DNA of 64,000 nucleotides from Planctomycetota bacterium (GTDB taxonomy: Bacteria; Planctomycetota; GCA-002687715; CAIWVZ01). Location: the NCBI GenBank assembly GCA_044222185.1, contig JBGANV010000002.1, forward strand, positions 416,001-480,000, read 5' to 3'. The first letter of the stretch is position 1. Each line of letters starts with the position of its first letter. The notes below the pieces were generated by a model. That model had not been told where the DNA came from, ran no database searches, and saw nothing but the letters and a program-made list of their open reading frames with translations. A program made the translations under genes and the position numbers. Shown here piece after piece: positions 1 through 64,000 of the stretch.

Positions 1-2
1 CC

Positions 3-1169
3 GAGGGGAGACGTCTCGTCGCCGAAGCGGGCGAGCGCACGCCGATCGCGTGGCTCCCGCGCGAGCAGCGATACCAGGAGAAGCTTGCGACGCCCGACGT
101 CAGCATGGCCGACTTGATCGGCGACCTCGATCCGGTGAAAGCCGCCGCCACGGGACGCTCGTTGATCGATGAAGAGGCCATCGCCTACGGGATCATCCCA
201 CGCACGAATCGCGGCATCTTCGCCATCAACGAACTGCCCGACCTGGCACCACGGATCCAGGTCGCGCTGCTGAACATCATGGAGGAGCGCGACGTCCAGA
301 TCCGCGGCTTTCCCATGCGACTGCCGCTGGACCTGATGCTCTGCTTCTCCGCGAACCCGGAGGACTACACCAAGCGGGGCAACCTCATCACGCCTCTCCG
401 CGACCGCATCGCGGCGCAGATCCACACGCACTACCCCAAGTCGTTGGCAGATGCGATCGACATCACTGCGCAGGAGGCATGGACGGCCCGCGAGGGTCCG
501 ACCGTCGTCATCCCTGCACTCGCGCGGGAGCTCGTCGAGCAGGTGGCCATGGAAGCGCGGAGCTCCGATTGGGTCGATCAGTCGTCCGGCGTCTCGGCCC
601 GACTCACCATGGCGCTCCTCGAGGCCGCCGTCAGCAACGCCGAGCGCCGCGCGATCCGCAACCGTGAGACGAAGGCAATCATTCGGATCAGCGACTTCTT
701 TCGGGCCACGCCGGCCATCGTGGGAAAGGTCGAGCTCGTCTTCGAAGGAGAGCGCGAAGGCCCCGAGAAAGTCGCGACGCATCTCGTCGGGAAGGCGGTC
801 GAACACGTCTTCGATCGGCGGTGTCCGGACTTCTTCTCCGCCAAGGAAGGCGCATCCCCGTACGACCCGATCTCCACGTTCTTCAAGAAGGGCGGGAAGG
901 TCGTCTGTGACGACGTCACGACGGAGAAACTGGCGCTCGAGCGACTCTCGGCCGTCGGCGGGCTGGATGTGCTCGTGTCGCAGTTCCTCGGCAACGTCGA
1001 GGTCGAAGCGAGCGTGTTCGCCCGCGAGTTGATCCTCGAAGGTCTTCATCAGCACGCGGTCCTCGCGAAAGAGATGTCCCACGATGGGGCCGCCTTCACC
1101 GACATGGTGTCGCGCATGATGGAAGACTTCGGCGAGGGCAAGCGAAAGCGCAAGGGACGTGACCCGTGA
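3..1169 (+). CDS. Mg-chelatase/MoxR-like AAA+ ATPase (5'-truncated by window edge)
   Basis: Frame is open from base 3 (EGRRLVAE...EKLATPDVSMADLIGD). Has Walker B-like FAINELPDL, sensor SANPEDY and Arg finger LRDR. Stop overlaps the start of the VWA gene (GTGA). Confidence 0.85.
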   Translation, partial: EGRRLVAEAGERTPIAWLPREQRYQEKLATPDVSMADLIGDLDPVKAAATGRSLIDEEAIAYGIIPRTNRGIFAINELPDLAPRIQVALLNIMEERDVQIRGFPMRLPLDLMLCFSANPEDYTKRGNLITPLRDRIAAQIHTHYPKSLADAIDITAQEAWTAREGPTVVIPALARELVEQVAMEARSSDWVDQSSGVSARLTMALLEAAVSNAERRAIRNRETKAIIRISDFFRATPAIVGKVELVFEGEREGPEKVATHLVGKAVEHVFDRRCPDFFSAKEGASPYDPISTFFKKGGKVVCDDVTTEKLALERLSAVGGLDVLVSQFLGNVEVEASVFARELILEGLHQHAVLAKEMSHDGAAFTDMVSRMMEDFGEGKRKRKGRDP

Positions 1170-2284
1170 TCTTCCGGTACCTCGCGTTCGATCCGACGCG
1201 CCATGCACGGAAGGACCGGTTCCACCAGCTTCGCTCGGCATTCAACCTGCTCCTCACGAAGACGGCAGGCGACGTGGACGAGGCGCTCGAATGGCTGCGC
1301 GAGCTGGGAGCCCGTCATCGGTGGTTCGACGAGAGCTACGAGTTCGACGACTTCGTGCGCGACCTGCTCGGCGACGGCACCGTCGAGCGCGATCGGCCCG
1401 GCGGCACCGGTGGTTTGAAGCTGACGGGGAAGGGTGAGCGGACGTTGCGCGAATCCGCCCTGGAGCGGGTGTTCACGTCGCTCGCCACGGGATCGCCCGG
1501 CGATCATCGCACGCCCCACGCGGGCGGCGCCGGTGACGAGACCGAGGACACGCGGCCCTGGGCCTTCGGGGACCCCATCGACCAGGTCGCCTGGACGCCG
1601 ACCCTTCGCAACGCGCTAGGCCGCATGGCTGCCGACCGGACGCCCGGCGCGCCGCGGTTCCGCATCCGCGAGGACGACATCGAGATCCGCGAACGGGAAG
1701 CACAGACCGGATGCGCCACGGTGCTGCTCCTCGACATCTCCCACAGCATGGTCCTCTACGGCGAGGATCGCATGATGAAGGCCCGCGAGGTCGCGCTCGC
1801 GCTCCACGAGCTGATCACGAACCGGTACGAGAAGGACACGCTCGACCTCGTACTTTTCGGCGACGACGCCGAGCACGTGCCTCTTCACCGCATCCCTTAC
1901 GTGCAGGCCGGTCCGTACCACACCAACACGAAGGCCGGCCTCCAAATGGCGCTCGACATCCTGCGCAGCAGGCGCCACGCCAATCGTCAGATCTTCCTCG
2001 TGACGGACGGCAAGCCCTCGGCGCTCTGGCGGGATGGCAGTCTTTACAAAAACCCGTTCGGCCTGGACGACGAGATCGTCAACCGCACCCTGGACGAGGC
2101 CCTTCGGTGCCGAAAGGCCGGCGTAACGGTCACGACGTTCATGGTCGCCGCGGATCCCGTCCTCGTCAGTTTCGTCGAGGATTTCACCCGGCGGAACCGT
2201 GGCCGCGCCTACTTCACCGGCACGAACGAACTCGGCGCGACGCTTTTCGTCGACTACCTACGCAACCGACGAACGCGCGTCTAA
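1166..2284 (+). CDS. VWA (von Willebrand A) domain protein, partner of the AAA+ ATPase
   Basis: MIDAS motif LLDISHSM, HTN, and VTDGKP; coupled to the upstream ATPase. Confidence 0.88.
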   Translation: MIFRYLAFDPTRHARKDRFHQLRSAFNLLLTKTAGDVDEALEWLRELGARHRWFDESYEFDDFVRDLLGDGTVERDRPGGTGGLKLTGKGERTLRESALERVFTSLATGSPGDHRTPHAGGAGDETEDTRPWAFGDPIDQVAWTPTLRNALGRMAADRTPGAPRFRIREDDIEIREREAQTGCATVLLLDISHSMVLYGEDRMMKAREVALALHELITNRYEKDTLDLVLFGDDAEHVPLHRIPYVQAGPYHTNTKAGLQMALDILRSRRHANRQIFLVTDGKPSALWRDGSLYKNPFGLDDEIVNRTLDEALRCRKAGVTVTTFMVAADPVLVSFVEDFTRRNRGRAYFTGTNELGATLFVDYLRNRRTRV

Positions 2285-2326
2285 GCTCTCGCCTCGCGAC
2301 GCGGGGCCCGCGGCGCATGGCACGTC

Positions 2327-3199
2327 ATGAAGATCCTCACCGATTTCGACGGCGTTCTGACCGACCTCGCGAGCGAGGCTCGCCGCGTTCGTTCGATCTT
2401 CGAGGATGAACTCGGACGTCTGACGGACGTGGGGCAGGCCCTCCTAACCCAGGTTCTTGGGCGCGCCGAGGCGGCCATGGTCGCCGAGCCGCACCGACAC
2501 GGATGGCGCGTCAACGGACGGATCACGGCGTTCTCGAACGAGGACGGGTTCATCCAGGTGAATGGCCTCGCTGCGTGTCTGGACGACCTCGCGAAGAACG
2601 ACGTCACGGTGCGCTATTGGCGATCGCAGTTGAACAGCAAGGGCATCGCGGATTTCCCCGCGCTCGCTCAAGCCTCCTACCTCCAGATGGCCGCCGAGAC
2701 CGCCGCCGGGCAGCTCCACCCGATCGACGAGCGCGCCGCCGAGTCGTTGAAGCGCCTCATCGCGGACGGGGTGCAGATCGTGGTCGTCTCCAACTCTGGA
2801 ACGGAGCGCATCTGTCAGATCCTCTCCGCCGCCGGGCTCCAGCCCGAAGTACACGACCCATCGAAGAGGCAGGGCCCGCTGCGTGTGCGCGGCGGCGCCC
2901 GCAAGTTCATGCTGGGACGTGAGCCGAAGATCCTGCCCGTCGGGCCCTACGCCGTCGAGCTCGATCGTCCGCATTACGAGGCGATCCTGATGGAGGAGCG
3001 GCCCGACGTCGTCATCGGCGACGTCTTCTCGCTCGACCTCGCGCTTCCGCTGGCCATGGCGCGCGAAGGGCGTGCGCTGCCTCGCAACGCGCGGCTCGTG
3101 TTGCGACGCCGCCCCTACACGCCCGCCTGGTCCGCGGCGTTTCTCGAGAGCGCTCCCACCGAGGAGATCCGTTGTGAGCTCGCAGACACCTTCGCCTGA
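2327..3199 (+). CDS. HAD-superfamily hydrolase/phosphatase
   Basis: Motif I DFDGVL, motif II VVSNS, motif IV IGDVFSLD. Confidence 0.75.
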   Translation: MKILTDFDGVLTDLASEARRVRSIFEDELGRLTDVGQALLTQVLGRAEAAMVAEPHRHGWRVNGRITAFSNEDGFIQVNGLAACLDDLAKNDVTVRYWRSQLNSKGIADFPALAQASYLQMAAETAAGQLHPIDERAAESLKRLIADGVQIVVVSNSGTERICQILSAAGLQPEVHDPSKRQGPLRVRGGARKFMLGREPKILPVGPYAVELDRPHYEAILMEERPDVVIGDVFSLDLALPLAMAREGRALPRNARLVLRRRPYTPAWSAAFLESAPTEEIRCELADTFA

Positions 3200-4520
3200 T
3201 GCTGCTGCGGCTGCCGTGGGGTCGGCCATTCCGGTTCATGCTCCGGAATTTCGCAAGCGTCGCGCACTGAACTGGTTCACACTCGGGCTCACCTACGCAG
3301 CCATGTACATGGCTCGCTACAACTTCCCGTTTGCCAACAAGGCGTTGAGCGACGCCTATGGGTGGGACAAGAAAACCGTCGGCCTGATCATCAGCCTGTC
3401 GACGCTGTTCTACGGCCTCTCCGCGATCTTCAACGGGCCGATCGCCGACAAGCTCGGCGGCCGGCGCGCGATGCTGATCGGTGCGGTTGGAGCACTCGTA
3501 TTCAACGTCCTGTTCGGACTGGGCGCATACATCGGTGCCCTCGGAACCGGTCCGCTACTCCTCGGGTATCTCGCGACGATCTGGACGCTGAACATGTACT
3601 TCCAGTCGTACAGCGCGCTGGCCCTAATCAAGGTGAATTCTGCCTGGTTTCACGTGACCGAGCGCGGCGTGTTCTCAGCGATCTTCGGCTCGATGATTCA
3701 GAGCGGGCGCTTCGCCGTGTTCCTGCTGATGTCGATGAGCGCGGTCGTCGCACTCCCGTGGCAATGGAAGTTCTTCCTACCCGCAACGATCGTCGCCGTG
3801 TTCACCGTGTTGACCTACAAGTTCGTTCGCGACACACCAAAGGACGTCGGGCTCGCGGATTTCGACACCCAGGATGCCACGAGTGGAGACACGGAGCCGA
3901 TCACGCTCGCGTACGTGGCGCGGAAGATCTTCACGAACCCGATCGCGTTGACGGTGGCTGCGGCCGAATTCTGCACCGGCGTCGTTCGCAAGGGCATCGA
4001 GGAGTGGTTCCCGCGCTACATGGAGGAGTTCCTCCATCTGAAACAGGACAGCCCGGTATTTCAGAAGAACGCCGGCATGATCGTCGTCGCGGGCATAATC
4101 GGTGCTTTCGCTGCGGGGACGCTCTCCGACAAGTTGTTCGGATGCCGACGCACGCCAGTGGCGTTCATCGGCTACGTGCTGCAGGTCATTTGTCTCGTCG
4201 TCCTGTGGAAGGTCGCCGACATCGACTTCGTCGTGGCAGCCTTCGTCGTGAACTCCTTTGCCATCTCCATGGTTCACTCGATGCTCTCGGGCACGGCATC
4301 CATGGATTTGGGCGGGAAGCGCGCGGCGGCCACCGCGGCGGGAATGTTCGACGGCATGCAATACGTAGGCGGCTCGCTTGCGGGCTTCGGGCTCGGCTCC
4401 CTCTTGGATTCGTTCGGGTGGGGGATCTGGGGACCGAGCCTCCTCGGCTTCTCCGTGATCGGCGCCATCCTCATGGCCCGCCTGTGGAACGTTCGCCCCC
4501 GAGGGCGTGCCGCGCACTGA
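3174..4520 (+). CDS. MFS transporter, GlpT/UhpT (organophosphate:Pi antiporter)-like
   Basis: About 12 hydrophobic segments with YAAMYMARYN, GPIADKLGGRR, WFHVTERG and GTLSDK. GTG start at 3174 follows RBS GAGGAG. Confidence 0.85.
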   Translation: MSSQTPSPDAAAAAVGSAIPVHAPEFRKRRALNWFTLGLTYAAMYMARYNFPFANKALSDAYGWDKKTVGLIISLSTLFYGLSAIFNGPIADKLGGRRAMLIGAVGALVFNVLFGLGAYIGALGTGPLLLGYLATIWTLNMYFQSYSALALIKVNSAWFHVTERGVFSAIFGSMIQSGRFAVFLLMSMSAVVALPWQWKFFLPATIVAVFTVLTYKFVRDTPKDVGLADFDTQDATSGDTEPITLAYVARKIFTNPIALTVAAAEFCTGVVRKGIEEWFPRYMEEFLHLKQDSPVFQKNAGMIVVAGIIGAFAAGTLSDKLFGCRRTPVAFIGYVLQVICLVVLWKVADIDFVVAAFVVNSFAISMVHSMLSGTASMDLGGKRAAATAAGMFDGMQYVGGSLAGFGLGSLLDSFGWGIWGPSLLGFSVIGAILMARLWNVRPRGRAAH

Positions 4521-4564
4521 GCCCGCGCGCCGCCCGGTTTGACGCCGTCGATCGGACCGTCGAC

Positions 4565-4583
4565 TTTGCAATCCAACTGCAAA
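4565..4583. promoter_or_regulatory. Operator-like inverted repeat TTTGCA-N7-TGCAAA upstream of the ATPase gene
   Basis: Perfect AT-rich 6-bp arms 13 bp before ATG 4597; TTGACG at 4539 may be a -35 element. Confidence 0.45.
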
Positions 4584-4596
4584 CTGGACGGTTCCC

Positions 4597-5823
4597 ATGT
4601 TCCATCAACGCGCGCTCGGCGACACGATTCGCAAGACATCGGCACAGTTCCCGGTGCTGATGGTTGCTGGTCCGCGCCAGGTCGGGAAAACCACGATCCT
4701 CCGCCACCAAGCCGGGAAGGGGAGGCGCCACGTCACACTCGACGACCCGACCGCACGGGCGTTGGCCGAGCGTGACCCCGTTCTGTTTCTCGAGCGGTAC
4801 GAGCCGCCCGTACTCATCGACGAGATCCAGTACGCAGCCGGCCTGCTCGCTCACATCAAAATGGCCGTCGACAAGCGACCCCGCGCGCGCGGCGCCTACT
4901 GGGTGACGGGATCTCAGCAGTTCCACATGATGAAGGGCCTCTCCGAGACTCTTGCGGGCAGGATCGGGATCCTGAATCTCCTGGGGTTCAGCGAACGCGA
5001 GCGGCGGCGGTTGCCACTGGATCTCCCGCCTTTCGTGCCGAGTCGGACGATCATCGACGAGAGAGCCTCGCAAACGACGCGCATGACCGCGGCAAGAGTC
5101 TTCGAGCACATATGGACGGGAAGTTGCCCGGCCCTCGCGACGAGGCAGGTGCGAGACCGAGACGTCTTCTACGGGTCCTATCTTCAGACGTACTTGCAGC
5201 GTGACGTGAGAGATCTCGCCCGAGTCGGAAACGAGGGGTCCTTCGTTCGGTTCCTCAGGGCGTGTGCCGCGCGAACCGCGCAGCTGGTGAACTTGTCCGA
5301 TCTCGCTCGGGACGCCGACGTGGCCGTCAACACGGCAAAGGCGTGGCTTTCGATCCTGCAAGCGAGTTTCCAGATCGCGCTCGTCCAGCCATACCACAGC
5401 AACCTCACGACGCGGCTCGTGAAGATGCCCAAGCTCTATTTCCTCGACACGGGCCTGTGCGCCTACCTGACCGACTGGTCGAGCCCAGAAACGCTCGAGG
5501 CCGGAGCCATGGGCGGAGCGATATTCGGAACGTTCGTCTTCACCGAGATCCTCAAGAGCTGGTGGAATCGCGGCAAGACGGCACCGATCTTCTACTACCG
5601 CGACAAGGATCAGCGAGAGATGGACTTCGTTCTCGTGCAGGACGATCGGTATTTCGCCATCGAAGTCAAGAAGTCAGCAAGTCCGTGCGACGATTGGACG
5701 CGCAACATGACGGCCTTGGATCGGTTCGCGAAGCGGCCAGCCGAAGGTGCAGTGGTGTGCCTCGCGCGCGAGCCGAACTGGCTGACGCGAACGGTGCAGG
5801 TCGTGCCCGTGTCGGTCCTCTGA
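4597..5823 (+). CDS. AAA_14 family ATPase with C-terminal DUF4143 (PD-(D/E)xK-like) domain
   Basis: Walker A GPRQVGKTT, Walker B LIDEIQ, TGS, ETLAGR, KLYFLDTG, YYRD..QREMDF..AIEVK. Confidence 0.9.
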   Translation: MFHQRALGDTIRKTSAQFPVLMVAGPRQVGKTTILRHQAGKGRRHVTLDDPTARALAERDPVLFLERYEPPVLIDEIQYAAGLLAHIKMAVDKRPRARGAYWVTGSQQFHMMKGLSETLAGRIGILNLLGFSERERRRLPLDLPPFVPSRTIIDERASQTTRMTAARVFEHIWTGSCPALATRQVRDRDVFYGSYLQTYLQRDVRDLARVGNEGSFVRFLRACAARTAQLVNLSDLARDADVAVNTAKAWLSILQASFQIALVQPYHSNLTTRLVKMPKLYFLDTGLCAYLTDWSSPETLEAGAMGGAIFGTFVFTEILKSWWNRGKTAPIFYYRDKDQREMDFVLVQDDRYFAIEVKKSASPCDDWTRNMTALDRFAKRPAEGAVVCLAREPNWLTRTVQVVPVSVL

Positions 5824-5856
5824 CCCCTGGGTCGAAAGTCCTCGCCCGAGCAGCGG

Positions 5857-7851
5857 TCAATTGCCGTCGACGATGGGCAGAAGCACGTCGCGGTCGTTCG
5901 CCCGCAGTCGCACCGAAAGGTCGCCCTGCACTGCATCCGGCAGGGTGATGACGGCCTGCCAGAACACATGATCGAGATCCAAGGCCTCGTGACGTGGCTG
6001 ATCGACTTGCGAGACCCGGATCCAGGGCCGCCGGTCGTCGAGCGGTGCATTGCCGAACACGACGACCTCGCGCTGGCCCGCGACCCGCCGCTCGATCTGG
6101 ACCACTGGCCCCATGGCGAACCCGATCGAGGAGACGCGCGGCATCCGCCACCGCAGGATGGCGACACCCGATGGGTCTCGTACGACTTCCGACTGAAGTG
6201 GCTCGATGCGCTGCCGTTCATCCAGCAGGTTCGGGGCGAAGATGTTCACGGGCACGGTGTCGAATCCAACCGGCCCAGGCGCAGGGGGCGTGTTCGGCGC
6301 GCCGATCAACGCGCCAGACATGCACGCGATCAGGTGCGGCACCGACCACTTGCCCCACAAGGTGTGCGCCCCTTCGTAGTCCTGGACGTCGAACTCCTCC
6401 GGCGTCGTGAAGTACCCCGAGTAGTCGCCCGCATAGCCGATGACCGCGACGTCGGTCACGCCGCTCAGCATCGCCTGCGCGATGCGTTCGATGCGCAAGC
6501 CCGCGACGACCGTGGGTTCGCCGGGAACGGTGACGAAGGCCGATGACCCCATGCGGACGACGTGCATCGGGAGGATCGGCGGAGCTTCGACGCCGAGCAG
6601 GTGATCGGCGATGAACTGGATCGCGCCGGGGAGACTCTTCTTCGGGATCTGCGGTGCATCCGCCGCGAAGTCGGTGGTCGACCGCATGCCTTCGCGAGCG
6701 AGCCCGATCTTCCAGAAGGTCGTGCGTCCGTCCTCCGCCCCGCCGAGCACGGGAGTTCCGACGGCCCATCGTCGGGCGAGCGTCGTCGCCGTCGATCCGC
6801 CGATCGTCTTGTCGCGCGTGTCGCACTCGACGAACCACGAATCGATGGTCAGCGTGGAAGCGGCGCTCAGCTTGGCCGTGGCGGCTGCGTCCACGACGGC
6901 CCGTCCCACGGCAGCGCCCACCGTTCGCGCCAACACCTCACGCCGCGAATCGAGTTCGCGACGCAGCCCGTTGACGTCTCCCGCCGCTCCGTTGGCGCAG
7001 GCGACGATGACGCCGGGCCCGAGCGCTTCCCGCATGGTCTCGACGGCCCATCCCGGCCAGTCCGCGGAGTAGACCGGATCCTCCAACCCGAGCGTCGTGC
7101 TGTGACATGCGAAGAGCCCGAGAACGCCGATCGCCGAATCGGTGCCGTCGGTCCTCCAGGCGCCGAGGGCCACGACGCGCGGCGACACGGCGTGCCGCCT
7201 GTCGTTCTCCGTACCTTCGACGTCGCCCATGGCGACATCGACGCCGAGGTTCGCCGGCGCGGAGCCACCCGGCGACCCGGGCGCATTCCAATCCTGGGAC
7301 TCGACGTTCTGCAAGAAGGCCGTGAGGCTTCGATTCTGTGAAATGCCCCACAGCTCCGAGCGTCCCACACCGATGCGCGCAGGTTGAAGCGCCACCGTCG
7401 CCGCTTCCACGGCATCTGCGATTCGGGACGCCACCCAGTTCGCCCAGGTCTCGTCGAAGCCCTGCGTGGCCTGCGCCATGGAGTCGTAGAGGCTGTTCCC
7501 ATAAAGGTTGCCAGGCCCCGTGTGCGTGTGCGTGCCGCAGAGCACGAGGCGATCGACGCTGATCCCGCAGCTCGGTCCCACGCGCGCTGCGACGGTCTCG
7601 AGCACGTAGCGCGACGCGCAGTGCGTGTCCGTCACGACGAAGGCCGATCGAAGACCGCGAATGTCTTCGAGCACCAACGCCCGGGCGAAGAGGTGACCAA
7701 GCACCCCGCGTCCGGCGCGGCCGTCGACCGAGTAGCCCGCCGTCGAGAAGCCCAGCGGCGGCGTGATGTCGCGCTCGGCAGCTCCAGCATGGCATTGCCC
7801 GCGTGCGGTTGGCGGAAGCGGCGCAGTGCGGTCGATGACGTAGGTCTTCAC
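5857..7851 (-). CDS. Neutral/alkaline non-lysosomal ceramidase family protein
   Basis: DITPP, LFARALVL, THTHTGPG, NRS, GAAGDV, GGAEDG, PGEPT and YSGYFTTPEEFDVQDYEG match the neutral ceramidase motif order. Confidence 0.85.
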   Translation of the reverse strand: MKTYVIDRTAPLPPTARGQCHAGAAERDITPPLGFSTAGYSVDGRAGRGVLGHLFARALVLEDIRGLRSAFVVTDTHCASRYVLETVAARVGPSCGISVDRLVLCGTHTHTGPGNLYGNSLYDSMAQATQGFDETWANWVASRIADAVEAATVALQPARIGVGRSELWGISQNRSLTAFLQNVESQDWNAPGSPGGSAPANLGVDVAMGDVEGTENDRRHAVSPRVVALGAWRTDGTDSAIGVLGLFACHSTTLGLEDPVYSADWPGWAVETMREALGPGVIVACANGAAGDVNGLRRELDSRREVLARTVGAAVGRAVVDAAATAKLSAASTLTIDSWFVECDTRDKTIGGSTATTLARRWAVGTPVLGGAEDGRTTFWKIGLAREGMRSTTDFAADAPQIPKKSLPGAIQFIADHLLGVEAPPILPMHVVRMGSSAFVTVPGEPTVVAGLRIERIAQAMLSGVTDVAVIGYAGDYSGYFTTPEEFDVQDYEGAHTLWGKWSVPHLIACMSGALIGAPNTPPAPGPVGFDTVPVNIFAPNLLDERQRIEPLQSEVVRDPSGVAILRWRMPRVSSIGFAMGPVVQIERRVAGQREVVVFGNAPLDDRRPWIRVSQVDQPRHEALDLDHVFWQAVITLPDAVQGDLSVRLRANDRDVLLPIVDGN

Positions 7852-7855
7852 GGGT

Positions 7856-8806
7856 TCACCCTCGCAGGTTCTTGATGGCCTCGGGGAGCGTCAGCGGCAA
7901 CGTGGCCTCCGGAGGGCAGATCACACCGGCCATGTCGCGGGCGCAGTACCAGCCGTTGATCGACCGCTCGGTGGACTCGACCTTGCCTTTCAGCGTGGTC
8001 GGCCGCGTGTACGTCCGACAGAGCTCGTGCAGCTTCCTGACACCCTGCCAGATGTGCTCGGGCGTCGTGTTGCGCTGTTGCGCACCGGGACCGAGGTCGA
8101 CCGAGATCGCGTCATACGCGAACTGCACGTACGCGGAGGACGGGATCGCGACCCCGCTCGCGAGTGGGTTGGGGACCGAGCCACGTCCCAGGATGAAGCC
8201 GTACCAGGTCGCGAGGAGGCCCGTGAAGTCGAACACACCCTGGTCCAGCGCAGGATGCGTCGCTCGGTCGTGGATCTTCTTCGATTCCTCCGCCGACATC
8301 TCGAAGACGATCACGGCTACGTTCGGGCACGAATGCTCCCGCGCGGGGTGAAAATCGCCTCGGGAGTAGTCACCGAGCCTCCGCGCGGAGACTCCCACGC
8401 GGTCTGCATACGACCCGAACCCGTCCGCCGGTTCCAGCGTGCTCTCGTAGAGCCACGGCCCGCCGCGGCGGATGGACTCGGCAGACGTCGGCAGCTCGTC
8501 GGTCAGGAGGGCGGCGTGGGACCAAAGCGAGGGGCGGCGATCGAGGCGCAGTTCCCGCTGCGCGGAGCGGAACTCGCTTCCGATGTGGCCATATTCGCCC
8601 AGCAGGACGATGGCGGCGCGCGCACCCTGCTTCAGGGAGCGCTCGTCGTCATCCCGTTTCTTGGCGATCGCGCGGCCCACGTGAGCGAAGAACTCGGCGT
8701 TGTCCTTCGACCGGAATGTCCGCGTCAGGTCGACGAGGCCCGTGTTCGTCGTCGCCTTCGGGTCGTAGCGCACTGAGGTGTTTGGGTTCCGCACGTGTGT
8801 CCTCAC
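7856..8806 (-). CDS. Probable permuted papain-like (NlpC/P60, YiiX/YebB-like) protein with Ser at the expected Cys
   Basis: SLWSHAAL...YES precedes FDF...IPSSAYVQFAYDAISVDL...TPEHIW, the His-before-Cys order of permuted NlpC/P60. GTGA overlap with the upstream gene. Confidence 0.55.
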   Translation of the reverse strand: MRTHVRNPNTSVRYDPKATTNTGLVDLTRTFRSKDNAEFFAHVGRAIAKKRDDDERSLKQGARAAIVLLGEYGHIGSEFRSAQRELRLDRRPSLWSHAALLTDELPTSAESIRRGGPWLYESTLEPADGFGSYADRVGVSARRLGDYSRGDFHPAREHSCPNVAVIVFEMSAEESKKIHDRATHPALDQGVFDFTGLLATWYGFILGRGSVPNPLASGVAIPSSAYVQFAYDAISVDLGPGAQQRNTTPEHIWQGVRKLHELCRTYTRPTTLKGKVESTERSINGWYCARDMAGVICPPEATLPLTLPEAIKNLRG

Positions 8807-10206
8807 TTCAGGGTGAATTGATCGCTGCCGATCCGTTCATGCGGAGCAGAGCCGCGACGACCGAACGCATCCCAACGGACGTTGATGGCACCGCCCGCCT
8901 CCGCGGGCTGCGGCGCGAGCCTGCACAGCGTGAACGTCTCATCGGCGACGGCGTCCCAGATCCGGTCCCAGCGCGCGGCGCCCGATGCTGGCCCAGACCA
9001 CTTGATGTCTCCGGTGTCCTTCCCCGTCTTGGAGCCGTCGGTGGGTATGCGAGCCAGCGGCGACGAGATCACCTCGTAGATCTGACGGGACGTTCCGCTG
9101 CGCGTCAGCCGGTAGACGCGGCTCCAGTGGATGTCTCCCGAAAGGACGAGGACATCGTGCGGAGCCGTGAACAAGGCGTCGCAGAGCGTCGAGTAGTCGT
9201 CGTCGAAGTCGACGAGGTTGGCGTCTCCGAACAGGTGGAAGAAGCGCTGGAATCCGCCCACTCGTTCATCGACGAGGGGCTGGGAGAGCACGAGCACGCC
9301 GGGCCGCTCGAGTGACCGAAGCCAATCGACGCACCTCGCCATCCACTCCGCGGGCACGATGCGTGGGCGATCGGCGTCGTAGCGCGTGCGGCGCGTGCGC
9401 GTGTCCAGAAAGAACACGGGCACCTGCCCGAGAAAGAAGCCGAACGTCCGAGCCTCGTCGTCCAGGACCTGTCCCAGGCGACGATCGTTCGGCGCTGGCG
9501 CCCCAAAACGCGCGATGCGCGCCGCACCCAGGTTCAGTCCGGCCTGGTAGAGGCTGAAGGTGCGATCGCAGGCGTCGGCGAGCTTGCGCGACGCGAACGC
9601 CTGCCACACGTTGCCGTCGGGATAGTCGTTCCAGAACTCGTGGTCGTCGGCCATCACCATGTTGGGCGACGCGGTGATGAAGCGGCGGAAGCGTTCGTCG
9701 TTCCACTGGCGGAAGTAGCGCGGCCAGGGCTCGGGCGCGTCACCGAATAGGAGGGGCTGCCCCGACTCGGGCGAGAGATCCATGTAGATCTGGTCGCCGG
9801 CGAGGATGCGAAGGTGGATCGGATCGTTCGAACGCATCCCTGGGGTCGGGTATGCGTCCGGAAGGCGCCCACTCTGCGCGAGGGAGAGGCATGAACCGAT
9901 GGCCAGCGTCAGAGGCGCCGTCTCGTCCTCAGGGAGTGTGCGCGAATCTGCGAACGACTCCGTGTTCAAGCGGGCGGTCAGCCGGAACGGCGTATCGGCG
10001 GGCAAACCGAGCGTCGCCACGAGATACAAGAGCCCGGCGTCCGCGGGATCGTCCTGCCGGCTCATCGAGAAGCACTGGATGTCGGCCTCGATTGCGTTGC
10101 CGCCGACGGTGAGTGCGAGGTCGTTTGCGGTCAGCCGTCCACCCTCGGTCTTCATCACCCACCAGGTCAATGCGTCGGTGGATGGGCGACCGGGAACGAT
10201 CAACAC
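8803..10206 (-). CDS. PhoD-like (alkaline phosphatase D / phospholipase D) metallophosphoesterase
   Basis: IGSC, AGDQIYMD, DDHEFWND, LDTRT, LSGDIH and EVISSP motifs. Confidence 0.85.
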   Translation of the reverse strand: MLIVPGRPSTDALTWWVMKTEGGRLTANDLALTVGGNAIEADIQCFSMSRQDDPADAGLLYLVATLGLPADTPFRLTARLNTESFADSRTLPEDETAPLTLAIGSCLSLAQSGRLPDAYPTPGMRSNDPIHLRILAGDQIYMDLSPESGQPLLFGDAPEPWPRYFRQWNDERFRRFITASPNMVMADDHEFWNDYPDGNVWQAFASRKLADACDRTFSLYQAGLNLGAARIARFGAPAPNDRRLGQVLDDEARTFGFFLGQVPVFFLDTRTRRTRYDADRPRIVPAEWMARCVDWLRSLERPGVLVLSQPLVDERVGGFQRFFHLFGDANLVDFDDDYSTLCDALFTAPHDVLVLSGDIHWSRVYRLTRSGTSRQIYEVISSPLARIPTDGSKTGKDTGDIKWSGPASGAARWDRIWDAVADETFTLCRLAPQPAEAGGAINVRWDAFGRRGSAPHERIGSDQFTLK

Positions 10207-10430
10207 GGCGCGCCTCGCCGCCGTCCGTTCCGGGCGTGGGGGATGGAGCCACGGCCCTTGGATGCAGATCCTTCCACGCGCCGGCCTCCTGCCGCGGTGC
10301 TGTGCGGCTGCCGATTCCCGATCCTGATGAAACCGGGGCGGAGTGTAGAGATTCCACCGGCGTGGTCAACTCGAGCGGGTGTGTCCTGACGAGCCCGACT
10401 GCGGGCGGTCAGGCGCCCGTCGCGCAACGT

Positions 10431-12959
10431 TCACCCCAGGACGGACTTCAGGCCCCAGATCTCGGAGGCGTAGTCGTGGATCGTGCGATCGCTGGAGAAC
10501 GGACCCATGCCAGCGATGTTGTGGACGACCCAGCGATGCCACTCGGAAGGGCGGCGATAGAGCGCGTCGATTCGGTCCTGCGTCTCGAGCCAGGCGGGAA
10601 GATCGGCGAGGACGAACCAACGGTCGCCGCCGCTGACGAGCGCGTGGTGGAGCGAGCGGAACAGCGACGGCTCGTCGGGATGGAACGACGGGTCCGTCAT
10701 CATCTCGACGGCGTCGGCGATCTCGGGGTTTGCGGCGATGACCTGGCGTGGGTCGTAGCCGGCGGCGCGGCGTGCGGTGATCTCGTCGGCGGTGAGGCCG
10801 AAGTCGAAGAACCACTCGTGGCCGATGGCGTCGCGCATCTCGATGTTGGCGCCGTCGAGCGTCCCGATCGTGAGCGCGCCGTTCATGGCGAACTTCATGT
10901 TGCCGGTGCCGCTGGCCTCACAGCCGGCCGTAGAGATCTGCTCGGAGAGGTCGGCGGCGGGAATGATCTTCTCCGCCATCGAGACGCCGTAGTTCGGCAG
11001 GAAGACGACGGCCAGGCGATCGCGCGTCTGCGGGTCCGAGTTGATGATGTCGGCGACGCGGCAGATGAATCGCAGCACGAGCTTCGCCATGTAGTAGCCC
11101 GGCGCCGCCTTGCCCGCGAAGATCACGGCTCGGGGTTGCATGTCGCCGGCCGTGCCCGACTTCAGCCGGCGGTAGCGGATGAGCGTCCCGAGCGCGTTCA
11201 TCAACTGGCGTTTGTACTCGTGCAGTCGTTTGACCTGCACGTCGAAGAGCATCCGCGGATCGAGCGTGATCGCCGTCGAGTCCTTCACGAATGCCGCGAG
11301 GGCAGTCTTGTTCGCGAGCTTGATCGCCTGCAGTCGGGCTTGGAGTTCGGGATCGCCGGCCGAACGTCGCAGCGCCGACACGCAACCCAGATCGGTGATC
11401 CAACCCGGCCCGAGCCGCTCGGTGAGCAGCGCCCCGAGCGGCGGATTCGCCTTCAGCACCCACTGCCTCGGCGTGACGCCGTTCGTCTTGTTGCTGAGCT
11501 TCTTCGGCCACAACGCGTGGAAATCGGCGAACAGGTTCTGCTTCAACAGCTCCGTGTGAAGCGCGGAGACGCCATTCACCGCGTGGCTTCCGACGACGGC
11601 CACGTGCGCCATGCGGACCTGCTCGGAGTAGCCGGATTCGAAGAGCGACAGGCGGCTCGCGCGCTCGCCGTCACCGGGGAACCTGGCCCGGACGGCCTCG
11701 AGGAACCGCCGATCGATTTCCCGCGCGATCTGCAGATGGCGGGGGAGGACTTTCTGCATCAGGCTCGCGGGCCATTTCTCCAATGCTTCGGGCAGGAGGG
11801 TGTGGTTGGTGTACCCGACGCAGTCGACGACGAGCCTCCAGGCCGCGTCCCAATCCATGTGCTCGACGTCGACCAGCACGCGCATCAGCTCGATGACGGC
11901 CAGCGCCGGATGCGTGTCGTTCAGCTGGATGGCGAATTGGTCGGGGAGCTTCGACAGATCGGTCGTGCGCTCGCGGAACTTCCGCATCACGTCTGCGATG
12001 GAGCAGGCGACGAAGAAGTACTCCTGCATGAGGCGCAGCTCGCGACCCTGCTCGAGCGAGTCGTTCGGATAGAGGATCTTGGAGATCGACTCCGTGTTGG
12101 TCTTCTCGCGGACCGCGCCCACGTAGTCGCCCTGGTTGAAGAGATCGAGGTCGAGGCCCGAGGTGGCCGTCGCCTGCCACAGCCGCAGCATGTTCACGAA
12201 GCGGCCCCCGAAACCCACGACGGGGATGTCTTTGGGAACACCGATGACCGCGTGGGTTTCGACCCACTTGGGGGCGAACCGTCCCGCGGAATCCGTCCCG
12301 TCGACCACGCGCCCGTAGAACTCGACCTTCACGGCGTGGTCCGGACGTGCGATGAGCCAGGGCGATGGCGACCGCAGCCAGTTGTCCAGGCGTTCGACCT
12401 GGCGGCCGTTGACGATCTCCTGACGGAACATCCCATGCTCGTAGAGGATGCCGTATCCCGTCGCGGGATACCCCATGGTGGCGAGGGAGTCGAGGAAGCA
12501 CGCCGCGAGGCGACCCAGTCCACCGTTTCCGAGGCCCGCTTCGGGCTCCAGATCAGCGAGCTGGGCGAGGTTGACACCGAGCGGTGCCAGCGCCTGCTCG
12601 ACGGCGTCGTGGATCCCCAGGTTCAGGATGTTGCTCGTGAGCAGACGTCCGATGAGGAACTCCATCGACAGGTAGCAGACCTGCTTGCTGCCGGTGTGAT
12701 TGATCCGCGCCGCCGCGTCGTGGAGCGATTCCACGATCAGGTCGCGAACCGAGTAGGCGAGGCTCATGTAGACGTCGCGTGAGGACGCCTCGTCTGGCCG
12801 GATCCCCAGGCGGAACTTCATGTTCTCGACCATCGACCGGCGCATCCCGTCGACGTCCGTCGTGCGGCGCGTCGCCAGCCAGATGCGCTGAAAGGCGTCC
12901 CGTGCGCGGGCCGCCAGCTCCGAGGCCGTCGTTTGTGAACTGTCGACCGTCGAGGTCAC
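10431..12959 (-). CDS. glgP: Glycogen/starch phosphorylase
   Basis: YLSMEFLIGR, LGNGGLGRLAACFLDS, QLNDTHP, YTNHTLLPEALE, KRLHEYKRQ and PLP site EASGTGNMK. Likely start GTG 12959 after GGAGAAGG. Confidence 0.97.
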   Translation of the reverse strand: MTSTVDSSQTTASELAARARDAFQRIWLATRRTTDVDGMRRSMVENMKFRLGIRPDEASSRDVYMSLAYSVRDLIVESLHDAAARINHTGSKQVCYLSMEFLIGRLLTSNILNLGIHDAVEQALAPLGVNLAQLADLEPEAGLGNGGLGRLAACFLDSLATMGYPATGYGILYEHGMFRQEIVNGRQVERLDNWLRSPSPWLIARPDHAVKVEFYGRVVDGTDSAGRFAPKWVETHAVIGVPKDIPVVGFGGRFVNMLRLWQATATSGLDLDLFNQGDYVGAVREKTNTESISKILYPNDSLEQGRELRLMQEYFFVACSIADVMRKFRERTTDLSKLPDQFAIQLNDTHPALAVIELMRVLVDVEHMDWDAAWRLVVDCVGYTNHTLLPEALEKWPASLMQKVLPRHLQIAREIDRRFLEAVRARFPGDGERASRLSLFESGYSEQVRMAHVAVVGSHAVNGVSALHTELLKQNLFADFHALWPKKLSNKTNGVTPRQWVLKANPPLGALLTERLGPGWITDLGCVSALRRSAGDPELQARLQAIKLANKTALAAFVKDSTAITLDPRMLFDVQVKRLHEYKRQLMNALGTLIRYRRLKSGTAGDMQPRAVIFAGKAAPGYYMAKLVLRFICRVADIINSDPQTRDRLAVVFLPNYGVSMAEKIIPAADLSEQISTAGCEASGTGNMKFAMNGALTIGTLDGANIEMRDAIGHEWFFDFGLTADEITARRAAGYDPRQVIAANPEIADAVEMMTDPSFHPDEPSLFRSLHHALVSGGDRWFVLADLPAWLETQDRIDALYRRPSEWHRWVVHNIAGMGPFSSDRTIHDYASEIWGLKSVLG

Positions 12960-13092
12960 GCTCAAACCTTCTCCGATGCGAGTCTTCGCGGGCGGACTCT
13001 GGCGCCCCACGAGCCGTAGGTCAAGTGTCGGTCCGGCCCCGATGACGTTTCTGTTCATCGGCAGTCTCGGTCGATGGCTATCATCCGGCCCC

Positions 13093-15354
13093 ATGCACGA
13101 GCCCGCCGCAGCTCCGTCATCCGCGCGCCCATCGATGCGTTTCGGTGTTGCGGTGATACTGCTCGCGGCCCTCGGTCAGGCGTGGAGCATTCCGCTCCCG
13201 TTTCAGGCCGACGATTACCTGATTCTTCCGCGCGTCGGCGAGGCGTTGGGCCTGGAACCCCGGCCGGCGTGGGTCCAGGTGGTCGGCGGCAGAATGGAAA
13301 ATCACTACCTCTTCCGCCCGACGACGTGGGTTCTGTGGTGGTGCCTGATTCGGTTGAGCGACGGGCTGGCATCCCCGGCCACGTTCCACGTCGTCGCCAT
13401 ATCGTTGCACGCGTTCACGGCATGGTTGCTCTACCGCCTGCTGCGCACGCGAATGGACGCAGCCGCGGCTGCGATGGGCGCCGGCCTGTTCGGGATCCTG
13501 CCCGGCGGTGCGCAGGCCGTGAGCTGGATCTCGGCCCAGGGCGATCAGCTCGCCGTCCTATTCACGATCGTGCTCGGGCTCTGCATCGTCCGCCACCGAT
13601 CGACGGGCTCACGCGCGAGCGCGTGGATGGCGGGCATCTCCGCGGCACTGGCCTTCTGCAGCAAGGACGTGGCGCTCGCGTCGTTCCCGCTCGTGGCACT
13701 GGCCTGGTTTCACCGTGACCCGACGGTCGAGCGCCGCAAACCCTGGATCCTCCTGGCGAGCGTGGCCGTCGGCGTGGGCGTCGCGGTTGCAGCGCGTGCT
13801 TGGTATCTCGGCACCTGGCGACCGCAGTACCTCACGGACGCCCAGCTCCGGCCCGGTGACCTCCTGGCGATTCCCGCGATCCTCATGCGGAGCCTCGCCT
13901 ACTGGAACTCGGCGGACGTCTTCGCCGGAATGGCGCCGGGGACTGCGCAGCTGCTCCGCGGACTGGGTAGCGGAGACGTCGTCTTCGGGCTCCGCACCGT
14001 CGCCCTGGTCACCGCGCTGATTCCCGCGCTCGTCGGGCTCGCGCTCCGCCCTCGCAACTTCGCGCGGTCGTTGCTCATCCTGGTCGGGTGGGTCTGCGTT
14101 CTCGTGCCTCCGCTGGTCGTGTTCGTCGACACCGGCGACCACTCGATCTCCCGTGTGTTCTACCCCGGCATGGCTGCGTTCGCGGTCTGGGTGGCCGCGA
14201 CCTCGGAAGGCCTCGTTCGATCCGGGCGTCGCCTCCTGATCGTGGCCGCATTCGCGCCACTCGCCATCTACACGGTGGACATGAGCGTTCACCTGGCGCG
14301 GACGGAGCTTCTCGCCGGCGCGGGCATCCAGTCTCGCCTCGAGTCGCTCCGAGACGTCGCGGACGAGAGCCCGCCCGGTACGCGCTTCGTCGTCGTCGAC
14401 CCCGAGGGTGACTTTGGCGGAATCCCCACGCTCCAGTTCACGATCCAGTTTGCGACCCATGCGCCGTTCACGCGGCGGCCCGTCGACGTGCGCTGGACGC
14501 GCGACATCGGCGACGTGACGGACCTCGATGGCTTTCGGGAGGATCCACGGGGCATGGTCGTCCTCAGCGTGCAGGATCGCCGGTTCACGCGCGCGTGTCC
14601 GGACCTCGCTCCGCTTCCGGACCAACTTCCCGACCTGAAGCCCGACCCGGCCGCGCCCGGCACCTACCGATTCACGACGCCCGTGCCCGCGCGCGCGCTG
14701 GGTGGGCTCGTGGCGCGGACGCAGGCGGTGGCGGCTCCGGTCGCGATCCGGTTCACGATCGCAGGGTCGGGCGGGGAGACGTCCGTCGAGCTTCGCGTCG
14801 CGAAACTGCCGGCCGACCACCGTGTCGCCTTGCCGCTTCCGGAAGAGTTGCGCTGGCTCAGCGATCCGGCCATCGATCACGTGACGGTCGATCCGAACGT
14901 CGTGGCGGAGGTGGTCGCGATCCGTACGCTTCCGCTCATCGAAGCGACCTACCCGACGGGCAGGGCTCGCGTCACACAGGGCGTCCTGCCGCCACTCGTG
15001 TTTCGCGCGCCGAGCGCGGCGCCGGCCTACCGAGCGACGGTCGAGTTCGACCTCGGCATCGCGTCGCGCCCGCGTTTCGCGCTGGAGGTGCCGCTCGCGC
15101 GCCTGGACACGCGTGCGGACGGAAGCCTGGTCCTTCTCGGGGATCGTGCAACCTCAGCGACGCTGCTCCGGAACGGCGGCCTCGCGGGAATCGAACAGGT
15201 CCTCGCATCCGCGGCGGATCGGTTGCAGTGGACGGGTACGCATTCGTTCGCCGTCACCTGGCGCGTCGAGGGAATCGACGTCGAGACGGGTGTCGCGATC
15301 TCGCGCTCGCGCTGGCAGGACTTCACCGTGGTGCGTGCCGAGCCGCCCCCCTGA
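13093..15354 (+). CDS. GT-C-fold (ArnT/PMT/TMTC-like) polytopic membrane protein with a large C-terminal extracytoplasmic region
   Basis: FQADDY after TM1, YLFRP, AVSWISA, FCSKD and about 11 TM segments, then a soluble beta-rich tail. Start uncertain (13093 or 13135). Confidence 0.6.
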   Translation: MHEPAAAPSSARPSMRFGVAVILLAALGQAWSIPLPFQADDYLILPRVGEALGLEPRPAWVQVVGGRMENHYLFRPTTWVLWWCLIRLSDGLASPATFHVVAISLHAFTAWLLYRLLRTRMDAAAAAMGAGLFGILPGGAQAVSWISAQGDQLAVLFTIVLGLCIVRHRSTGSRASAWMAGISAALAFCSKDVALASFPLVALAWFHRDPTVERRKPWILLASVAVGVGVAVAARAWYLGTWRPQYLTDAQLRPGDLLAIPAILMRSLAYWNSADVFAGMAPGTAQLLRGLGSGDVVFGLRTVALVTALIPALVGLALRPRNFARSLLILVGWVCVLVPPLVVFVDTGDHSISRVFYPGMAAFAVWVAATSEGLVRSGRRLLIVAAFAPLAIYTVDMSVHLARTELLAGAGIQSRLESLRDVADESPPGTRFVVVDPEGDFGGIPTLQFTIQFATHAPFTRRPVDVRWTRDIGDVTDLDGFREDPRGMVVLSVQDRRFTRACPDLAPLPDQLPDLKPDPAAPGTYRFTTPVPARALGGLVARTQAVAAPVAIRFTIAGSGGETSVELRVAKLPADHRVALPLPEELRWLSDPAIDHVTVDPNVVAEVVAIRTLPLIEATYPTGRARVTQGVLPPLVFRAPSAAPAYRATVEFDLGIASRPRFALEVPLARLDTRADGSLVLLGDRATSATLLRNGGLAGIEQVLASAADRLQWTGTHSFAVTWRVEGIDVETGVAISRSRWQDFTVVRAEPPP

Positions 15355-15365
15355 CCCGGGATCGC

Positions 15366-16094
15366 TCAGTACCGCCGGCGCGGCGCGTTGATGTAGCGGC
15401 AATCAGGGCAGCGCAGAGTGTCGGCCGCCAGGAGCCGCACCATGCCCGGCGCGCGCTGGATCGTGAGGCGGTCGCCACCGTCCACCGGGAAGAGGTGGGG
15501 CTCGTTGTCCGAGGTGAGTGTCGCCGGCCCGCGCGTGAGGTCGATCGTCAAAACTTCCGTTTCGCCGATGACGAGGTGATTCAGAAGGTCCGTGCAGTTG
15601 TTGAACGCCACGCCGATTCCCGTGCGGATCATCATTCGCGTGACGGAGCGGAAATAGGCCGACGAGCCGAAGGGTGTCGCGACGACGAGGCCGTCGCCGA
15701 TGATCTCCTCCGTCACACGTTGCCCATTCAACGAGACGAAGAAGCGCACCGCCGATCGGGGATCGGAGTTGCGGAAGATGATGTCGTTCATCGCGACCGT
15801 CGTGTGATCGCGGCAGGCGCCCACGAGCTTGATCAACCGCTCCTCGGTGAGTCCGCCGGTGGCGAGCCGTTCGAGCACGCGCTCGTCCTTGTGGCGATCG
15901 CATTTGATGCACGTGGAGTCGTGGCGCATCCCGATCTTGGGGATCTCGGGGTAGTCGCGCTCCGCCCCGATCAACGTGCCATCGCCGCCGTAGGCGATGA
16001 TGACGTCGGGTCTCTCGCCTCCGGGCTCGAATCCCATGGCACTGACTTTCGCCAGGAACGCGTCCACGGGCCGGCCGATGATCTTGATCCTCAT
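15366..16094 (-). CDS. nadK: NAD(+) kinase
   Basis: GGDGT, MND and GDGLVVATPFGSSAY motifs. Confidence 0.85.
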   Translation of the reverse strand: MRIKIIGRPVDAFLAKVSAMGFEPGGERPDVIIAYGGDGTLIGAERDYPEIPKIGMRHDSTCIKCDRHKDERVLERLATGGLTEERLIKLVGACRDHTTVAMNDIIFRNSDPRSAVRFFVSLNGQRVTEEIIGDGLVVATPFGSSAYFRSVTRMMIRTGIGVAFNNCTDLLNHLVIGETEVLTIDLTRGPATLTSDNEPHLFPVDGGDRLTIQRAPGMVRLLAADTLRCPDCRYINAPRRRY

Positions 16095-16143
16095 GGTGGA
16101 GTCGCGCGAGGGTAACTGATCGCTCGGGAGCGGGGAACGGGCG

Positions 16144-17064
16144 TCAAGCCTGTGTCGCGGCGGACGCCAGGAGGCCCTCGACGTCGGCCCGATGGGGGAG
16201 TGACGATTGGGCTCCTGCGCGCGTGACCGCGAGCGCGCCCGCCGCGGCTGCGAATCGCAGCGCATGACGGACGGGCGACGCCATCGCACAAGCCGTGGCG
16301 AATGATCCGACGAAGGCGTCGCCGGCGCCCACCGTGTCGACGGCGTTCACCGGAAAGGCCGGCGTGCGAATCAACTCGCTCTCGTGGAGCGTGAGCGCGC
16401 CTCGATCCCCGAGGGTCACGACGACCGTCTTTGGACCGAGCGCCCGGAGCGCCGCAAGCAACGTCGAGATCTCACCGCTCGTCCCGGCCACGATCGCGGC
16501 CTCCGTTTCGTTGACGACGAGCGTGCGGACGCCCGCGAGCAGCTCGCGGGGCAGTGTCGCCGCCGGCGCGGCGTTCAGGATGACGTGACGATCGGACGCC
16601 GCCGCCAGTTGGACTGCATGCGTGATGGCCGCGAGCGGCGTCTCGAGCTGCACGACGAGCACGTCGGCGTCCACGATGGCCTGCCGGCTTCGGTCCACGT
16701 CGGAGGGTGTGAGGGTCGCGTTGGCACCCGCTGCAACGACGATCGTGTTGGCGCCGGCCGCGTCGACCGTGATGAGGGCGATCCCCGTGGGGACATCATC
16801 ACGGCGGAGCACCCCGGTGACGTCCACACCGTCGGCCGCCAGACCGGCGACGAGTGCGTTGCCGAAGGCATCCTGGCCGCACGCCCCGACCATGGTCACT
16901 CGAGCGCCGAGGCGCGCGGCCGCGACTGCCTGATTGGCGCCCTTCCCGCCAGCGTGATTCGCGAACCCCCCGCCGAGAAGCGTCTCACCAGGCGCAGGAA
17001 GTCTCGGCGTCGTGACGACCAGATCCATGTTGAGCGACCCCACGACCACGACGGATGGCGTCAT
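16144..17064 (-). CDS. rbsK: Ribokinase
   Basis: VVGSLNMDLV, GGKGANQAVAAARLG, QLE, NAAP, NETE and DTVGAGDAF. Confidence 0.92.
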   Translation of the reverse strand: MTPSVVVVGSLNMDLVVTTPRLPAPGETLLGGGFANHAGGKGANQAVAAARLGARVTMVGACGQDAFGNALVAGLAADGVDVTGVLRRDDVPTGIALITVDAAGANTIVVAAGANATLTPSDVDRSRQAIVDADVLVVQLETPLAAITHAVQLAAASDRHVILNAAPAATLPRELLAGVRTLVVNETEAAIVAGTSGEISTLLAALRALGPKTVVVTLGDRGALTLHESELIRTPAFPVNAVDTVGAGDAFVGSFATACAMASPVRHALRFAAAAGALAVTRAGAQSSLPHRADVEGLLASAATQA

Positions 17065-17179
17065 GAGCGGAGCTTAGCCGCTGGCGCGAAAGCCGCCGAG
17101 GCACGGGCACACGCTCGCGCGTTTGGCGAGTATGATCCGCGTCCATCCCCTACGCTGACCGACACGAACGGAGTCGTCG

Positions 17180-18457
17180 ATGTTGTCCGGACGCGCCCTC
17201 TGCCTGGCTTCGCTCCTCGTCCTCAACGGTGCGATCGTCGTCGCACAGGAGTCGAAACCGACCACCGAGGCTCAGCTCAAGTCAGCCATCGCTGACGGAG
17301 TCAAGCTCCTGATCGCGCAACAGGAGAACTACATCCTCGGACTTGAGCCGCGTCCGCGCAGGTTCAAGACGCCCGAGGACGAGAAGGCCTGGGCCGCTCG
17401 CAACCAGGCCAGGATCGAGGTCGCCCGGAAGGATGGCAAGGCTGCCACGGAGTGGCCGTACGAGGGTGTGTACCGCGTCGGAGCCGAGATCCCACCCGGG
17501 TACCGCGTCGGCGGTACGGCGATCGTCTGCTGGTCGTTGATGGAGGTGCCGGGCTTCGATGGGGACGCGGCGCGGCAGGCTGCCGTCGCGCGCGGTCTCG
17601 ACTTCGCGATGCACGAACTCGAGACGAACGACCTCCTTCAAAATGGATTCCTCGGGACCTACGACGTTCGCGGGTGGGCGCATGCCTACGGACTGCACGT
17701 GCTGTTGCGCGCGCTCGAGTTGAAGGCCGTCACGGGCGAGCGGGCGACCCGGGCGAAGGCGCTGATCCAGAAGCTCATCAAGACGATCGAGGACACGGAG
17801 ATCGCGAAGACCGGAGGATGGAACTACTCGCGCCCGGCCGGGATGACGAAGAGCAATCCATCGAGCACGTTCATGACCGCCCCGACGCTTCAGGCGCTCT
17901 TCGCCGCGAAGAAGCAGGGGTTTGCGGTGAAGCCCGAGGTGATCGCGCGCGGACTCGACGTCCTCGAGAAGGCGCGCGTGGATTCCGGCGCGTTCCAGTA
18001 CGGGCAGAGCGAGCGTGGGCGGACTTCGCCCATCAACACGCCGGCGGGATCGTGCGCGCGCACCGCGATCTGCGAGGTGACCCTCCTGGCCGCAGGTCGT
18101 TCGTCGGTCGATCGGGTGCGCGACGCAGTGAAGGCCTTCTTCGCGAATTGGCAGTTCCTGGAGGACCGCCGCAGGAAACCGGGCACCCACGAGGGTCCCT
18201 ACGCCATAGCGCCCTACTTCTTCCACTACGGTCACACGTACGTCGCCCAGGCGATCGAGGCGCTTCCCGCGGCGGAGCGGGCCCCGTTGCGCGAGCAGCT
18301 CTATCAGCTCTATTGGAAGACGCGGGAGGCGGACGGCGGGTGGAACGACCGCGAGTTCCCGCGCTCGGAAGGCTTCGGCACGGCGATGGCGATTCTCGGG
18401 ATGCTGATGCCGAATCTACCCGAGCCCGCGCGCTACGTCGGCTCGCAGCAGCGTTGA
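17180..18457 (+). CDS. Secreted prenyltransferase/squalene-oxidase-repeat (alpha/alpha barrel) protein
   Basis: Signal peptide ending VVA-QE; repeated G[GA][WF]xY motifs (TGGWNY, SGAFQY, DGGWND). Confidence 0.65.
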   Translation: MLSGRALCLASLLVLNGAIVVAQESKPTTEAQLKSAIADGVKLLIAQQENYILGLEPRPRRFKTPEDEKAWAARNQARIEVARKDGKAATEWPYEGVYRVGAEIPPGYRVGGTAIVCWSLMEVPGFDGDAARQAAVARGLDFAMHELETNDLLQNGFLGTYDVRGWAHAYGLHVLLRALELKAVTGERATRAKALIQKLIKTIEDTEIAKTGGWNYSRPAGMTKSNPSSTFMTAPTLQALFAAKKQGFAVKPEVIARGLDVLEKARVDSGAFQYGQSERGRTSPINTPAGSCARTAICEVTLLAAGRSSVDRVRDAVKAFFANWQFLEDRRRKPGTHEGPYAIAPYFFHYGHTYVAQAIEALPAAERAPLREQLYQLYWKTREADGGWNDREFPRSEGFGTAMAILGMLMPNLPEPARYVGSQQR

Positions 18458-18506
18458 GGGAGCGGTCGCGCGGCGCTGGTAGCATCTCCGCCTTCGGAGC
18501 TGCCCC

Positions 18507-20612
18507 ATGCATCGTGTCATCCGCCGCCTCGCGTTCGCCTTCATCGCCTCCTCGCTTCTTTGCGGCTGCGCCACGGAGAAGCCGTGGCTCACGACGGGAC
18601 AGCGGCGCGAGATTTTCGATGCCGCGTGGACGACGATCGCCGACCGCCACTACGACCCGAAGCTCGGCGGCGTCGACTGGCAGCACGTCCACGACGAGGT
18701 CGGCCCGAAGGTCGACCAGGCGTCCAACGACGGCGAGTTCCGATCGGCGCTCCGCGAGTTGACGGCAGCTCTCGGGCATTCGCACGTGAACGTCCTTCCG
18801 CCTGACGACGAACTCGACGGCGATGCTGGCGAGGCGAGCGGCCCAGAGGGAGCGCGCGCCGGCGGCGGCAAGGATGGGGTGGCGGATGGCGTCGCAGGGT
18901 TCGACGTCTCTGGCGTCGAGGATGCGATGATCGTCGTGCGCGTGCATCCGGGATCGCCTGCGGAAGCCGCCGGCGTGCGCGTGGGGGACGAGGTGATCGG
19001 GACGAACGGGAACGATCTGGATCGCATCCGCAGACGGGCGCAGGAACGTTCCCCGGAGCGCTGGCAGGGATTCGTTCCGTACCTCATCGAGAATGCCCTC
19101 GCCGGACAGCCGGGCGAGGCCGTCACGGCGACGTTGCGCGCACCGTCGGGTGAAACGCGCGACGTGACGCTGAAGCTGGCGAAGCCGGACGTTCCGCGGA
19201 TCCACTTCGGCAACCTGGGATCGATGACGGCCGACTTCGAGGCCCGTCGACTGGACGGCAACGTCCAGTACGTCCGCTTCAGCCCGTGCTTCACCGAGGT
19301 GCTGGAGCGGGTGAACGAGGCGCTGGACGGCGCGCGGGACGCGAGCGGCGTGATCATCGATCTGCGAGGAAACCCCGGCGGACTCGGCACCATCGCCATG
19401 GGCGTCGCCAGGTCGTTCCTGGGCAACGAAGTCGACCTCGGCGTGATGCGCACGCGGACCGACGAGATCCACTTCCGCGTGAATCCGTCCCCCAATCCCT
19501 ACGTGGGACCGCTCGTGATCATCGTGGACGCGTCGTCGGCAAGCACGTCCGAGATCCTGGCGTCGGGCCTTCAGGCCGTGGGACGTGCGCGCGTCGTCGG
19601 CAACACGTCGATGGGCGCGGCCCTGCCGTCCGTCGTGGAGAAGCTCCCGTACCGCTGGCGACTTCAGACCGTCGTCGCAGACTTCAGGCTCCCTGACGGA
19701 TCACTGGTCGAAGGGCGGGGTGTCGTTCCTGACGTCGAAGTGAAGGCGAAGAAGGCCGATTTCGCGGCGGGTCGCGACCCCTACGTCGAGACCGCCCTCC
19801 GCGAGCTCGCCAACGCACCGCGGTTGAAGCCGACGAGCCAATCGGCACCCGATACGGCTCCCGCAGCCACCGAGTCCCAACCATCCGCGATCGAAGTGTC
19901 GCCCGAAGCGGCGGCGGTGATGGACGCCATCGTCACTGCGATGGGCGGCGCCGAACGCCTGCGGTCGACGAAAAGCATCCGAACGCGGTCGACGATGACC
20001 GTGATGGGGCTGAAAGCGACCATCGATTCGCTCATCGCCGCCCCGAACAGATTGCGCGTCGTCACGGACATGACATCCGTCGGAGAGACGATCCAGGTGT
20101 TCGACGGCACCCAGTGTTGGAGCGCCGATCCCATCCAGGGCCTTCGCGAGCTGAAGGGCGAGGAGCTGGCGCAGATCCGCCGCCAGGCGTACCTCGACTC
20201 GGCCGCCCGTTGGCGCGAATCCTTTGCGAAGATCGAGATCATCGAGCGGACGAAGGACGGCAATCACGACGCCATCGTCTTGAAGCAGACGCCGCTCCCC
20301 GGTGAAGGCGAGCCGAAGACCGTGTGGGTCGACGCGGCGACCCACCTCGCCTACAAGACCAAGGGAGTGAGCAAGACGGCCATGGGCAAGATGTCGACCA
20401 CGTCGGAAGTGATCGAGTACAAGGAGATCGACGGCATTCTCACGGAAACCAAGGTCGTCATGACCGTCTCCACGGGGGTCAAGGTGACGATCACGACCGA
20501 AAGCGTCGAGCGCGACGTGCCCGTCGACGATTCCCTCTTCGTGAAACCGCCGGCGCCGAAGCCGCGAGCACGACGGACAGAGAGCGCTCCCGCCGCCAAG
20601 CCCAATCCTTGA
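18507..20612 (+). CDS. Lipoprotein S41 peptidase (PDZ + catalytic domain) fused to a LolA-like C-terminal domain
   Basis: Lipobox LLCGC, PDZ GSPAEAAGVRVGD, IIDLRGNPGG, SASTSE and EGRGVVPDV. After a Pro/Ser linker: AMGG..L...WVDAATHL...YKEIDG...VDDSLF..P. Confidence 0.8.
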   Translation: MHRVIRRLAFAFIASSLLCGCATEKPWLTTGQRREIFDAAWTTIADRHYDPKLGGVDWQHVHDEVGPKVDQASNDGEFRSALRELTAALGHSHVNVLPPDDELDGDAGEASGPEGARAGGGKDGVADGVAGFDVSGVEDAMIVVRVHPGSPAEAAGVRVGDEVIGTNGNDLDRIRRRAQERSPERWQGFVPYLIENALAGQPGEAVTATLRAPSGETRDVTLKLAKPDVPRIHFGNLGSMTADFEARRLDGNVQYVRFSPCFTEVLERVNEALDGARDASGVIIDLRGNPGGLGTIAMGVARSFLGNEVDLGVMRTRTDEIHFRVNPSPNPYVGPLVIIVDASSASTSEILASGLQAVGRARVVGNTSMGAALPSVVEKLPYRWRLQTVVADFRLPDGSLVEGRGVVPDVEVKAKKADFAAGRDPYVETALRELANAPRLKPTSQSAPDTAPAATESQPSAIEVSPEAAAVMDAIVTAMGGAERLRSTKSIRTRSTMTVMGLKATIDSLIAAPNRLRVVTDMTSVGETIQVFDGTQCWSADPIQGLRELKGEELAQIRRQAYLDSAARWRESFAKIEIIERTKDGNHDAIVLKQTPLPGEGEPKTVWVDAATHLAYKTKGVSKTAMGKMSTTSEVIEYKEIDGILTETKVVMTVSTGVKVTITTESVERDVPVDDSLFVKPPAPKPRARRTESAPAAKPNP

Positions 20613-20869
20613 CCGCGACCCGTCGGGTTCTCCGGCCGAAGTGGCAGCCCGCTGGTGCCGTCGCCGGGGCTCTGCTCCTTCGCGTGGGTGATGCCGTCGC
20701 CGAGCCTCGGTCCAAAATCTGTCGCCGACGGGATCGGCGCCGTGGGGTTCTCGAACCAAGCGTGCTCAAGAGACCCTGAGCGCTGGCCTGGTGGTGCCCG
20801 ATGCCGTCGGGCGCAGGCGAGCGATGTGCATCTCGCCCGTCGTCCGGGCTCGACCCACGGAGAGTCGTC

Positions 20870-21967
20870 ATGGCACGCCCACAGCGGTCTCGTTCGCTCG
20901 TCAACCGTTCGTTTTCATGCCGCAATCTGGCCATTCGAGTGATCGTCCTCTTGGCGTTCACGGGGACGGCGACCCTCGCTCAGAACGTCACCGCCTTCAC
21001 CGACGACTTCGAATCTCCCGGGCTGAAGCCGTTCTGGTCGCAGCTCGCGACCCAAGGCACGGTGACGTACCCGTCAACGATCCATTATCACAGCTTCAAT
21101 CACAGCGTGCGCCTCGACACGAACGGACCGACTTCGGGCAACGCGGCCAAGTTCGCCATGATCCGGCACGTCTTTCCCGCTCCCGTCTACGGCGAGATCG
21201 GGGTGTGGCTTCTCGATACGGGAGCCAACGTCTCGTCGAGCAACTATCTCACGCTGAACACGGGCCCGTTCACGCTGGGGACGTGGGACTACATGACGGC
21301 GGCGGCCGGTGGCTTCTACACGTTCAGCGCGCCGAACGTCAGCGGCAACACGACCATCCCGCGCACGTTCGGGTGGCACCACCTCGTGATGCGCGCGACG
21401 GCGACGTCATCGACGCTGAGCATCGACGGCATCACCGTGTACAGCGGCGCCGGAGGGACCAGATTCGTCGAGGTGCAGCTCGACATGCACGCACCGCTTT
21501 GGCGCCCAGGGTTCACCGCCTACTTCGACGACTTCTCGTTCGACCCGCTGGGGCAGGCGAATTCGGCGTGCGCGAGCCTGACGGTGAACGGTGTGGGGGG
21601 GACCGGCCACGGGCCGCTCGCCGTCACCGCACCCGCGGGGAATCCGTGCAGTTTCCAGTGGTCGGGCGCGCCGAATCAGCCCGTCGCTCTCGCCATCACG
21701 CCTACCTTCGTTCCGGGACAACAGTTCGGAGGGGCGTTGGTGGTCGACGTGAATCTCAGCAACTACGGCTTCGTCTTCAACGGAGCCAGCACTCCTGGAT
21801 TCCCGCTCTACACGGACGCGCTCGGTCAAGCGGCGCAGTCGTTCTCGGTCTCGCCAAGCTTCGCAGGCGCGGTGGCGCACGTGCAGGGGATCGTCTTCGA
21901 CGCAGCGAACACCTGCTCGGGTGGCATCGGGCTGATGACGACGGCGAGCTTCGAGATCCGATTCTGA
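20870..21967 (+). CDS. Secreted ConA/LamG-like beta-sandwich protein with a conserved terminal domain
   Basis: RBS GGAGAG and signal peptide (TLA-QN); FTDDFES...GWHHL...IDG...YFDDF, followed by a ~140-aa domain starting NSACASLTVNG. Confidence 0.7.
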   Translation: MARPQRSRSLVNRSFSCRNLAIRVIVLLAFTGTATLAQNVTAFTDDFESPGLKPFWSQLATQGTVTYPSTIHYHSFNHSVRLDTNGPTSGNAAKFAMIRHVFPAPVYGEIGVWLLDTGANVSSSNYLTLNTGPFTLGTWDYMTAAAGGFYTFSAPNVSGNTTIPRTFGWHHLVMRATATSSTLSIDGITVYSGAGGTRFVEVQLDMHAPLWRPGFTAYFDDFSFDPLGQANSACASLTVNGVGGTGHGPLAVTAPAGNPCSFQWSGAPNQPVALAITPTFVPGQQFGGALVVDVNLSNYGFVFNGASTPGFPLYTDALGQAAQSFSVSPSFAGAVAHVQGIVFDAANTCSGGIGLMTTASFEIRF

Positions 21968-21983
21968 CCCGAGGGCGGAGGTC

Positions 21984-23135
21984 CTACGGCGCGCTCTCGG
22001 GCGCGCCGGGCACGAGTCCAATCTCCGCGAGCAACGGGCGGACGTCGACGGGTTGACGCGTGAGCGCCGAACGCCGGACGGCTTCCATGACGCAGAAGGT
22101 CTCCAAGCCCTCCTCCAGCGTGGGGGACCACGGCGTGCCATCGATCAGCGCTCGCGCGAAGTGATCGAGGTAGTTGGCGAACTCGCCATAGTGCATGCCG
22201 TGGACCTCGGAGTTGAAGTAGCGATGGCGGAGCGCATACAGCGGGTCCTCGGTCACCTCAGTCCCATCGGGCGACGAATGCACGTAGCGCATGTCGTGGT
22301 ATTGAGCGAGGCCCGAACGCCGGCTGCCGTAGAGCATGAGCTCGATGCAATTGCGCGCGGTCGGCAATTCGTGGCAACCGTAATGGCCCATGGCCCGACC
22401 GATGCGGCCGTCCGCGGCGACGAGGTTCGCCGTGTAGATGTCGAACGTGGAGAGGCCGTAGCTCGTTCCCAACGCCGAGCGCCCGCCTAACGCCTGGACC
22501 TGAACGATGGGGCCCAGGTACCACCGCACAAGATCGATCGGGTGGCTCATCCCGAGGAAGATCCAGTCCGTGTCGGTCACCGCCCACGGGCTCTTGTCGT
22601 AGAACCAGTCCATCCGGTGAATGTAGTGCGCATCGACGAGTTCGAGGGCGCCGTACTCGCCTGCGTCGAACGAACGCCGTTGGCGCTGGAACGGCTCGAA
22701 GAACCGGGTGCTCTGGCCGACGAGCAGCTTGCGTCCCGTTCGCCGTGCCGCGGCGAGCACCGTTCGCGCATCAGCGATCGAATTGACGAGAGGCTTGGTG
22801 CAGATGACGTCCTTGCCCGCATCGAACGCGGCGGTGATGTGCGTGCCGTGCAACGCATCCGGTGTGTAGATCGCGACGATGTCGACGTCCGCCATCGCCA
22901 GGAGCGCGGCGTAGTCCGTCGTGAACGCGATGTCGGGCCGCTCGGCGCGGGTCGTCGCGATCTTCTCCTCCGAGAGGTCGCAGGCGGCCACGACTCGGGC
23001 ATGCCGGCAGCGATCACTGCCGATCACGAGCGTCCGCCCTTCGTGGAGACCGACGACGCCCACGCGCTTCTGGACCGGCGCCTTGTCGCCCCCGTCATCC
23101 CGCCGGACGCCCGGTATGTGCTTGAGGAACGTCAC
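21984..23135 (-). CDS. Gfo/Idh/MocA family oxidoreductase
   Basis: VGVVGL, YTPDALH, AGKDVICTKPL and SHPIDL. GTG start overlaps the GH38 stop. Confidence 0.88.
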   Translation of the reverse strand: MTFLKHIPGVRRDDGGDKAPVQKRVGVVGLHEGRTLVIGSDRCRHARVVAACDLSEEKIATTRAERPDIAFTTDYAALLAMADVDIVAIYTPDALHGTHITAAFDAGKDVICTKPLVNSIADARTVLAAARRTGRKLLVGQSTRFFEPFQRQRRSFDAGEYGALELVDAHYIHRMDWFYDKSPWAVTDTDWIFLGMSHPIDLVRWYLGPIVQVQALGGRSALGTSYGLSTFDIYTANLVAADGRIGRAMGHYGCHELPTARNCIELMLYGSRRSGLAQYHDMRYVHSSPDGTEVTEDPLYALRHRYFNSEVHGMHYGEFANYLDHFARALIDGTPWSPTLEEGLETFCVMEAVRRSALTRQPVDVRPLLAEIGLVPGAPESAP

Positions 23136-25636
23136 GAATGCACCGTGCGATGAACGGTGGCCCAGACGGATCGGTGAGCATCCAGATCGCGCGTGACTTT
23201 CCGGCCGATCTCGAGGTCGAGCATGACCGTGGCGATGGCGTGGGGTTCGAGGTCCATCGTGATCGAGCTCCATGGCAGTCCGTGGGGGCCGTGCACGACG
23301 GACGCGGCCTTCACGGGCAGGTCGAGTTCCGCCTCGCCCATGAGGTTCGTGCGAACGGCACGCGCGATGGGGCCGGGGAATATCATCGTGGCGGACGCGT
23401 GGCGGCCGTTCAGTTCCACGATTCGAAGGACGTAGGGGTGTCCCATGCCGCGACCGGCCCATCGATCCAAGCCTTCGCCCGCGTGTTCGCTCTCTCGGTA
23501 GAACGCCGTCGCGATCGCACCGGGCGCATCATCGTGGAACGGGCCGAACGCCGCGGGGATGTCACCGCCATCCCGCCGCGAGACCGCCGAGAGCACCGGC
23601 GCGTTGAACTCCTGTGCGAGCTTCCATCGCTCCGCGTGCGACATCCGCCCATGCGGAACCAGGCGGAGGCGGACGCGCAGCGAATCCCGGAAGAAGTCGC
23701 CATCCCAGGGGTCATGCATCGTCAGGAGCTGGCGGATCCGGTCACCCTCGCGGAAGAACGACTGACTGCCATCGTGGAGAAGGAGCAGACCGCGCCCTCC
23801 CTGGTGCATGTCCACGAGGCTCAAGCCGGTGAACGCCCCGCTCACCGTTTCGAACACCTGTGGAGACGTCATCCAGTCTCCAGTCGGATACTTGCGGACC
23901 CGCTCGTGGGTCGCCTGGACCGGCCCGATGGCGTACGGCGTGTCGTGGAGGAGTTCGAGCGGCTTCAGTGCCGGGCTCACGGTCGCGGTGAGGCCCGCGT
24001 GCATGCGCCCGTCGGGACGCGGCAACTGGTCTGCTGCGATCTCCACGTCGATGGCCTCGTGGATGTCCGCGCACGCGACGCGCATGGTCACCCGCGCGCC
24101 GTCTCGGCCGCGGCGCTCGATGACGACGATCGGCCGGCCGCAGTCGTGTTCCACGCGCACGTCGGCCTCGGAGAAGGTGTCCGTGGCTCCGCCGCGCACC
24201 ATCGCCAGGTCGAGGAGGGGGTGTTCGCCGTCGAGCAGTCCACCGGCGAACTCGTACGACGAGAGCTGTGAGATGACCCCGCGGCGTCGATCCACGGCCA
24301 CGCGCAGGTCGTCTCGAACGAGCGCGATTTCATCTTCGGACGTGATTGCCGCGGCAACTCCGTAGGGGATCGCGGCCGCATGTTCCGGATCCACCGTCGC
24401 GTAGCCGAACGCCGGGACGTGCTTCAACCGCAGCACGCGTCCCGCATCCCGATCCGTCACGACGATGTCCCGGGCGAACCCCAGCGAATTGAAGACGAGG
24501 CGGTGTCCGGCGGGAACGTCGGCGCGGTTGGCGAGGTGCGCGATGGTTCGATCGAGGACGTGGCCGCTGAGTCCGAGCGAGCGCTCGTAGGAACGCTCGC
24601 CGACGAACCCGCACAACGCCTCGCACTCGTCGTTGTCGTGGTGCTGCGCGGCGAGGAGCTCGCGCCACGCCTCCTCCAGCTCCCAGGTCGGGTAGACGTC
24701 CCAGCTCGCATAGGGTCGACCAAACATGCCCGCGACGGCGGAGACGGACTCCGCCGCCAGTAGCCGCGCCTCGGCGTTGCGACTCAGCCGGCGCATGAAG
24801 TCACCGTTCTTCCCCAGGCTCATCCCGTGGAAGACGTCATCCATGGTGTAGCGGCGAATGGGCGCACGGTCGTCCTCGCACGCGCGCACGAGCTCGGAGA
24901 GGGTCACGCACTTCACGTCGAGGCCGGGTTGAGCGAGCAGTTCCTGCAACCTGGGGAGGATGAGCTCGGCGCGGCACATCCAGTCCTTGGACGGCATCAG
25001 CTCGAGCCACTGAACGATGGCGGGTTTCGACTGCGAGCGCAGCTCGGGGTTGGAGAGCAGCCCCGTGAAATCCTCGGGCCATTGGTGCAGGCACAGATCG
25101 GTGCGCGCGGCAACGGCCAGAAGCGAGCCGTCGATTCCCTGCCAGCGCACGACGGGAACTTTCTCATGAGGGATGTGCGGCGTGTGCCACGTCCATTGGA
25201 AGAAGAGCGAGCCGGCCGTGAAACCGCAGCCCTTCAGGATCTGGGGGAGCTGGTCGTGGAAGTCGAATTCCTCCTCCCAGAAGGCGCGGGGTCGGACGCC
25301 GAGGAGTCGCATGGCAGCGCGCACGCCGAAGATCCTCTGGCGGACGTTCGACTCCCCTCCCTGAAACAAACCATAGGGTTGTCCGTATGAGGCGCCTACG
25401 ACCTCGACCCGCCCCTCGACTACCGCAGCCCGCAGGTCGGCCAACGCGTGCGGCGCGGACGCCGCCATCCGCTCGTAGCCCACACCATCGAAGTTGACGT
25501 TTCCCCGCGCACCTGACTCGTTCACGATCCGCAGCATGTCGCGCACGGAACCCGGCAGGACCTCGTAGCCCCACAGCCACTCCATGTCGACCCAGTGCAT
25601 GTGATTGCCGAACGTGTAGTAGACGGTCTTGCGCAT
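23132..25636 (-). CDS. Divergent GH38 (alpha-mannosidase-like) glycoside hydrolase
   Basis: NHMHWVDMEWLW, GESNVRQ..G, QLPQIL, WQGIDGS, QHHD, VFNSL..AR, VPAFGY and LRIVE. The canonical WxxDxFGH motif reads WEEEFDFH. Confidence 0.75.
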   Translation of the reverse strand: MRKTVYYTFGNHMHWVDMEWLWGYEVLPGSVRDMLRIVNESGARGNVNFDGVGYERMAASAPHALADLRAAVVEGRVEVVGASYGQPYGLFQGGESNVRQRIFGVRAAMRLLGVRPRAFWEEEFDFHDQLPQILKGCGFTAGSLFFQWTWHTPHIPHEKVPVVRWQGIDGSLLAVAARTDLCLHQWPEDFTGLLSNPELRSQSKPAIVQWLELMPSKDWMCRAELILPRLQELLAQPGLDVKCVTLSELVRACEDDRAPIRRYTMDDVFHGMSLGKNGDFMRRLSRNAEARLLAAESVSAVAGMFGRPYASWDVYPTWELEEAWRELLAAQHHDNDECEALCGFVGERSYERSLGLSGHVLDRTIAHLANRADVPAGHRLVFNSLGFARDIVVTDRDAGRVLRLKHVPAFGYATVDPEHAAAIPYGVAAAITSEDEIALVRDDLRVAVDRRRGVISQLSSYEFAGGLLDGEHPLLDLAMVRGGATDTFSEADVRVEHDCGRPIVVIERRGRDGARVTMRVACADIHEAIDVEIAADQLPRPDGRMHAGLTATVSPALKPLELLHDTPYAIGPVQATHERVRKYPTGDWMTSPQVFETVSGAFTGLSLVDMHQGGRGLLLLHDGSQSFFREGDRIRQLLTMHDPWDGDFFRDSLRVRLRLVPHGRMSHAERWKLAQEFNAPVLSAVSRRDGGDIPAAFGPFHDDAPGAIATAFYRESEHAGEGLDRWAGRGMGHPYVLRIVELNGRHASATMIFPGPIARAVRTNLMGEAELDLPVKAASVVHGPHGLPWSSITMDLEPHAIATVMLDLEIGRKVTRDLDAHRSVWATVHRTVHS

Positions 25637-25772
25637 GTGAAAACCCGCCAGACGCCCCGGGAACGAAAGGGCCGCCCAGTTTAGCGCTACCTCGACGGGT
25701 GTTCGCCAAACCCCACGGGGCCGTTGACCGCGCTCCGCCGGCCGGTGAAGATCCCGTGAATCGGAGAGACCT

Positions 25773-26558
25773 GTGAATCGAACTCATCTCGTGATCATGC
25801 TCGTCGTCCTCGCGCTCGCCAGCGGGTCCTGCAACGTCCGAATCCTCGCAACGGGCTCACACGAGTCGATCGGCGTCGTCGAGTCGAGCATCAGCGTCCC
25901 GGGTCTCAAGTCTCTGAAGGTTCGCGTGGGAGCCGGCTCGATCACGGTCATCGAGGGCGCGTCGGGGGAGGTCAAGATCAGCGCCGACGTGCTCTACGAC
26001 GGCGGCGAGAAGAAGGCGGGCCGTCGGGCGGACCTCACCAAGGACGTGAAGGTCGACGTGAATGGGGGCGCCCTGACCGTGTCTGACGCGCACATGAGCG
26101 CGTCGGATCAGAACGCCTGGCAGTCGAAGCTCACCCTGACCGTGCCGGCGGGCCTGGAGTTGGACCTGGACGTCGCAGCCGGTGCGTGTCACACGTCCGC
26201 GTCGACGCCCAAGCTGAAGGCGCGCGTTGCGGCGGGTGATCTCGTCATTTCCGGCGCCGCGCTGGGCGAGATCGATGCGAAGACCTCCACGGGTGAGCTG
26301 AAGATCTCGTCGAAGGGCACGCTCGGAAACGTGATGGCGGAAGTCGGCGCGGGGAGCCTCGTGATCGAGGTGCCGAGCGCGTTCACCGGTGACGTCGATC
26401 TCGCGACGTCCGTCGGCAACGTCACGTTGAAGGGCACGCCGGAGCTGAAGGTGGCGCGCGAAGTGACGAGCGCATCATGCCGAGGAAAGATCGGTTCCGG
26501 TGCGACCACCGTGCGGGGCCGCACCGGAACCGGTGACGTTCGGTTCTCTCGCAGTTGA
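25773..26558 (+). CDS. DUF4097-like beta-strand repeat (adhesin-like) lipoprotein
   Basis: Signal ending SGSC; repeated xxxGx[IVL] strands (VGAGSI, VAAGDL, TSTGEL, TSVGNV, TGTGDV). Confidence 0.75.
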   Translation: MNRTHLVIMLVVLALASGSCNVRILATGSHESIGVVESSISVPGLKSLKVRVGAGSITVIEGASGEVKISADVLYDGGEKKAGRRADLTKDVKVDVNGGALTVSDAHMSASDQNAWQSKLTLTVPAGLELDLDVAAGACHTSASTPKLKARVAAGDLVISGAALGEIDAKTSTGELKISSKGTLGNVMAEVGAGSLVIEVPSAFTGDVDLATSVGNVTLKGTPELKVAREVTSASCRGKIGSGATTVRGRTGTGDVRFSRS

Positions 26559-26559
26559 T

Positions 26560-26579
26560 CCCCCCGCACGAGCGGGGGG
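26560..26579. terminator. GC hairpin between convergent genes (possible bidirectional terminator)
   Basis: CCCCCCGC-ACGA-GCGGGGGG, a perfect 8-bp stem immediately after the stop; no U-tract. Confidence 0.5.
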
Positions 26580-26591
26580 CGGCCGAAGGTC

Positions 26592-28169
26592 TCAGAAGCT
26601 GATTCGGGCTTGGAGCGCTGCGGCAACCGCCGTGTCCGTGTTCGTTCCCCAGAGGGCCGCACCCTCGTCATCCGGGAAGAGCAGGATCAGGCCGCCGACG
26701 AGCGAGAACTGCGGGGTGACCTGGTACAGGGCCCACAGATCCACTTCCCAGCCGTAGTCGTGGTCGTTCACGACGCCATTCAGGTCGTTGACGTCCGCCG
26801 TGTCCCACACTGCCTGCGCGCCGACGACCCACTGCTCGCTCGGAACGAAGGTCAGACCGAGCTGGCCGGAGATCGCGTTGGCGATGGGGAGCGCATCGAG
26901 CAGGCCGTAGCGAGCGAGGAACGCGCCCTGGCCATGGCGGTTCGGGTACAAGAAGATGTAGCCGGTGTCGTTGTCGTTCGGGCCTTCAGCGTAGAGCCAG
27001 CGCGTGTAGACGCGGAACTGGTACTTGGAGTCGAACGTGATGCCGACCTCGCCTTCGACGGCGAGCCCGTCCACGTCCGTCACGCCCACCGGGCTGCCGC
27101 TGACGTCGCCGACCTGGTACGCCACCTCGACGTTGTAGTCGAGGCCGTTCGCGATGCTCGGGAACTTGCCACCGGCGCGAGCGCCGAGCGTGTGGAAGTA
27201 CGCCGTGTCGCCGAGACCGAATCCCGCGCTCCCGACGCCGTTGCCGAGCGAACCGATGCTCGAACCTGAACCGCCGGCCGCGCCGCCGTGGCCGTTCGTG
27301 TAGATCCAGTACAAGTCGATCGTGTGGTTCTCGCACGGCTTGATCGAGCCGTACAGGGCGAGCAACTCGTCGTTGTCGTGAGAGTTGACGATCGAGTGGA
27401 GCTGGTTCGCGTCGAAGTCCGTCGACGACGTCTTCATCACGAGGCCGGTCAGGCTGAAGTCCTTGCCGTTCCAATCGAAGCGGCTGCCATCGAGCGCCCA
27501 GCCGTTGTACCAGTCCGCATTGCCGAACTGGAACTGGTTGCCGAGGACGACTTCCTGGCGGCCGATTCGCCACGAGAGTTCGGAGCGATTGAAGATGTTC
27601 CGGAGTTCCGCCCAGCCCTGATAGAGGTCGACGTTGGTGAGTCCATCAGCGGACATCACGCCGCCGTCGTTGTAGTTCATGCCGGCGCCTTCAGTGAAGC
27701 TGCCGTCCCCGAGCGCCCAGTGCGACTGGAACTCGGCGTACGCGCTCACGTCCTTCGTGAAGTCGTAGCGCATGCCGAGGCGAACGCGGGCATCGGTCCA
27801 CCAGCCGTCGAGATCGCCCGGGTTGATCCACGCGGCGACGGTGCGATATCGGAACTCGCCCGTGAGCGTAAGGGCCGTCGCGGCCGACTTGACCGCCGGG
27901 CCTTCCATACGTGCGATGACGTTGTTGACCGACGTCTCCAATTCGTTCGCCGCGTCCGTACGAGCGGAGCCTTGTTCTGCTTGGAGCGTATTCACCTGAT
28001 CCCGGAGGGCCTGGTTCTCGCTCGCCAACTTCTCCTGGTTCTTCAGGACCTGTTCGAGCTTCTGCTTGAGGCTCTCGATGTCGGAGCCGTTGCTTGCTTG
28101 CTGTGACCACGACACCGGCGCCGCGAGCAGGAGTGCCGCGACGAAGCTCACCATTCCAATCGTTCTCAT
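26592..28169 (-). CDS. Outer-membrane beta-barrel, alginate export (AlgE)-like family, with N-terminal coiled coil
   Basis: Signal peptide, coiled coil, GEFRYR, RVRLG, LYQGW, IGRQE, DG.R, GWEVDL and terminal Phe. Confidence 0.8.
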   Translation of the reverse strand: MRTIGMVSFVAALLLAAPVSWSQQASNGSDIESLKQKLEQVLKNQEKLASENQALRDQVNTLQAEQGSARTDAANELETSVNNVIARMEGPAVKSAATALTLTGEFRYRTVAAWINPGDLDGWWTDARVRLGMRYDFTKDVSAYAEFQSHWALGDGSFTEGAGMNYNDGGVMSADGLTNVDLYQGWAELRNIFNRSELSWRIGRQEVVLGNQFQFGNADWYNGWALDGSRFDWNGKDFSLTGLVMKTSSTDFDANQLHSIVNSHDNDELLALYGSIKPCENHTIDLYWIYTNGHGGAAGGSGSSIGSLGNGVGSAGFGLGDTAYFHTLGARAGGKFPSIANGLDYNVEVAYQVGDVSGSPVGVTDVDGLAVEGEVGITFDSKYQFRVYTRWLYAEGPNDNDTGYIFLYPNRHGQGAFLARYGLLDALPIANAISGQLGLTFVPSEQWVVGAQAVWDTADVNDLNGVVNDHDYGWEVDLWALYQVTPQFSLVGGLILLFPDDEGAALWGTNTDTAVAAALQARISF

Positions 28170-28425
28170 GAGTTCCCCCGGACCCGCCCGACCAGCCGGG
28201 CAAGCCACTTCTTGGTCGGCGGGATTGTGAATTGGAAGTGCAACGATGTGGGTACGCAGTAGGCGTAGGCTGCGCGGGGGCTGGTGCGTAGGCGTTTGGA
28301 GCGGGAGGAGGCCGCAGTGGCGTGTACGGTCTGGTCTGCCCTCGTCGAGACCGGGATTGGCGGACCGCATGGAGGCGCGGGACCGTGCACGGTGCCCATG
28401 TCGCCATGCGATCCGCGTTTCCGAT

Positions 28426-28442
28426 TTGAGTTCGATACTCAA
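28426..28442. promoter_or_regulatory. Operator-like inverted repeat TTGAGT-N5-ACTCAA upstream of the porin gene
   Basis: Perfect 6-bp AT-rich arms in an intergenic region. Confidence 0.35.
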
Positions 28443-29166
28443 GTACAGCGCGGCTCAACCCGGACACCGGTGACCATGAACCACCGCGCAGCGTTTGCTG
28501 CATTGCTCGAGTCGCCGCCGCTAACGCAGCAACCCGATCCGGCCGCCGCGTGGCGGGTGATCGACGTGGTGTCGACCGGCCCGCACACGCTCGCGGTTCA
28601 GCGCTCGACCAGGATTCCAGCGCGGACTCCGATCGTCGCGACCTTCGATAGGACCGCGCGACCCCATGCGCCATTGCAATCAGCGATGCGCGGTGGCGCG
28701 GCCCGCCGGCCAGTGCGAGCCTTGCGATCGGCCGCGGCGGCGACGCCGGCACCGCCGACGTCGCCGTCGTCCCGCGCGGTTTCGATCGCGATCGACGCCA
28801 TCGGAACGAGCTCGAACGATGGCCCGGCGGCAACTGCCGACGGAGTGCCTCGCGGCCGCGCGGGGATTGCCCCAGTGGCCGTCCCACCGCATCCACGGTG
28901 ACCGGTCGGGCGGCCTTCCTCAGCTCGACGTCAATCCGCCTGGGAGGAGATCCCGCCATCCGTGACGGCGTCGCTCCGCTCCTGACGATGCCGAGCTGCG
29001 AGCTCCCGATCGCTCGGCCCGACAACGCGTTCGGACGGTCGGTCAGCGTCGCTCCAAAGACAGCCGGGCCGGTCTCGTCGCCAGGATTCGTCACGGGCTC
29101 GCTCGATCGCACCGGGGACGCGACGGCGCCGAGAGACTTCGCACGCACGACTGCGTACGCTTCGCC

Positions 29167-29559
29167 ATGCAACGGCAGCACTACTCGTCGGGGACTACGT
29201 GGGAACCGATCGTCGGGTACTCGAGGGCTGTCAAGGTCGGCAACCTCGTGTTCGTATCGGGGACGACCGCGACGGGGCCCGAAGGTCACGTCGTCGGAAT
29301 CGGTGACCCCCACGCGCAGACGGTGCAGATCCTGCGCAACATCGAGCGCGCGCTCACCGCTCTCGGAGCCAGGCTCGAGGATGTGGTTCGTACGCGGATC
29401 TACGTCACCGACATCACTCAATGGGAGAAGGTCGGCCGCGCCCACGGTGAGTTCTTCGGCCACATTCGTCCTGCCACCGCCATGGTGGAGGTCCGGAAAC
29501 TGATCGCCCCGGAAATCCTGGTGGAAATCGAGGCGGACGCCGTGGTCGGCGGGGGTTAG
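29167..29559 (+). CDS. RidA/YjgF/UK114 family protein
   Basis: [25 protein letters not shown] and LVEIEADA. Confidence 0.93.
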
Positions 29560-29683
29560 CGGCCAGCCGGGATCCGTGATCGCGGGCTCGAGACCGACCA
29601 CGCGGTGGATCGACCGGCACGGCGCGGGCCCCTCCGGTACGCTTCTGGCTCCCCGTGCCGTCGACGCCAGGAGCCCGTCACCG

Positions 29684-30796
29684 ATGAACTCACCCAGCCT
29701 GGTCCTTTGTGCCGTCACGCTGTGCGTTCTCTTGCCTGCGCAACAACCGAACAGCCCGTTTGCATCGTTGACCGTCGATGGGAACGCCGGACCTCCGAAC
29801 CCGGTCACCATCAACGTCCGGAACAACACGACGGCGACCATCGCCATCGGCGGCGTACCCAACTCACCGTTTGCGCTCTACGGGTCCGCCACCGGGCTTC
29901 TCACTCCGGGCGCAGCGACGACCCCGGGCGGGATCGTCGATCTCCCGTTGGCGCCGCTGCCGTTTCTCGCCATCGACGGGTTTGCCAACCCGGCATTCAC
30001 GACGGGAACCTCGGGCGTCTTCACGCTGCCGATCGCGATTCCCCAGACCGTCGCCGTGGGATTCAGTGCGGCACAGCAATGCGTCGTCGCGAGCGCGTTC
30101 ACGGCTGGCGGGTTCCGGCTGAGTGCTGCCACACGCGAGATCGTGACGCAGGGACCGGTGACGGTGAACTTGAGCGTGGGCGATGACACGTCGACCGCCG
30201 TCTCGCTCGTGCCCTTTGGGTTCACGGTTCCCTTCTACGGAACGAGCTACACGAGCGTCTATCTCTGCTCGAACGGATTCGCCACGCTTGGCGGTCCGGA
30301 CAACACGTTCGCCGCGAGCCTCACCGTCATGAACTCGGGGTTGCCTCGGGTCGCGGGCTTCTGGGCCGATCTGATCCAGAACGCAGGGCAGTCCGTGTCG
30401 TACACCGTCGACGCCAACCCGGGTCCCGGCGTGCCACAGTGGATCCAGTTCTCGTTCTCGGGCATCTCCGAGTTCGCATTGCCGTCGACGGTCCACACCT
30501 TCTCCATGTACCTCGACGCCAACGGGCTCTGCCAGATCACGGAGTCGGGTGCGACCGCGGGTCCCGCCATTCAGTGCATCGTCGGCATCGGTGCCGGGGG
30601 CAACACCTCCGCCCTGGGGTCGCGCGACCTGACCGTGCTCCAGGCGGCGGTGACTCTCGGAGCCGTCAACGACCCCTTCTTCGAGCTCTTCGCCACACCC
30701 GGCAACGCCTACGACCTGTTCGGCCGCACGTTGAGCTTCCTGCCCTCGGGCACGGGCGCTCTGCCGGGTTCGACGAACCGGTATGTGATCTACTGA
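29684..30796 (+). CDS. Secreted protein: conserved ~140-aa domain followed by a NIDO-like domain
   Basis: RBS AGGAG and signal peptide; NSPFASLTVDG domain, then GDD...GFTVPFYGTSYTSVYLCSNG...AGFWADL. Confidence 0.7.
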   Translation: MNSPSLVLCAVTLCVLLPAQQPNSPFASLTVDGNAGPPNPVTINVRNNTTATIAIGGVPNSPFALYGSATGLLTPGAATTPGGIVDLPLAPLPFLAIDGFANPAFTTGTSGVFTLPIAIPQTVAVGFSAAQQCVVASAFTAGGFRLSAATREIVTQGPVTVNLSVGDDTSTAVSLVPFGFTVPFYGTSYTSVYLCSNGFATLGGPDNTFAASLTVMNSGLPRVAGFWADLIQNAGQSVSYTVDANPGPGVPQWIQFSFSGISEFALPSTVHTFSMYLDANGLCQITESGATAGPAIQCIVGIGAGGNTSALGSRDLTVLQAAVTLGAVNDPFFELFATPGNAYDLFGRTLSFLPSGTGALPGSTNRYVIY

Positions 30797-30809
30797 CGCG
30801 GGGGACCTT

Positions 30810-30996
30810 GGAGCGCCGGGCTCCGCCCGGCCGGACCGGCAGGGCTCCGCCCTGCCGCGAGCACTGTCAGCCGATCGAGCCGGACCGGTCACGACGATGA
30901 TCAGTGCGGCTTGAAGGTTGCCGAGCGGTAGCCGGCCGCGCTGCCTTGGGGCAGGGCAGAGCCCTGCCCTTCCAGCCGGGCGGAGCCCGGCGCTCC
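30810..30996. repeat. REP/REPIN-like element: two 47-bp imperfect inverted repeats (30810-30856 and 30950-30996)
   Basis: GGAGCGCCGGGCTCCGCCCGGC...GGCAGGGCTCCGCCCTGCC matches the reverse complement of the second arm at 43/47; each arm has internal hairpins. Confidence 0.75.
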
Positions 30997-31108
30997 GGAT
31001 CGGACCCCGCCATCGAGTTCCTCCGAAAGGCCCAGAAGGAGATCGACGACCGGTACCGCAAGCCGGAGTCGCGGTGATCGACTCCTGATGTCCGATCCTT
31101 CAGTGCCT

Positions 31109-31134
31109 GACCGTCCTATGTCGATAGGACGGTC
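31109..31134. promoter_or_regulatory. GntR/YtrA operator: perfect 11-bp inverted repeat
   Basis: GACCGTCCTAT-GTCG-ATAGGACGGTC directly abuts the GTG start of the GntR gene. Confidence 0.7.
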
Positions 31135-31542
31135 GTGCAGGCAATCCGCGTAGATCCAGGCAGTCCCATCGGGCCGGCGCGACAGATCGTCGAGGCGGTG
31201 CTCGATCGCATCGCCGTCGGCGAGCTCGAACCCGGCGATCGGCTGTCGAGCGTCCGCGAGCTGGCCATGGAGGCCATGGTCAACCCGAACACGGTGGGGA
31301 AGGCCTACCGCGACCTGGGCTTCCTCGGCGTCGTCGTCTCGCGATCGGGCTCGGGAGTCTTCGTCAGCGACGAGGCTCCGGAGATCGCGCGACAGGCGCG
31401 CCGCCGCACGACGTTGGATGAGTTTCGACGCGCGGCCGCGCAGGCGTTGCGCGCGGGCCACGATGAAGACCGGCTGCTGCGTGTGATCGAGCAGCTCGCG
31501 CGGACCACGGATGAAGCGGTCACGAGAGGAGAGCGACGATGA
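31135..31542 (+). CDS. GntR family (YtrA subfamily) transcriptional regulator
   Basis: PGDRLSSVRELA..VNPNTVGKAYRDL..GSGVFV; short C-terminal domain; precedes an ABC ATPase. Confidence 0.9.
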   Translation: MQAIRVDPGSPIGPARQIVEAVLDRIAVGELEPGDRLSSVRELAMEAMVNPNTVGKAYRDLGFLGVVVSRSGSGVFVSDEAPEIARQARRRTTLDEFRRAAAQALRAGHDEDRLLRVIEQLARTTDEAVTRGERR

Positions 31543-32276
31543 GTCATCCGGCATTCCAAGCCCGATCCGTCCGAAAGGCGTTCGGGCGCAAGGTCGTCCT
31601 CGACGACCTGAACCTCTGCGTGGATCGCGGCGACGTGCTCGCCTTGCTCGGCCGCAACGGCACGGGCAAGACGACGTTCCTTCGCGCCGCGCTGGGCATG
31701 GTGGAGATCGACGGCGGATCGATCGAAGTCGCCGGGTTCGACGCGCGACGCGAGCCGATTGCGCTTCGCCGCGTCGTCGGCTTCGTGCCCGATCGACCGG
31801 ACGTCTACCCGTGGATGACGGTCGTGGATCTCATGCGCTTCCTCGCGCCTCATTACCCAAACTGGAATCGCCACGAGGCCACCCGACTGATCGAGACGTT
31901 CGACGTGCCGACCGACGTCCCGTTCCGCGGCCTGTCGCGCGGCCAGGCGACGAAGGCCCTCCTCGCCGCCGCCCTCGCGCCCATGCCGCAGGTGTTGATC
32001 CTCGACGAACCGTTCGCCGGCCTCGATCCCGTGGCACGGGACGAACTCGTCCGCGGCGTCATCGGCGAACTTCGCGCCGAGTCACGAACGATCCTCGTCG
32101 CGACGCACGACCTCGACGTCGCTGCGCGCCTTGCGGATCGCGTCGCATTCCTCGGCCAGGGACGGATTCAGCGCCTCGCGACCATGGACGAGATCACGAA
32201 CGACGACGAGTCCACCGCCGCATCGCAGGCACTGCGAAGCGCATTCGAGCTGGCGACGACCGGAGCCCCGTCATGA
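31539..32276 (+). CDS. ABC transporter ATP-binding protein
   Basis: GRNGTGKTT, LSRGQ, ILDEPFAGLD and ATH. Confidence 0.93.
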   Translation: MSHPAFQARSVRKAFGRKVVLDDLNLCVDRGDVLALLGRNGTGKTTFLRAALGMVEIDGGSIEVAGFDARREPIALRRVVGFVPDRPDVYPWMTVVDLMRFLAPHYPNWNRHEATRLIETFDVPTDVPFRGLSRGQATKALLAAALAPMPQVLILDEPFAGLDPVARDELVRGVIGELRAESRTILVATHDLDVAARLADRVAFLGQGRIQRLATMDEITNDDESTAASQALRSAFELATTGAPS

Positions 32277-34222
32277 GCCCCACGTTCACGTTCCTGTGGA
32301 AGGAGTCACGCGAGAACCGCGCCACGCTGATCGCCATCGCGGCACTGATGCTCGTCGCCGTCACGGCGTTGTTCGTCGTCGCCAACCCGGCCACGCTCGC
32401 CGGCAGCTCGGTGCCGTTCCTCGTGGCCGCCCTCGGCGTGCTCGCCGTGTCGCTGACGCTTGCGCCCAGCGTCGTACCGGCCGAAGCTTCCGGAGACGGT
32501 GCGCGCTTCCTCTCGCGGCTGCCCATCAGTCCTGGGACCGTACTTCGCGGCAAGATGCTGTTCCTCGCGTGCTGCGCGCTCGGGGCCGCAACCGTCGGCT
32601 TCGCCGTCGGACGCGTCGCCCAGGATCTCTTCCTCGCGAAACCCGACCCGCTCGTGGCTTCGTGGAACGATCTCGCTCTGCTCGCCCTTCCGTTCTTCAT
32701 CCTCGGCTCGTGGATGCTGGCCATCTCCTGCTGGGTACCGCGGGCACTCGTCGTCATCCCGGCGATCGTCGTCATTGCGGTCGTCGTGGGGCTGCCCGTG
32801 CATCTCGCTCTCGACGCTCGCGGACTCGTCGTCGGACGGGAGCGGTGGATCGTCGTCTGGGCGATCGCTGCCATCACGCCGGTGATCCTCACGGCAATCT
32901 CCTGGTTCGGAGGAACGGGACGTGGAGACATCAAGCGGGGCGCACGGCGAGGAGTCGCCACGTTGTTCGTGTGCACCATTCCCGTTTGGGGCTGGGCCGG
33001 TTTGACCCGTTACGCGTTCGAAGTCTGCGATCCCCTGGGCCCGAGCGTGGGCATCGATGGAGCGTTCGTGTCGCCGGACTTCAAGCGGGCATTCCTCACC
33101 GTGATCACGGGCGAGGGCATGGGGATCACGTACTGCGTCGAGGCGGATCTCGAACGTGGGACCTGGCGTCAGGTCGGAGAACCAGGCGCTTCGTATCGAT
33201 CGATCGCCGCGATCGAGTTGCTCGACGGGTGGGACACGTTCGGCCCGCGAGCCCACGTGGTCCAGATGTCGAATCGTGGCGAGATCGGGATCGTCGACAC
33301 GAAGACCGCGGCACTCGTGCGCGTCCTGCCACCCAACAAACCCAGCATCACGATTCCTGACCTGCTTCGCGCCGACCTCCGCGGGTCGGCGCGCTTTCGT
33401 GATGCGGCGGGACACCGCGTCTGGAGCTGGGCGAATGGATTCGAACGTGAGCGGGACGATGGCTCCGTCGAGTTTCTATCCGTTCGAGATGACGCCGGCT
33501 CCGTGCGCTTTCCGATGTTCGGAGGGTGGATGAGGCCGCTGCAGCCGGGGACCCCTTCGCGCACGGCGGGGCGGAGATCCGCGTGGTTCGACCCGGTCCG
33601 ATTCGCCTACGTGCAAGACGACGTCCAGGGCCGCCGAACGACGTGGGGCGGTCTCGTCGGCGGCCGTTGGCTCCATCGATTCGTGGGTGACGACAAGCGC
33701 GTCGAGGAGTGGGCACTCGTCGATCCGACGACCGGCGCGCAGGCGACCGCGCACGGCATCGGACGCGACGATGAAGTCCTCAGCGTCGTGGACTCGAGCC
33801 GCGTCCTCGTGCAGTCCGGACCGACGTCCGCGACCGACGATCCGCGGCACGAGCTCGTCGACCCCGCGACAGGGGCCGCGGTCGTGCTCCGGGACTCGGC
33901 CGGTCGACCGTTCCGCGGAACCTTCGCCGCGGCGGGCCTGGACCGGCTCCGCCCGATTCATGCTCCGACGGGCGGAATCCTCATGCACGTGAACACGTCT
34001 GACGGCATCCGGCTGGCCCGCCTCGATTTCGACGGCGTGGTGCTCGTTGCCGGAGGCGCGGCCGTCGTCGCCGACGGACCAGGAGGTGACGGGTGGAGGC
34101 TGCGGCCGCTCGCCTGCGACTCGCAGGATTCGGTGATCGTGCTCGTGGACGGGCGCCAGATCTTCCGTCTGCACTTCGGCGATGATCGCTGCGAGCTCCT
34201 CTGGCCCCGTCGCCGAGAGTGA
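32273..34222 (+). CDS. ABC-2-type permease fused to a large extracytoplasmic beta-rich domain
   Basis: WKE.R start, E...G...FL..LP.S......K motif and ~7 TM segments, then ~390 aa of propeller-like soluble sequence; ATGA overlap. Confidence 0.7.
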   Translation: MSPTFTFLWKESRENRATLIAIAALMLVAVTALFVVANPATLAGSSVPFLVAALGVLAVSLTLAPSVVPAEASGDGARFLSRLPISPGTVLRGKMLFLACCALGAATVGFAVGRVAQDLFLAKPDPLVASWNDLALLALPFFILGSWMLAISCWVPRALVVIPAIVVIAVVVGLPVHLALDARGLVVGRERWIVVWAIAAITPVILTAISWFGGTGRGDIKRGARRGVATLFVCTIPVWGWAGLTRYAFEVCDPLGPSVGIDGAFVSPDFKRAFLTVITGEGMGITYCVEADLERGTWRQVGEPGASYRSIAAIELLDGWDTFGPRAHVVQMSNRGEIGIVDTKTAALVRVLPPNKPSITIPDLLRADLRGSARFRDAAGHRVWSWANGFERERDDGSVEFLSVRDDAGSVRFPMFGGWMRPLQPGTPSRTAGRRSAWFDPVRFAYVQDDVQGRRTTWGGLVGGRWLHRFVGDDKRVEEWALVDPTTGAQATAHGIGRDDEVLSVVDSSRVLVQSGPTSATDDPRHELVDPATGAAVVLRDSAGRPFRGTFAAAGLDRLRPIHAPTGGILMHVNTSDGIRLARLDFDGVVLVAGGAAVVADGPGGDGWRLRPLACDSQDSVIVLVDGRQIFRLHFGDDRCELLWPRRRE

Positions 34223-34348
34223 GCCCGGACCCCGGTCGCAGCGCGGCCTCCTTTTGGCACCGGTGCTGGGCAGGATTCCGCCGCCCCCGTTTGACGCCGT
34301 GTGCATTCCAGGCGATGCTCGCGCGCGGTCGTCGAAAGGGAGGCACGA

Positions 34349-35635
34349 ATGCGTTTGTTCATCGGTTACGTCATGGGGTTCGCGATCGCGGCTCCGATCG
34401 TCTGCCAGGCACCGAAGTACGAGAAACTGGAGGCAGAGGCGCTGGAGAAGATCCGAGCGACCTGGATCGACACCGCGAAGAAGGCGATGGAAGCGAACCA
34501 CGAGCGCCTCGGGCTGCGCGCGCTCGACGAGGCGCATCTGGCGGGAGCGACGCCGGAGGCCGTGAAGGACCTGGAGCCGCAGACCCTCAAAGCGAGGCGC
34601 CTGGAAGTCCCAAAGGACGCGCCGGGTGCGGCCGATCTGCTGAAGGCCGCGCGCATCGCGGACGGCGCGGCGGTGCAGCCGCTCCTTGCCCTTCAACCAC
34701 CGGCTGCGGCGGGACAGCGCTTCAACGAGCACCTCGTCCGCGGGCTCCTGGCCGAGCCAGGGAATGCCAAGCTCACCGCGCTGTACCAGAAGCGCACGGC
34801 GGCGGCGCTGGCGTCCAAGGATTGGTCCGCGCTGCGGTCCCTGGTGATGCGGGCCGCTGAGGTCGACCCCGATGGCTACAAGGCGGGGAAGTACAAGTCG
34901 GCGGAACAAACGCTCGTCAAGAACGGCGGCCTCGTCGTGCAGGGGCAGGAGCATCCCATGCAGGCCTATGTCGTCCTGCCGGACGATTGGACGCCGAAGA
35001 AGACCTGGCCCCTGTTCGTGTCGATTGCCGGCGCGAACTGTGCGTACGACTCGCTGCTCGCGGAACTCACCAAGAAGGCGGCGAAGAAGCCCTACATCCT
35101 CGTCGTGGCGATGACTCTGTCGAATGCGAACGAGCTGCCGTTCGGGAAAGTGCCCTACCCCAAGATCATGGTCGATCGGTTCGGCGACATGCAGACTCGA
35201 CCGGCGCGCATGACCTGGGACATCACCGGGCTCGAGAGCGTGCTCGCCGAAATCCGACGGCGGTACGCGGGCGAAGAGCCGTTCTTCATGACGGCGTACT
35301 CCGGTGGCGGCTTCTTCCTGCATTACTGGATCCAGCATCACGCCGACCAGCTCGTCGGGGCGTGCTGCGCGTCGACCAACTACGACGCGTGGATCGAGTT
35401 CGAGGCCACGAACCCATCCAACGGTGGATGCCCGATCCTCATCGTCACCGGGTCGAAGGACGAGGCGGGCCCACCCCGCATCTTTCCCCAGTGCGATCAG
35501 GCCGAGAAGCGATTGAAGGAGATGGGCTTCACCCAGGTCGAACGCAAACATCTGCCCAACCGAGATCACGAGGCATATTTCGAGTTCGGGCTGGAGCTCC
35601 TCGACAAGATCCGAGCGTCGGCGAAGAAGAAATGA
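34349..35635 (+). CDS. Secreted alpha/beta hydrolase (esterase-like) with N-terminal helical domain
   Basis: Signal peptide; YVVLPDDW..KKTWPL, nucleophile elbow AYSGGG, GSKD and RDH triad order. Confidence 0.7.
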   Translation: MRLFIGYVMGFAIAAPIVCQAPKYEKLEAEALEKIRATWIDTAKKAMEANHERLGLRALDEAHLAGATPEAVKDLEPQTLKARRLEVPKDAPGAADLLKAARIADGAAVQPLLALQPPAAAGQRFNEHLVRGLLAEPGNAKLTALYQKRTAAALASKDWSALRSLVMRAAEVDPDGYKAGKYKSAEQTLVKNGGLVVQGQEHPMQAYVVLPDDWTPKKTWPLFVSIAGANCAYDSLLAELTKKAAKKPYILVVAMTLSNANELPFGKVPYPKIMVDRFGDMQTRPARMTWDITGLESVLAEIRRRYAGEEPFFMTAYSGGGFFLHYWIQHHADQLVGACCASTNYDAWIEFEATNPSNGGCPILIVTGSKDEAGPPRIFPQCDQAEKRLKEMGFTQVERKHLPNRDHEAYFEFGLELLDKIRASAKKK

Positions 35636-35665
35636 TCCGATCCGTCGCCCCCTCGCGGGCTCGGC

Positions 35666-35708
35666 TTGACACGCCCATCAGTCCGTGATTATATAAGCCA
35701 TGACTTAT
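35666..35708 (+). promoter_or_regulatory. Sigma70-type promoter with ArsR operator overlapping the start codon
   Basis: TTGACA at 35666, AT-rich -10 region about 35689-35695, and ATAAG-N6-CTTAT inverted repeat at 35693-35708. Confidence 0.6.
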
Positions 35709-36020
35709 GAACAGACGCTCGCCGCGTTGGCCGACGGCACGCGGCGGCGACTCTTCGAACGCCTGGGCCGACGCGATCACACCGTGGGTGAACTGGCGAG
35801 CGAGCTGGGGATCTCCCAGCCCGCCGTGTCGCAGCACCTGCGCGTGCTCGAGGAAGCGAGCCTGGTCCTGAACCGCCCCGAGGGCGCGCGCCGGTACTAC
35901 CGGGCAAGTCCCGAGGGTCTGGCCGAGCTTCGTCGTTACCTCGAGTCCCAGTGGGATCAGGTCCTCGGCGCGTTTGCGGAGCAGAAACCCAAGGTGAAGT
36001 CGAAAGGCCGCAAGCGATGA
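35700..36020 (+). CDS. ArsR/SmtB family transcriptional regulator
   Basis: ALADGTRR, TVGELA and ISQPAVSQHLRVL. Confidence 0.92.
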   Translation: MTYEQTLAALADGTRRRLFERLGRRDHTVGELASELGISQPAVSQHLRVLEEASLVLNRPEGARRYYRASPEGLAELRRYLESQWDQVLGAFAEQKPKVKSKGRKR

Positions 36021-36595
36021 TTGCCGACCCGAGTCGGGAGACCCTTCCTCCGATCGTGCGCGAAGTGCGCGTGGCGTGGGACCCAGCGACGGCGTTTGCG
36101 AAGTTCACGCGCGACTTCGCGGCGTGGTGGCCCAGCGCGACGCATTCCGTGGGCGGCGATCGGGTCGAGCGCATCGTGTTCGAACCGCGCATGGGCGGAC
36201 TGATCTTCGAGCAGCACGTCGACGGGCGCCGGTTCCAGTGGGGAAGGGTTTGCGGGTGGGATCCGCCGCGAAGCGTCCGATTCTCGTGGCACCCATCCCG
36301 CGACGAGTCGACGGCGCAGGACGTTCTCGTCGAGTTCCTGCCGGCGGACGAAGGGACGACCGTTCGTCTGACGTCCGACGGCTGGGAGCGCTTCGACGCG
36401 GACCCGCGACAGGCACGCCGCGGACGCAAGGGCTACGACATGGGCTGGGGTTACATCCTGAACCTGTGGGCAGGCAAGCGAACGCTCGGCATGCGCATGC
36501 TCGACGGACTTGTCGTGATCCTGACGGCGTTGCAGAAGCTTCGCGGCGGGCGCGCCGCGACGATCGCCAAGGCGCGTGGTGAGCTGACGAGCTGA
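36017..36595 (+). CDS. SRPBCC/AHSA1 domain protein
   Basis: FT....WWP, EPRMGG, WDPP..F.W, TTVRL and GW; ATGA overlap with the ArsR gene. Confidence 0.85.
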   Translation: MIADPSRETLPPIVREVRVAWDPATAFAKFTRDFAAWWPSATHSVGGDRVERIVFEPRMGGLIFEQHVDGRRFQWGRVCGWDPPRSVRFSWHPSRDESTAQDVLVEFLPADEGTTVRLTSDGWERFDADPRQARRGRKGYDMGWGYILNLWAGKRTLGMRMLDGLVVILTALQKLRGGRAATIAKARGELTS

Positions 36596-36668
36596 GGCTC
36601 GCGCGCCGGCCGACCGTTCTTGCGCCGTGGGTGTCGTACACTGCGCGTCTTCCCTCCGGAGACAGCGC

Positions 36669-37127
36669 ATGCCGACGACCACACGAAACCCCGGCGACAT
36701 CTATCCGTCCTTGACGTACGACGATGCCGCCGCCGCCATCGATTGGCTCTGCCGCGCGTTCGGATTCGAGAAGAGGCTCGTCGTCCCGGGCCCGGATGGA
36801 ACGATCAAGCACTCCGAGCTTTCGCTGGGTGGTGCCGTCGTCATGGTGGGCTCGCCCAGACCGGCGGCCGGTCGAGTGAGCCCACGCAGTCTGGGAGGCG
36901 TGTGTCAGGCTCTCTGCGTCCACGTCGACGATGCGGACGCGCATTTCGCGCGCGCCAAGGCGGCCGGGGCTCAGATCCTCCAACCCGTCAAGGACGAGGA
37001 CTACGGATCGCGCGGCTACATGGCGAAGGACCTGGAAGACCACCAGTGGTACTTCGGCACCTATCGTCCGGGCGAACACTGGACGGAAACCCCGGTGGAC
37101 GGAGCGCCGCTCGAACCGCAGCGATAG
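36669..37127 (+). CDS. VOC/glyoxalase-bleomycin resistance family protein
   Basis: PSLTYDDAAAAIDWL..AFGF, HSEL, VDDADAH.ARA and YGSR...DLE.H.W. Confidence 0.9.
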   Translation: MPTTTRNPGDIYPSLTYDDAAAAIDWLCRAFGFEKRLVVPGPDGTIKHSELSLGGAVVMVGSPRPAAGRVSPRSLGGVCQALCVHVDDADAHFARAKAAGAQILQPVKDEDYGSRGYMAKDLEDHQWYFGTYRPGEHWTETPVDGAPLEPQR

Positions 37128-37368
37128 CGAGGATGAGCGGGCCGCCACCCCAGTCCGAACGACTCTGGCTTCTACTGGACGGAGACCCTGGGCGACGGAG
37201 CGCCGCTCGAACCGCAGCGCATCGAGGACGAGCGGCCGGATCGCTGGACGACCGCAGCGAAGCGGAGGCGTCCGGTCCGTCCGACGTCGGGACGCAGCCG
37301 GCACACGAGGATCAAGCGCCCGCGATTGCGTAAGCGCGCGACGACCGCGCCATCACCCCAGTCCGAAC
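37078..37368. repeat. Imperfect direct duplication at the junction of convergent genes
   Basis: 37078-37140 is repeated imperfectly at about 37174-37235; CACCCCAGTCCGAAC occurs at 37146 and 37354. Confidence 0.7.
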
Positions 37369-39410
37369 AACTTCTGCGTGTCGATGTGACGCACCCCGGC
37401 GCCGTTGGCGGTCGCCACCTCGACCATGTTCTCGGTTCCACCCGGCCCGTCACCGACGGCCCCGTTCCACAACGCGATGAGGACGACCGACGCCGCTGGG
37501 TCCGACAAACCATGGTGCAGGGTCCAGAGGTTGTTGCGATTCCAGATCGTGTACTGGGGTTTGTTCACGAGCCATGCGGGGAGGATCTTCGAGTCGCTGA
37601 GGATTCTCGGAGGTGAACAACGACAGATTGCGTCGAACCGTTCGACCCACCCGGGGCCCGAGTCGGCCACGGACTGCCGGATGTAGCTGTTGCGGTCGAG
37701 CGCGAGGAGAACCGTGGTCGGTATGCCGACCTCGCCGCAGACCTCGTGGAAGAGGATGTCGCCGCCGCTCGCTCCTCCCGAGAATCCGTGCACCGTCTGC
37801 CCTGCGGCTTTCGCCGTGCGCACGACCGCTTCGACCTGCTCCCGGATCGCGGAGCGGGCGACCCCCTCCATCGCGGCCGGGAATCTGGGCACCTTCCTTC
37901 CGGGTGCGTCGATGCGATGACCCGTGAAGACGATGTGGAGCTTGAGCTGTTGGGCGGCGGTGACCGGAATCGTTGCCGCGAGATCCACCGGTTCGGCACC
38001 GAGGCCTTTGAGTCCCGCGCGAGCCCGGTCAACCCGGACTCCGAGGTGAACGAAGATCGAGAGCTGGCGTGCGGCAGCAGACGGGTTGAAGCCCCGCGGC
38101 GCACTTTGGCCCGCCGGCGGTCTGGCGAGGTGCGCCGCGGCGGTGCGGTAGAGCGATCGCACGGACTCCGGCGTGGCGTCGCCGAAGGCTGCCGCCGCGT
38201 CGCCCCGGCTGAGCTCGATCCAGTCGTCGTTCGGATCCAGGGCGTGCGCGTGATCGAGCCCGACGGCGACGACGGCGGCGAGACGCTGGGCATCCTCGAG
38301 AATCTGCGTGGTTGCCGTCTGCGCAGCGTCGTCTCCGCCGTTGAGACTCGCCCAGAGGTCGGCCTGAGCGGCCGCAAGTCCCGCACGCAGTGAGAGCAGC
38401 GCCACGGCGTTGAGCGCCGCGAAGTAGTTGTTGAGGTTGGTCTTCGCACCCTCCGCGTAGGAATCGAGGGCTCGTTGCAGGCGGGCCGACTCGAGCGCGA
38501 GTCGCTGACGCTCGGGAAGCGTGGCGGCGGTTGCCCATTCGAGGATCCAGTCCGCCTTCTCGTTACTGCCCCGCAGCGCGAGGGTCTCGGATCGCTCCGC
38601 CGGTGTCAACGGCGACTGCAGCAGCCGCTCGAGGACGGCGTCCGATGCCGCGCGATCGCCTATCTTCTGGTCGATGGTCGCGAGCCGTTGAAGCGTCTCG
38701 ACGTCAGTCGGCCGGCGATCGCGAATCATCGTGTAGGTGCGCCGGGCATTGACGAGGTCGTTGATCTTGAACTGCGTTTCGGCCACGTGTCTCAGGCCGG
38801 GAATCGCCCAGCTCAGATCCGAAAGCTCGTCGGCAAACAGCGAGAGTCGAACCGTGTCGCGCGAGGTACGGGCATCCGCGACCTCGTCGAAAAAACTCGA
38901 ATCCGGGCGCACGTGGGCGGTTGGATCGAAGGACCCGAGCTCGGGCATCAGATCGTGAACCGGACTGTCCGTGCGTTCCGCCTGGACCGTCGCGAGGATC
39001 ACGTCCGCCAGATCGTCGACAGATCGGGCGGGTTCGACCGGCGAGTAGTCGAGGTAGCGGTCCGTGCGCAGGTCGAAAGGGACGTCGTCGCCCTTGCAGC
39101 GAATCAGAACCGTCGCGCGGTTGCGGAGCGCGTGGCGGATGCCCAGCTCGTAGTAGACGTTCGCGTTGTGGATCGACACGTCGGCGATGACGAGATCTGC
39201 GAGGAGCAGCTCCTGGAACATGTCACGCCGAATGCTGCCAGCTTGGAGGATCGGGATCGTCGTCGCGGCGAACACGCGCTGGGCCGACGCGCGCTCGAAC
39301 TTCCGAATCGCGGGCTGGATGAGCAGTGACTCGACCGCATCGAAGTCGACCTCGAGCTTCTGATCCGACGTCTTGCGGGATCCAAACGGGCGGACGATGA
39401 AGACGTGCAT
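37353..39410 (-). CDS. ASK1-like protein: NDT/TIR-like N-domain, TPR (MAP3K TRAF-binding-like) region and SLOG C-domain
   Basis: N-domain FIVRPFG...ADLVIADVSIHNANVYYELGIRHAL...PFDL; helical middle; C-domain FTGHRID, GGASGGD, RNN, ALWNG..GDGPGGT..MV. Confidence 0.75.
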   Translation of the reverse strand: MHVFIVRPFGSRKTSDQKLEVDFDAVESLLIQPAIRKFERASAQRVFAATTIPILQAGSIRRDMFQELLLADLVIADVSIHNANVYYELGIRHALRNRATVLIRCKGDDVPFDLRTDRYLDYSPVEPARSVDDLADVILATVQAERTDSPVHDLMPELGSFDPTAHVRPDSSFFDEVADARTSRDTVRLSLFADELSDLSWAIPGLRHVAETQFKINDLVNARRTYTMIRDRRPTDVETLQRLATIDQKIGDRAASDAVLERLLQSPLTPAERSETLALRGSNEKADWILEWATAATLPERQRLALESARLQRALDSYAEGAKTNLNNYFAALNAVALLSLRAGLAAAQADLWASLNGGDDAAQTATTQILEDAQRLAAVVAVGLDHAHALDPNDDWIELSRGDAAAAFGDATPESVRSLYRTAAAHLARPPAGQSAPRGFNPSAAARQLSIFVHLGVRVDRARAGLKGLGAEPVDLAATIPVTAAQQLKLHIVFTGHRIDAPGRKVPRFPAAMEGVARSAIREQVEAVVRTAKAAGQTVHGFSGGASGGDILFHEVCGEVGIPTTVLLALDRNSYIRQSVADSGPGWVERFDAICRCSPPRILSDSKILPAWLVNKPQYTIWNRNNLWTLHHGLSDPAASVVLIALWNGAVGDGPGGTENMVEVATANGAGVRHIDTQKLFGLG

Positions 39411-39411
39411 G

Positions 39412-40590
39412 TCAGGGCTTCCCGAGGAACGAACCGAAGTGGGCGGGGTCGACCTGGGCGGCGAGCCGTTGCCCCACGTGTCGGAGGTCGTCCATGTGCT
39501 CGGTCGAATCGAGCTTGGCAATCTTCTCGGGGTTGATGTCGGGTCGCGCACCGATCTCCTTCAGTCCGGCGTTCGAGAGTTCGACGTCGTAGCGAATGTA
39601 TGTGAACGCGCGGCCTTGGTCCTTCGAAAGAGGAAGGACGGCGCCGAAGTCATCGCGGATGACGAGGTCCCCGACTTCGCGGTCGAGAGGGCGCCCATAG
39701 GTGCAACGTCCGATCGTGCGGCAGGCGAGATCCTGGTCGAACGCCGCCTGGTTCATGAGAGCCAGAAGTGTGTTGAGTGCATCGGCAGCGACGTTGTGAT
39801 CGGGGTCGTCGCCCGGAGCTCCGATGTGGGGTGCGCAGCCGGTGCCGATCGAAACGACGAGGAGGTTCTTCTCTCCGCGCGGCCACTCGAGGCGGTACAT
39901 GGGCTCGGTCGCCATGCGGTACATGACGAAGGCCGGGTTGTTGTAGGCGGTCGTGCCGCCGTCGACGAACCGGAAGGTCTTTCTCGTATCCCGCGGATCC
40001 CAGCTCACCGCCTCAGGCGGGAAGTAGATCGGCGCCGCAGTGCTCGCGCGGACGATCTGCCAGAGCGGAACCTGGAGATTGCAATCGGGCCGGTCGGGCG
40101 CGTTGTACTTCGCGGACGGGTTCGTCGAGAGCAGCCACGCCGAGTCGGTGGAGTGATTGCGCGTCACCACGAGCATCAGGCATTGGAGGTCTTGCGGGTG
40201 CAGGGTCGTGCGGGGTCCGAACACCTCCTGCAACTTCTCCTGAAGTCCGTCCTTCTCGTAGAGGCTCTTCCACCGTTCGAACAGGCTCCGCTTCTGGAAC
40301 ACCGCCTTGCCGAACTCCGCATAGAAGTCGCGCATGGCGGTCACCGACATGCCTCGCGCGAAGCCCGCCGCGAGGATCGCCCCCGTGCTCGTTCCAGCGA
40401 TGTAATCGAAGAAGTCGCACAGGCGTGTCTGCGGACCCCAGTTGTCCTGGATCAGCTTCTCGATGCGCATGAGCACTTCGAGCGTGAGCACTCCGCGAAT
40501 GCCGCCGCCGTCGAGTGCGAGCATCCGCCGCGGGCGCGGCGTGCTGTAACGGTCGGCAAGATGACCCCAGAGCTTCCAGTCCGTCTTCAT
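39412..40590 (-). CDS. Patatin-like phospholipase
   Basis: LALDGGGIRG, FDYIAGTSTG, ASTAAPIYF, FVDGG..NNP, VSIGTG and YIRY. Confidence 0.93.
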   Translation of the reverse strand: MKTDWKLWGHLADRYSTPRPRRMLALDGGGIRGVLTLEVLMRIEKLIQDNWGPQTRLCDFFDYIAGTSTGAILAAGFARGMSVTAMRDFYAEFGKAVFQKRSLFERWKSLYEKDGLQEKLQEVFGPRTTLHPQDLQCLMLVVTRNHSTDSAWLLSTNPSAKYNAPDRPDCNLQVPLWQIVRASTAAPIYFPPEAVSWDPRDTRKTFRFVDGGTTAYNNPAFVMYRMATEPMYRLEWPRGEKNLLVVSIGTGCAPHIGAPGDDPDHNVAADALNTLLALMNQAAFDQDLACRTIGRCTYGRPLDREVGDLVIRDDFGAVLPLSKDQGRAFTYIRYDVELSNAGLKEIGARPDINPEKIAKLDSTEHMDDLRHVGQRLAAQVDPAHFGSFLGKP

Positions 40591-40721
40591 CGTCGTGACT
40601 CCCTCTTGTGCGCGCTCCGTGCATTCGTGGGAGAACCGGGTCGAAACCTGGAATGCTGCGGCGCGGCGAGGTCGTGATCCTACACGAGCACTGGGGGAGT
40701 CCGCGCCGGATCCCGCCCGCG

Positions 40722-41915
40722 TCACCGTCGCTCCGGCCCCATCGTCTCGACGGAGCCGGCGATCTCGGTCTCGGCTTTTTGCGGGCGCGAGCCGGCGCCG
40801 AGGCGGGGGCCCGAGATCCACGATGCGAGCGCGACGACGGCGAAGATCAGACTCATGATCCAGAAGCGGAGCACGACCTTCGTCTCGGCGACGCCCTGAT
40901 GCTGGAACCCGTGGTGCGCGGGAGCGCGGTAGAGGATCCGCTTGCCGATGCGAAGGATCCCGATCTGCTCCTGAATGAGGACGGAGAGCGCCTCGTAGAC
41001 GAAGATGGCGCCGACGATCAGGAACAGGAGCTCCTGTTTCGTGAGGACGGCCAGGGCCGCCAACGTCCCCCCGAGCGAAAGGGACCCGGTGTCACCCATG
41101 ATCACCTGGGCGGGGTAGCCGTTGAACCAGAGGAACCCGGTGGCAGCGCCGAGAAGCCCCGTGCAGTAGATCGCCAACTCCTCCATCCACGCATGGGCGG
41201 CCATGTCGCCGACGCCGCCGAGCATGTTCTTGCCGAGGATGATCCCGATGGCGCCGTAGACCGCGACCCCGAACGCCGCCGGCACGATGGCGAGGCCGTC
41301 GAGTCCATCGGCGAAGTTCACCGCGTTGCTGATCGCCATGAAGGCGACGAGGATCAGAATGCCGTACCCGAGGAACCCCAGGTCGGGGTGGAAGCCGAGG
41401 ATGGGCGTCGCCAGCGGGATGAAGAGCTTCGTGCGCTCGTCAGGCGAGAACGGCGACGTGCCGACGTTCAGGATCATCAACGCGAAGAAGAGACCGAACA
41501 GTGCCTGCGAGACCAGCTTGAACCGCCGGCCCAAGCCTCCGTCGGAGTGCTTGCGTCGCATCTTCAGGATGTCGTCCATGGCGCCGAGGCCGGCGAAGAA
41601 GCTCGTCGAGAGGAGGAGCAGGGGCGTGGGCCGGCTCCACAGATCGCACCAGAACAACGCGGAAAGCACGATGCCGAGAACGATGATGATGCCGCCCATG
41701 GTCGGCGTGCCGCTCTTGCTCGACGCGTATGCGTCCACGTACTCGCGAGGTCGATCGCGCAATCCGCGACGATAGAGCCCGGCGATCACGCGCGGTCCCA
41801 AGAGCCACACCACGAGGAACGCGGTGATGAACGCGGCGATGCAGCGAATCGAGGTGAGGGGCGCGATCTTCGCGTGCTGGCTCTCCATCACCAGCTTGTA
41901 GAGCATGTAGATCAC
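40722..41915 (-). CDS. mraY: Phospho-N-acetylmuramoyl-pentapeptide transferase (divergent, orphan)
   Basis: KSGTPTMGG, DDILK, NAVNFADGLDGL, GFLWFN.YPA.V.MGDTGS, APAHH and E.KVV.RFW. Confidence 0.9.
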   Translation of the reverse strand: MIYMLYKLVMESQHAKIAPLTSIRCIAAFITAFLVVWLLGPRVIAGLYRRGLRDRPREYVDAYASSKSGTPTMGGIIIVLGIVLSALFWCDLWSRPTPLLLLSTSFFAGLGAMDDILKMRRKHSDGGLGRRFKLVSQALFGLFFALMILNVGTSPFSPDERTKLFIPLATPILGFHPDLGFLGYGILILVAFMAISNAVNFADGLDGLAIVPAAFGVAVYGAIGIILGKNMLGGVGDMAAHAWMEELAIYCTGLLGAATGFLWFNGYPAQVIMGDTGSLSLGGTLAALAVLTKQELLFLIVGAIFVYEALSVLIQEQIGILRIGKRILYRAPAHHGFQHQGVAETKVVLRFWIMSLIFAVVALASWISGPRLGAGSRPQKAETEIAGSVETMGPERR

Positions 41916-44900
41916 GCCGGCTCTCCCATGGTCGCGGAGACCTGATCGAACTTGCGCCGCACGCGGAGGAGGTCTTCCTTGAGCTTGAACCGCGGCGTGA
42001 ACGAGTCGCAGGTGACGAGCACGTCATCCACCAGTTCGAGCAAGGCGCGTGCATCGAGGACGACGCCGCGCTTGTGGAGTTCTTCGTAGGCGCAGACGAC
42101 GGCGTCGCGCACTTGCCAGTTCGGGTGATAGTGCAGCTTCTTCAACACGGGCAGGATCGCGGGCTCTCGCGCCAGCAGGCCGATGGCGCGGACGGCATTC
42201 AGCGCCGTCTCGAAGCAGCGCGACTCGGTGAGGCCGATCAGCGCCGCGAGCGCCTTGTGCCGCGTCGCGTCGCTGAGGAACGGCGCGAGGTTGCCGAGGA
42301 CACGCGCGGCGCCCGCGCGCACCTCGAAGTAGGGATCGTTGAGCGCGGTCACGAGGGCGTTTGCCGTCACTTCGTCGGGGTCTCCGAGCTGCCCCAAGGC
42401 GACGACCGCGTTGCGTCTCACGAATCCCGGCTCGCGGAAATCCGCTCCAAGGAAGCGGAGGTAGAACGGCATCGCTTCGCGATTGGTCACGAGCTGCGCG
42501 AGCTTGGGTCGGGTCACGCGGAGCTGGAGCAGCCCCGCGAGCTTGCAGCCGATGTTGCGCTCCTGCCAGCGCGGCCGACTGAGCAGCTGCGTCACGCGCT
42601 TGTTCAGGTTGAACGTGAGCGCGAGCTGGGGGTTCTTCTCGACCCACTTCAGCAACTCACCTGCCGAGAGCCACTGGGGAACGACGGGCCGCACCTCGCG
42701 TGGCCGAGTCGGCTCGTGATCGTGGCTCTTGCGGTTGAAGCGAGCCAGCAGCTCCTCGATCTGCTCCGACTCCATGAGGAACGCCGTCCCCGCGAACGCG
42801 AACCCACCGAAGAAGCACGGCGTGAGAAGCTGGAGCGCGCGGTTGACGATCGTGCCGACGCCACCGGGGAACGATTCGAAGTGCCGTACCGCCGCCAGGC
42901 TCATGGCTGCGGCGATCGCCGCCGCGCAGGTCGCGAACGACGTCTGGAAGATCGTCGGCCAGAGATCCTTGAACCGGAATGCCGCGTCCTCTTCCCGCAA
43001 GTCGCGGTTGAGCAGCCACAGCCGGACGACCGCCGCGATGCTGAACGTCACGGTCGACGAAAGCGCGATGCCCGCGAACCCGAACGGAGTCTTCACGAGT
43101 GCCAGCGAGAGCGACACGTTGATGACGAGCGCCACGAGATTCGTCAGCGTCCCCGCGCCCATCTGATTGCGCGCCGCGAAGAACCGACCGGAGAGTGCCA
43201 CGAGGCCCCACCCCGGCAGTCCGATGGAGTAGGCCTGCAAGGCGGTCATCACGTAGGGCGCGCGCTCGGCCGTGAGCTTCCCGTATTGGAGCAACCCGCG
43301 AACGATCGGCTCGGCGAGGATCACCATGGCGACGGCCATGGGGACGAGGAGGAAGATCGTCCAGTTGATGCCGTTCACGATCATGCGCCGCGTCCACGCC
43401 TTGTCGCGGACCGCCATGCCTTCGCTGAGTTCCTTCAGCACGACCGTGTTGATCGTCTGCGCCACGAGGGCGAACGGAAGCAGGAACAACTGCCTGCCGA
43501 AGTCGAGCGCGCTGATCATCCCGTCCGACAGCGCGGACGCGATGCTGACGTCCACGATCTCGCCGGCCTTCGAGATCGTGGTGTCCGCCAGGATGTTCGG
43601 CGTGACGCGCCCCACGCGGCGGATGCCCGGCGTGCGCATGTCGAGACCGCGGGGGAATCGCAGTCCGTGGCCCTTGCGGATCTCCGGTCCGAACAGCGGC
43701 GGGAGCTGCACGAGGATCTGCCCCACGCCGCCTGCGAGCACGCCCCACCCGAGCGCCTGGATGCCGAAGCGGTCGTAGAACGACACGCCGGCGATCATGC
43801 CCACGCTGAACATGATCGACGCGTTCGCCGGCAGGGCGAACCGATTGAACGCCTTCAGCACGGCGGCGATGACGGCCGCGGCGGAGATGAGGATCAGGTA
43901 CGGGAACATGATCCGCGTGAGCTTGACCGCGTCGTCGACCATGCCCTTCGCGCGGAACCCCGGAGCGATGGAGTCGATCCACAGCGGCGTCGTGAGGATC
44001 GCGCCGACGGTGACGACGGCGCTCCCGAGGAGGGTGAGCTTCATCACGGTCGAGAAGAGGCGGTTCGCCTCGTCCCTGCGACCCGAGCGGAAGAGCTGAA
44101 CGAACGTCGGCAGGAACGCGCTGTCGACGGCCACCTCGGCGAACACGGCGCGGAAGAAGTTGCTGACCCGCAACCCGAACGTCATGAGGTCGGTCGCCTG
44201 ACCGAGGCCGAGCGTGCCGCCGGAGATCGCCACGCGGGCGAATCCCATCATGCGCGACGTCATGGTGCCGAACGCCGTCGCGAAGAGCTTCTTGCCCACG
44301 GCCATGGGGCGATCTTCGCGTTCGACCTCACGGTCCAGCACGCGGAACGTGAAGCGGTTCGGACCGATGGAGACGACGTCCTCCGGCGAAAGACGCGTGC
44401 GTTGCGCCACGGGCTTGCCGTTGATCGAGACCTGTCCGCGGCGCGGCACGATCCAGAACTCGGCGACGCCGCCGACGCGCGCCTCCTGCAGGAACGCCCG
44501 TTCGCCGTCGCCCCGATCGAGCAGGCGCACGTCCGCGAGCGCGCCCGCCGAGATGACGTTGTTGTTGAACCGCAGCTCGTGCGTGATTCCCGCTTCGTCG
44601 AGCAGCAATCCGACCTTCGCCGTGACGATGCGCTTGTAGATCACGGGCTCGCCGCCCGCGAGCGACTCGAGGACGTCGGCGTTGCGGCCCAAGGCCTCGG
44701 GGATGACCATGCGATGAGCCTGGCGGCCCATCTGGAGCAGGAGCTCCTCGTCGTCGAGGAGGTCGACGATGCGACGCCCCAGCTGATCGCCGTAGACGCG
44801 CGTGACGACACGGCCCTCCTCGTCCGCCGGCTCTTCGTAGAAGATCTCGGCGGCGCCCGCGTCGGCGAAGGCGAGCGCGTTCTCGAGCTGATGCTGCCCG

Positions 44901-45820
44901 GGCGCATCCGACTTCGGGATCAGGATCGAGGGCTTCCCGATGGCGCCCAGCTCCATGATCGTTCCCGCACCCGACCGCGCGACGACGAGGTCGGCGAGCG
45001 CGTAGACGTCCTCGATGTCCTCGATGAACCGCTTGCAGACGTAGCGGCCCGGGATCTCGGGCGCGAGGCCCATCTGCTTCAACCGTTCGCAGGTGTCGTC
45101 GAAGGCGTTGTATTCGGGGCTGTTGAAGAGCCCCGTCGAGTGGATGATCGCGACCTTCTCGTGGCGGAGCAGCGTCTTCAGCGCTTCCACGATGCCGCGG
45201 TTGATCGAGCGCGAGCCCATGCTTCCGCCGACGACGAACACGCACTTGGATTCGGGTGCGATGCCGTATTTCAACCGCGCCGCGTCGCGGGACGCCGTGC
45301 CGATGCGGCTGCGAACGGGATACCCGGTGTGGATCGCCTTCGGAGGCGGCAGTTCGCGGAGCGTGCGCTCGAACGTGATGCCCACGCGGGTGGCGAAACC
45401 TGCCAGCAGACGGTTGGCCGCCCCCGGTCGGGCGTTCTGTTCGTGGACGAAGATCCGCCGCTTGAGGATCGCCGCCGCGAGCACGGGCGGCACGGAAACG
45501 TACCCACCCGTTGCGACCACGAGATTGGGGCGGAACCGGACGATGATCCACAGCGATTGGAGGATTCCCGCGAGCACTCGCACGAGCATCGTCGCGAATC
45601 GGATCGGTCGCCGCGGCGACACGTGCTGCGCGGTGAGCACGCCCTTGAACGCGATGCCGTGTTGCTCGACGCGTTTCTCGTATCCGCCGGCGGAACCGAC
45701 GTAGAGAATGCGAGCCGACGGATCACGGCGCCGGATCTCGCCGATCATGGCGAGATTCGGTGTGACGTGTCCGCCCGTGCCACCGCCCGTGAAGAGGTAG
45801 CGTCTCCCCGTTTGGGTCAC
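41912..45820 (-). CDS. MurG-FHA-like-MurJ-HEAT fusion protein
   Basis: MurG (~45820-44660): GGGTGGH, TGGYVS, HEQN, GGSMG, RSGAGT, HQ..NA. FHA-like (~44610-44340). MurJ (~44300-42770): SRMMGFAR, R..FAE...SAFLP, RIMFPY, GIALS. HEAT-like tail: VRRNAVVALG, DPYFEVRAGAA..LG, NWQVR. One uninterrupted frame. Confidence 0.9.
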   Translation of the reverse strand: MTQTGRRYLFTGGGTGGHVTPNLAMIGEIRRRDPSARILYVGSAGGYEKRVEQHGIAFKGVLTAQHVSPRRPIRFATMLVRVLAGILQSLWIIVRFRPNLVVATGGYVSVPPVLAAAILKRRIFVHEQNARPGAANRLLAGFATRVGITFERTLRELPPPKAIHTGYPVRSRIGTASRDAARLKYGIAPESKCVFVVGGSMGSRSINRGIVEALKTLLRHEKVAIIHSTGLFNSPEYNAFDDTCERLKQMGLAPEIPGRYVCKRFIEDIEDVYALADLVVARSGAGTIMELGAIGKPSILIPKSDAPGQHQLENALAFADAGAAEIFYEEPADEEGRVVTRVYGDQLGRRIVDLLDDEELLLQMGRQAHRMVIPEALGRNADVLESLAGGEPVIYKRIVTAKVGLLLDEAGITHELRFNNNVISAGALADVRLLDRGDGERAFLQEARVGGVAEFWIVPRRGQVSINGKPVAQRTRLSPEDVVSIGPNRFTFRVLDREVEREDRPMAVGKKLFATAFGTMTSRMMGFARVAISGGTLGLGQATDLMTFGLRVSNFFRAVFAEVAVDSAFLPTFVQLFRSGRRDEANRLFSTVMKLTLLGSAVVTVGAILTTPLWIDSIAPGFRAKGMVDDAVKLTRIMFPYLILISAAAVIAAVLKAFNRFALPANASIMFSVGMIAGVSFYDRFGIQALGWGVLAGGVGQILVQLPPLFGPEIRKGHGLRFPRGLDMRTPGIRRVGRVTPNILADTTISKAGEIVDVSIASALSDGMISALDFGRQLFLLPFALVAQTINTVVLKELSEGMAVRDKAWTRRMIVNGINWTIFLLVPMAVAMVILAEPIVRGLLQYGKLTAERAPYVMTALQAYSIGLPGWGLVALSGRFFAARNQMGAGTLTNLVALVINVSLSLALVKTPFGFAGIALSSTVTFSIAAVVRLWLLNRDLREEDAAFRFKDLWPTIFQTSFATCAAAIAAAMSLAAVRHFESFPGGVGTIVNRALQLLTPCFFGGFAFAGTAFLMESEQIEELLARFNRKSHDHEPTRPREVRPVVPQWLSAGELLKWVEKNPQLALTFNLNKRVTQLLSRPRWQERNIGCKLAGLLQLRVTRPKLAQLVTNREAMPFYLRFLGADFREPGFVRRNAVVALGQLGDPDEVTANALVTALNDPYFEVRAGAARVLGNLAPFLSDATRHKALAALIGLTESRCFETALNAVRAIGLLAREPAILPVLKKLHYHPNWQVRDAVVCAYEELHKRGVVLDARALLELVDDVLVTCDSFTPRFKLKEDLLRVRRKFDQVSATMGEPA

Positions 45821-46088
45821 GAACCTGTTGACCTTTCGTTCCCGCGCGGACACCGCCAGGGCCGCGCTCCACTTCACCGTTCCCCACCGCCAGGGAAGGC
45901 GAATTCGAGAGCCGAAACGCACGCGAACGGCCGGGCAGAGAGTAGACGCCGCACCCCTGGGAAACAACGCGCCTGCAGGTGGGAAATCACGGCCCTTGCC
46001 TCATTCGTTCGATCGGGTGTAATCGCCACGATCCAGGCCCAACTGATCTGTCGCATCAGAGTCCCGGCTTGCGACGGAGTCCGCTCCC

Positions 46089-48752
46089 ATGAGATGGAAG
46101 TTCCTGACGCCAGCGTTCCTGTCGTTGTTCGTGGCACCGCTCCAGGCGCAGATCCCACCGTCCGTCCAGCTGCAGGCGGCGCAGGCGTGGTCGGGAACCG
46201 CGGGAAGCGCGAACGCCGGGTGGTCCATCGCGTCCGGCGGTGGCGTGATCCTGACGGGATCGCCGGGTGGCAGTCCGCCGGGACCCGGCGTCAACTCCTG
46301 GACAGGCGGGCCGCCGCCCCTCGGCCCGACGGGCGCGGGGACCGTGCAAGTGCGCGCGAGCGTCGGCGGTCAGGTGCTCAACACGTTGCTCGGTGAAGCC
46401 GGGGGCGATCGCTTCGGCTTCGTCGTGTGCAACATCGGGGACGTGGATGGGGATACGGCCCCAGACTTCGCCATCGGAGCTCCGTTCGGCGGCGGAGGTA
46501 CGGGCCGCGTCTATGTCTATGCGAATGCCGACCTTCAGGGGCCTTTCACGCCTTCGCCCTTGTTCGTGTTGTCGGGGTTCCTTCCCAACGATCGCTTCGG
46601 GGTGTCGGTGTGTGGGATCGGTGACATCACCGGCGACGGCCTCGACGAGTTCGTCGTTGGCGCGCCCAAGGCTGGGCTCTTCCACGTGGGCCAGGCCTAC
46701 GTCTTCAGTCCCCAACCCGGAGGAGCTCAGCTTCTCGCCCCGGTGATGAATGGCGAGGCGGTCCAACCCGTGTTCGGCGGAAGTCTGGCGGCGGTGGGGG
46801 ATCTGGACGGTGACGGTCGCTCGGAGATCGCCATCGGCGCATCGGGATCGGGCGACACGCCACAGGCGACGACGGGAGCGGGTCGCGTGTACATCTTCCG
46901 GGGGTCGAACCGGACGTTGCTCGGCCAGATCAACGGACCCGTCACCGGAGGCCTGTTCGGGTACAGCATCTCTCGCCTCGGCGACGTCAGCGTCCCCGCT
47001 GACGGAATCCCCGACTTCGCGGTTGGAGCGCCCCGTTCGGGATCCCTGACCGCGGACGATTCGGGGCGGGTGTTCATCTACTCGGGCGCGACACGTGCCC
47101 TGATGAGAACCTTCAGTCAGGCGACACCGGGCGACTTGCTCGGCGCCGCGGTCGTCGGGACGGGGAACGCCGACGCGGACGCGCAGCTCGAGGTGGCCAT
47201 CGGGTCGCCGGGTTCGGGCCTCGACGGACGCCCCGGTCGCGTGCTCCTCGTTGGCGCCAGCGATGGCGTCGTGAAATCCACCGTGTCCGGCGAACGGCCG
47301 AACGACCGGATGGGAATGAGCATCGGCGTCCTCGACGACATCAATTTCGACGGTCGCCCGGAGCTGCTCGCGGGAAGCCCGAACCACGACATGGCGGAGA
47401 ACGTGGCCAATCGCATGGACGATGGCCGCGGGATGGTCTTCGTCTTGCCTCGAACCCTCTACGTCTCCGCCACCGCGGGGCCTGGCGGGAACGGCTCCTA
47501 CGCGACGCCTTACGCCTCGATCGGGATGGCGATTGCGTCGGCGCGCCACGGCGACACGATCTTCGTCGGGCCGGGAACCTACGCCGAATCGCTGTTTCTC
47601 AACGTCAACGTCCGCCTCGTGGGGGCGGGCACGACCCCGACGATCATCGATCCGGGCCCCAACGCACTGTTAGGCGCCCTCTCCGTCGGCATGGGCACCG
47701 ACGACACGTGCCTCCTGGAAGGGTTGACCTTCCGACAGGTCCTCGCCACGGCCGGCGGGGCGACGATCCGGAACTGCCGCATCGGGCGGCTGAACGTCGT
47801 GCGCGGTTACCTGGGATCGACCTACGTCGACCGCGTCGACATCGTTCGGCTCGATCATTGCACGATCGACACGTTGCACGTCGAGGGCCCGATCCTTCCA
47901 ACGTCGCTGGGAGACCCCTATCCGCTCCAGGTCCAGATGGACCACTGCAGCATGCGCCCCATGGGCACGGGTCTCGCGCCCATCTTCACGCGTCTCGCGG
48001 AACTGACCCTGACCAATTCCATCATCTGGGACCCGACGTCGTCGGTCGACATCCTCGCGCCGACGGGGAGCCCGGTGACGACGCCCGGCCCCGAGGGGTC
48101 CCTCGTCCGGTCGCGGTATTGCGTGATGGCCTACAACACCGTCGGGTTCGATCCGACCAACGTCGTGGGCGATCCGAAGTTCGCGAACGCGTCGGCGGGG
48201 GATCTTCGACTGCGCATCGACTCGCCCGCCATCGACGCCGGCGATCCCGCGGCCCCGTTGGACCCCGACGGATCGCGAAGCGACGTCGGCGCGTCGTACG
48301 CTCCTCCCGACCACCTGCCGGGGTCGGCGGACCGCGTCTACCTTGCGACGGCGCTGAACGCGTTGCCGCTCGGCGCGGCCGGGTCGGACATCCATCCCGC
48401 CCAGCCCGGCAACGCGGCGACCTTCTCGGTCTGGACGACGAACACGGCCCTCCTCGGAAGTCCCATGCTCGTCCTGGCGCAGGGATACCCGGCTCTCAAT
48501 TCGATTCCGCCGACGCCGGGGCTTCCCGCGTTCATCCGACTGAATCCCTACGTGCTGCCGTACTTCGTCCTCTTCGGCACGGCGTCGCCGATCGGGCTTC
48601 CGGTCCTGTCGGGGACGCCGACGACCTTCGCGCTGGGCATCCCGCCCGGGCTCGCGGGGATCACCATTCGGGTCCAGGCCTTCGCCGTGTCACCGCTGGC
48701 GCTGGCAGCCGGCATCGCCGCATCTTCGGCCCACGAGTTCGTCGTCAACTGA
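46089..48752 (+). CDS. Secreted FG-GAP (integrin-alpha propeller) + beta-helix protein with conserved C-terminal domain
   Basis: Signal peptide; repeated FG...GD.DGDG..D..IGAP; YV....G.GS...P..SI...GD.I.V.PGTY; SPAIDAG...DPDG...D.GA; terminal domain. Confidence 0.88.
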   Translation: MRWKFLTPAFLSLFVAPLQAQIPPSVQLQAAQAWSGTAGSANAGWSIASGGGVILTGSPGGSPPGPGVNSWTGGPPPLGPTGAGTVQVRASVGGQVLNTLLGEAGGDRFGFVVCNIGDVDGDTAPDFAIGAPFGGGGTGRVYVYANADLQGPFTPSPLFVLSGFLPNDRFGVSVCGIGDITGDGLDEFVVGAPKAGLFHVGQAYVFSPQPGGAQLLAPVMNGEAVQPVFGGSLAAVGDLDGDGRSEIAIGASGSGDTPQATTGAGRVYIFRGSNRTLLGQINGPVTGGLFGYSISRLGDVSVPADGIPDFAVGAPRSGSLTADDSGRVFIYSGATRALMRTFSQATPGDLLGAAVVGTGNADADAQLEVAIGSPGSGLDGRPGRVLLVGASDGVVKSTVSGERPNDRMGMSIGVLDDINFDGRPELLAGSPNHDMAENVANRMDDGRGMVFVLPRTLYVSATAGPGGNGSYATPYASIGMAIASARHGDTIFVGPGTYAESLFLNVNVRLVGAGTTPTIIDPGPNALLGALSVGMGTDDTCLLEGLTFRQVLATAGGATIRNCRIGRLNVVRGYLGSTYVDRVDIVRLDHCTIDTLHVEGPILPTSLGDPYPLQVQMDHCSMRPMGTGLAPIFTRLAELTLTNSIIWDPTSSVDILAPTGSPVTTPGPEGSLVRSRYCVMAYNTVGFDPTNVVGDPKFANASAGDLRLRIDSPAIDAGDPAAPLDPDGSRSDVGASYAPPDHLPGSADRVYLATALNALPLGAAGSDIHPAQPGNAATFSVWTTNTALLGSPMLVLAQGYPALNSIPPTPGLPAFIRLNPYVLPYFVLFGTASPIGLPVLSGTPTTFALGIPPGLAGITIRVQAFAVSPLALAAGIAASSAHEFVVN

Positions 48753-48781
48753 CGTCCGGTCCGCCAATGGAGGGTGAAACG

Positions 48782-51700
48782 ATGAACGCCACGTGTCGCA
48801 TCGGTTGCATCGTCGCAGCCTGCTTCCTGTCGTGCGCGACGTGCGTCATGGCGCAGTTCGAAGACTGCAGTCCGGCGGCGACGCTCGTCTTTCCGGGGAT
48901 CAACCCGGGTCCGCCGTTCGGAGGCGACGGCACCTCTTTCACCAATTCGGGCATGAGCGCGTCGGTCGGGTTCAGCAGTCCGTGCGGCGCCACGAACGAC
49001 GACGGGTGGTTCCGTTATGTGGCGACGCGCACGGGGACGACGGTCATCGACACGGCGACGCCGCTCGGGTTCAGCGTCCTCGCCCTCGGCGACACCGTCA
49101 TCGACGTCCACACCGCCTGCAGCCAGGCGGCTCATCTCGCCTGCAATGGCGGGCTCGTCCAAAGTGGCGGGTTGAAGGCCCGCGTGTCGTTCCAGGCCAC
49201 GGCCGGAGTGACGTACTACGTGCGGATCTCGTCGCCGTCGATCGCGGCGGCCGACTTCTACTTGACGATCGCGGAACACCCGGCCGTCGTGAACGACGAG
49301 CCGTATGCACCGCTGACGCTGCTCGCGGGGCTGAACCCGGGCGGCGGCGCCGGGAACGGAGGCTTCTATGCCATGGCCGGCGCCACCCCCACGCCGTCCC
49401 TGGATGCCATATGCCCGATTTCGCCCGCCGTCCCGGTCCCCCCGCCGCCCTCGAACGACGTGTGGTTCACGTTCACCGCGACGACGACGGAAACGACCGT
49501 CTTCGACACCTGCGAGGGAGTCATGCCCCTCGGCGGCGCCGCCACGCTCACGCTGTTCTCTCTCGGGGGTGCCACCACCTCGTACGTCGCCTGCAACCAG
49601 GATGCGTGTCCGGGCTGCGGCGGCGGGGCGCGCCTCACGGCATCGCTCAACGCGGGCACCACCTACCTCCTGCGCGTGGCCTCGGCTCCCGTCGCGCCGC
49701 CCGTCCCGTTCCGGGTGCGCGTCACGGGCTCGGGGGTGAGCAACGGGCCGGCCTTCTCGCCCTTCGAAGGCAGGACGATCGTCGCTCCTCCCGCGGCGTC
49801 GCACGCGGACGTCAACTGGACCGTGCTCGGGGATGCGAACCAGGACGGAACGCCCGACCTCGTCGTCGGCATCCCGGGTGATGCAACCAATGGATGGGGG
49901 GCTGGCCGCGTCGTGGTGCTGTCGGGGTCGAACGGGGCACAGCTGAGTGCGTTCGCCAATGCGCCGGCCGGGGCTCGGCTGGGGGCTTCGGTCTGCTGCG
50001 TGGGCGACGTGGGGAACGACGGCGTCCCCGACTTCGCCGTCAGCGCGCCTTTCCTCGCGGGGGCGACGCCCGCAGTGGCTGGGGAGGTGTTCATCGTCTC
50101 CGCGACGGGTCAGCAGATCGGAACCTGGGCTACGTTCGCCAAAGCCCCATTCGCCTACGGTGGAGTCTGGGGTTCGGGCCTCGCGGCTGTCGGCGACTGG
50201 GACCTCGACGGTGTCATGAATCTCTGCGTGACGGATTGGGGCGAGGCCGGCACGTCCGTTCGAACGCCTCTCTACGTCATTGGCGATCGCAACGGCGACG
50301 GCGTGGACGACGTGGCGCGCTTCCGGATTCCGTCGGGGTCCGCGAGCGCCTTCCTCGCGACGCAAAGCGGGACGGTCGAGAGCATCCCGTACCTCTTCCT
50401 CGGATCCCCGTGGCCCGTCACGATCCCGAACACGCTCGTCGGATTTCCGACGCAGGTTTGTGCCGCGGGGCGCATCGACTCGGATGCGATCTCCGATTAC
50501 CTGCTGGGGATTCCCGGTGACAACACCACGGGGTCGCTCGCCGGCAAGGTCGTCGTGGTATCGGGGGCGACCCATGCCTTCGTCACGCAGTTCCTCGGCG
50601 CGAACGCCGGTGACCGGTTCGGCACCGCCGTCGCCGCGGTTGGCGACTTCAATTTCGACGGGGTGCCCGATTTCGCGATCGGCGCGCCGTACGACGACAC
50701 GAACGGAAACGATGCGGGCAGCGTCACCGTCGTCTCCAGCAGCACCGGCCAGGTGATCCAGAAGTTCTTCGGCGACCTTCCCGGTGATCGCTTCGGCTGG
50801 TCGCTGCATCGCGCGGATGCGCCGGCGCGCCCCGGTCGAACGCGGCTGTTCGCGTCGGCGAACCCCGTTCTCGCGCAGCGGGCGCCGTACGGACGCTTCC
50901 TGGGCTCGGATCGAACGGTCGTTCAGGGCGACAGCGCGAACGACGAATGCGGTTACTCGGTGGCCATCGTTCCCGACGCGGATGGCGACGGACGGAGCGA
51001 CCTCATCGTCGGCATCCGGAAGGAAGAGGTTGGAAGCCTGACGGACGCAGGCGTCGCGCGGCTCGTTTCGGGAAGCACCGGCGCGACGATCCGCCAGTGG
51101 AACGGAACGGCCTCCTTCGAGCAGTTCGGCCAGACGGTCGTGCTGGTCGGGGACATCGATCATGACGGGACGCGGGACGTGGCCTTCGGAGCACCCCACG
51201 CGTCCCCGGCGGGATCCGGGTCCAACTCGGGCCAGGTCAAGGTCGTCTCGGGCGCGACGGGGCAGCTTCTCAGGACGTTCAACGGACTCGCCGCGGGAGG
51301 CTGGTTCGGCTTCGACATCGCCGATGCGGGCGACGTCGATGGCGACGGAACGGCCGACATCGTTTCCGGCGCCCAGTTCCACGATCTGCCGGGTCTGACG
51401 GACGCGGGGGTGGTGCGGGTGCATTCGGGCGCGACGGGCGCCGTGATCCACCAATGGAACGGGACGGTCGCCGGGGGGAAGCTGGGTATCTCGCTTGCAG
51501 GCGTCGGCGACGTGGACGGAGACGGGAGAGCCGACGTGGCCGTCGGAGCCAGTTCCGACGGCACGTTTGGCACCGCCGCCGGCCGGGTCTTCGTGTTCTC
51601 CGGTGCGACCGGCGCGATGATCCGCGATCTTCACCCCGCGGGCGCGAACGCCGAGTTCGGATACAGCCTCGCTCCGGCGGGCGACCTCGACCGCGACGGT

Positions 51701-52585
51701 CGCCCGGACATCCTCGTCGGGGCCAGGGGTTACTCGCAAAGCCTGGGGAAGGTCTACGTGATCTCGGGTGCGACCGGCGCCGTGGTGCGCGTGGTGCAAG
51801 GAAGCGCGGTCGGTGACCGGTTCGGCTTTTCGCTCGCCTCCGGGATGGACGTGAACGCGGACGACTTCCCGGACTTCGTCGTCGGGGCGCCATTCGACGA
51901 CGACGTGGCGGTCGATGCCGGGGCCGTCCATCTGGTGTCTGGCTTCGACGGGCGGAGTCTCGCGAAGTACCGGGGATCGGCCGCGGCGGACAACATGGGC
52001 CTCTTCGTCGCGCTCGGCGGTGACGTCGACGGCGATGGGATCCCGGATGCGGCCGGTGGGTCGCCGTTCAACGATCAGAACGGCAGCAGTTCCGGGCGGG
52101 CCCAACTATTCCGTGGACCGCTCTCGCCGCGCTTCCCTGGCACCGCCGACGACTTCATCACCCTCGCCTCCGTGTCGAATGGTCCATTCCGCGTGGGAAG
52201 GGAGCGGGACGTCGTCAGTCTCGTCGCCGGCAACCTCCTCACGGTCTGGTGGGGTTCACCCACGAGCCGCTTCGACTTCCAGCCGTTCTTCCTCGCCGCG
52301 GAGAGCTTCGTGCCGGGCCAACGGCCGGCCGTACCCTCGTGCTATCCCGCGGCGCCGTGCTTCTCGGGCCTGCAGTTCGCACCGCTCCCGCAGAACGTCT
52401 TGATGGGACCCGTCGGTGGTCCGTTCGGCTTTCCGCTGCTCTTCCCGGGCGGCAATCAGGCGAACTTCCTCGTCCCACCCGGGCTCGGCGGGCTGAGGGT
52501 GCTGTTGCAGCCAGTGGTACTCTCGGGCCTCGCGCTCAACGGGTCCTACGCGGCGGCGAATGCGATCGTGCTCGATCTGAACTGA
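48782..52585 (+). CDS. Large secreted FG-GAP repeat protein with two Cys-containing beta-sandwich domains and conserved C-terminal domain
   Basis: RBS GGAGG and signal peptide; two D[GV]WF...T..[IF]DT...ACN...G.TY..R modules; more than 10 FG-GAP repeats; terminal domain. Confidence 0.88.
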   Translation: MNATCRIGCIVAACFLSCATCVMAQFEDCSPAATLVFPGINPGPPFGGDGTSFTNSGMSASVGFSSPCGATNDDGWFRYVATRTGTTVIDTATPLGFSVLALGDTVIDVHTACSQAAHLACNGGLVQSGGLKARVSFQATAGVTYYVRISSPSIAAADFYLTIAEHPAVVNDEPYAPLTLLAGLNPGGGAGNGGFYAMAGATPTPSLDAICPISPAVPVPPPPSNDVWFTFTATTTETTVFDTCEGVMPLGGAATLTLFSLGGATTSYVACNQDACPGCGGGARLTASLNAGTTYLLRVASAPVAPPVPFRVRVTGSGVSNGPAFSPFEGRTIVAPPAASHADVNWTVLGDANQDGTPDLVVGIPGDATNGWGAGRVVVLSGSNGAQLSAFANAPAGARLGASVCCVGDVGNDGVPDFAVSAPFLAGATPAVAGEVFIVSATGQQIGTWATFAKAPFAYGGVWGSGLAAVGDWDLDGVMNLCVTDWGEAGTSVRTPLYVIGDRNGDGVDDVARFRIPSGSASAFLATQSGTVESIPYLFLGSPWPVTIPNTLVGFPTQVCAAGRIDSDAISDYLLGIPGDNTTGSLAGKVVVVSGATHAFVTQFLGANAGDRFGTAVAAVGDFNFDGVPDFAIGAPYDDTNGNDAGSVTVVSSSTGQVIQKFFGDLPGDRFGWSLHRADAPARPGRTRLFASANPVLAQRAPYGRFLGSDRTVVQGDSANDECGYSVAIVPDADGDGRSDLIVGIRKEEVGSLTDAGVARLVSGSTGATIRQWNGTASFEQFGQTVVLVGDIDHDGTRDVAFGAPHASPAGSGSNSGQVKVVSGATGQLLRTFNGLAAGGWFGFDIADAGDVDGDGTADIVSGAQFHDLPGLTDAGVVRVHSGATGAVIHQWNGTVAGGKLGISLAGVGDVDGDGRADVAVGASSDGTFGTAAGRVFVFSGATGAMIRDLHPAGANAEFGYSLAPAGDLDRDGRPDILVGARGYSQSLGKVYVISGATGAVVRVVQGSAVGDRFGFSLASGMDVNADDFPDFVVGAPFDDDVAVDAGAVHLVSGFDGRSLAKYRGSAAADNMGLFVALGGDVDGDGIPDAAGGSPFNDQNGSSSGRAQLFRGPLSPRFPGTADDFITLASVSNGPFRVGRERDVVSLVAGNLLTVWWGSPTSRFDFQPFFLAAESFVPGQRPAVPSCYPAAPCFSGLQFAPLPQNVLMGPVGGPFGFPLLFPGGNQANFLVPPGLGGLRVLLQPVVLSGLALNGSYAAANAIVLDLN

Positions 52586-52591
52586 GGCCGG

Positions 52592-55348
52592 ATGGAATCG
52601 CAAGACGACCGCACGCTCCCCATGGGGTCCGACTCGGCGAAGGCCGAGGCGCGGCCAGCGCCGGGCGCGGTCACGTCCGAGGTCTTCGGCTCGGGGCGGT
52701 ACCGCGCCATCCGCGTCCTCGGGCGGGGTGCGCAGGGGACCGTCTACCTCGCCGAGGACACCGTCCTCAATCGACGCATCGCGTTGAAGGTCATCTCGCT
52801 CGGCGGAGAGATGTCCGCGGACGGCATCGCGCGCTTTCGCCGCGAGGCCGACCTCGCGGGCCGGTTGAGCCATCCCGGGATCTGCACCGTGCTGGACGTC
52901 GGTCTCGAGGCGAGACTTGCCTACATCGCCATGCAGTACGTCGAGGGCGAGACGCTCCAGCAACGTCTCGCCGTCGCGCGCTCGGACGCGACCACGCGGG
53001 AGGAACCGGGGTTGCACATCTCGAAGTTCGGGCCCGACGTTGCGGGCGACGATCCGAAGCGAGCTACCGCGTCCCGTCCCCGCGTCGACGTCGACGTCCA
53101 GAGGACGGTCCGGTTGATCGAGGACGTCGCGCGCGCGCTGCACGCCGCACACGAGGTCGGGATCGTTCACAGGGACATCAAGCCCGCCAACATCATGGTG
53201 GGGGCGGACGACAGGGCGGTCGTGCTGGATTTCGGTCTCGCGCGCGACGTCGTGGATGGCGAGACGATCACCCAGCCAGGGTTCCAGCTCGGAACGCCTT
53301 ATTACATGTCGCCGGAGCAACTCATGCTGGGACACGTGCGCCTCGACCGGCGCACCGACGTCTATTCCCTCGGCGTCACGCTGTACGAGTGTCTGACGCT
53401 CGACAGGCCTTTCGACGCGCCGACGCGTGAAGGGCTGTGGCAGGCGATCCAGCATCAGGACGCGACGGACGCGCGGCGGCGGAATCGCTCGATCTCGTCG
53501 GATCTGTGGAAGGTCGTCCAGGTCGCGATCGAGAAGGATCGCGATCGCCGATATCAGACCGCTCTGCAATTCGCCGACGACCTCCGTCGCGTGCGCCAGG
53601 GTGAGCCGATCCTCGCCCGCCCCGTGGGCCCGTTCGGCCGTCTCGTGCGGTGGACGCGCCGCCGGCCGGCGCTCGCCGCCGCGTGGCTGGGTGTCCTCAC
53701 ATCTCTCAGCGCGGGCCTCGCGACGTCGCTGACGCTTCTCGCGCAACGAACGCGGGAGACCAAGCGCGCGAACGAGATGACGGCCGTGGCGCTGTCCCGC
53801 CTCAGCGATTCCGAGAGCCTGGCCGACCTCGGCCTTGCGCGCCAACTCGTCATCGAGGAGCCGCGACTGTGGCCCGCGCACCCACGCCTCGTGCCCGCGA
53901 TCGACGATTGGATCCACCGCGCGCGCTCGCTCGTGGAGAGGCGGGATCGCTATCGAGCAGACTTGGCCCGGATCCGCGAGTCGGCCATCCCACTGGACCC
54001 GATCCGGCGGCAAGCCGAGCGGGAACGAGCCCAGCTGTTGCTCGCGACCAGCGCGGTGCGATCGAAGGAGGCCGAGACGATCGCGTCCGAGCGCGCCGCG
54101 ATCGCATCCGGGGCGCCGACGATCGACGTTCCGATCGGCAATCGCGACGCCGCGCTGCTCCAGCTCGACGCGTCGATCGAGGACTGTCGGATTGCCAGCG
54201 AACGCCTGCGCGCCGCCGCGGACGAGCCGTCCGAGTGGGCGTTCGCCGATCCGTCCGTCGCGTGGCGGCACGAAGTGCTCACGACGTTGGTCCGCGAGAT
54301 GTCCTCGATCGCGGACCCAGGTGACGGGGCCGGCCTTTTGCGGCGCGTGGAGGCGCGGCGCCGGATCGCCGCGGAGCTGCGACACGTCACGCTCGACGGG
54401 CCGGCCGAGGATTGGCGGCGCGCGATCGCGATGATCGGCGATCCGCGAGTCCTTCCGGTCTATGGCGGGCTCGAGATCACGCCGCAGCTCGGCCTCATCC
54501 CCGTCGGCGTGGACCCCGGGAGTCGTCTGTACGAGTTCGCGCACGTCGCGAGCGGCGCGCCGGCCGTGCGCGGACCCGACGGGCGACTCGTCGTTTCCCC
54601 CGACTCGGGGATCGTCCTGGTGCTCGTCCCCGGCGGCGAATTCAACATCGGCAGCCGGCTCCCCGCCGGCGAGTTCGTCGAAGGCGATCCGAACGTCGAT
54701 CCCGAACGGCAACCGTTCGACCTGCCGGTCCAGGGCGTCACCCTTCCAGCGTTCTTCGTTTCCAAGTGGGAGATGACACAAGCCCAATGGAAGCGACTGA
54801 CGGGAAGGAACCCGTCGTTGAATCGTGGGCTCGCCAACGGCCGCCTCTTCACGCTGACGTGTCCCGTCGACAACGTCAGCGGCGCGGAGGCGCTGGAGGT
54901 CGCGCGCATGGTCGATCTGGACCTTCCGTCGGAGGCCGAGTGGGAATTCGCCACGCGCGCGGGCACGCGGACGGTCTGGTACACGGGCGATCGCGTCGAA
55001 CTCGTCCAGGCGGCCGCCAACCTCATGGGCTCGACGGAGGGTGGGCCCGACCGGTTCGTGCAGATTGCGCCGATCGGGAGCTTCGCGCCGAACGCGTTCG
55101 GCCTGTACGACGTTTACGGGAACGTCCGCGAATGGTGCCGCGACATTCGCGATGCCGACACGAACGGAAATCGAGACGGCGAGGGGCGCTCGGCTCGCGC
55201 CGTCGGGTTTGGAGTGATGCGCGGAGGTGGATTCAGTGACTCGCCGGCGTCGGCGCGATCGGCCGCCCGGTACTGGCACCCCTTCGACTCCGCGTATTGC
55301 CCGGCGGGTGTGCGGCCGGTCCGCCGGCTCCGCCCCGATTCCGAGTAG
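52592..55348 (+). CDS. Ser/Thr protein kinase fused to an FGE-sulfatase (SUMF1-like) domain
   Basis: LGRGAQGTVY, ALK, HRDIKPAN, DFG, GTPYYMSPEQ, one TM-like segment, LPSEAEWE..RAG, NAFGLYD..GNV.EW and RGG. Confidence 0.92.
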   Translation: MESQDDRTLPMGSDSAKAEARPAPGAVTSEVFGSGRYRAIRVLGRGAQGTVYLAEDTVLNRRIALKVISLGGEMSADGIARFRREADLAGRLSHPGICTVLDVGLEARLAYIAMQYVEGETLQQRLAVARSDATTREEPGLHISKFGPDVAGDDPKRATASRPRVDVDVQRTVRLIEDVARALHAAHEVGIVHRDIKPANIMVGADDRAVVLDFGLARDVVDGETITQPGFQLGTPYYMSPEQLMLGHVRLDRRTDVYSLGVTLYECLTLDRPFDAPTREGLWQAIQHQDATDARRRNRSISSDLWKVVQVAIEKDRDRRYQTALQFADDLRRVRQGEPILARPVGPFGRLVRWTRRRPALAAAWLGVLTSLSAGLATSLTLLAQRTRETKRANEMTAVALSRLSDSESLADLGLARQLVIEEPRLWPAHPRLVPAIDDWIHRARSLVERRDRYRADLARIRESAIPLDPIRRQAERERAQLLLATSAVRSKEAETIASERAAIASGAPTIDVPIGNRDAALLQLDASIEDCRIASERLRAAADEPSEWAFADPSVAWRHEVLTTLVREMSSIADPGDGAGLLRRVEARRRIAAELRHVTLDGPAEDWRRAIAMIGDPRVLPVYGGLEITPQLGLIPVGVDPGSRLYEFAHVASGAPAVRGPDGRLVVSPDSGIVLVLVPGGEFNIGSRLPAGEFVEGDPNVDPERQPFDLPVQGVTLPAFFVSKWEMTQAQWKRLTGRNPSLNRGLANGRLFTLTCPVDNVSGAEALEVARMVDLDLPSEAEWEFATRAGTRTVWYTGDRVELVQAAANLMGSTEGGPDRFVQIAPIGSFAPNAFGLYDVYGNVREWCRDIRDADTNGNRDGEGRSARAVGFGVMRGGGFSDSPASARSAARYWHPFDSAYCPAGVRPVRRLRPDSE

Positions 55349-55471
55349 GGGCCGGACTGGGGTTTGGCCACGCCGCGACGCCCCGGCGGAGCCCTCGGCA
55401 GTGTGACGCGCCTCGGACTTGGCTCCTCCTTGCTCGCCGAACGCTCGCCGTCGTGGGATGATCTGCGCCTC

Positions 55472-56302
55472 ATGCCCGACACCCCGCGCCAGAACCGGCT
55501 CTTCGCATCCGACGGCAAGTGCTTCGACGTCGCCATCGACCATGGCTTCTTCAACGAGGCCGCCTTCCTCGACGGCATCGTGGACATGCCGGCGGCGATC
55601 GCCACGGTCGTGGCGGCGCGCCCCGACGCCATTCAACTCAGCCCCGGACAAGCCGCGCATCTGGGACGGATCCGCGGACCCAAACCGGCACTCGTCCTGC
55701 GCACCGACGTGGCGAACGTCTACGGCCGCCCGCTGCCCGATACGCTCTTCAGCGAACTCGTCGACGAGGCCGTGGAGACCGCGGTCCGGGCCGATGCCGC
55801 CTGCGTCGTCGTGAACCTCCTGCGGCTTCCGGGCGAGCCCGAGCTGCACCGGGCCTGCCTCCGCAACATCTCTCGCCTCAAACCTTCGTGTGAGCGGTAT
55901 GGCATGCCGCTGATGGTCGAGCCCCTCGTCATGAAGGGCGAGGCGGTGTCCGGGTACGGGGTCGATGGCGATCCGCGGCTGATCGTCCCGCTCGTGCGGC
56001 AGGCGGTCGAGATGGGCGCCGACGTGATCAAGGCCGACCCGACGGACCGCGTCTCGGACTTCACCGAGGTGGTGCGGGTGGCGGGCGGCGTTCCCGTGCT
56101 CGTGCGGGGCGGCGGTCGAGCGTCGGACGCGGACATCCTCGCGCGGACGCACGCGCTCATGGCGACGGGCGCGCGGGGGATCGTCTATGGGCGGAACGTC
56201 ATCCAGCACCCCAAGCCCGCGGCGATGACGCGCGCCCTGATGGCGATCGTGCACGACGGCGCGTCGCCCGAGCGCGCGGGCCAGATCCTGGCGGCCGGGT
56301 GA
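55472..56302 (+). CDS. Class I aldolase, DhnA/LsrF family
   Basis: AIDHG, PLMVEP, GADVIK (Schiff-base Lys), VLVRGG and GIVYGRNV. Confidence 0.88.
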   Translation: MPDTPRQNRLFASDGKCFDVAIDHGFFNEAAFLDGIVDMPAAIATVVAARPDAIQLSPGQAAHLGRIRGPKPALVLRTDVANVYGRPLPDTLFSELVDEAVETAVRADAACVVVNLLRLPGEPELHRACLRNISRLKPSCERYGMPLMVEPLVMKGEAVSGYGVDGDPRLIVPLVRQAVEMGADVIKADPTDRVSDFTEVVRVAGGVPVLVRGGGRASDADILARTHALMATGARGIVYGRNVIQHPKPAAMTRALMAIVHDGASPERAGQILAAG

Positions 56303-56306
56303 TGCC

Positions 56307-57455
56307 ATGACCGACCGGCGCACCATCAATCTCGCCATCATCGGGTGCGGCCTCATGGGGCGCGAGCTCGCCTCGGCGGCGGCGCGCTTCTCCCATCTCG
56401 TGAACCTGCCGTTCCGGCCCCGGGTGACCGTCGCCTGCGATTCCAATCCCGAAACGCTGGCGTCGTTCGTTTCCGCGTACCCGGACGTCCGACCGCTGGC
56501 CGACTGGCGCGCGGCGGTGGCGGCGCCGGACGTGGACGCGGTTTACATCGCGGTTCCCCATCGCCTCCATGCGGAGATGTACATCGCGGCGCTCGAGGCC
56601 GGGAAACACCTATTCGGCGAAAAGCCGTTCGGGATCGACGCCCGGGCCAACGCCGCCATCCTGGAGGTCGCCGCCCGCCGTCCCGCTCAGGTCGTCGTGT
56701 GCTCGTCCGAGTTCCCGTTCTTCCCGGGCGCCCAGCGCATCGTTCGCGCGGCGCAGGCGGGCGAATTTGGCCGGATCCTCGAGGTGCGGGCCGGGCTCCT
56801 CCATTCGTCCGACATGGATCCTCAGAAACCCGGGAACTGGAAGCGCGACGCGCGCCAGAACGGAGAGGCCGGTTGCATGGCCGACCTCGGGCTTCATGCA
56901 CTTCACGTCCCCCTGCGGCTCGGCTGGGGACCCCGCGACGTGCGCGCCGTGCTCTCGAAGGTCGTCGCTCAGCGTCCGGATGGGCGCGGCGGGATGGTCG
57001 CCTGCGACACCTGGGACAACGCCACCCTCCTCTGCACCGCCGGCCCGCCTGCCGAGCCGTTCCCGCTCACCGTCGAGATGAAACGCATGGCCCCGGGACA
57101 CATGAACACCTGGTTCCTCGAGGTCTTTGGCACGAGCGTGTCGATGCGGTTCTCCACACGCCACCCGCGCACTCTCGAAACCCTGCGTTACGCCCGCGGC
57201 CGCGAGCAGGCCTGGGAGGTCGCCGATCTCGGCTACGCATCCGCCTACCCGGCCATCACGGGCTCGATCTTCGAGTTCGGGTTCCCCGACGCGCTCCTCC
57301 AGATGCTCGCCGCGTTCTGCGACGAGATCGCCCACGGTCGCTCCTCCATGAAGCAGCCGTTCCACTGCGCCACGCCGCAAGAGACTGCCGCCACGCACCG
57401 CATCTACGACGCGGCGCTGCACTCGTGGCGGGATGGGGTCGTCGTTCCCCTGTGA
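56307..57455 (+). CDS. Gfo/Idh/MocA family oxidoreductase
   Basis: IIGCGLMG, AVPH.LH, GKH..EKP and GCMADLG.H. Confidence 0.9.
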   Translation: MTDRRTINLAIIGCGLMGRELASAAARFSHLVNLPFRPRVTVACDSNPETLASFVSAYPDVRPLADWRAAVAAPDVDAVYIAVPHRLHAEMYIAALEAGKHLFGEKPFGIDARANAAILEVAARRPAQVVVCSSEFPFFPGAQRIVRAAQAGEFGRILEVRAGLLHSSDMDPQKPGNWKRDARQNGEAGCMADLGLHALHVPLRLGWGPRDVRAVLSKVVAQRPDGRGGMVACDTWDNATLLCTAGPPAEPFPLTVEMKRMAPGHMNTWFLEVFGTSVSMRFSTRHPRTLETLRYARGREQAWEVADLGYASAYPAITGSIFEFGFPDALLQMLAAFCDEIAHGRSSMKQPFHCATPQETAATHRIYDAALHSWRDGVVVPL

Positions 57456-57823
57456 TTCACGGCGGGGCGGTGCCGTCCTACGCCCCTCGTCGTTCGATCG
57501 CCGCGCCGGAGCGCCACGTCCTCCGCCGGTTCGGCGGGCACTGGCCGGATCGCCGCGCGTCTCGCGCGCGCCGACGGGGGTGGCTGGTGGTGCGGTCCGA
57601 GATCACTCACGCCCCGTTCGATCCTCGAAGGGCCCTCAGCGCATCGACACCCTCCGGCCCGGACGCCGCGCTGCGCCTCGCTCGTCGGGCGATCCTTCCG
57701 CTCGTCCTCACTCGCTTCGCTATCTGCAGTCGAGCGGCGCTCCCTCGCGATCGCGCGATCGACGCGCGGGGCACCGGCTTCTGAGATACTCTCTCGCGGA
57801 ATCCTTGACCGTCGGAGATCCAA

Positions 57824-59041
57824 TTGACCGAGATCCGTCGAACGATCGAGCGAGCGCTCGCGGCCGGTGACGGCATCCTGCGACTGTCGCCCGCGTGGGT
57901 GCCGCGTGCGTTCCTGAAGCCGGGTGGGCGGCTGGGGCTCGACCCGCGCGATCTCTACCCCTTCGGCACCGAGCGCGGCGGCATCGACGAGCGCTGGCTC
58001 GCGTCGACGGTGACGGCGGACAACCCCGGCGCGCCGCCGGACGAAGGGCTGAGTTACGTCGTCCATCACGGTGAGCGGGTGACGCTGCGCGACGCGCTCA
58101 CGCACCGCGGACCGAGCCTCGTCGGAGATGCGGCAAGTCGGCCCGAGGGCGGGTGGCCCGTCCTCGCGAAGCTCTTCGACAACCAGGGGCCGATCCCGCT
58201 CCATCTCCATCAGGATGACGCGCTGGCGTCGCTCGTGGGACGTCGCGGCAAGCCCGAGGGCTACTTCTTTCCAGCCGAGCTCAACGCCGATCGCGGGGCC
58301 TATCCCGTGACGCACTTCGGGTTGCGCGAGGGCGTCACGCGCGACGACGTGCGCCGATGCCTCGCCCGGTGGTCGAGCGGTGACGCCAGCATCGTCGCGC
58401 TCTCTGAGCCGCATGCGCTGCAGCCGGGCACGGGCTGGATCGTTCCGCCGCGGATCCTGCACGCGCCCGGAACGCTCGTCACGTTCGAGGTGCAGCGGGC
58501 GTCGGACGTCTTCTCGCTCTTTCAGGCGCAGATCGAAGGCCGTCCCGTTCCGCGCGATCTTCTCGTGAAGGACGTCCCGGCGGGTCGGCGCGACGACCTG
58601 GACTGGATCGTGGCGATGATCGATTGGCCCGCGAACACGGACCGGCACTTCGCGCGCGGACACTTCCTCGAAGCGAGGCGCGACGATCGTCGCAGCGGTG
58701 ACGGATGGACCGATCGTTGGGTGATCTATGGTCGGATCGCAGGCGAAGACCTCTTCTGCGCCAAGGAGCTGCGGATCGATCCAGGCGTGCGGGCGACGAT
58801 CCGCGACCCCGCGGCCCACGGCGTGTTCGTCGTCCACGGCGAGGGTCGCATCGGCCCACTGACGCTGAGGCGTCGTGACAGCGTTCGTTTCGGCGAGCCG
58901 ACGGAGGACGAGGTCTTCGTCACCGCCGCCCTCGCGCAGCGCGGCGCCGTCATCGAAAACACGTCCGCCACGGAGCCGCTCGTCCTCATCCGCTGGTTCG
59001 GTCCTGAGGCCAGCCCGGATGCGCCGACGCCAGGGTCGTAG
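57824..59041 (+). CDS. Mannose-6-phosphate isomerase class I-like cupin protein
   Basis: ERW, KLFD..GPIPLHLH, KPEGY and ILHAPG...EVQ.ASD; TTG start after GGAG. Confidence 0.75.
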   Translation: MTEIRRTIERALAAGDGILRLSPAWVPRAFLKPGGRLGLDPRDLYPFGTERGGIDERWLASTVTADNPGAPPDEGLSYVVHHGERVTLRDALTHRGPSLVGDAASRPEGGWPVLAKLFDNQGPIPLHLHQDDALASLVGRRGKPEGYFFPAELNADRGAYPVTHFGLREGVTRDDVRRCLARWSSGDASIVALSEPHALQPGTGWIVPPRILHAPGTLVTFEVQRASDVFSLFQAQIEGRPVPRDLLVKDVPAGRRDDLDWIVAMIDWPANTDRHFARGHFLEARRDDRRSGDGWTDRWVIYGRIAGEDLFCAKELRIDPGVRATIRDPAAHGVFVVHGEGRIGPLTLRRRDSVRFGEPTEDEVFVTAALAQRGAVIENTSATEPLVLIRWFGPEASPDAPTPGS

Positions 59042-59214
59042 CGCGCGCAAGAATCGATCGAGCGACGTGCGCGAAGAGCCTCCTCGCACCTCAGAGTCCG
59101 GCCTCCACATCCGCCACCACCGCCGCTCGGCGCCACGCGAAGTGACGACTGCCGCGGACCTGATTTGACTCGGGTCGCGTTCGCTGCCACGCTGGGCCGC
59201 AACTGGAGTGAACC

Positions 59215-62200
59215 ATGCTCAGAGTGCGGTCCATCGTCGCGTGCCTCGTCGTTCTCATCGCGCGTCAGGCCACGGCTCAGGCGTCGCCGACGCCACCGTC
59301 CGCCGATCGCGCGCTCCTGCTCGTGGCGGAGAACCTTGCCAAGGGATCGGGCAACTGGTTTGCCTACGCGCGGTTCTCGCAGACGCGGCACGTGATCCAG
59401 AAGGGCGACCGGCTCGAGTACGACGTGATGCTGCCGGGCTCGGCCAACCCCGAGCTGAAGGGCGGCGTGGATCTCGATCTGAAGAACGCCAACATCCCGC
59501 GGGCGCTCGATGGACGGCCGTGGATCCGTGACTCGGGGCTCATTGACGAGAAGGGCCTGAAGATCCACGGCGATGCCATCCTCGAGCCTGCGAAGGACCA
59601 CTGGTACCACCGCAGCTTCGACTTGTCGGTAGCGGCAGGCACGGAGGTCCGCGCGTGGACCGCGTCCTTCGAGGGCGACGCCACGGGCCGCTACGTCCAA
59701 CTTCTGTCGAACGTCCGCATCACCCACGACGGCAGGACCGTCGCCGCGGGGTTCCCCGACGGCAAGCCGCTCGACGTGGTCGCCGACAACACGGACGGCT
59801 ACAGCCGCCACGTCATCGCCTACGACATCGCCCGGGAGGACTCGATCACCGACGCCCGCGTCGCCGAGCTGATCAAGAAGGCCGAAGCGCGCAACAAGAT
59901 CCTGGAGGAACGCCGCAAGTTCCGCAGCGAGATGGACGTCGCGCGCGACATCGCCGACGCCACGGGCAACGCCAAGCTCAAGCAGGAGATCGACGACGCC
60001 GCGAAGTTGGAAGACGGCGGCGCCTTCGATGCGGGCGACGACGAGAAGTACGTCGCGTCACTCCACGATGCGCGGCATCGGCTCGCACATGCGCATCCCA
60101 TGATGCGGGAGTTCACGGGTCACCTCGTCGGTCACGCACACATCGACCTGCAATGGCTTTGGTCCTGGGACGAGACCGTCGAGAAGATCATCCCCGAGAC
60201 TTTCGGCCAGGCCGTGAAGTTCATGGACGAGTTTCCCGCGTTCACGTTCTCGCAGAGCTCCGCGGCGCTCTACGCAGTCACCGAGCGACGCTGGCCCGAG
60301 CTCTTCGCCAAGATGAAGAAGTACGTGGCGGACGGTCGGTGGGAGATCGTCGGCGGTCGCTGGAGCGAAGGCGACAACAACATGATCTCGGCCGAGTCGC
60401 ATGCGCGACAGTTCCTCTATGGCCAGCGCTACTTCATGAAGACGTTCGGCCACCCGGCGAAGGTCGGCTGGGAGCCCGACACGTTCGGTCACGCGTGGAC
60501 GATGCCGCAGGTGCTGCGCAAGTCCGGCATCAACTCCTATTACTTCTGCCGCGCAGGCAAGAAGATCCCGCTGTTCCGGTGGGAGAGCCCGGACGGCTCG
60601 CAGGTCCTCGCGTTCGACGAGCCCGCCACGGGCGGCTGGTACAACGACGTCGTCGACGACGAGAAGGTCAAGGAGCTCGCGCGGTTCGCGAAGGAGACGG
60701 GCGCGAAGGACCACCTGATGGTCTACGGCGTCGGCAACCACGGCGGCGGACCCACGCGCGAGCACATCATGGCGGCGTTGGGGATGGACGGCCGCGGGCT
60801 GTGGCCCACGATCCGGTTCTCCACGGCGACGGCCTTCTTCGACAAGCTCGAAGAGGTGGCGACGAAGCTCAAGGCGCCCGTCGTGCGTGACGAGCTCAAC
60901 CCGATCTTCGAGGGCTGTTACACGACACACTCCCGCGTGAAGAAGTGGAACCGCGACTCGGAGGTCATGCTCGAAGCGGCGGAGGCGTTCTCCGCGCTCG
61001 CGACCGGTCCCGGCGCGGCATATCCGCGGGCAGCCTTCGAGGACATGTGGCGCGACGTCTTGTGGAGTCATCACCACGACACGCTGCCGGGCTCGTTCGT
61101 CCACGCATCCGCGTTGTACAGCGCGAAGATCTACGAGTCGCTGCTCGCGCGCGGCGAGGCCATCCGCCGGCGTGCGGAGGCGGCGCTCGCGCGACGGGTC
61201 GACGTCCCCGGTGAAGGCGTGCCCGTGGTCGTCGTGAATCCCGTGGCGTGGCCGCGGACGGACGTCGTCGACGTTTCGGTGGAACTGCCGGCCCCGGCTG
61301 ACGGCGTGACGGTGGTCGGTGCGAGCGGCGAGGTTCCGGTGCAGGTCAACGGTCGCCGCGTCGACGGGGACGTGGTGACGTTCGATCTCTGCTTCGAAGC
61401 GAAGGACGTTCCAGGGCTCGGTGCGGCAGCGTACCGCGTACGCGCGGGCGCCGCTGCGGCGCCCGTTGCGAGCCAGCCGTCGGCGTCGTCGCCGACGACT
61501 TACCAGCTGCTTCACGAGAAGCCCCACGGCATGAGCGCGTGGCAGATCGGCGAATACGACAAGACGACCGACGTGAAGGCGCCCACGACCACCGAGTCGA
61601 TCGAGGCCGGACCGCTGCGCTGGCGCACGCGCCGCGTGATGCATGCGGGGCGTTCGACGATCACCGAGGATCAACTCACGCAGCCAGGCAAGCCCGGCTA
61701 CGCCTGCGACGTGTCGATCGAATGGCTCGAGATCGGCGACAACAAGACCGGCAGCAACATGCTGAAGGCCATGTTCGATACGGGAGTCACGGCGTCGAAG
61801 GCGACGTTCGAGATCCCGTTCGGCGCCATCGCGCGTGACACGAACGGCCACGAGCAGCCCGCGCTGCGCTACGTCGATCTCTCCGACGACACGCACGGCG
61901 TCACGGTCCTGAACGATTGCAAGCACGGGCATGACGTGCAGGACGGGAAGATTCGCGTGACGCTGCTGCGGTCTTCCTATGACCCCGATCCGACGCCCGA
62001 CGTCGGCATGCACCACGTCCGTCTGGCGATGGTTCCTCACGGGGGCCCGTTCGATGCGGCCGCCGCCACGCGCGCCGCGGCCGAGTTCAACAAGCCCATG
62101 CGCGCGTTCGTACGGCGCGATGCTCCCGTGAAGGACGCCCCGGCGACGTCGCTCGGAGTCTCGTGCGCGGCGCCGAACGTCATCATCACCTCGTTGAAGC

Positions 62201-62424
62201 GCGCCGAGGACTCGGACGACTTCATCCTTCGCGCCTACGAGTGCTCGGGAGCGCCCGTCGATGCCCAGATCGAGCTCGGCTTCGATGTGGCGGAGCTGCA
62301 CGAGACGGACTTGATCGAGCGCAACGTCGAACCGGCGCCAGGTTCCGTCAGCTTCGTTCCGCGCCGGATTCGCGCCGCGTTCCGCCCCTGGGAGATCCGG
62401 ACGTTCCGCCTGAAGCCGAAGTGA
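59215..62424 (+). CDS. Secreted GH38 alpha-mannosidase with extra N-terminal beta domain
   Basis: Signal peptide; GHAHIDLQWLW, GWEPDTFGH, FRWESPDGS, YGVGNHGGGP, GCYTT, HHDTLPG, FEIPFG, TLLRS and LKRAED. Confidence 0.92.
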   Translation: MLRVRSIVACLVVLIARQATAQASPTPPSADRALLLVAENLAKGSGNWFAYARFSQTRHVIQKGDRLEYDVMLPGSANPELKGGVDLDLKNANIPRALDGRPWIRDSGLIDEKGLKIHGDAILEPAKDHWYHRSFDLSVAAGTEVRAWTASFEGDATGRYVQLLSNVRITHDGRTVAAGFPDGKPLDVVADNTDGYSRHVIAYDIAREDSITDARVAELIKKAEARNKILEERRKFRSEMDVARDIADATGNAKLKQEIDDAAKLEDGGAFDAGDDEKYVASLHDARHRLAHAHPMMREFTGHLVGHAHIDLQWLWSWDETVEKIIPETFGQAVKFMDEFPAFTFSQSSAALYAVTERRWPELFAKMKKYVADGRWEIVGGRWSEGDNNMISAESHARQFLYGQRYFMKTFGHPAKVGWEPDTFGHAWTMPQVLRKSGINSYYFCRAGKKIPLFRWESPDGSQVLAFDEPATGGWYNDVVDDEKVKELARFAKETGAKDHLMVYGVGNHGGGPTREHIMAALGMDGRGLWPTIRFSTATAFFDKLEEVATKLKAPVVRDELNPIFEGCYTTHSRVKKWNRDSEVMLEAAEAFSALATGPGAAYPRAAFEDMWRDVLWSHHHDTLPGSFVHASALYSAKIYESLLARGEAIRRRAEAALARRVDVPGEGVPVVVVNPVAWPRTDVVDVSVELPAPADGVTVVGASGEVPVQVNGRRVDGDVVTFDLCFEAKDVPGLGAAAYRVRAGAAAAPVASQPSASSPTTYQLLHEKPHGMSAWQIGEYDKTTDVKAPTTTESIEAGPLRWRTRRVMHAGRSTITEDQLTQPGKPGYACDVSIEWLEIGDNKTGSNMLKAMFDTGVTASKATFEIPFGAIARDTNGHEQPALRYVDLSDDTHGVTVLNDCKHGHDVQDGKIRVTLLRSSYDPDPTPDVGMHHVRLAMVPHGGPFDAAAATRAAAEFNKPMRAFVRRDAPVKDAPATSLGVSCAAPNVIITSLKRAEDSDDFILRAYECSGAPVDAQIELGFDVAELHETDLIERNVEPAPGSVSFVPRRIRAAFRPWEIRTFRLKPK

Positions 62425-62450
62425 CGCGAGCTCAGCCGCGGTCGTCGGCG

Positions 62451-63416
62451 CTATGGAGCGCGGCGCGCGCGTTCCATGAACGCTCGCACGTCGGCGAGCG
62501 GCGGCACGCCGTTGGAAGCGCCCGGCGCCTGGATGCCCAGCGCCGCCACGGCATTGCCGAGCGAAACGGCCGCCCGGGTGTCGAGCCCCTCCCGCAGTCC
62601 GGCGATGAAGCCGGCGCACCAGCAGTCGCCGGCGCCCGTGGCATCGACGACCGCGGGGACGGGCCATGGCGGGACGATGGTCGCCTCCTTTCCACGCTCG
62701 TGGACGAACGCGCCCCGCTCGCCGAGCTTCACCACGACGTGTCGCGCGCCGAGGCGATGGAGCGCGATCGCAGCGTCGCCGACGTCGGAGCATCGGGTGA
62801 TCTTCAGCGCCTCGGGCAGCGACGGCACGAAGTAGTCGATGTGTGGAAGCGCGGGCGCGACGCGCCGGTCCCAGTCGGCCGGAGTCGCCGATTCCAGGTG
62901 CACGGTGTCGAGGAGCGTGGTCGCGCCCTGCGCACGAGCGTCGGCGAGGAGTGCGGCCGTCGGATCGCCGTCGAGCGAGTCCATCAGCATCGTGCCTGCG
63001 ACGAAGACGAAGCGACGCCCGTGCAGGGTGTGCGTGGGGACGTCCGTGCGTGAGAGGGCTGCATTCGCTCCACGGGTGTGGATGAAGCTGCGCTCTCCGT
63101 TGGATGCCACGGCGACGAAGGAGAACGACGTGGGCAGCCGCGCATCCCGCACGACCCCGCGCACGTCGAGGCCGTGCTTCGTCAGCTCGCGCAGGACGAA
63201 GTCCCCAAATCCGTCCGTGCCGATGCGGGTGATGACGTCGCACCCCACACCGAGGCGTGCCAACGCGGTGGCGGCGTTGACGGCACAGCCACCGGTCGCG
63301 AGCGTCAACTCGTCGAACAACCGCAGGCCACCGGGCTCCGGGAACACATCCACCGGCCGCGCGATGGCATCGGCAACCGCGATACCGATCACGAGCACGT
63401 CGTGCATGGCGGCCAT
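62451..63416 (-). CDS. PfkB family carbohydrate kinase
   Basis: GGCAVNAA..LARLG, G.D.FG, GERSF, VVKLG..G and VDATGAGD. Confidence 0.92.
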   Translation of the reverse strand: MAAMHDVLVIGIAVADAIARPVDVFPEPGGLRLFDELTLATGGCAVNAATALARLGVGCDVITRIGTDGFGDFVLRELTKHGLDVRGVVRDARLPTSFSFVAVASNGERSFIHTRGANAALSRTDVPTHTLHGRRFVFVAGTMLMDSLDGDPTAALLADARAQGATTLLDTVHLESATPADWDRRVAPALPHIDYFVPSLPEALKITRCSDVGDAAIALHRLGARHVVVKLGERGAFVHERGKEATIVPPWPVPAVVDATGAGDCWCAGFIAGLREGLDTRAAVSLGNAVAALGIQAPGASNGVPPLADVRAFMERARRAP

Positions 63417-63477
63417 GGTATCCGGCGTCGCGCGCGGGCGCGGCTGAGGCGTCCAAGTGATCCGCGACGCCGTCGGA

Positions 63478-63999
63478 TCAGAGCGTGATCTCGTGTGCGT
63501 CGGTCGCCGCGTAGATCCCGTTCGCCGCCCAGGGCGCGGCGCAGAACCCCTGGATGCGGAGCGTGTTCCCGGAGACACCCGGCGGAACTGGCGCATACAG
63601 CGCGATGCCCGCTGGCGTCAGGCCAGGCGCGGGGAACGGCAACGGGGTCAGCGAGCCCGCGATCGTGATCGAGACGTTCAGGTTCATCTGCACGCCGGGG
63701 ATGCCCAGGTTCGGCGGCGGTGCGCCCGTGGTGAAGACCTCAGCCAGGACCACGGGCTGCGCGCTCACGAACGTCCCGAGCGGCGAGTGCATGCGGATCG
63801 AAAGCTGTTGGCCCGTGGTCGCAGGATGCGACGGCGAGTTCGGATCCCCGGCACCTGACACCTGTGTGTAGAGGTGAAGGCGTTCACCGGTTCCGGGTAG
63901 CGTCGCATTGGGGACTTCGTCGACTCCCATGTCGACGACTCCAACGACGCGCGGGCCGCCGTCCAGGTCCGTCGCCGGGAGTCCGAAGGCGCCGCTCGT
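63478..63999 (-). CDS. C-terminal part of a secreted protein with the conserved terminal domain (5' end beyond window)
   Basis: Frame is open to the window edge: TDLDGGPR....DMGVDE, then LPGTGE...VPPGVSG..LRIQG...ANGIYAATDAHEITL. Confidence 0.8.
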   Translation of the reverse strand, partial: TSGAFGLPATDLDGGPRVVGVVDMGVDEVPNATLPGTGERLHLYTQVSGAGDPNSPSHPATTGQQLSIRMHSPLGTFVSAQPVVLAEVFTTGAPPPNLGIPGVQMNLNVSITIAGSLTPLPFPAPGLTPAGIALYAPVPPGVSGNTLRIQGFCAAPWAANGIYAATDAHEITL

Positions 64000-64000
64000 G

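What the first reader, a model, noticed from the sequence alone, without database searches (positions are those of the whole stretch)
37353..40590. Patatin + NDT/TIR-like-TPR-SLOG pair: candidate nucleotide-signalling defence system
Seen: an intact patatin (GGGIRG, GTSTG, DGG) ends 1 bp before a ~685-aa protein. That protein has a nucleoside-deoxyribosyltransferase/TIR-like domain (NANVYYELG), a TPR-like core and a SLOG-like domain (FTGHR, GGASGGD, RN, GGT). Established: patatins are cell-killing effectors in CBASS (CapV), SLOG is the signal receptor in Thoeris ThsA, and TIR/NDT-like folds cleave nucleotides. The N-domain plus TPR region resembles the regulatory region of animal ASK1 kinases. 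Inference: sensor, signal generator and receptor sit in one protein that controls a phospholipase effector, with no CD-NTase cyclase present.
Basis: partly seen in the sequence, partly recalled or inferred. Interest (0 to 1): 0.78.

Follow-up and report, generated by a model that had tools for sequence, protein, structure and literature searches.

The report
Patatin lipase with ThsI-like sensor
Two tightly coupled genes, a membrane-lipid-cutting patatin enzyme and a three-domain nucleotide-handling protein built like the regulatory part of animal ASK1, form a widespread predicted anti-phage module. It has been catalogued in print but never tested.

Summary
On the minus strand, an intact 392-aa patatin (39412-40590) stops one base before a 685-aa protein, B (37353-39410).

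B has three domains:
- a DrHyd/TIR-class N-glycosidase head with the YELG glutamate;
- an ASK1-like TPR-S middle;
- a YpsA-clade SLOG tail.

B-like genes lie next to this patatin family in 55 of 80 loci fetched with B. In 43 of 80 loci fetched with the patatin, a full-length B is present. These loci span about ten phyla. Where patatin is missing, TIR, SLATT, SIR2, lipase or CHAT proteins are neighbours or are fused to B.

This is the effector-swapping pattern of a conflict system, so the defence reading is well supported by context. The order of signal steps is not shown.

The finding is not new in kind. DrHyd-TPR cores with TIR, YpsA or patatin partners have been catalogued in print. TIR-partnered forms (BcTir/Tpr; type VIII Thoeris ThsI) protect against phage. 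The TIR-less patatin form with a fused SLOG is untested.

This scan met the same pair before on other DNA (e1-4290609, e1-4637484).

The window's copy is intact but divergent. It sits among housekeeping genes.

The parts
39412..40590 (-). Patatin-like phospholipase gene (392 aa plus stop), the predicted effector
   Evidence: Pfam Patatin E 1.2e-27, residues 24-221. PADLOC CBASS phospholipase effector model PDLC00758, E 3.5e-44. NCBIfam CBASS_lipase scores 121.4 bits, below its cut-off of 200. GGGIRG, GTSTG and DGG are read. Ser68 and Asp210 are invariant in 37 sequences.
39411..39411 (-). One-base spacer between the patatin stop (TGA) and the ATG of B, which suggests coupled translation
   Evidence: Sequence read.
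37353..39410 (-). Gene for protein B (685 aa plus stop): DrHyd head, TPR-S middle, SLOG tail
   Evidence: Full-length homologues.
38976..39410 (-). B residues 1-145: DrHyd/TIR-class Rossmannoid N-glycosidase-like domain with N82, N84 and E88 (NANVYYELG)
   Evidence: VIA-align: TIR 4c6t Z 10.7, MilB 4ohr Z 10.5, cryptic TIR 5for Z 10.2. A profile of 34 N-domains gives weak DNPH1/Rcl hits (E 0.17-2) that align the YELG Glu. PADLOC TIR effector model, E 6.4e-6, residues 57-118. N82, N84 and E88 are invariant.
37986..38918 (-). B residues about 165-475: ASK1-like TPR-S solenoid, the predicted sensor or regulatory part
   Evidence: Pfam TPR-S, 40.8 bits against a cut-off of 27.6, residues 222-339. 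ASK1 central regulatory region 5ulm Z 15.8, the best of the helical matches. Homologue P0191 also hits MAP3K_TRAF_bd.
37356..37946 (-). B residues 489-685: SLOG domain, closest to the YpsA clade
   Evidence: YpsA 2nx2 Z 16.5. Domain model pLDDT 95.8. Foldseek: YpsA E 2.3e-6, then DprA, ShosA, Moco carrier protein and the TRPM2 chanzyme.
40591..40721 (-). 131-bp gap upstream of the patatin, after the MraY-like gene on the same strand. A promoter could lie here, but none was recognised.
   Evidence: ORF map. The consensus scan found no promoter or terminator in 36900-41000.

Best explanation
This is a two-gene conflict (most likely anti-phage, abortive-infection) module. Protein B is the sensing and nucleotide-processing part. 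The patatin is the membrane-destroying effector.

Proposed course of events:
1. The ASK1-like TPR-S solenoid holds the N-terminal DrHyd N-glycosidase in check until an infection cue arrives.
2. The DrHyd head then cleaves NAD+ or a related nucleotide, using Glu88 with Asn82 and Asn84. This depletes the nucleotide and yields an ADP-ribose-type product.
3. The fused YpsA-type SLOG tail makes or binds such a nucleotide. It stands where a separate TIR protein stands in type VIII Thoeris and BcTir/Tpr.
4. The co-translated patatin is switched on and hydrolyses membrane phospholipids, killing or arresting the cell.

Shown here: the gene pair, the three folds, the conserved catalytic residues, the conserved pairing, and the swapping of effectors.

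Taken from papers: a DrHyd-TPR protein of this architecture needs the equivalent Asn and Glu for NAD+ depletion and defence, and it binds or responds to cADPR.

Inferred: the trigger, the substrate, the role of SLOG, and how the lipase is activated.
For: Pairing:
- Patatin lies within the flank in 55 of 80 B-anchored loci, and in 51 of them directly upstream on the same strand.
- Full-length B is present in 43 of 80 patatin-anchored loci. A further 12 have a SLOG-only ORF and 6 have a DrHyd-TPR-only ORF.
- The two locus sets share contigs and are not independent.

Effector swapping:
- B is fused to SLATT (P0154, P0181), to TIR (P0135) and to SIR2 plus an ATPase (P0185).
- ParA/NB-ARC/nSTAND ATPase regions are fused in front of B (P0164, P0173, P0180).
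- In loci without patatin, the most common families among 80 neighbour ORFs are TIR_2 (6), TPR-S (4) and DUF7379/CHAT/LCAT (3). SLATT, a lipase-like alpha/beta hydrolase and a metallophosphatase were seen singly.
- Three-gene and four-gene rows occur: patatin-B-SLATT (L028, L040, L044), patatin-B-TIR (L045), TIR-patatin-B-TIR (L035) and TIR-SLATT-B (L080).

Catalytic residues:
- B's N82, N84 and E88 are invariant.
- Patatin Ser68 and Asp210 are invariant.
- The motif N-x-N-x3-E has the spacing of BcTpr N80, N82 and E86. Mutating N82 or E86 abolished NAD+ depletion and defence in that system (10.1101/2023.05.26.542521 section 6).

Experimentally tested systems of like architecture:
- The type VIII Thoeris effector ThsI is described as 'CMP hydrolase' plus the TPR predicted by Aravind. 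It responds to cADPR (10.64898/2025.12.03.692087 section 8).
- MilB, a CMP hydrolase, is a top fold match of B's head.

Distribution is patchy, as for mobile accessory genes:
- One copy in the window's own genome.
- Found in 1 of 30 relatives searched, and there only as a partial match.
- Yet present in about ten phyla.
Against: - The window is not a defence island. The 17 neighbouring ORFs scanned are cell-wall, transporter, regulator, FG-GAP and kinase genes. There is no tRNA, and GC content is unremarkable.
- 24 of 80 B-anchored loci with adequate flank have no patatin. Some have only housekeeping neighbours, such as Peripla_BP_6 and peptidase M24.
- Only about one in ten outer neighbours of the pair match conflict or defence models. 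Examples are SLATT 4, TIR_2 4 and DUF4062 4 of 101, and ThsB 3 of 101. No background rate was computed, so enrichment is not shown.
- B has no significant sequence match to any SLOG or DrHyd Pfam model. The DNPH1 alignment is below significance. TIR and DrHyd tie in fold score.
- No direct alignment to ThsI or BcTpr was possible.
- The two papers disagree on whether TIR or the DrHyd-TPR protein makes the cADPR-type molecule.
- The window's B departs from the family at 28 of 183 highly conserved columns. These include a TPR-S block and four SLOG positions, so this copy may work differently or be under relaxed constraint.
- No experiment exists for any patatin-partnered form.
Confidence: 0.6

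Rival explanations
1. B is only a receiver and effector, like ThsI. It carries an extra SLOG nucleotide sensor and listens to a cADPR-type signal made in trans by TIR proteins encoded elsewhere in the genome. The patatin is a second effector of the same signal.
For: - In the tested type VIII Thoeris the TIR makes cADPR and the DrHyd-TPR protein responds to it (10.64898/2025.12.03.692087 section 8).
- TIR genes lie beside B in a minority of loci: L033, L035, L038, L042, L045, L059, L070, L076 and L080.
- The window's genome has 8 TIR_2 ORFs.
- SLOG domains of the YpsA-like clade are described as sensors of variant cADPR (PMC9503650, passages).
Against: - Most loci have no TIR within 6 kb. TIR_2 was found in 4 of 101 outer neighbours of the pair.
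- The nearest TIR_2 ORF in this genome is about 263 kb from the window.
- Defence systems of this kind are as a rule self-contained operons (general knowledge, not tested here).
Confidence: 0.15
2. No diffusible signal is involved. B acts as an ASK1- or STAND-like scaffold whose TPR-S binds a phage protein. Assembly then directly activates the DrHyd NADase, and by contact the patatin. The SLOG domain serves oligomerisation or nucleic-acid binding, as in DprA.
For: - Effectors are often fused to B in one polypeptide (SLATT, TIR, SIR2). This fits control in cis.
- STAND ATPases are fused in front of B.
- The one-base gene spacing suggests that the two proteins are made together.
- DprA and ShosA are among the fold matches of the tail.
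- A TPR-S-patatin fusion exists in L002.
Against: - The patatin family also pairs with small SLOG-only ORFs that lack any TPR (12 of 80). This is easier to read as a small-molecule link.
- BcTpr binds cADPR at 1.9 uM (10.1101/2023.05.26.542521 section 6).
Confidence: 0.15
3. The pair is not immunity at all. It is a housekeeping or stress-response pair that links nucleotide or redox state to membrane lipid remodelling, as ASK1 links redox stress to signalling.
For: - In the window the pair follows cell-envelope genes on the same strand (MurG-MurJ fusion, MraY-like GT4).
- Codon usage is that of the host.
- Many loci have ordinary neighbours.
- The BcTir/Tpr preprint reports effects on reactive oxygen species (abstract).
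Against: - The gene is missing from 29 of 30 relatives searched and partial in the remaining one, yet it is scattered over about ten phyla.
- Its partners and fusions are cell-killing conflict domains: TIR, SLATT, SIR2, CHAT, NACHT and nSTAND.
Confidence: 0.07
4. The window's own copy is a drifting, possibly inactive member of an otherwise functional family.
For: - B deviates at 28 of 183 columns that at least 90% of 27 homologues share. Seven of these lie in one TPR-S block, and D661N and R669N lie in the SLOG tail.
- It has the longest branch among nearby rows in the SLOG tree (0.74 against a median of 0.4, quick tree).
- Its best homologue is only 46% identical.
Against: - Both frames are intact.
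- GC3 is 0.80-0.81.
- The DrHyd catalytic residues and the patatin dyad are kept.
- The patatin deviates at only 4 of 84 conserved columns.
Confidence: 0.1

Closest known systems
DRHyd-TPR-S ('Tpr core', ASK-signalosome-like) conflict systems predicted by Burroughs and Aravind 2020 (J Bacteriol 202:e00365-20). That paper is not held and I did not read it. I know it only through its citations in PMC8195603 and 10.1101/2023.05.26.542521.
   Same: - An N-glycosidase head plus a TPR-S core.
- Variable partner genes, listed in the 2023 preprint (section 9) as TIR (28 of 78), YpsA (5), patatin (4), LSDAT and calcineurin, 'fused and rearranged'.
- The same partners appear here.
- The evolutionary link to the ASK1 regulatory region (PMC8195603, passage).
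   Different: - Here the YpsA-type SLOG is fused to the core, and patatin is the dominant partner (55 of 80).
- Whether exactly this arrangement is drawn in the 2020 paper could not be checked.
- No function has been tested for it.
Type VIII Thoeris: TIR (ThsB) plus ThsI ('CMP hydrolase' + TPR), bioRxiv 10.64898/2025.12.03.692087
   Same: - An effector with a MilB/CMP-hydrolase-like head and the Aravind TPR. B residues 1-475 have this make-up.
- ThsI and SLATT effectors occasionally share one TIR operon, as in L080 (TIR-SLATT-B).
   Different: - There is no TIR gene in the window or in most loci.
- B carries an extra SLOG domain and has a patatin partner.
- Sequence relatedness to ThsI was not tested, because the sequences are in supplements that are closed.
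BcTir/Tpr of Bacillus cereus, bioRxiv 10.1101/2023.05.26.542521
   Same: - BcTpr is a MilB-like glycosidase (residues 1-189) plus a TPR (190-415).
- Its essential N82 and E86, and its N80, are spaced as B's N84, E88 and N82.
- It binds cADPR and depletes NAD+.
   Different: - BcTpr is 415 aa without a SLOG domain.
- Its partner is a TIR, not a patatin.
- The residue correspondence is read from motif spacing only, not from an alignment.
CBASS with CapV patatin effector
   Same: A patatin-fold phospholipase serves as the killing effector of a nucleotide-signalling system. The best PADLOC hits of the window's patatin are CBASS phospholipase models.
   Different: - It is not a CapV equivalog (121.4 bits against a cut-off of 200).
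- No CD-NTase is nearby.
- The C-terminal 130 residues are conserved within this family and lie outside the CapV-model match.
Type I Thoeris ThsA (SIR2-SLOG)
   Same: A SLOG domain is joined to an NAD-consuming or killing effector. One homologue of B even carries SIR2 (P0185).
   Different: - The window's protein has no SIR2.
- ThsA was not among the fold matches listed. The closest is YpsA.
Animal ASK1 (MAP3K5) N-terminal regulatory region
   Same: The head-plus-TPR arrangement matches over model residues 5-473 (8qgy, Z 12.5). The TPR matches best of all helical proteins (5ulm, Z 15.8).
   Different: - B has no kinase domain.
- B has a SLOG tail instead.
- Sequence identity is 10-12%.

Membership tests
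Patatin-like phospholipase (PF01734) | Match to the family model above its curated cut-off | tested here: met
   97.8 bits against a cut-off of 27.7, E 1.2e-27
Patatin-like phospholipase (PF01734) | Gly-rich oxyanion loop, GxSxG serine and DG[GA] aspartate (motif definitions recalled) | tested here: met
   GGGIRG, GTSTG and DGG are present. S68 and D210 are invariant in 37 sequences.
Patatin-like phospholipase (PF01734) | Lipid acyl hydrolase activity | not testable with these tools
   Needs an enzyme assay
CapV, CBASS cGAMP-activated phospholipase (NF041079) | Score above the equivalog cut-off | tested here: not met
   121.4 bits against a cut-off of 200
CapV, CBASS cGAMP-activated phospholipase (NF041079) | Adjacent CD-NTase/SMODS cyclase | tested here: not met
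   None among the 17 neighbouring ORFs scanned against Pfam
SLOG superfamily, YpsA-like clade | Rossmannoid SLOG fold, closest to YpsA | tested here: met
   2nx2: Z 16.5, rmsd 2.9, 160 of 178 aligned. Foldseek E 2.3e-6, TM 0.61/0.67 with the domain model. The next matches are DprA, ShosA, Moco carrier and TRPM2.
SLOG superfamily, YpsA-like clade | Match to a SLOG sequence model | tested here: inconclusive
   No Pfam SLOG family at E up to 1. The profile of 34 C-domains finds no solved relative by sequence.
SLOG superfamily, YpsA-like clade | Binding or processing of a nucleotide ligand | not testable with these tools
   The glycine loops GGASGGD and GPGGT are conserved, but the ligand is unknown.
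DrHyd (nucleoside deoxyribosyltransferase / DNPH1 / MilB) superfamily | Fold match to a member | tested here: inconclusive
   MilB 4ohr Z 10.5, but TIR 4c6t Z 10.7 and 5for Z 10.2 tie with it. The N domain of the model has blocks with pLDDT 51-91.
DrHyd (nucleoside deoxyribosyltransferase / DNPH1 / MilB) superfamily | Catalytic Glu in the ...YELG... strand-loop | tested here: met
   E88 is invariant. The profile aligns it with the YELG of DNPH1/Rcl in 11 of 14 listed chains, though at E 0.17-2, which is below significance.
TPR-S / ASK1 central regulatory region | Match to PF20308 above its cut-off, and a fold match to the ASK1 TPR | tested here: met
   40.8 bits against a cut-off of 27.6. 5ulm Z 15.8 and 8qgy Z 12.5.
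Type VIII Thoeris (ThsB + ThsI) | Effector with a CMP-hydrolase-like head and TPR | tested here: met
   Met at the level of domains only. There is no sequence comparison with ThsI.
Type VIII Thoeris (ThsB + ThsI) | TIR (ThsB) gene in the operon | tested here: not met
   None among the 17 neighbouring ORFs scanned, and all 8 TIR_2 ORFs of the genome lie outside the window, the nearest about 263 kb away. TIR is a neighbour in only a minority of related loci.
Type VIII Thoeris (ThsB + ThsI) | Activation by canonical cADPR | not testable with these tools
   Needs growth or enzyme assays with cADPR isomers
Type I Thoeris ThsA | SIR2 domain joined to SLOG | tested here: not met
   No SIR2 in B. SIR2 was seen only in the fused homologue P0185.
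DRHyd-TPR-S core conflict systems (Burroughs and Aravind 2020, as summarised in 10.1101/2023.05.26.542521 section 9) | DrHyd head plus TPR-S core, with variable TIR / YpsA / patatin / LSDAT / calcineurin partners | tested here: met
   Core. Partners: patatin in 55 of 80. TIR, SLATT, CHAT and metallophosphatase. LSDAT_prok in 2 of 107. SLOG is fused in B itself.
DRHyd-TPR-S core conflict systems (Burroughs and Aravind 2020, as summarised in 10.1101/2023.05.26.542521 section 9) | Protection against phage | not testable with these tools
   Shown only for TIR-partnered forms, in the two preprints

The most novel reading that the evidence does not exclude
The patatin-B pair may be a self-contained, TIR-less branch of Thoeris-type immunity. 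In this reading the fused SLOG and/or DrHyd domain itself makes an NAD-derived messenger. This patatin family, through its own conserved C-terminal 130 residues, would then be a new class of lipase activated by ADP-ribose-type signals.

The small SLOG-only plus patatin pairs would be the minimal form of the system. By descent, the N-terminal region of animal ASK1 would be a relic nucleotide sensor that may still bind such a ligand.
Probability: 0.2. Interest if true: 0.7.

Novelty: new member of a known kind. Interest (0 to 1): 0.4.

Why it matters
If the pair works as proposed, it would show that NAD-derived immune signalling of the Thoeris type can run without a TIR protein. It would also add a phospholipase to the effectors that such signals control.

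The family is large. In the 50%-clustered library 380 clusters score E<=1e-30. It spans about ten phyla, so the pair would be a common soil-bacterial defence that current defence catalogues (PADLOC 2.0) do not name.

It is also the closest bacterial model for the still poorly understood regulatory region of human ASK1.

For this window alone the value is modest. It is one more, rather divergent, instance of a system already catalogued in print and already met by this scan.

Tried and rejected
- Complex prediction of the patatin with B residues 150-685: the verdict was 'no answer' (score 0.00), which is no evidence either way. The DrHyd head had to be left out because of the size limit.
- Foldseek with the whole 685-aa model gave only generic TPR proteins. 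ASK1 8qgy was rank 26. The domain matches came from VIA-align wide and from the separate C-domain model.
- Profile searches of solved structures by sequence:
  - Whole protein: generic TPRs only.
  - C-domain: four unrelated chains at E 0.3-1.5.
  - N-domain: DNPH1/Rcl, but only at E 0.17-2.
- I tried to fetch loci of SLOG-less DrHyd-TPR homologues with P0223. This gave one locus (L081), and its ORF there is a full-length 686-aa B. The link to stand-alone ThsI-like genes therefore rests on the six DrHyd-TPR-only partners seen beside patatins.
- Two apparent patatin-B fusions (L090, L142) were rejected. The long open frame upstream of B is in a different reading frame from the patatin.
- Promoter, terminator and tRNA scans found nothing. 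This is uninformative in a genome with 67% GC.
- Papers:
  - Burroughs and Aravind 2020 is not held.
  - Searches 'TPR-S / DRHyd' and 'deoxyribohydrolase / ASK signalosome / TPR-S / SLOG' gave noise or nothing.
  - The search 'Thoeris + patatin + SLOG' returned only the BcTir/Tpr preprint. The search 'SLOG + patatin + TPR' returned it plus an unrelated 2008 paper on Rickettsia genomes. So I found no experimental paper on a patatin-partnered form in the held library.
- The careful tree search did not finish in the time allowed. Only the quick tree is reported.

Full report
WHAT IS THERE

On the minus strand of the window, two ORFs with the host's codon bias (GC3 0.80-0.81) lie head to tail.
- A 392-aa patatin occupies 40590-39412.
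- A 685-aa protein, called B here, occupies 39410-37353.
- The junction reads TGA-C-ATG, a spacer of one base.

The patatin is intact.
- It matches Pfam Patatin at E 1.2e-27.
- It carries GGGIRG, GTSTG and DGG.
- Ser68 and Asp210 are invariant in 37 aligned partners.
- Its best defence-library hits are CBASS phospholipase effector models (3.5e-44).
- It fails the CapV equivalog cut-off (121.4 of 200 bits).
- No cyclase is among the 17 neighbouring ORFs scanned.

THE THREE DOMAINS OF B

By sequence, only Pfam TPR-S is recognised (40.8 bits, residues 222-339). There is also a weak hit to a PADLOC TIR effector model at residues 57-118 (6.4e-6).

An AlphaFold2 model built on 28 homologues has pLDDT 86. 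It was searched against about 48,000 solved chains.
- The tail (489-684) matches YpsA 2nx2 best of everything (Z 16.5, rmsd 2.9, 160 aligned). DprA and ShosA follow.
- The middle (169-473) matches the ASK1 central regulatory region 5ulm (Z 15.8), ahead of all generic TPR proteins.
- The ASK1 cryo-EM chain 8qgy aligns over residues 5-473 (Z 12.5, 373 aligned, rmsd 9.3).
- The head (1-144) matches a plant TIR (4c6t, Z 10.7), the CMP hydrolase MilB (4ohr, Z 10.5) and a 'cryptic TIR' (5for, Z 10.2).

The tail folded alone (pLDDT 95.8) again finds YpsA first (Foldseek E 2.3e-6). DprA, ShosA, Moco carrier protein and the TRPM2 chanzyme follow. All of these are members of the SLOG superfamily as that superfamily is described in PMC9503650 (passages) and, from my recall, in Burroughs et al. 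2015.

A profile of 34 N-domains hits DNPH1/Rcl in 11 of 14 listed chains. The E-values are only 0.17-2. The alignment places the family's invariant YELG glutamate on that of DNPH1.

I therefore call the head DrHyd/TIR-class, probably DrHyd.

HOW WIDESPREAD IT IS

- Full-length relatives of 650-700 aa at 40-46% identity fill the top of both protein searches. One gave 1413 hits. The other gave 380 clusters at E<=1e-30 in the 50%-clustered library.
- The best 80 come from Acidobacteriota, Bacteroidota, Pseudomonadota, Myxococcota, Actinomycetota, Verrucomicrobiota, Planctomycetota, Nitrospirota, Cyanobacteria and Longimicrobiales.
- The window's own 7.1-Mb genome has one copy.
- Among 30 relatives searched, only one has a match, and it is partial.
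- This is the patchy, phylum-crossing spread of a mobile accessory gene.

THE PAIRING

Anchored on B, 55 of 80 loci have a homologue of the window's patatin within 6 kb.
- 51 lie directly upstream on the same strand.
- 3 lie downstream.
- 1 is divergent.
- 24 loci with adequate flank have none, and 1 locus is too short to tell.

Anchored on the patatin, the best 80 of at least 560 loci divide as follows:
- 43 have a full-length B.
- 12 have only a small SLOG ORF of about 185-280 aa.
- 6 have only a DrHyd-TPR ORF of about 450 aa, plus one more locus cut by the contig end.
- 1 is unclear.
- 17 have nothing, and 4 of these have short flanks.

The two sets share contigs and are not independent.

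A quick tree was made; the careful search did not finish. It puts five SLOG-only rows in one well-supported clade and three Bacteroidota rows in another. The stand-alone form has therefore persisted in at least two lineages. Some of the scattered ones may be remnants too.

WHAT REPLACES OR JOINS THE PATATIN

Fusion proteins among the homologues:
- SLATT behind B (P0154, P0181).
- TIR behind B (P0135).
- SIR2 plus an ABC-type ATPase behind B (P0185).
- ParA/NB-ARC/nSTAND ATPase regions in front of B (P0164, P0173, P0180).

In loci without patatin, I scanned 80 neighbour ORFs from 23 loci, using my own crude ORF calls.
- The commonest families are TIR_2 (6), TPR-S (4) and a roughly 1840-aa DUF7379/LCAT/CHAT/TPR-S protein (3).
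- adds SLATT (L080), a lipase-like alpha/beta hydrolase (L034), a metallophosphatase (L047) and DUF4062-iSTAND (L001).
- It also shows plain housekeeping neighbours.

Around patatin-B pairs, among 101 flanking ORFs:
- The top families are SLATT/DUF4231 (4), TIR_2 (4), DUF4062 (4), TPR-S (3), CAP12-type TIR (2) and NACHT (2).
- PADLOC ThsB matches 3 of the 101.
- Concrete gene rows are patatin-B-SLATT (L028, L040, L044), patatin-B-TIR (L045), TIR-patatin-B-TIR (L035) and TIR-SLATT-B (L080).

Around patatins without a full-length B, 107 ORFs were scanned, and these include the partial partners themselves. The top families are TIR_2 (8), TPR-S (6), MAP3K_TRAF_bd (5), nSTAND1 (3), SLATT (3) and LSDAT_prok (2).

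No background rate was computed, so I do not claim enrichment. I claim only that the recurring partners are conflict-system domains.

WHAT IS KNOWN

[quoted passage not shown] It cites Burroughs and Aravind 2020, which is not held.
- PMC9503650 (passages) unites TIR, DrHyd and SLOG as one class of Rossmannoid nucleotide binders or processors. It describes YpsA-like SLOG domains as sensors of variant cADPR.
- The preprint 10.1101/2023.05.26.542521 (abstract, sections 6 and 9) reports that the Bacillus cereus pair BcTir/BcTpr protects against phage.
  - BcTpr is a MilB-like glycosidase (1-189) plus a TPR (190-415).
  - N82A and E86A abolish NAD+ depletion and defence.
  - BcTpr binds cADPR at 1.9 uM.
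  - Among 78 'Tpr core' operons there are 28 TIR, 5 YpsA and 4 patatin assemblies, with domains 'fused and rearranged'.
- The preprint 10.64898/2025.12.03.692087 (passages, section 8) defines type VIII Thoeris. A TIR makes canonical cADPR on infection. [quoted passage not shown] SLATT effectors (type VII) respond to the same molecule and sometimes share an operon with ThsI.
- B's N82-A-N84-x3-E88 has the spacing of BcTpr's N80-P-N82-x3-E86. These residues are invariant in the family. This correspondence is read from motif spacing, not from an alignment.

HOW IT MOST LIKELY WORKS

I commit, at about 0.6, to a conflict module in which B senses and processes a nucleotide and the patatin kills through the membrane.

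Shown here: the coupled gene pair, the folds, the kept catalytic residues, the conserved adjacency, and the swapping of effectors.

Taken from the two preprints: a DrHyd-TPR protein of this build degrades NAD+ or another nucleotide, and it responds to or binds cADPR.

Inferred:
- The TPR-S holds the head in check until an infection cue arrives.
- The fused SLOG takes the place of the missing TIR, either as maker or as reader of an ADP-ribose-type molecule.
- The lipase is switched on by that molecule or by contact with B.

The patatin family also pairs with bare SLOG ORFs. This tilts me towards a small-molecule link between SLOG and lipase.

Rivals:
- A trans signal from TIR proteins encoded elsewhere (0.15). 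The genome has eight TIR_2 ORFs, none in the window.
- Purely contact-driven activation (0.15).
- A non-immune stress role (0.07).
- Separately, the window's own copy may be drifting (0.1).

THE WINDOW'S COPY

It sits downstream of cell-envelope genes on the same strand (a MurG-MurJ-HEAT fusion and a MraY-like GT4). It is convergent with ArsR/AHSA1/glyoxalase genes. There is no tRNA, integrase or GC anomaly nearby.

B departs from the residue shared by at least 90% of 27 homologues at 28 of 183 such columns.
- Seven lie in one TPR-S block. The family consensus is F..ED.NHFYSGLNALAL, and the window has A, N, N, F, A, A and V at the conserved places.
- Four lie in the SLOG tail.
- The patatin departs at only 4 of 84.
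- Both frames are intact and the catalytic residues are kept.
- I cannot say whether this means a changed specificity or a relaxed constraint.

VERDICT

The anatomy and the defence-type context hold. The signal logic is open.
- The kind is already in print, and TIR-partnered forms have been tested there.
- This is a new member of a known kind. It belongs to a large subfamily, patatin plus SLOG-fused core without TIR, that has not been tested.
- The same pair was reported earlier in this scan on other DNA (e1-4290609, e1-4637484). My results agree with those notes and were reached before I read them.
- Interest is 0.4.

Noticed in passing
window 41912-45967 (-) and 40722-41915 (-): A single 1351-aa ORF combines both halves of MurG (GT28 N and C), a MurJ lipid II flippase and HEAT repeats. 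A MraY-like GT4 ORF follows on the same strand. This is an unusual fusion of cell-wall precursor enzymes.
   Followed up: no
window 46089-48752, 47708-52585, 52592-55348 (+): Two very large FG-GAP repeat ORFs, whose frames overlap so their starts are uncertain. There is also a Ser/Thr kinase fused to an FGE-sulfatase domain.
   Followed up: no
window 37353-39410 (-), B residues 322-336 and 532-669: The window's B replaces seven residues of a TPR-S block that 25-27 of 27 homologues share. It also carries D661N and R669N in the SLOG tail, among 28 departures at 183 conserved columns.
   Followed up: partly
L101, L128, L143, L147, L151, L149, L160, L164, L098, L157, L135, L114: The same patatin family sits beside small SLOG-only ORFs (about 185-280 aa) in 12 of 80 patatin-anchored loci. 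Two groups of them form supported clades in a quick tree. This may be a minimal two-gene form.
   Followed up: partly
L002:286-3093 (+): A 935-aa protein with TPR-S in front of a patatin domain lies directly upstream of an ordinary patatin-B pair.
   Followed up: no
L070:8064-13631, L073:8068-13590, L076:8070-13595 (+): A protein of about 1840 aa lies directly downstream of B. It carries DUF7379 and LCAT-like lipase domains, a CHAT protease and TPR-S. In L070 and L076 a TIR-containing gene is divergent upstream.
   Followed up: partly
L029, L038 (B ORFs of about 1195-1199 aa); proteins P0180, P0164, P0173: Some forms of B carry a ParA-like plus nSTAND/NB-ARC ATPase region in front. In L038 a TIR gene lies directly upstream. 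This matches the earlier scan note e1-760236.
   Followed up: partly
G000 contigs C5, C6, C7, C9, C11, C15: The window's genome encodes eight TIR_2-domain ORFs, in open frames of 341-1442 aa. All lie outside the window.
   Followed up: no

What the first reader, a model, noticed from the sequence alone, without database searches (positions are those of the whole stretch)
41912..45820. Single-polypeptide MurG-FHA-MurJ-HEAT fusion coupled to mraY: a two-gene lipid II synthesis-and-flipping module
Seen: one open frame contains complete MurG motifs, an ~90-aa FHA-like domain, a full multi-TM MurJ/MviN flippase and C-terminal HEAT-like repeats. Its stop overlaps the mraY start (GTGA). Established: MraY makes lipid I, MurG makes lipid II and MurJ flips it. 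These are normally separate proteins, with murG and mraY in the dcw cluster and murJ elsewhere. Inference: the membrane steps are physically channelled, and the added interaction domains recruit or regulate partners. It could be a specialised second peptidoglycan or lipid-linked glycan pathway. I do not recall this architecture being described.
Basis: partly seen in the sequence, partly recalled or inferred. Interest (0 to 1): 0.92.

Follow-up and report, generated by a model that had tools for sequence, protein, structure and literature searches.

The report
Fused lipid II synthase-flippase gene
One gene of an uncultured planctomycete joins the enzyme that finishes the cell-wall building block lipid II to the protein that flips it across the membrane, a real and conserved natural fusion that could help show how these two steps are coupled.

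Summary
Window 41912-45820(-) is one uninterrupted frame of about 1302 aa: MurG (GT28), a diverged FHA-fold domain, a complete 14-helix MurJ and a C-terminal HEAT solenoid. Its TGA overlaps the GTG of mraY (GTGA). It is not an assembly artefact. Contigs from an independent study bridge all three junctions without indels. The same frame is full-length in 16 of 22 other genomes of the same planctomycete order, and mraY follows it in 14 of 16 loci with flank. It is the genome's only murJ, only mraY and only credible murG. The dcw remnant elsewhere (rsmH-PBP-murE-murF-ftsW) lacks mraY and murG. So this is the housekeeping lipid II module, not a second pathway. Two points are new. The MurG and HEAT parts belong to a MurG-HEAT family found in other phyla. 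The FHA-MurJ part matches two-domain FHA-MurJ proteins of other planctomycete families. The fusion therefore looks like FHA-MurJ inserted into the linker of a MurG-HEAT protein. A second arrangement, MurJ-MurG-HEAT, also exists. The FHA domain lacks the phosphothreonine-binding residues. I found no paper describing a MurG-MurJ fusion. Channelling in cis is inferred, not shown.

The parts
41912..45820 (-). Whole fusion gene, about 1302 aa, stop included. An alternative GTG start at 45877 gives 1321 aa.
   Evidence: Open frame. Full-length relatives. Independent contigs across the junctions.
44699..45808 (-). MurG domain (GT28), residues about 5-374.
   Evidence: Pfam PF03033 and PF04101. TIGR01133 207 bits. 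PDB MurG 3s2u 1.8e-29 and 1f0k 1.1e-27. GGGTGGH, E290 and H310-Q311-N314 are invariant in 48 of 48 sequences.
44312..44638 (-). Diverged FHA-fold domain, residues about 395-503.
   Evidence: hhalign against the FHA domains of FHA-MurJ proteins, 99.2%. PDB FHA profile hits. AF2 model pLDDT 83. Foldseek top hits are the FhaA FHA domain, 3po8/3poa/2lc1/3oun. The pThr-binding residues are not conserved.
42743..44293 (-). MurJ domain, 14 transmembrane helices, residues about 510-1026.
   Evidence: TIGR01695 268 bits, over cut-off. End-to-end alignment with solved MurJ 7waw/9ukv. R523, R529 and R557 are invariant in 48 of 48; D544 in 46 of 48.
41924..42664 (-). C-terminal HEAT-repeat solenoid, residues about 1053-1299, homologous to the C-terminal domain of MurG-HEAT proteins.
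   Evidence: HEAT_2 1.2e-21. AF2 pLDDT 90, all-helical. Foldseek hits are alphaRep/HEAT/ARM repeats. BLASTP to P0063 6e-37 and to P0079 4e-31.
41912..41915 (-). GTGA: the stop of the fusion gene overlaps the GTG start of mraY.
   Evidence: Sequence read directly.
40722..41915 (-). mraY, 397 aa, co-oriented and immediately downstream.
   Evidence: TIGR00445 241 bits, over cut-off 192. Only mraY in the genome. Downstream of the fusion in 14 of 16 related loci with flank.

Best explanation
This is the housekeeping membrane module of peptidoglycan precursor synthesis in an uncultured order of Planctomycetota, reduced to two translationally coupled genes.

Proposed sequence of steps:
1. MraY makes lipid I.
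2. The N-terminal MurG domain of the fusion protein adds GlcNAc to give lipid II at the cytoplasmic face.
3. The MurJ domain of the same polypeptide flips lipid II.

Both ends of MurJ face the cytoplasm. The MurG, FHA-fold and HEAT domains therefore all sit on the cytoplasmic side, tethered to the flippase at fixed 1:1 stoichiometry.

Proposed origin: an FHA-MurJ cassette, which exists as a two-domain protein in other planctomycete families, came to lie between the MurG and HEAT parts of a MurG-HEAT protein, a family found in other phyla.

The FHA domain has lost its phosphothreonine-binding residues and probably serves as a structural connector or docking module. The HEAT solenoid is a MurG-associated protein-binding module whose partner is unknown.

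Shown here: the architecture, its conservation, its single-copy status, the catalytic and transport motifs, and the domain homologies. Inferred: both activities, hand-off in cis, and the order of evolutionary events.
For: Real and conserved:
- One open frame.
- Junctions bridged by contigs from another study, with no indels.
- Full length in one frame in 16 of 22 other genomes of the order; 4 more are pieces cut by contig ends; 2 have no match.
- 51 of the 89 hits in the 90%-identity cluster search carry MurG, MurJ and HEAT in this order.

Housekeeping role:
- Only murJ, only mraY, and the best murG by 150 bits.
- The genome holds murB, murC, murE, murF, ftsW, rodA-type SEDS and two PBPs.
- The dcw remnant runs rsmH-PBP-murE-murF-ftsW with no mraY or murG.

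Active-looking domains:
- MurG G-loops and the E290 and H310-Q311-N314 motifs are invariant in 48 of 48.
- MurJ equivalents of E. coli R18, R24 and R52 are present in 48 of 48, and of D39 in 46 of 48.
- MurJ aligns end to end with solved MurJ.

Operon: GTGA overlap with a Shine-Dalgarno-like GGGAGAG. mraY is adjacent in 14 of 16 loci.

Origin:
- The HEAT part is 34-38% identical to the C-terminal domain of MurG-HEAT proteins.
- Of the 145 new proteins among the 150 best HEAT-profile hits, 47 are MurG-HEAT.
- In a MurG-domain tree, a branch with SH-aLRT 99 groups all fusions with MurG-HEAT, apart from 12 plain planctomycete MurGs.
- The mid domain matches the FHA of nine FHA-MurJ proteins.
Against: - No experiment: neither activity nor any hand-off is shown.
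- TIGR01133 scores 207-211 bits, below its equivalog cut-off of 250.25.
- The column aligned with E. coli MurJ R270 is Arg in only 11 of 48 and Lys in 4 of 48.
- In two related loci of one genus (L031, L033), mraY is not found in the 1.5-2.2 kb downstream of the fusion gene.
- The MurG tree is unrooted and its backbone is unresolved. 'Insertion into MurG-HEAT' versus 'MurG-HEAT by loss of FHA-MurJ' is therefore not decided.
- The specific HEAT domain was not found in sampled planctomycetes outside the order: 1 weak hit in 378 genomes. No MurG-HEAT parent within the phylum was seen.
Confidence: 0.75

Rival explanations
1. The locus is a specialised second lipid-linked glycan or peptidoglycan pathway that runs beside a canonical one.
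For: The locus lies outside the dcw cluster and next to unrelated genes: an FG-GAP protein, a patatin-like lipase and a TPR-S protein. The MurG score is below the equivalog cut-off.
Against: The genome, 93.8% complete, holds no second murJ and no second mraY over threshold. Other GT28-like matches score 60 bits or less. The dcw remnant lacks exactly mraY and murG.
Confidence: 0.05
2. The MurJ part is retained mainly as a membrane anchor or scaffold for MurG and no longer flips lipid II. Another protein, such as a SEDS protein, would do the flipping.
For: The R270-equivalent column is not conserved: Arg in 11 of 48 and Lys in 4 of 48. Some MurG-HEAT proteins carry a simple N-terminal hydrophobic helix instead (P0079, P0077). 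This shows that anchoring MurG in the membrane is a recurring theme.
Against: The R18, R24 and R52 equivalents are invariant and the D39 equivalent is nearly so. All 14 helices align with solved MurJ. TIGR01695 is over its cut-off. This is the only MurJ in the genome. The whole length is conserved down to 30% identity.
Confidence: 0.1
3. The MurG-HEAT clade, the fusion included, is a GT28 glycosyltransferase that acts on a different lipid-linked acceptor or uses a different sugar than canonical MurG.
For: The clade is separated from plain planctomycete MurGs by a branch with SH-aLRT 99. It scores under the TIGR01133 cut-off.
Against: The best solved relatives are MurG enzymes (3s2u, 1f0k, 7d1i). 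The donor- and acceptor-side motifs are invariant. It is fused to MurJ and coupled to MraY. There is no other MurG candidate in a genome that has Mur ligases, SEDS proteins and PBPs.
Confidence: 0.08
4. The long frame is an assembly or frameshift artefact that joins separate genes.
For: None was found. One related record (P0045) is a MurJ piece with a low-complexity tail, as a frameshift would give.
Against: Contigs from an independent study cover the junctions with no indels. The same frame stands in 16 other genomes of the order and in 16 named public MAG records.
Confidence: 0.01

Closest known systems
Natural Mur chimeras (MurE-MurF, MurC-Ddl, MurC-MurB, MurG-MurC, MurD-FtsW, MraY-MurG), surveyed in PMC10214165 (passages read)
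   Same: These are also single polypeptides that join two steps of peptidoglycan precursor synthesis. The same arguments about stoichiometry and complex formation apply.
   Different: None of the listed chimeras includes MurJ. MurJ occurs once in that text, in a figure legend. That survey left out proteins from unidentified species, which is where all members seen here come from. Here a synthase is joined to the flippase, with two extra non-catalytic domains.
Mycobacterial MurJ (MviN, Rv3910) with its cytoplasmic pseudokinase domain and the FHA protein FhaA (PMC6180346, passages read; PDB 3oun)
   Same: A MurJ extended by cytoplasmic regulatory domains and associated with an FHA domain. The FhaA FHA domain is the top structural match of the mid domain here.
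   Different: In mycobacteria the FHA domain is a separate protein that reads a phosphothreonine on MurJ's pseudokinase domain. Here the FHA fold is in cis, N-terminal to MurJ. It lacks the Arg, Ser and His phospho-binding residues, and there is no pseudokinase domain.
Canonical separate MurG (PDB 1f0k, 3s2u) and MurJ (PDB 6cc4, 7wag, 7waw, 5t77)
   Same: Both domains align over their whole lengths with these proteins and keep the key motifs.
   Different: Here they are one polypeptide. The MurG belongs to the HEAT-associated clade, and the R270-equivalent column of MurJ is not conserved.
MurG-HEAT proteins of 600-860 aa (for example P0063 and P0057 from Gemmatimonadetes MAGs, P0077 from Thermodesulforhabdaceae, L050 from Candidatus Hatepunaea); no name or paper found
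   Same: Same MurG clade and a homologous C-terminal HEAT domain.
   Different: They lack the FHA and MurJ parts. Some have an N-terminal hydrophobic helix.
FHA-MurJ two-domain proteins of other planctomycete families (L020-L028)
   Same: An FHA domain directly N-terminal to MurJ, homologous to the mid domain here.
   Different: Their FHA passes Pfam FHA in 9 of 9. It keeps the GR pair in 8 of 9 and the NG pair in 9 of 9. No MurG or MraY was found within the flanks held, and tblastn with the whole fusion protein matched only its residues 408-1046 there, so no HEAT part either.

Membership tests
MurG (GT28, undecaprenyl-PP-MurNAc-pentapeptide GlcNAc transferase) | Two-domain GT-B architecture: Glyco_transf_28 plus Glyco_tran_28_C. 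| tested here: met
   PF03033 1.4e-30 and PF04101 3.6e-25. Aligns with solved MurG 3s2u over residues 9-383.
MurG (GT28, undecaprenyl-PP-MurNAc-pentapeptide GlcNAc transferase) | Glycine-rich loops and the donor-binding Glu and Gln/Asn motif. The assignment of these motifs to function is recalled, not taken from a call. | tested here: met
   G12-G13-G14-T15, G17 and H18 are present in 48 of 48, and G16 in 45 of 48. G199, S200, G202, E290, H310, Q311 and N314 are present in 48 of 48.
MurG (GT28, undecaprenyl-PP-MurNAc-pentapeptide GlcNAc transferase) | Score over the curated equivalog cut-off of TIGR01133. | tested here: not met
   207-211 bits against a cut-off of 250.25. In the tool's control set, 5 of the 14 genomes with a match are also under the cut-off.
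MurG (GT28, undecaprenyl-PP-MurNAc-pentapeptide GlcNAc transferase) | Converts lipid I to lipid II. | not testable with these tools
   Needs an enzyme assay or complementation.
MurJ (MviN, MOP superfamily lipid II flippase) | Score over the curated equivalog cut-off, and full-length 14-helix alignment with solved MurJ. | tested here: met
   TIGR01695 268.4 bits against 235.55. Residues 510-1015 align with positions 5-498 of the 511-residue chain 7waw.
MurJ (MviN, MOP superfamily lipid II flippase) | Central-cavity charged residues equivalent to E. coli R18, R24, D39 and R52. Their essentiality is recalled. | tested here: met
   R523, R529 and R557 are present in 48 of 48; D544 in 46 of 48.
MurJ (MviN, MOP superfamily lipid II flippase) | Arg equivalent to E. 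coli R270. Its essentiality is recalled. | tested here: not met
   The aligned column (R776 in the window) is Arg in 11 of 48 and Lys in 4 of 48. Met (16) and Leu (14) make up most of the rest. The alignment there may be off by a few columns.
FHA domain | Passes the Pfam FHA model. | tested here: not met
   No PF00498 hit. The best hit is Yop-YscD_cpl, E 0.027, 15 bits against a cut-off of 33.
FHA domain | FHA beta-sandwich fold and homology to bona fide FHA domains. | tested here: met
   hhalign 99.2% against FHA domains that pass Pfam in 9 of 9. PDB profile hits are Slr1951 at 7.7e-5 and EmbR at 1.1e-3. Foldseek finds 55 matches at E<=0.001; nearly all of those listed are FHA domains, and the top TM-score is 0.75-0.76.
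FHA domain | Phosphothreonine-binding residues: Arg of the GR pair, Ser and His of SxxH, Asn of NG. Their roles are recalled. | tested here: not met
   The Arg column is Arg in 5 of 48. The His column is Arg in 36 of 48. The Asn column is Asn in 26 of 48. The window has Ala, Arg and Asn at these three columns.
HEAT-repeat solenoid | HEAT repeat profile and an all-helical solenoid fold. | tested here: met
   HEAT_2 77 bits with 4 stretches. The model has pLDDT 90 and 15 helices. Foldseek matches alphaRep, HEAT and armadillo repeat proteins.
MraY (neighbouring gene) | Score over the curated equivalog cut-off. | tested here: met
   TIGR00445 241.3 bits against 192.05, and the MraY_sig1 signature.

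The most novel reading that the evidence does not exclude
MurG, MurJ and the HEAT module form a physical lipid II factory that evolution has hard-wired at least twice: as MurG-FHA-MurJ-HEAT in this order and as MurJ-MurG-HEAT in another lineage. The HEAT domain would be a so far undescribed, cross-phylum partner domain of MurG. It would dock the synthase to the flippase and/or to MraY, so that lipid II is handed directly from the MurG active site into the inward-open cavity of MurJ.
Probability: 0.3. Interest if true: 0.8.

Novelty: new variant of a known kind. Interest (0 to 1): 0.62.

Why it matters
How lipid II passes from MurG to its flippase, and whether these proteins work as a complex, is still argued from indirect interaction data. 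A natural protein in which the two are covalently joined, is the only copy in the genome and is translationally coupled to MraY offers three things:
- Genetic evidence that MurJ acts directly after MurG.
- A ready-made object for cryo-EM and for coupled synthesis and flipping assays.
- A case of a membrane transporter apparently inserted into the linker of a soluble two-domain protein.

The MurG-HEAT family and the FHA-MurJ family found along the way point to accessory domains of lipid II synthesis. I found no description of them in print (searches). The finding also bears on surveys of planctomycete cell-wall genes. Ortholog searches with coverage thresholds can score such fused genes as absent; PMC12283558 reports this for its own murCB and ftsZ cases (passages read).

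Tried and rejected
- Complex prediction, MurG domain (1-385) with HEAT domain (1055-1302), both cut from alignment A1: no verdict, score 0.00 in two runs, controls not run. This says nothing for or against binding.
- RNA evidence: no RNA holder is listed for the stretch, so expression and co-transcription could not be looked at.
- Short 'joints' (sides of 20-22 letters, in X5 and X1) are below the tool's own 30-letter guidance. I set them aside as chance or other organisms.
- Plain planctomycete murG places with long open frames (658-884 aa) looked like possible MurG-HEAT parents inside the phylum. All 12 that I fetched (L051-L062) have no HEAT match. These are spurious long frames of a GC-rich genome.
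- The search for related loci with the HEAT alignment used patterns too specific to the fusion clade. It returned 16 Planctomycetota MAG loci and one Candidatus Hatepunaea MurG-HEAT locus, so it did not map MurG-HEAT across phyla.
- The listing of cluster members gave almost no organism names. The taxon of the roughly 1260-aa subgroup (P0044, P0046-P0053) and of the MurJ-MurG-HEAT proteins (P0134, P0054) remains unknown.
- Independent origin of the two four-domain subgroups: not supported and not excluded. The AU test does not reject one clade, p 0.458.
- The MurJ review PMC10108830 is not held. PMC12419801 mentions MurJ only in its reference list.
Supplementary files of papers were not asked for. 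The supplement of PMC10214165 (SI Fig. S1, chimera lists) could hold a MurG-MurJ entry that I could not see.
Full report
**Observation**

The window is GC-rich (about 0.63-0.71). On the minus strand, 41912..45967 is one frame without a stop.

Pfam finds, in order, Glyco_transf_28, Glyco_tran_28_C, MurJ and HEAT_2. NCBIfam gives TIGR01695 murJ at 268 bits, over its cut-off of 235.55. It gives TIGR01133 murG at 207 bits, under its cut-off of 250.25.

The next gene downstream is mraY (TIGR00445, 241 bits, over cut-off). Read directly, the fusion gene ends GCG TGA and the mraY GTG overlaps it as GTGA. GGGAGAG lies 5 nt upstream of that GTG.

The start of the fusion gene is GTG 45820 (1302 aa, my numbering) or GTG 45877 (1321 aa, as stored in the protein collection). 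Third-position GC of 0.89-0.91 marks both genes as real coding frames.

**Not an artefact**

Public runs from sludge and bioreactor metagenomes hold this stretch. Contigs of two runs from a study other than the possible source cover the three domain borders, and no insertion or deletion is listed:
- X2 record 12, 42145-43526
- X2 record 14, 44295-44755
- X3 record 21, 43867-44723

I searched 400 genomes of the phylum with the whole protein. Among the 22 other genomes of the window's own order:
- 16 have a single full-length frame (query about 4-1290, no stops, 43-59% identity).
- 4 have pieces cut by contig ends.
- 2 have no match (86% and 90% complete).

Outside the order, the listed matches are separate murG-type (query about 5-390) and murJ-type (about 500-1030) places. 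Not all rows were listed.

In the 90%-identity protein collection, 89 proteins matched. By local phmmer with the four window domains:
- 40 are MurG-FHA-MurJ-HEAT.
- 11 are MurG-MurJ-HEAT.
- 26 are MurG-HEAT.
- 1 is MurJ-MurG-HEAT.
- 9 have MurG with other partners or alone.
- 1 is a MurJ piece and 1 a MurJ-HEAT piece.

Where a source names the long proteins, it calls them MurJ, or MurJ/MurG, of Planctomycetota MAGs.

**The middle domain**

Pfam does not call FHA. Scanned alone, the segment gives only Yop-YscD_cpl at E 0.027.

Nine genomes of three other planctomycete families have 640-710-aa proteins that match the query from about residue 408-415 to about 920-1046. Their N-terminal domains pass Pfam FHA in 9 of 9.

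Supporting evidence for an FHA fold:
- A profile of 17 fusion mid domains (A2) aligns with a profile of these nine FHA domains (A3) at 99.2% probability, E 2.5e-19.
- The A2 profile alone reaches PDB FHA domains: Slr1951 at 7.7e-5, EmbR at 1.1e-3, Ki-67 at 3e-3.
- The AlphaFold2 model is all-beta with pLDDT above 90 over about 95 residues.
- Its best Foldseek matches are the M. tuberculosis FhaA FHA domain (3po8, 3poa, 2lc1). They include 3oun, the entry of FhaA with the intracellular domain of the mycobacterial MurJ.

The phosphothreonine-reading positions are not kept in the 48-sequence alignment:
- The Arg of GR is Arg in 5 of 48.
- The His column is Arg in 36 of 48.
- The Asn of NG is Asn in 26 of 48.

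**MurG and MurJ parts**

In the alignment of 48 full-length proteins (30-65% identity, A1), the MurG G-loop GGGTGGH is invariant at six of its seven positions (G16 45 of 48). G199, S200 and G202 of the GGSxG loop, E290 and H310-Q311-N314 are invariant.

The MurJ part aligns from its first to its last helix with solved MurJ structures (7waw, 9ukv, 6cc4, 7wag). By that alignment:
- E. coli R18, R24 and R52 correspond to R523, R529 and R557, each present in 48 of 48.
- D39 corresponds to D544, present in 46 of 48.
- The R270 column is Arg in only 11 of 48.

It is established knowledge of MurJ structures (recalled) that both ends of the 14-helix protein are cytoplasmic. If so, MurG, FHA and HEAT are all on the cytoplasmic side, which is the topology a working fusion needs.

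**The C-terminal domain and the origin of the fusion**

The last 250 or so residues fold as a confident helical solenoid (pLDDT 90) that resembles HEAT, alphaRep and armadillo repeats.

It is not a generic repeat. It is 34-38% identical (E 4e-31 to 6e-37) to the C-terminal domain of 720-750-aa proteins whose N-terminal part is MurG, from Gemmatimonadetes and other MAGs. Shared motifs run to the very C-terminus.

A profile of the domain searched against 1.84 billion representatives found 129 proteins at E<=1e-30. Of the 145 new proteins among the best 150:
- 47 are MurG-HEAT.
- 2 are MurG-MurJ-HEAT.
- 1 is MurJ-MurG-HEAT (P0134).
- 4 are MurJ-HEAT pieces.
- 75 match HEAT only (giant repeat proteins and short proteins or fragments).
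- 16 matched none of my four single-sequence queries.

I built a MurG-domain tree from 69 of 135 rows: every third fusion, every second MurG-HEAT, and all others (IQ-TREE quick, LG+G4). A branch with SH-aLRT 99 separates two sets. One holds 32 MurG-HEAT rows, 17 fusions and P0134. The other holds the 12 plain planctomycete MurGs, 6 MurG fusions to other Mur enzymes, and P0090.

The specific HEAT domain was found (E<=1e-12) in 20 of the 22 order genomes, always inside the fusion frame. Among 378 other planctomycete genomes there was one weak hit.

Taken together:
- MurG and HEAT share a history as MurG-HEAT.
- FHA and MurJ share a history as FHA-MurJ.
- The four-domain protein looks like the second inserted into the linker of the first.

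The direction of change (insertion versus loss) is inferred from the wider spread of MurG-HEAT, not shown. The roughly 1260-aa subgroup (P0044, P0046-P0053; 30-33% identity) has the FHA domain at the same place. One origin of the four-domain form is not rejected (AU p 0.458).

**Role in the genome**

The assembly is 7.08 Mb in 16 contigs and 93.8% complete. It has one murJ match and one mraY over threshold. Beside this gene it has only weak GT28-like matches of 60 bits or less. FtsZ was not found, as expected for Planctomycetota (passages).

Mur ligase, SEDS and transpeptidase matches are present. On contig 7 the genes run rsmH, class B PBP, murE, murF, ftsW and, a little further on, murB. The three genes missing from that run are mraY, murD and murG. 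Contig 4 holds a second murE-like gene and murC. murA, murD and ddl were not searched by name.

mraY follows the fusion gene in 14 of the 16 related loci with enough flank. The two exceptions belong to one genus. This is the housekeeping route, moved out of the dcw cluster and condensed, not a second pathway.

**Comparison with what is known**

- A survey of natural Mur chimeras lists MurE-MurF, MurC-Ddl, MurC-MurB, MurG-MurC, MurD-FtsW and MraY-MurG. It names no MurJ fusion, and it excluded proteins of unidentified species (PMC10214165, passages).
- In Planctopirus limnophila, murG and murJ are separate genes (PMC12283558, table passage).
- In mycobacteria, MurJ carries a cytoplasmic pseudokinase domain that, once phosphorylated, binds the FHA protein FhaA (PMC6180346, passages). 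Here an FHA fold is fused in cis, but without the phospho-binding residues.
- Searches for 'MurG-MurJ', 'MurJ-MurG' and 'murG murJ fusion' found 0 papers.
- 'MurG' + 'HEAT repeat' + 'peptidoglycan' found 0 papers.
- 'MurJ' + 'fused' + 'Planctomycetota' + 'lipid II' found 1 paper, which is irrelevant.
- 'MurG' + 'MurJ' + 'fusion' + 'Planctomycetes' found 4 papers. The two whose passages I read describe no such fusion; of the other two I saw only the search listing.

The library lacks most subscription journals, and supplements were closed.

**Verdict**

The architecture is real, conserved across one uncultured planctomycete order, and is that order's sole lipid II synthase and flippase. It is a new variant among Mur chimeras rather than a new kind of system. 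Its interest lies in the coupling of MurG to MurJ, its apparent origin by domain insertion, and the two accessory-domain families it exposes. Channelling and the role of the HEAT domain remain hypotheses. The one complex prediction I ran gave no verdict.

Noticed in passing
L020-L028 (for example L026:5525-7513): Other planctomycete families (f80, f90, f92) encode 640-710-aa proteins with a bona fide N-terminal FHA domain fused to MurJ. Pfam FHA is met in 9 of 9. No murG or mraY was found in the flanks held.
   Followed up: partly
P0057-P0081, P0103-P0228 (many), L050:308-2599: A family of MurG proteins has a specific C-terminal HEAT domain (600-860 aa). It occurs in Gemmatimonadetes, Thermodesulforhabdaceae, Candidatus Hatepunaea and unnamed metagenome bins. 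Some members have an N-terminal hydrophobic helix. I found no paper on it.
   Followed up: partly
P0134 (1219 aa), P0054 (1235 aa): A second fusion order, MurJ-MurG-HEAT without FHA. Its MurG groups with MurG-HEAT proteins P0079-P0081 (SH-aLRT 99). The taxon is unknown.
   Followed up: partly
window 39412-40821(-) and 37353-39551(-): Directly downstream of mraY lie two genes. One is a patatin-like phospholipase with sub-threshold likeness to CBASS and anti-phage lipases (121 and 84 bits). The other is a 732-aa protein with a TPR-S sensor repeat. They may be a defence-type pair.
   Followed up: no
window 52592-55348(+): A 918-aa protein with a Ser/Thr protein kinase domain fused to an FGE-sulfatase domain, 6.6 kb upstream of the fusion gene. 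No link to the degenerate FHA domain was tested.
   Followed up: no
L063 (G000 contig 7, 130500-141000) and L064 (contig 4, 135000-141500): The dcw remnant runs rsmH-PBP-murE-murF-ftsW, then murB, without mraY, murD or murG. A second murE-like gene (608 aa with an N-terminal extension) sits beside murC on contig 4. The ligase match between them was not identified.
   Followed up: partly
L031 and L033 (genomes G317 and G122, one genus): In this genus mraY is not found in the 1.5-2.2 kb downstream of the fusion gene, unlike the other 14 loci.
   Followed up: no
window 46089-48752(+): A divergently oriented 887-aa FG-GAP repeat protein lies upstream of the fusion gene. Weakly similar repeat proteins lie near the fusion gene in L019, L029 and L030.
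   Followed up: no
P0045 (738 aa): A MurJ-only record, 67% identical to the window's MurJ part, whose second half is Arg/Pro-rich low-complexity sequence. It looks like a frameshifted copy of a fusion gene in another assembly.
   Followed up: no
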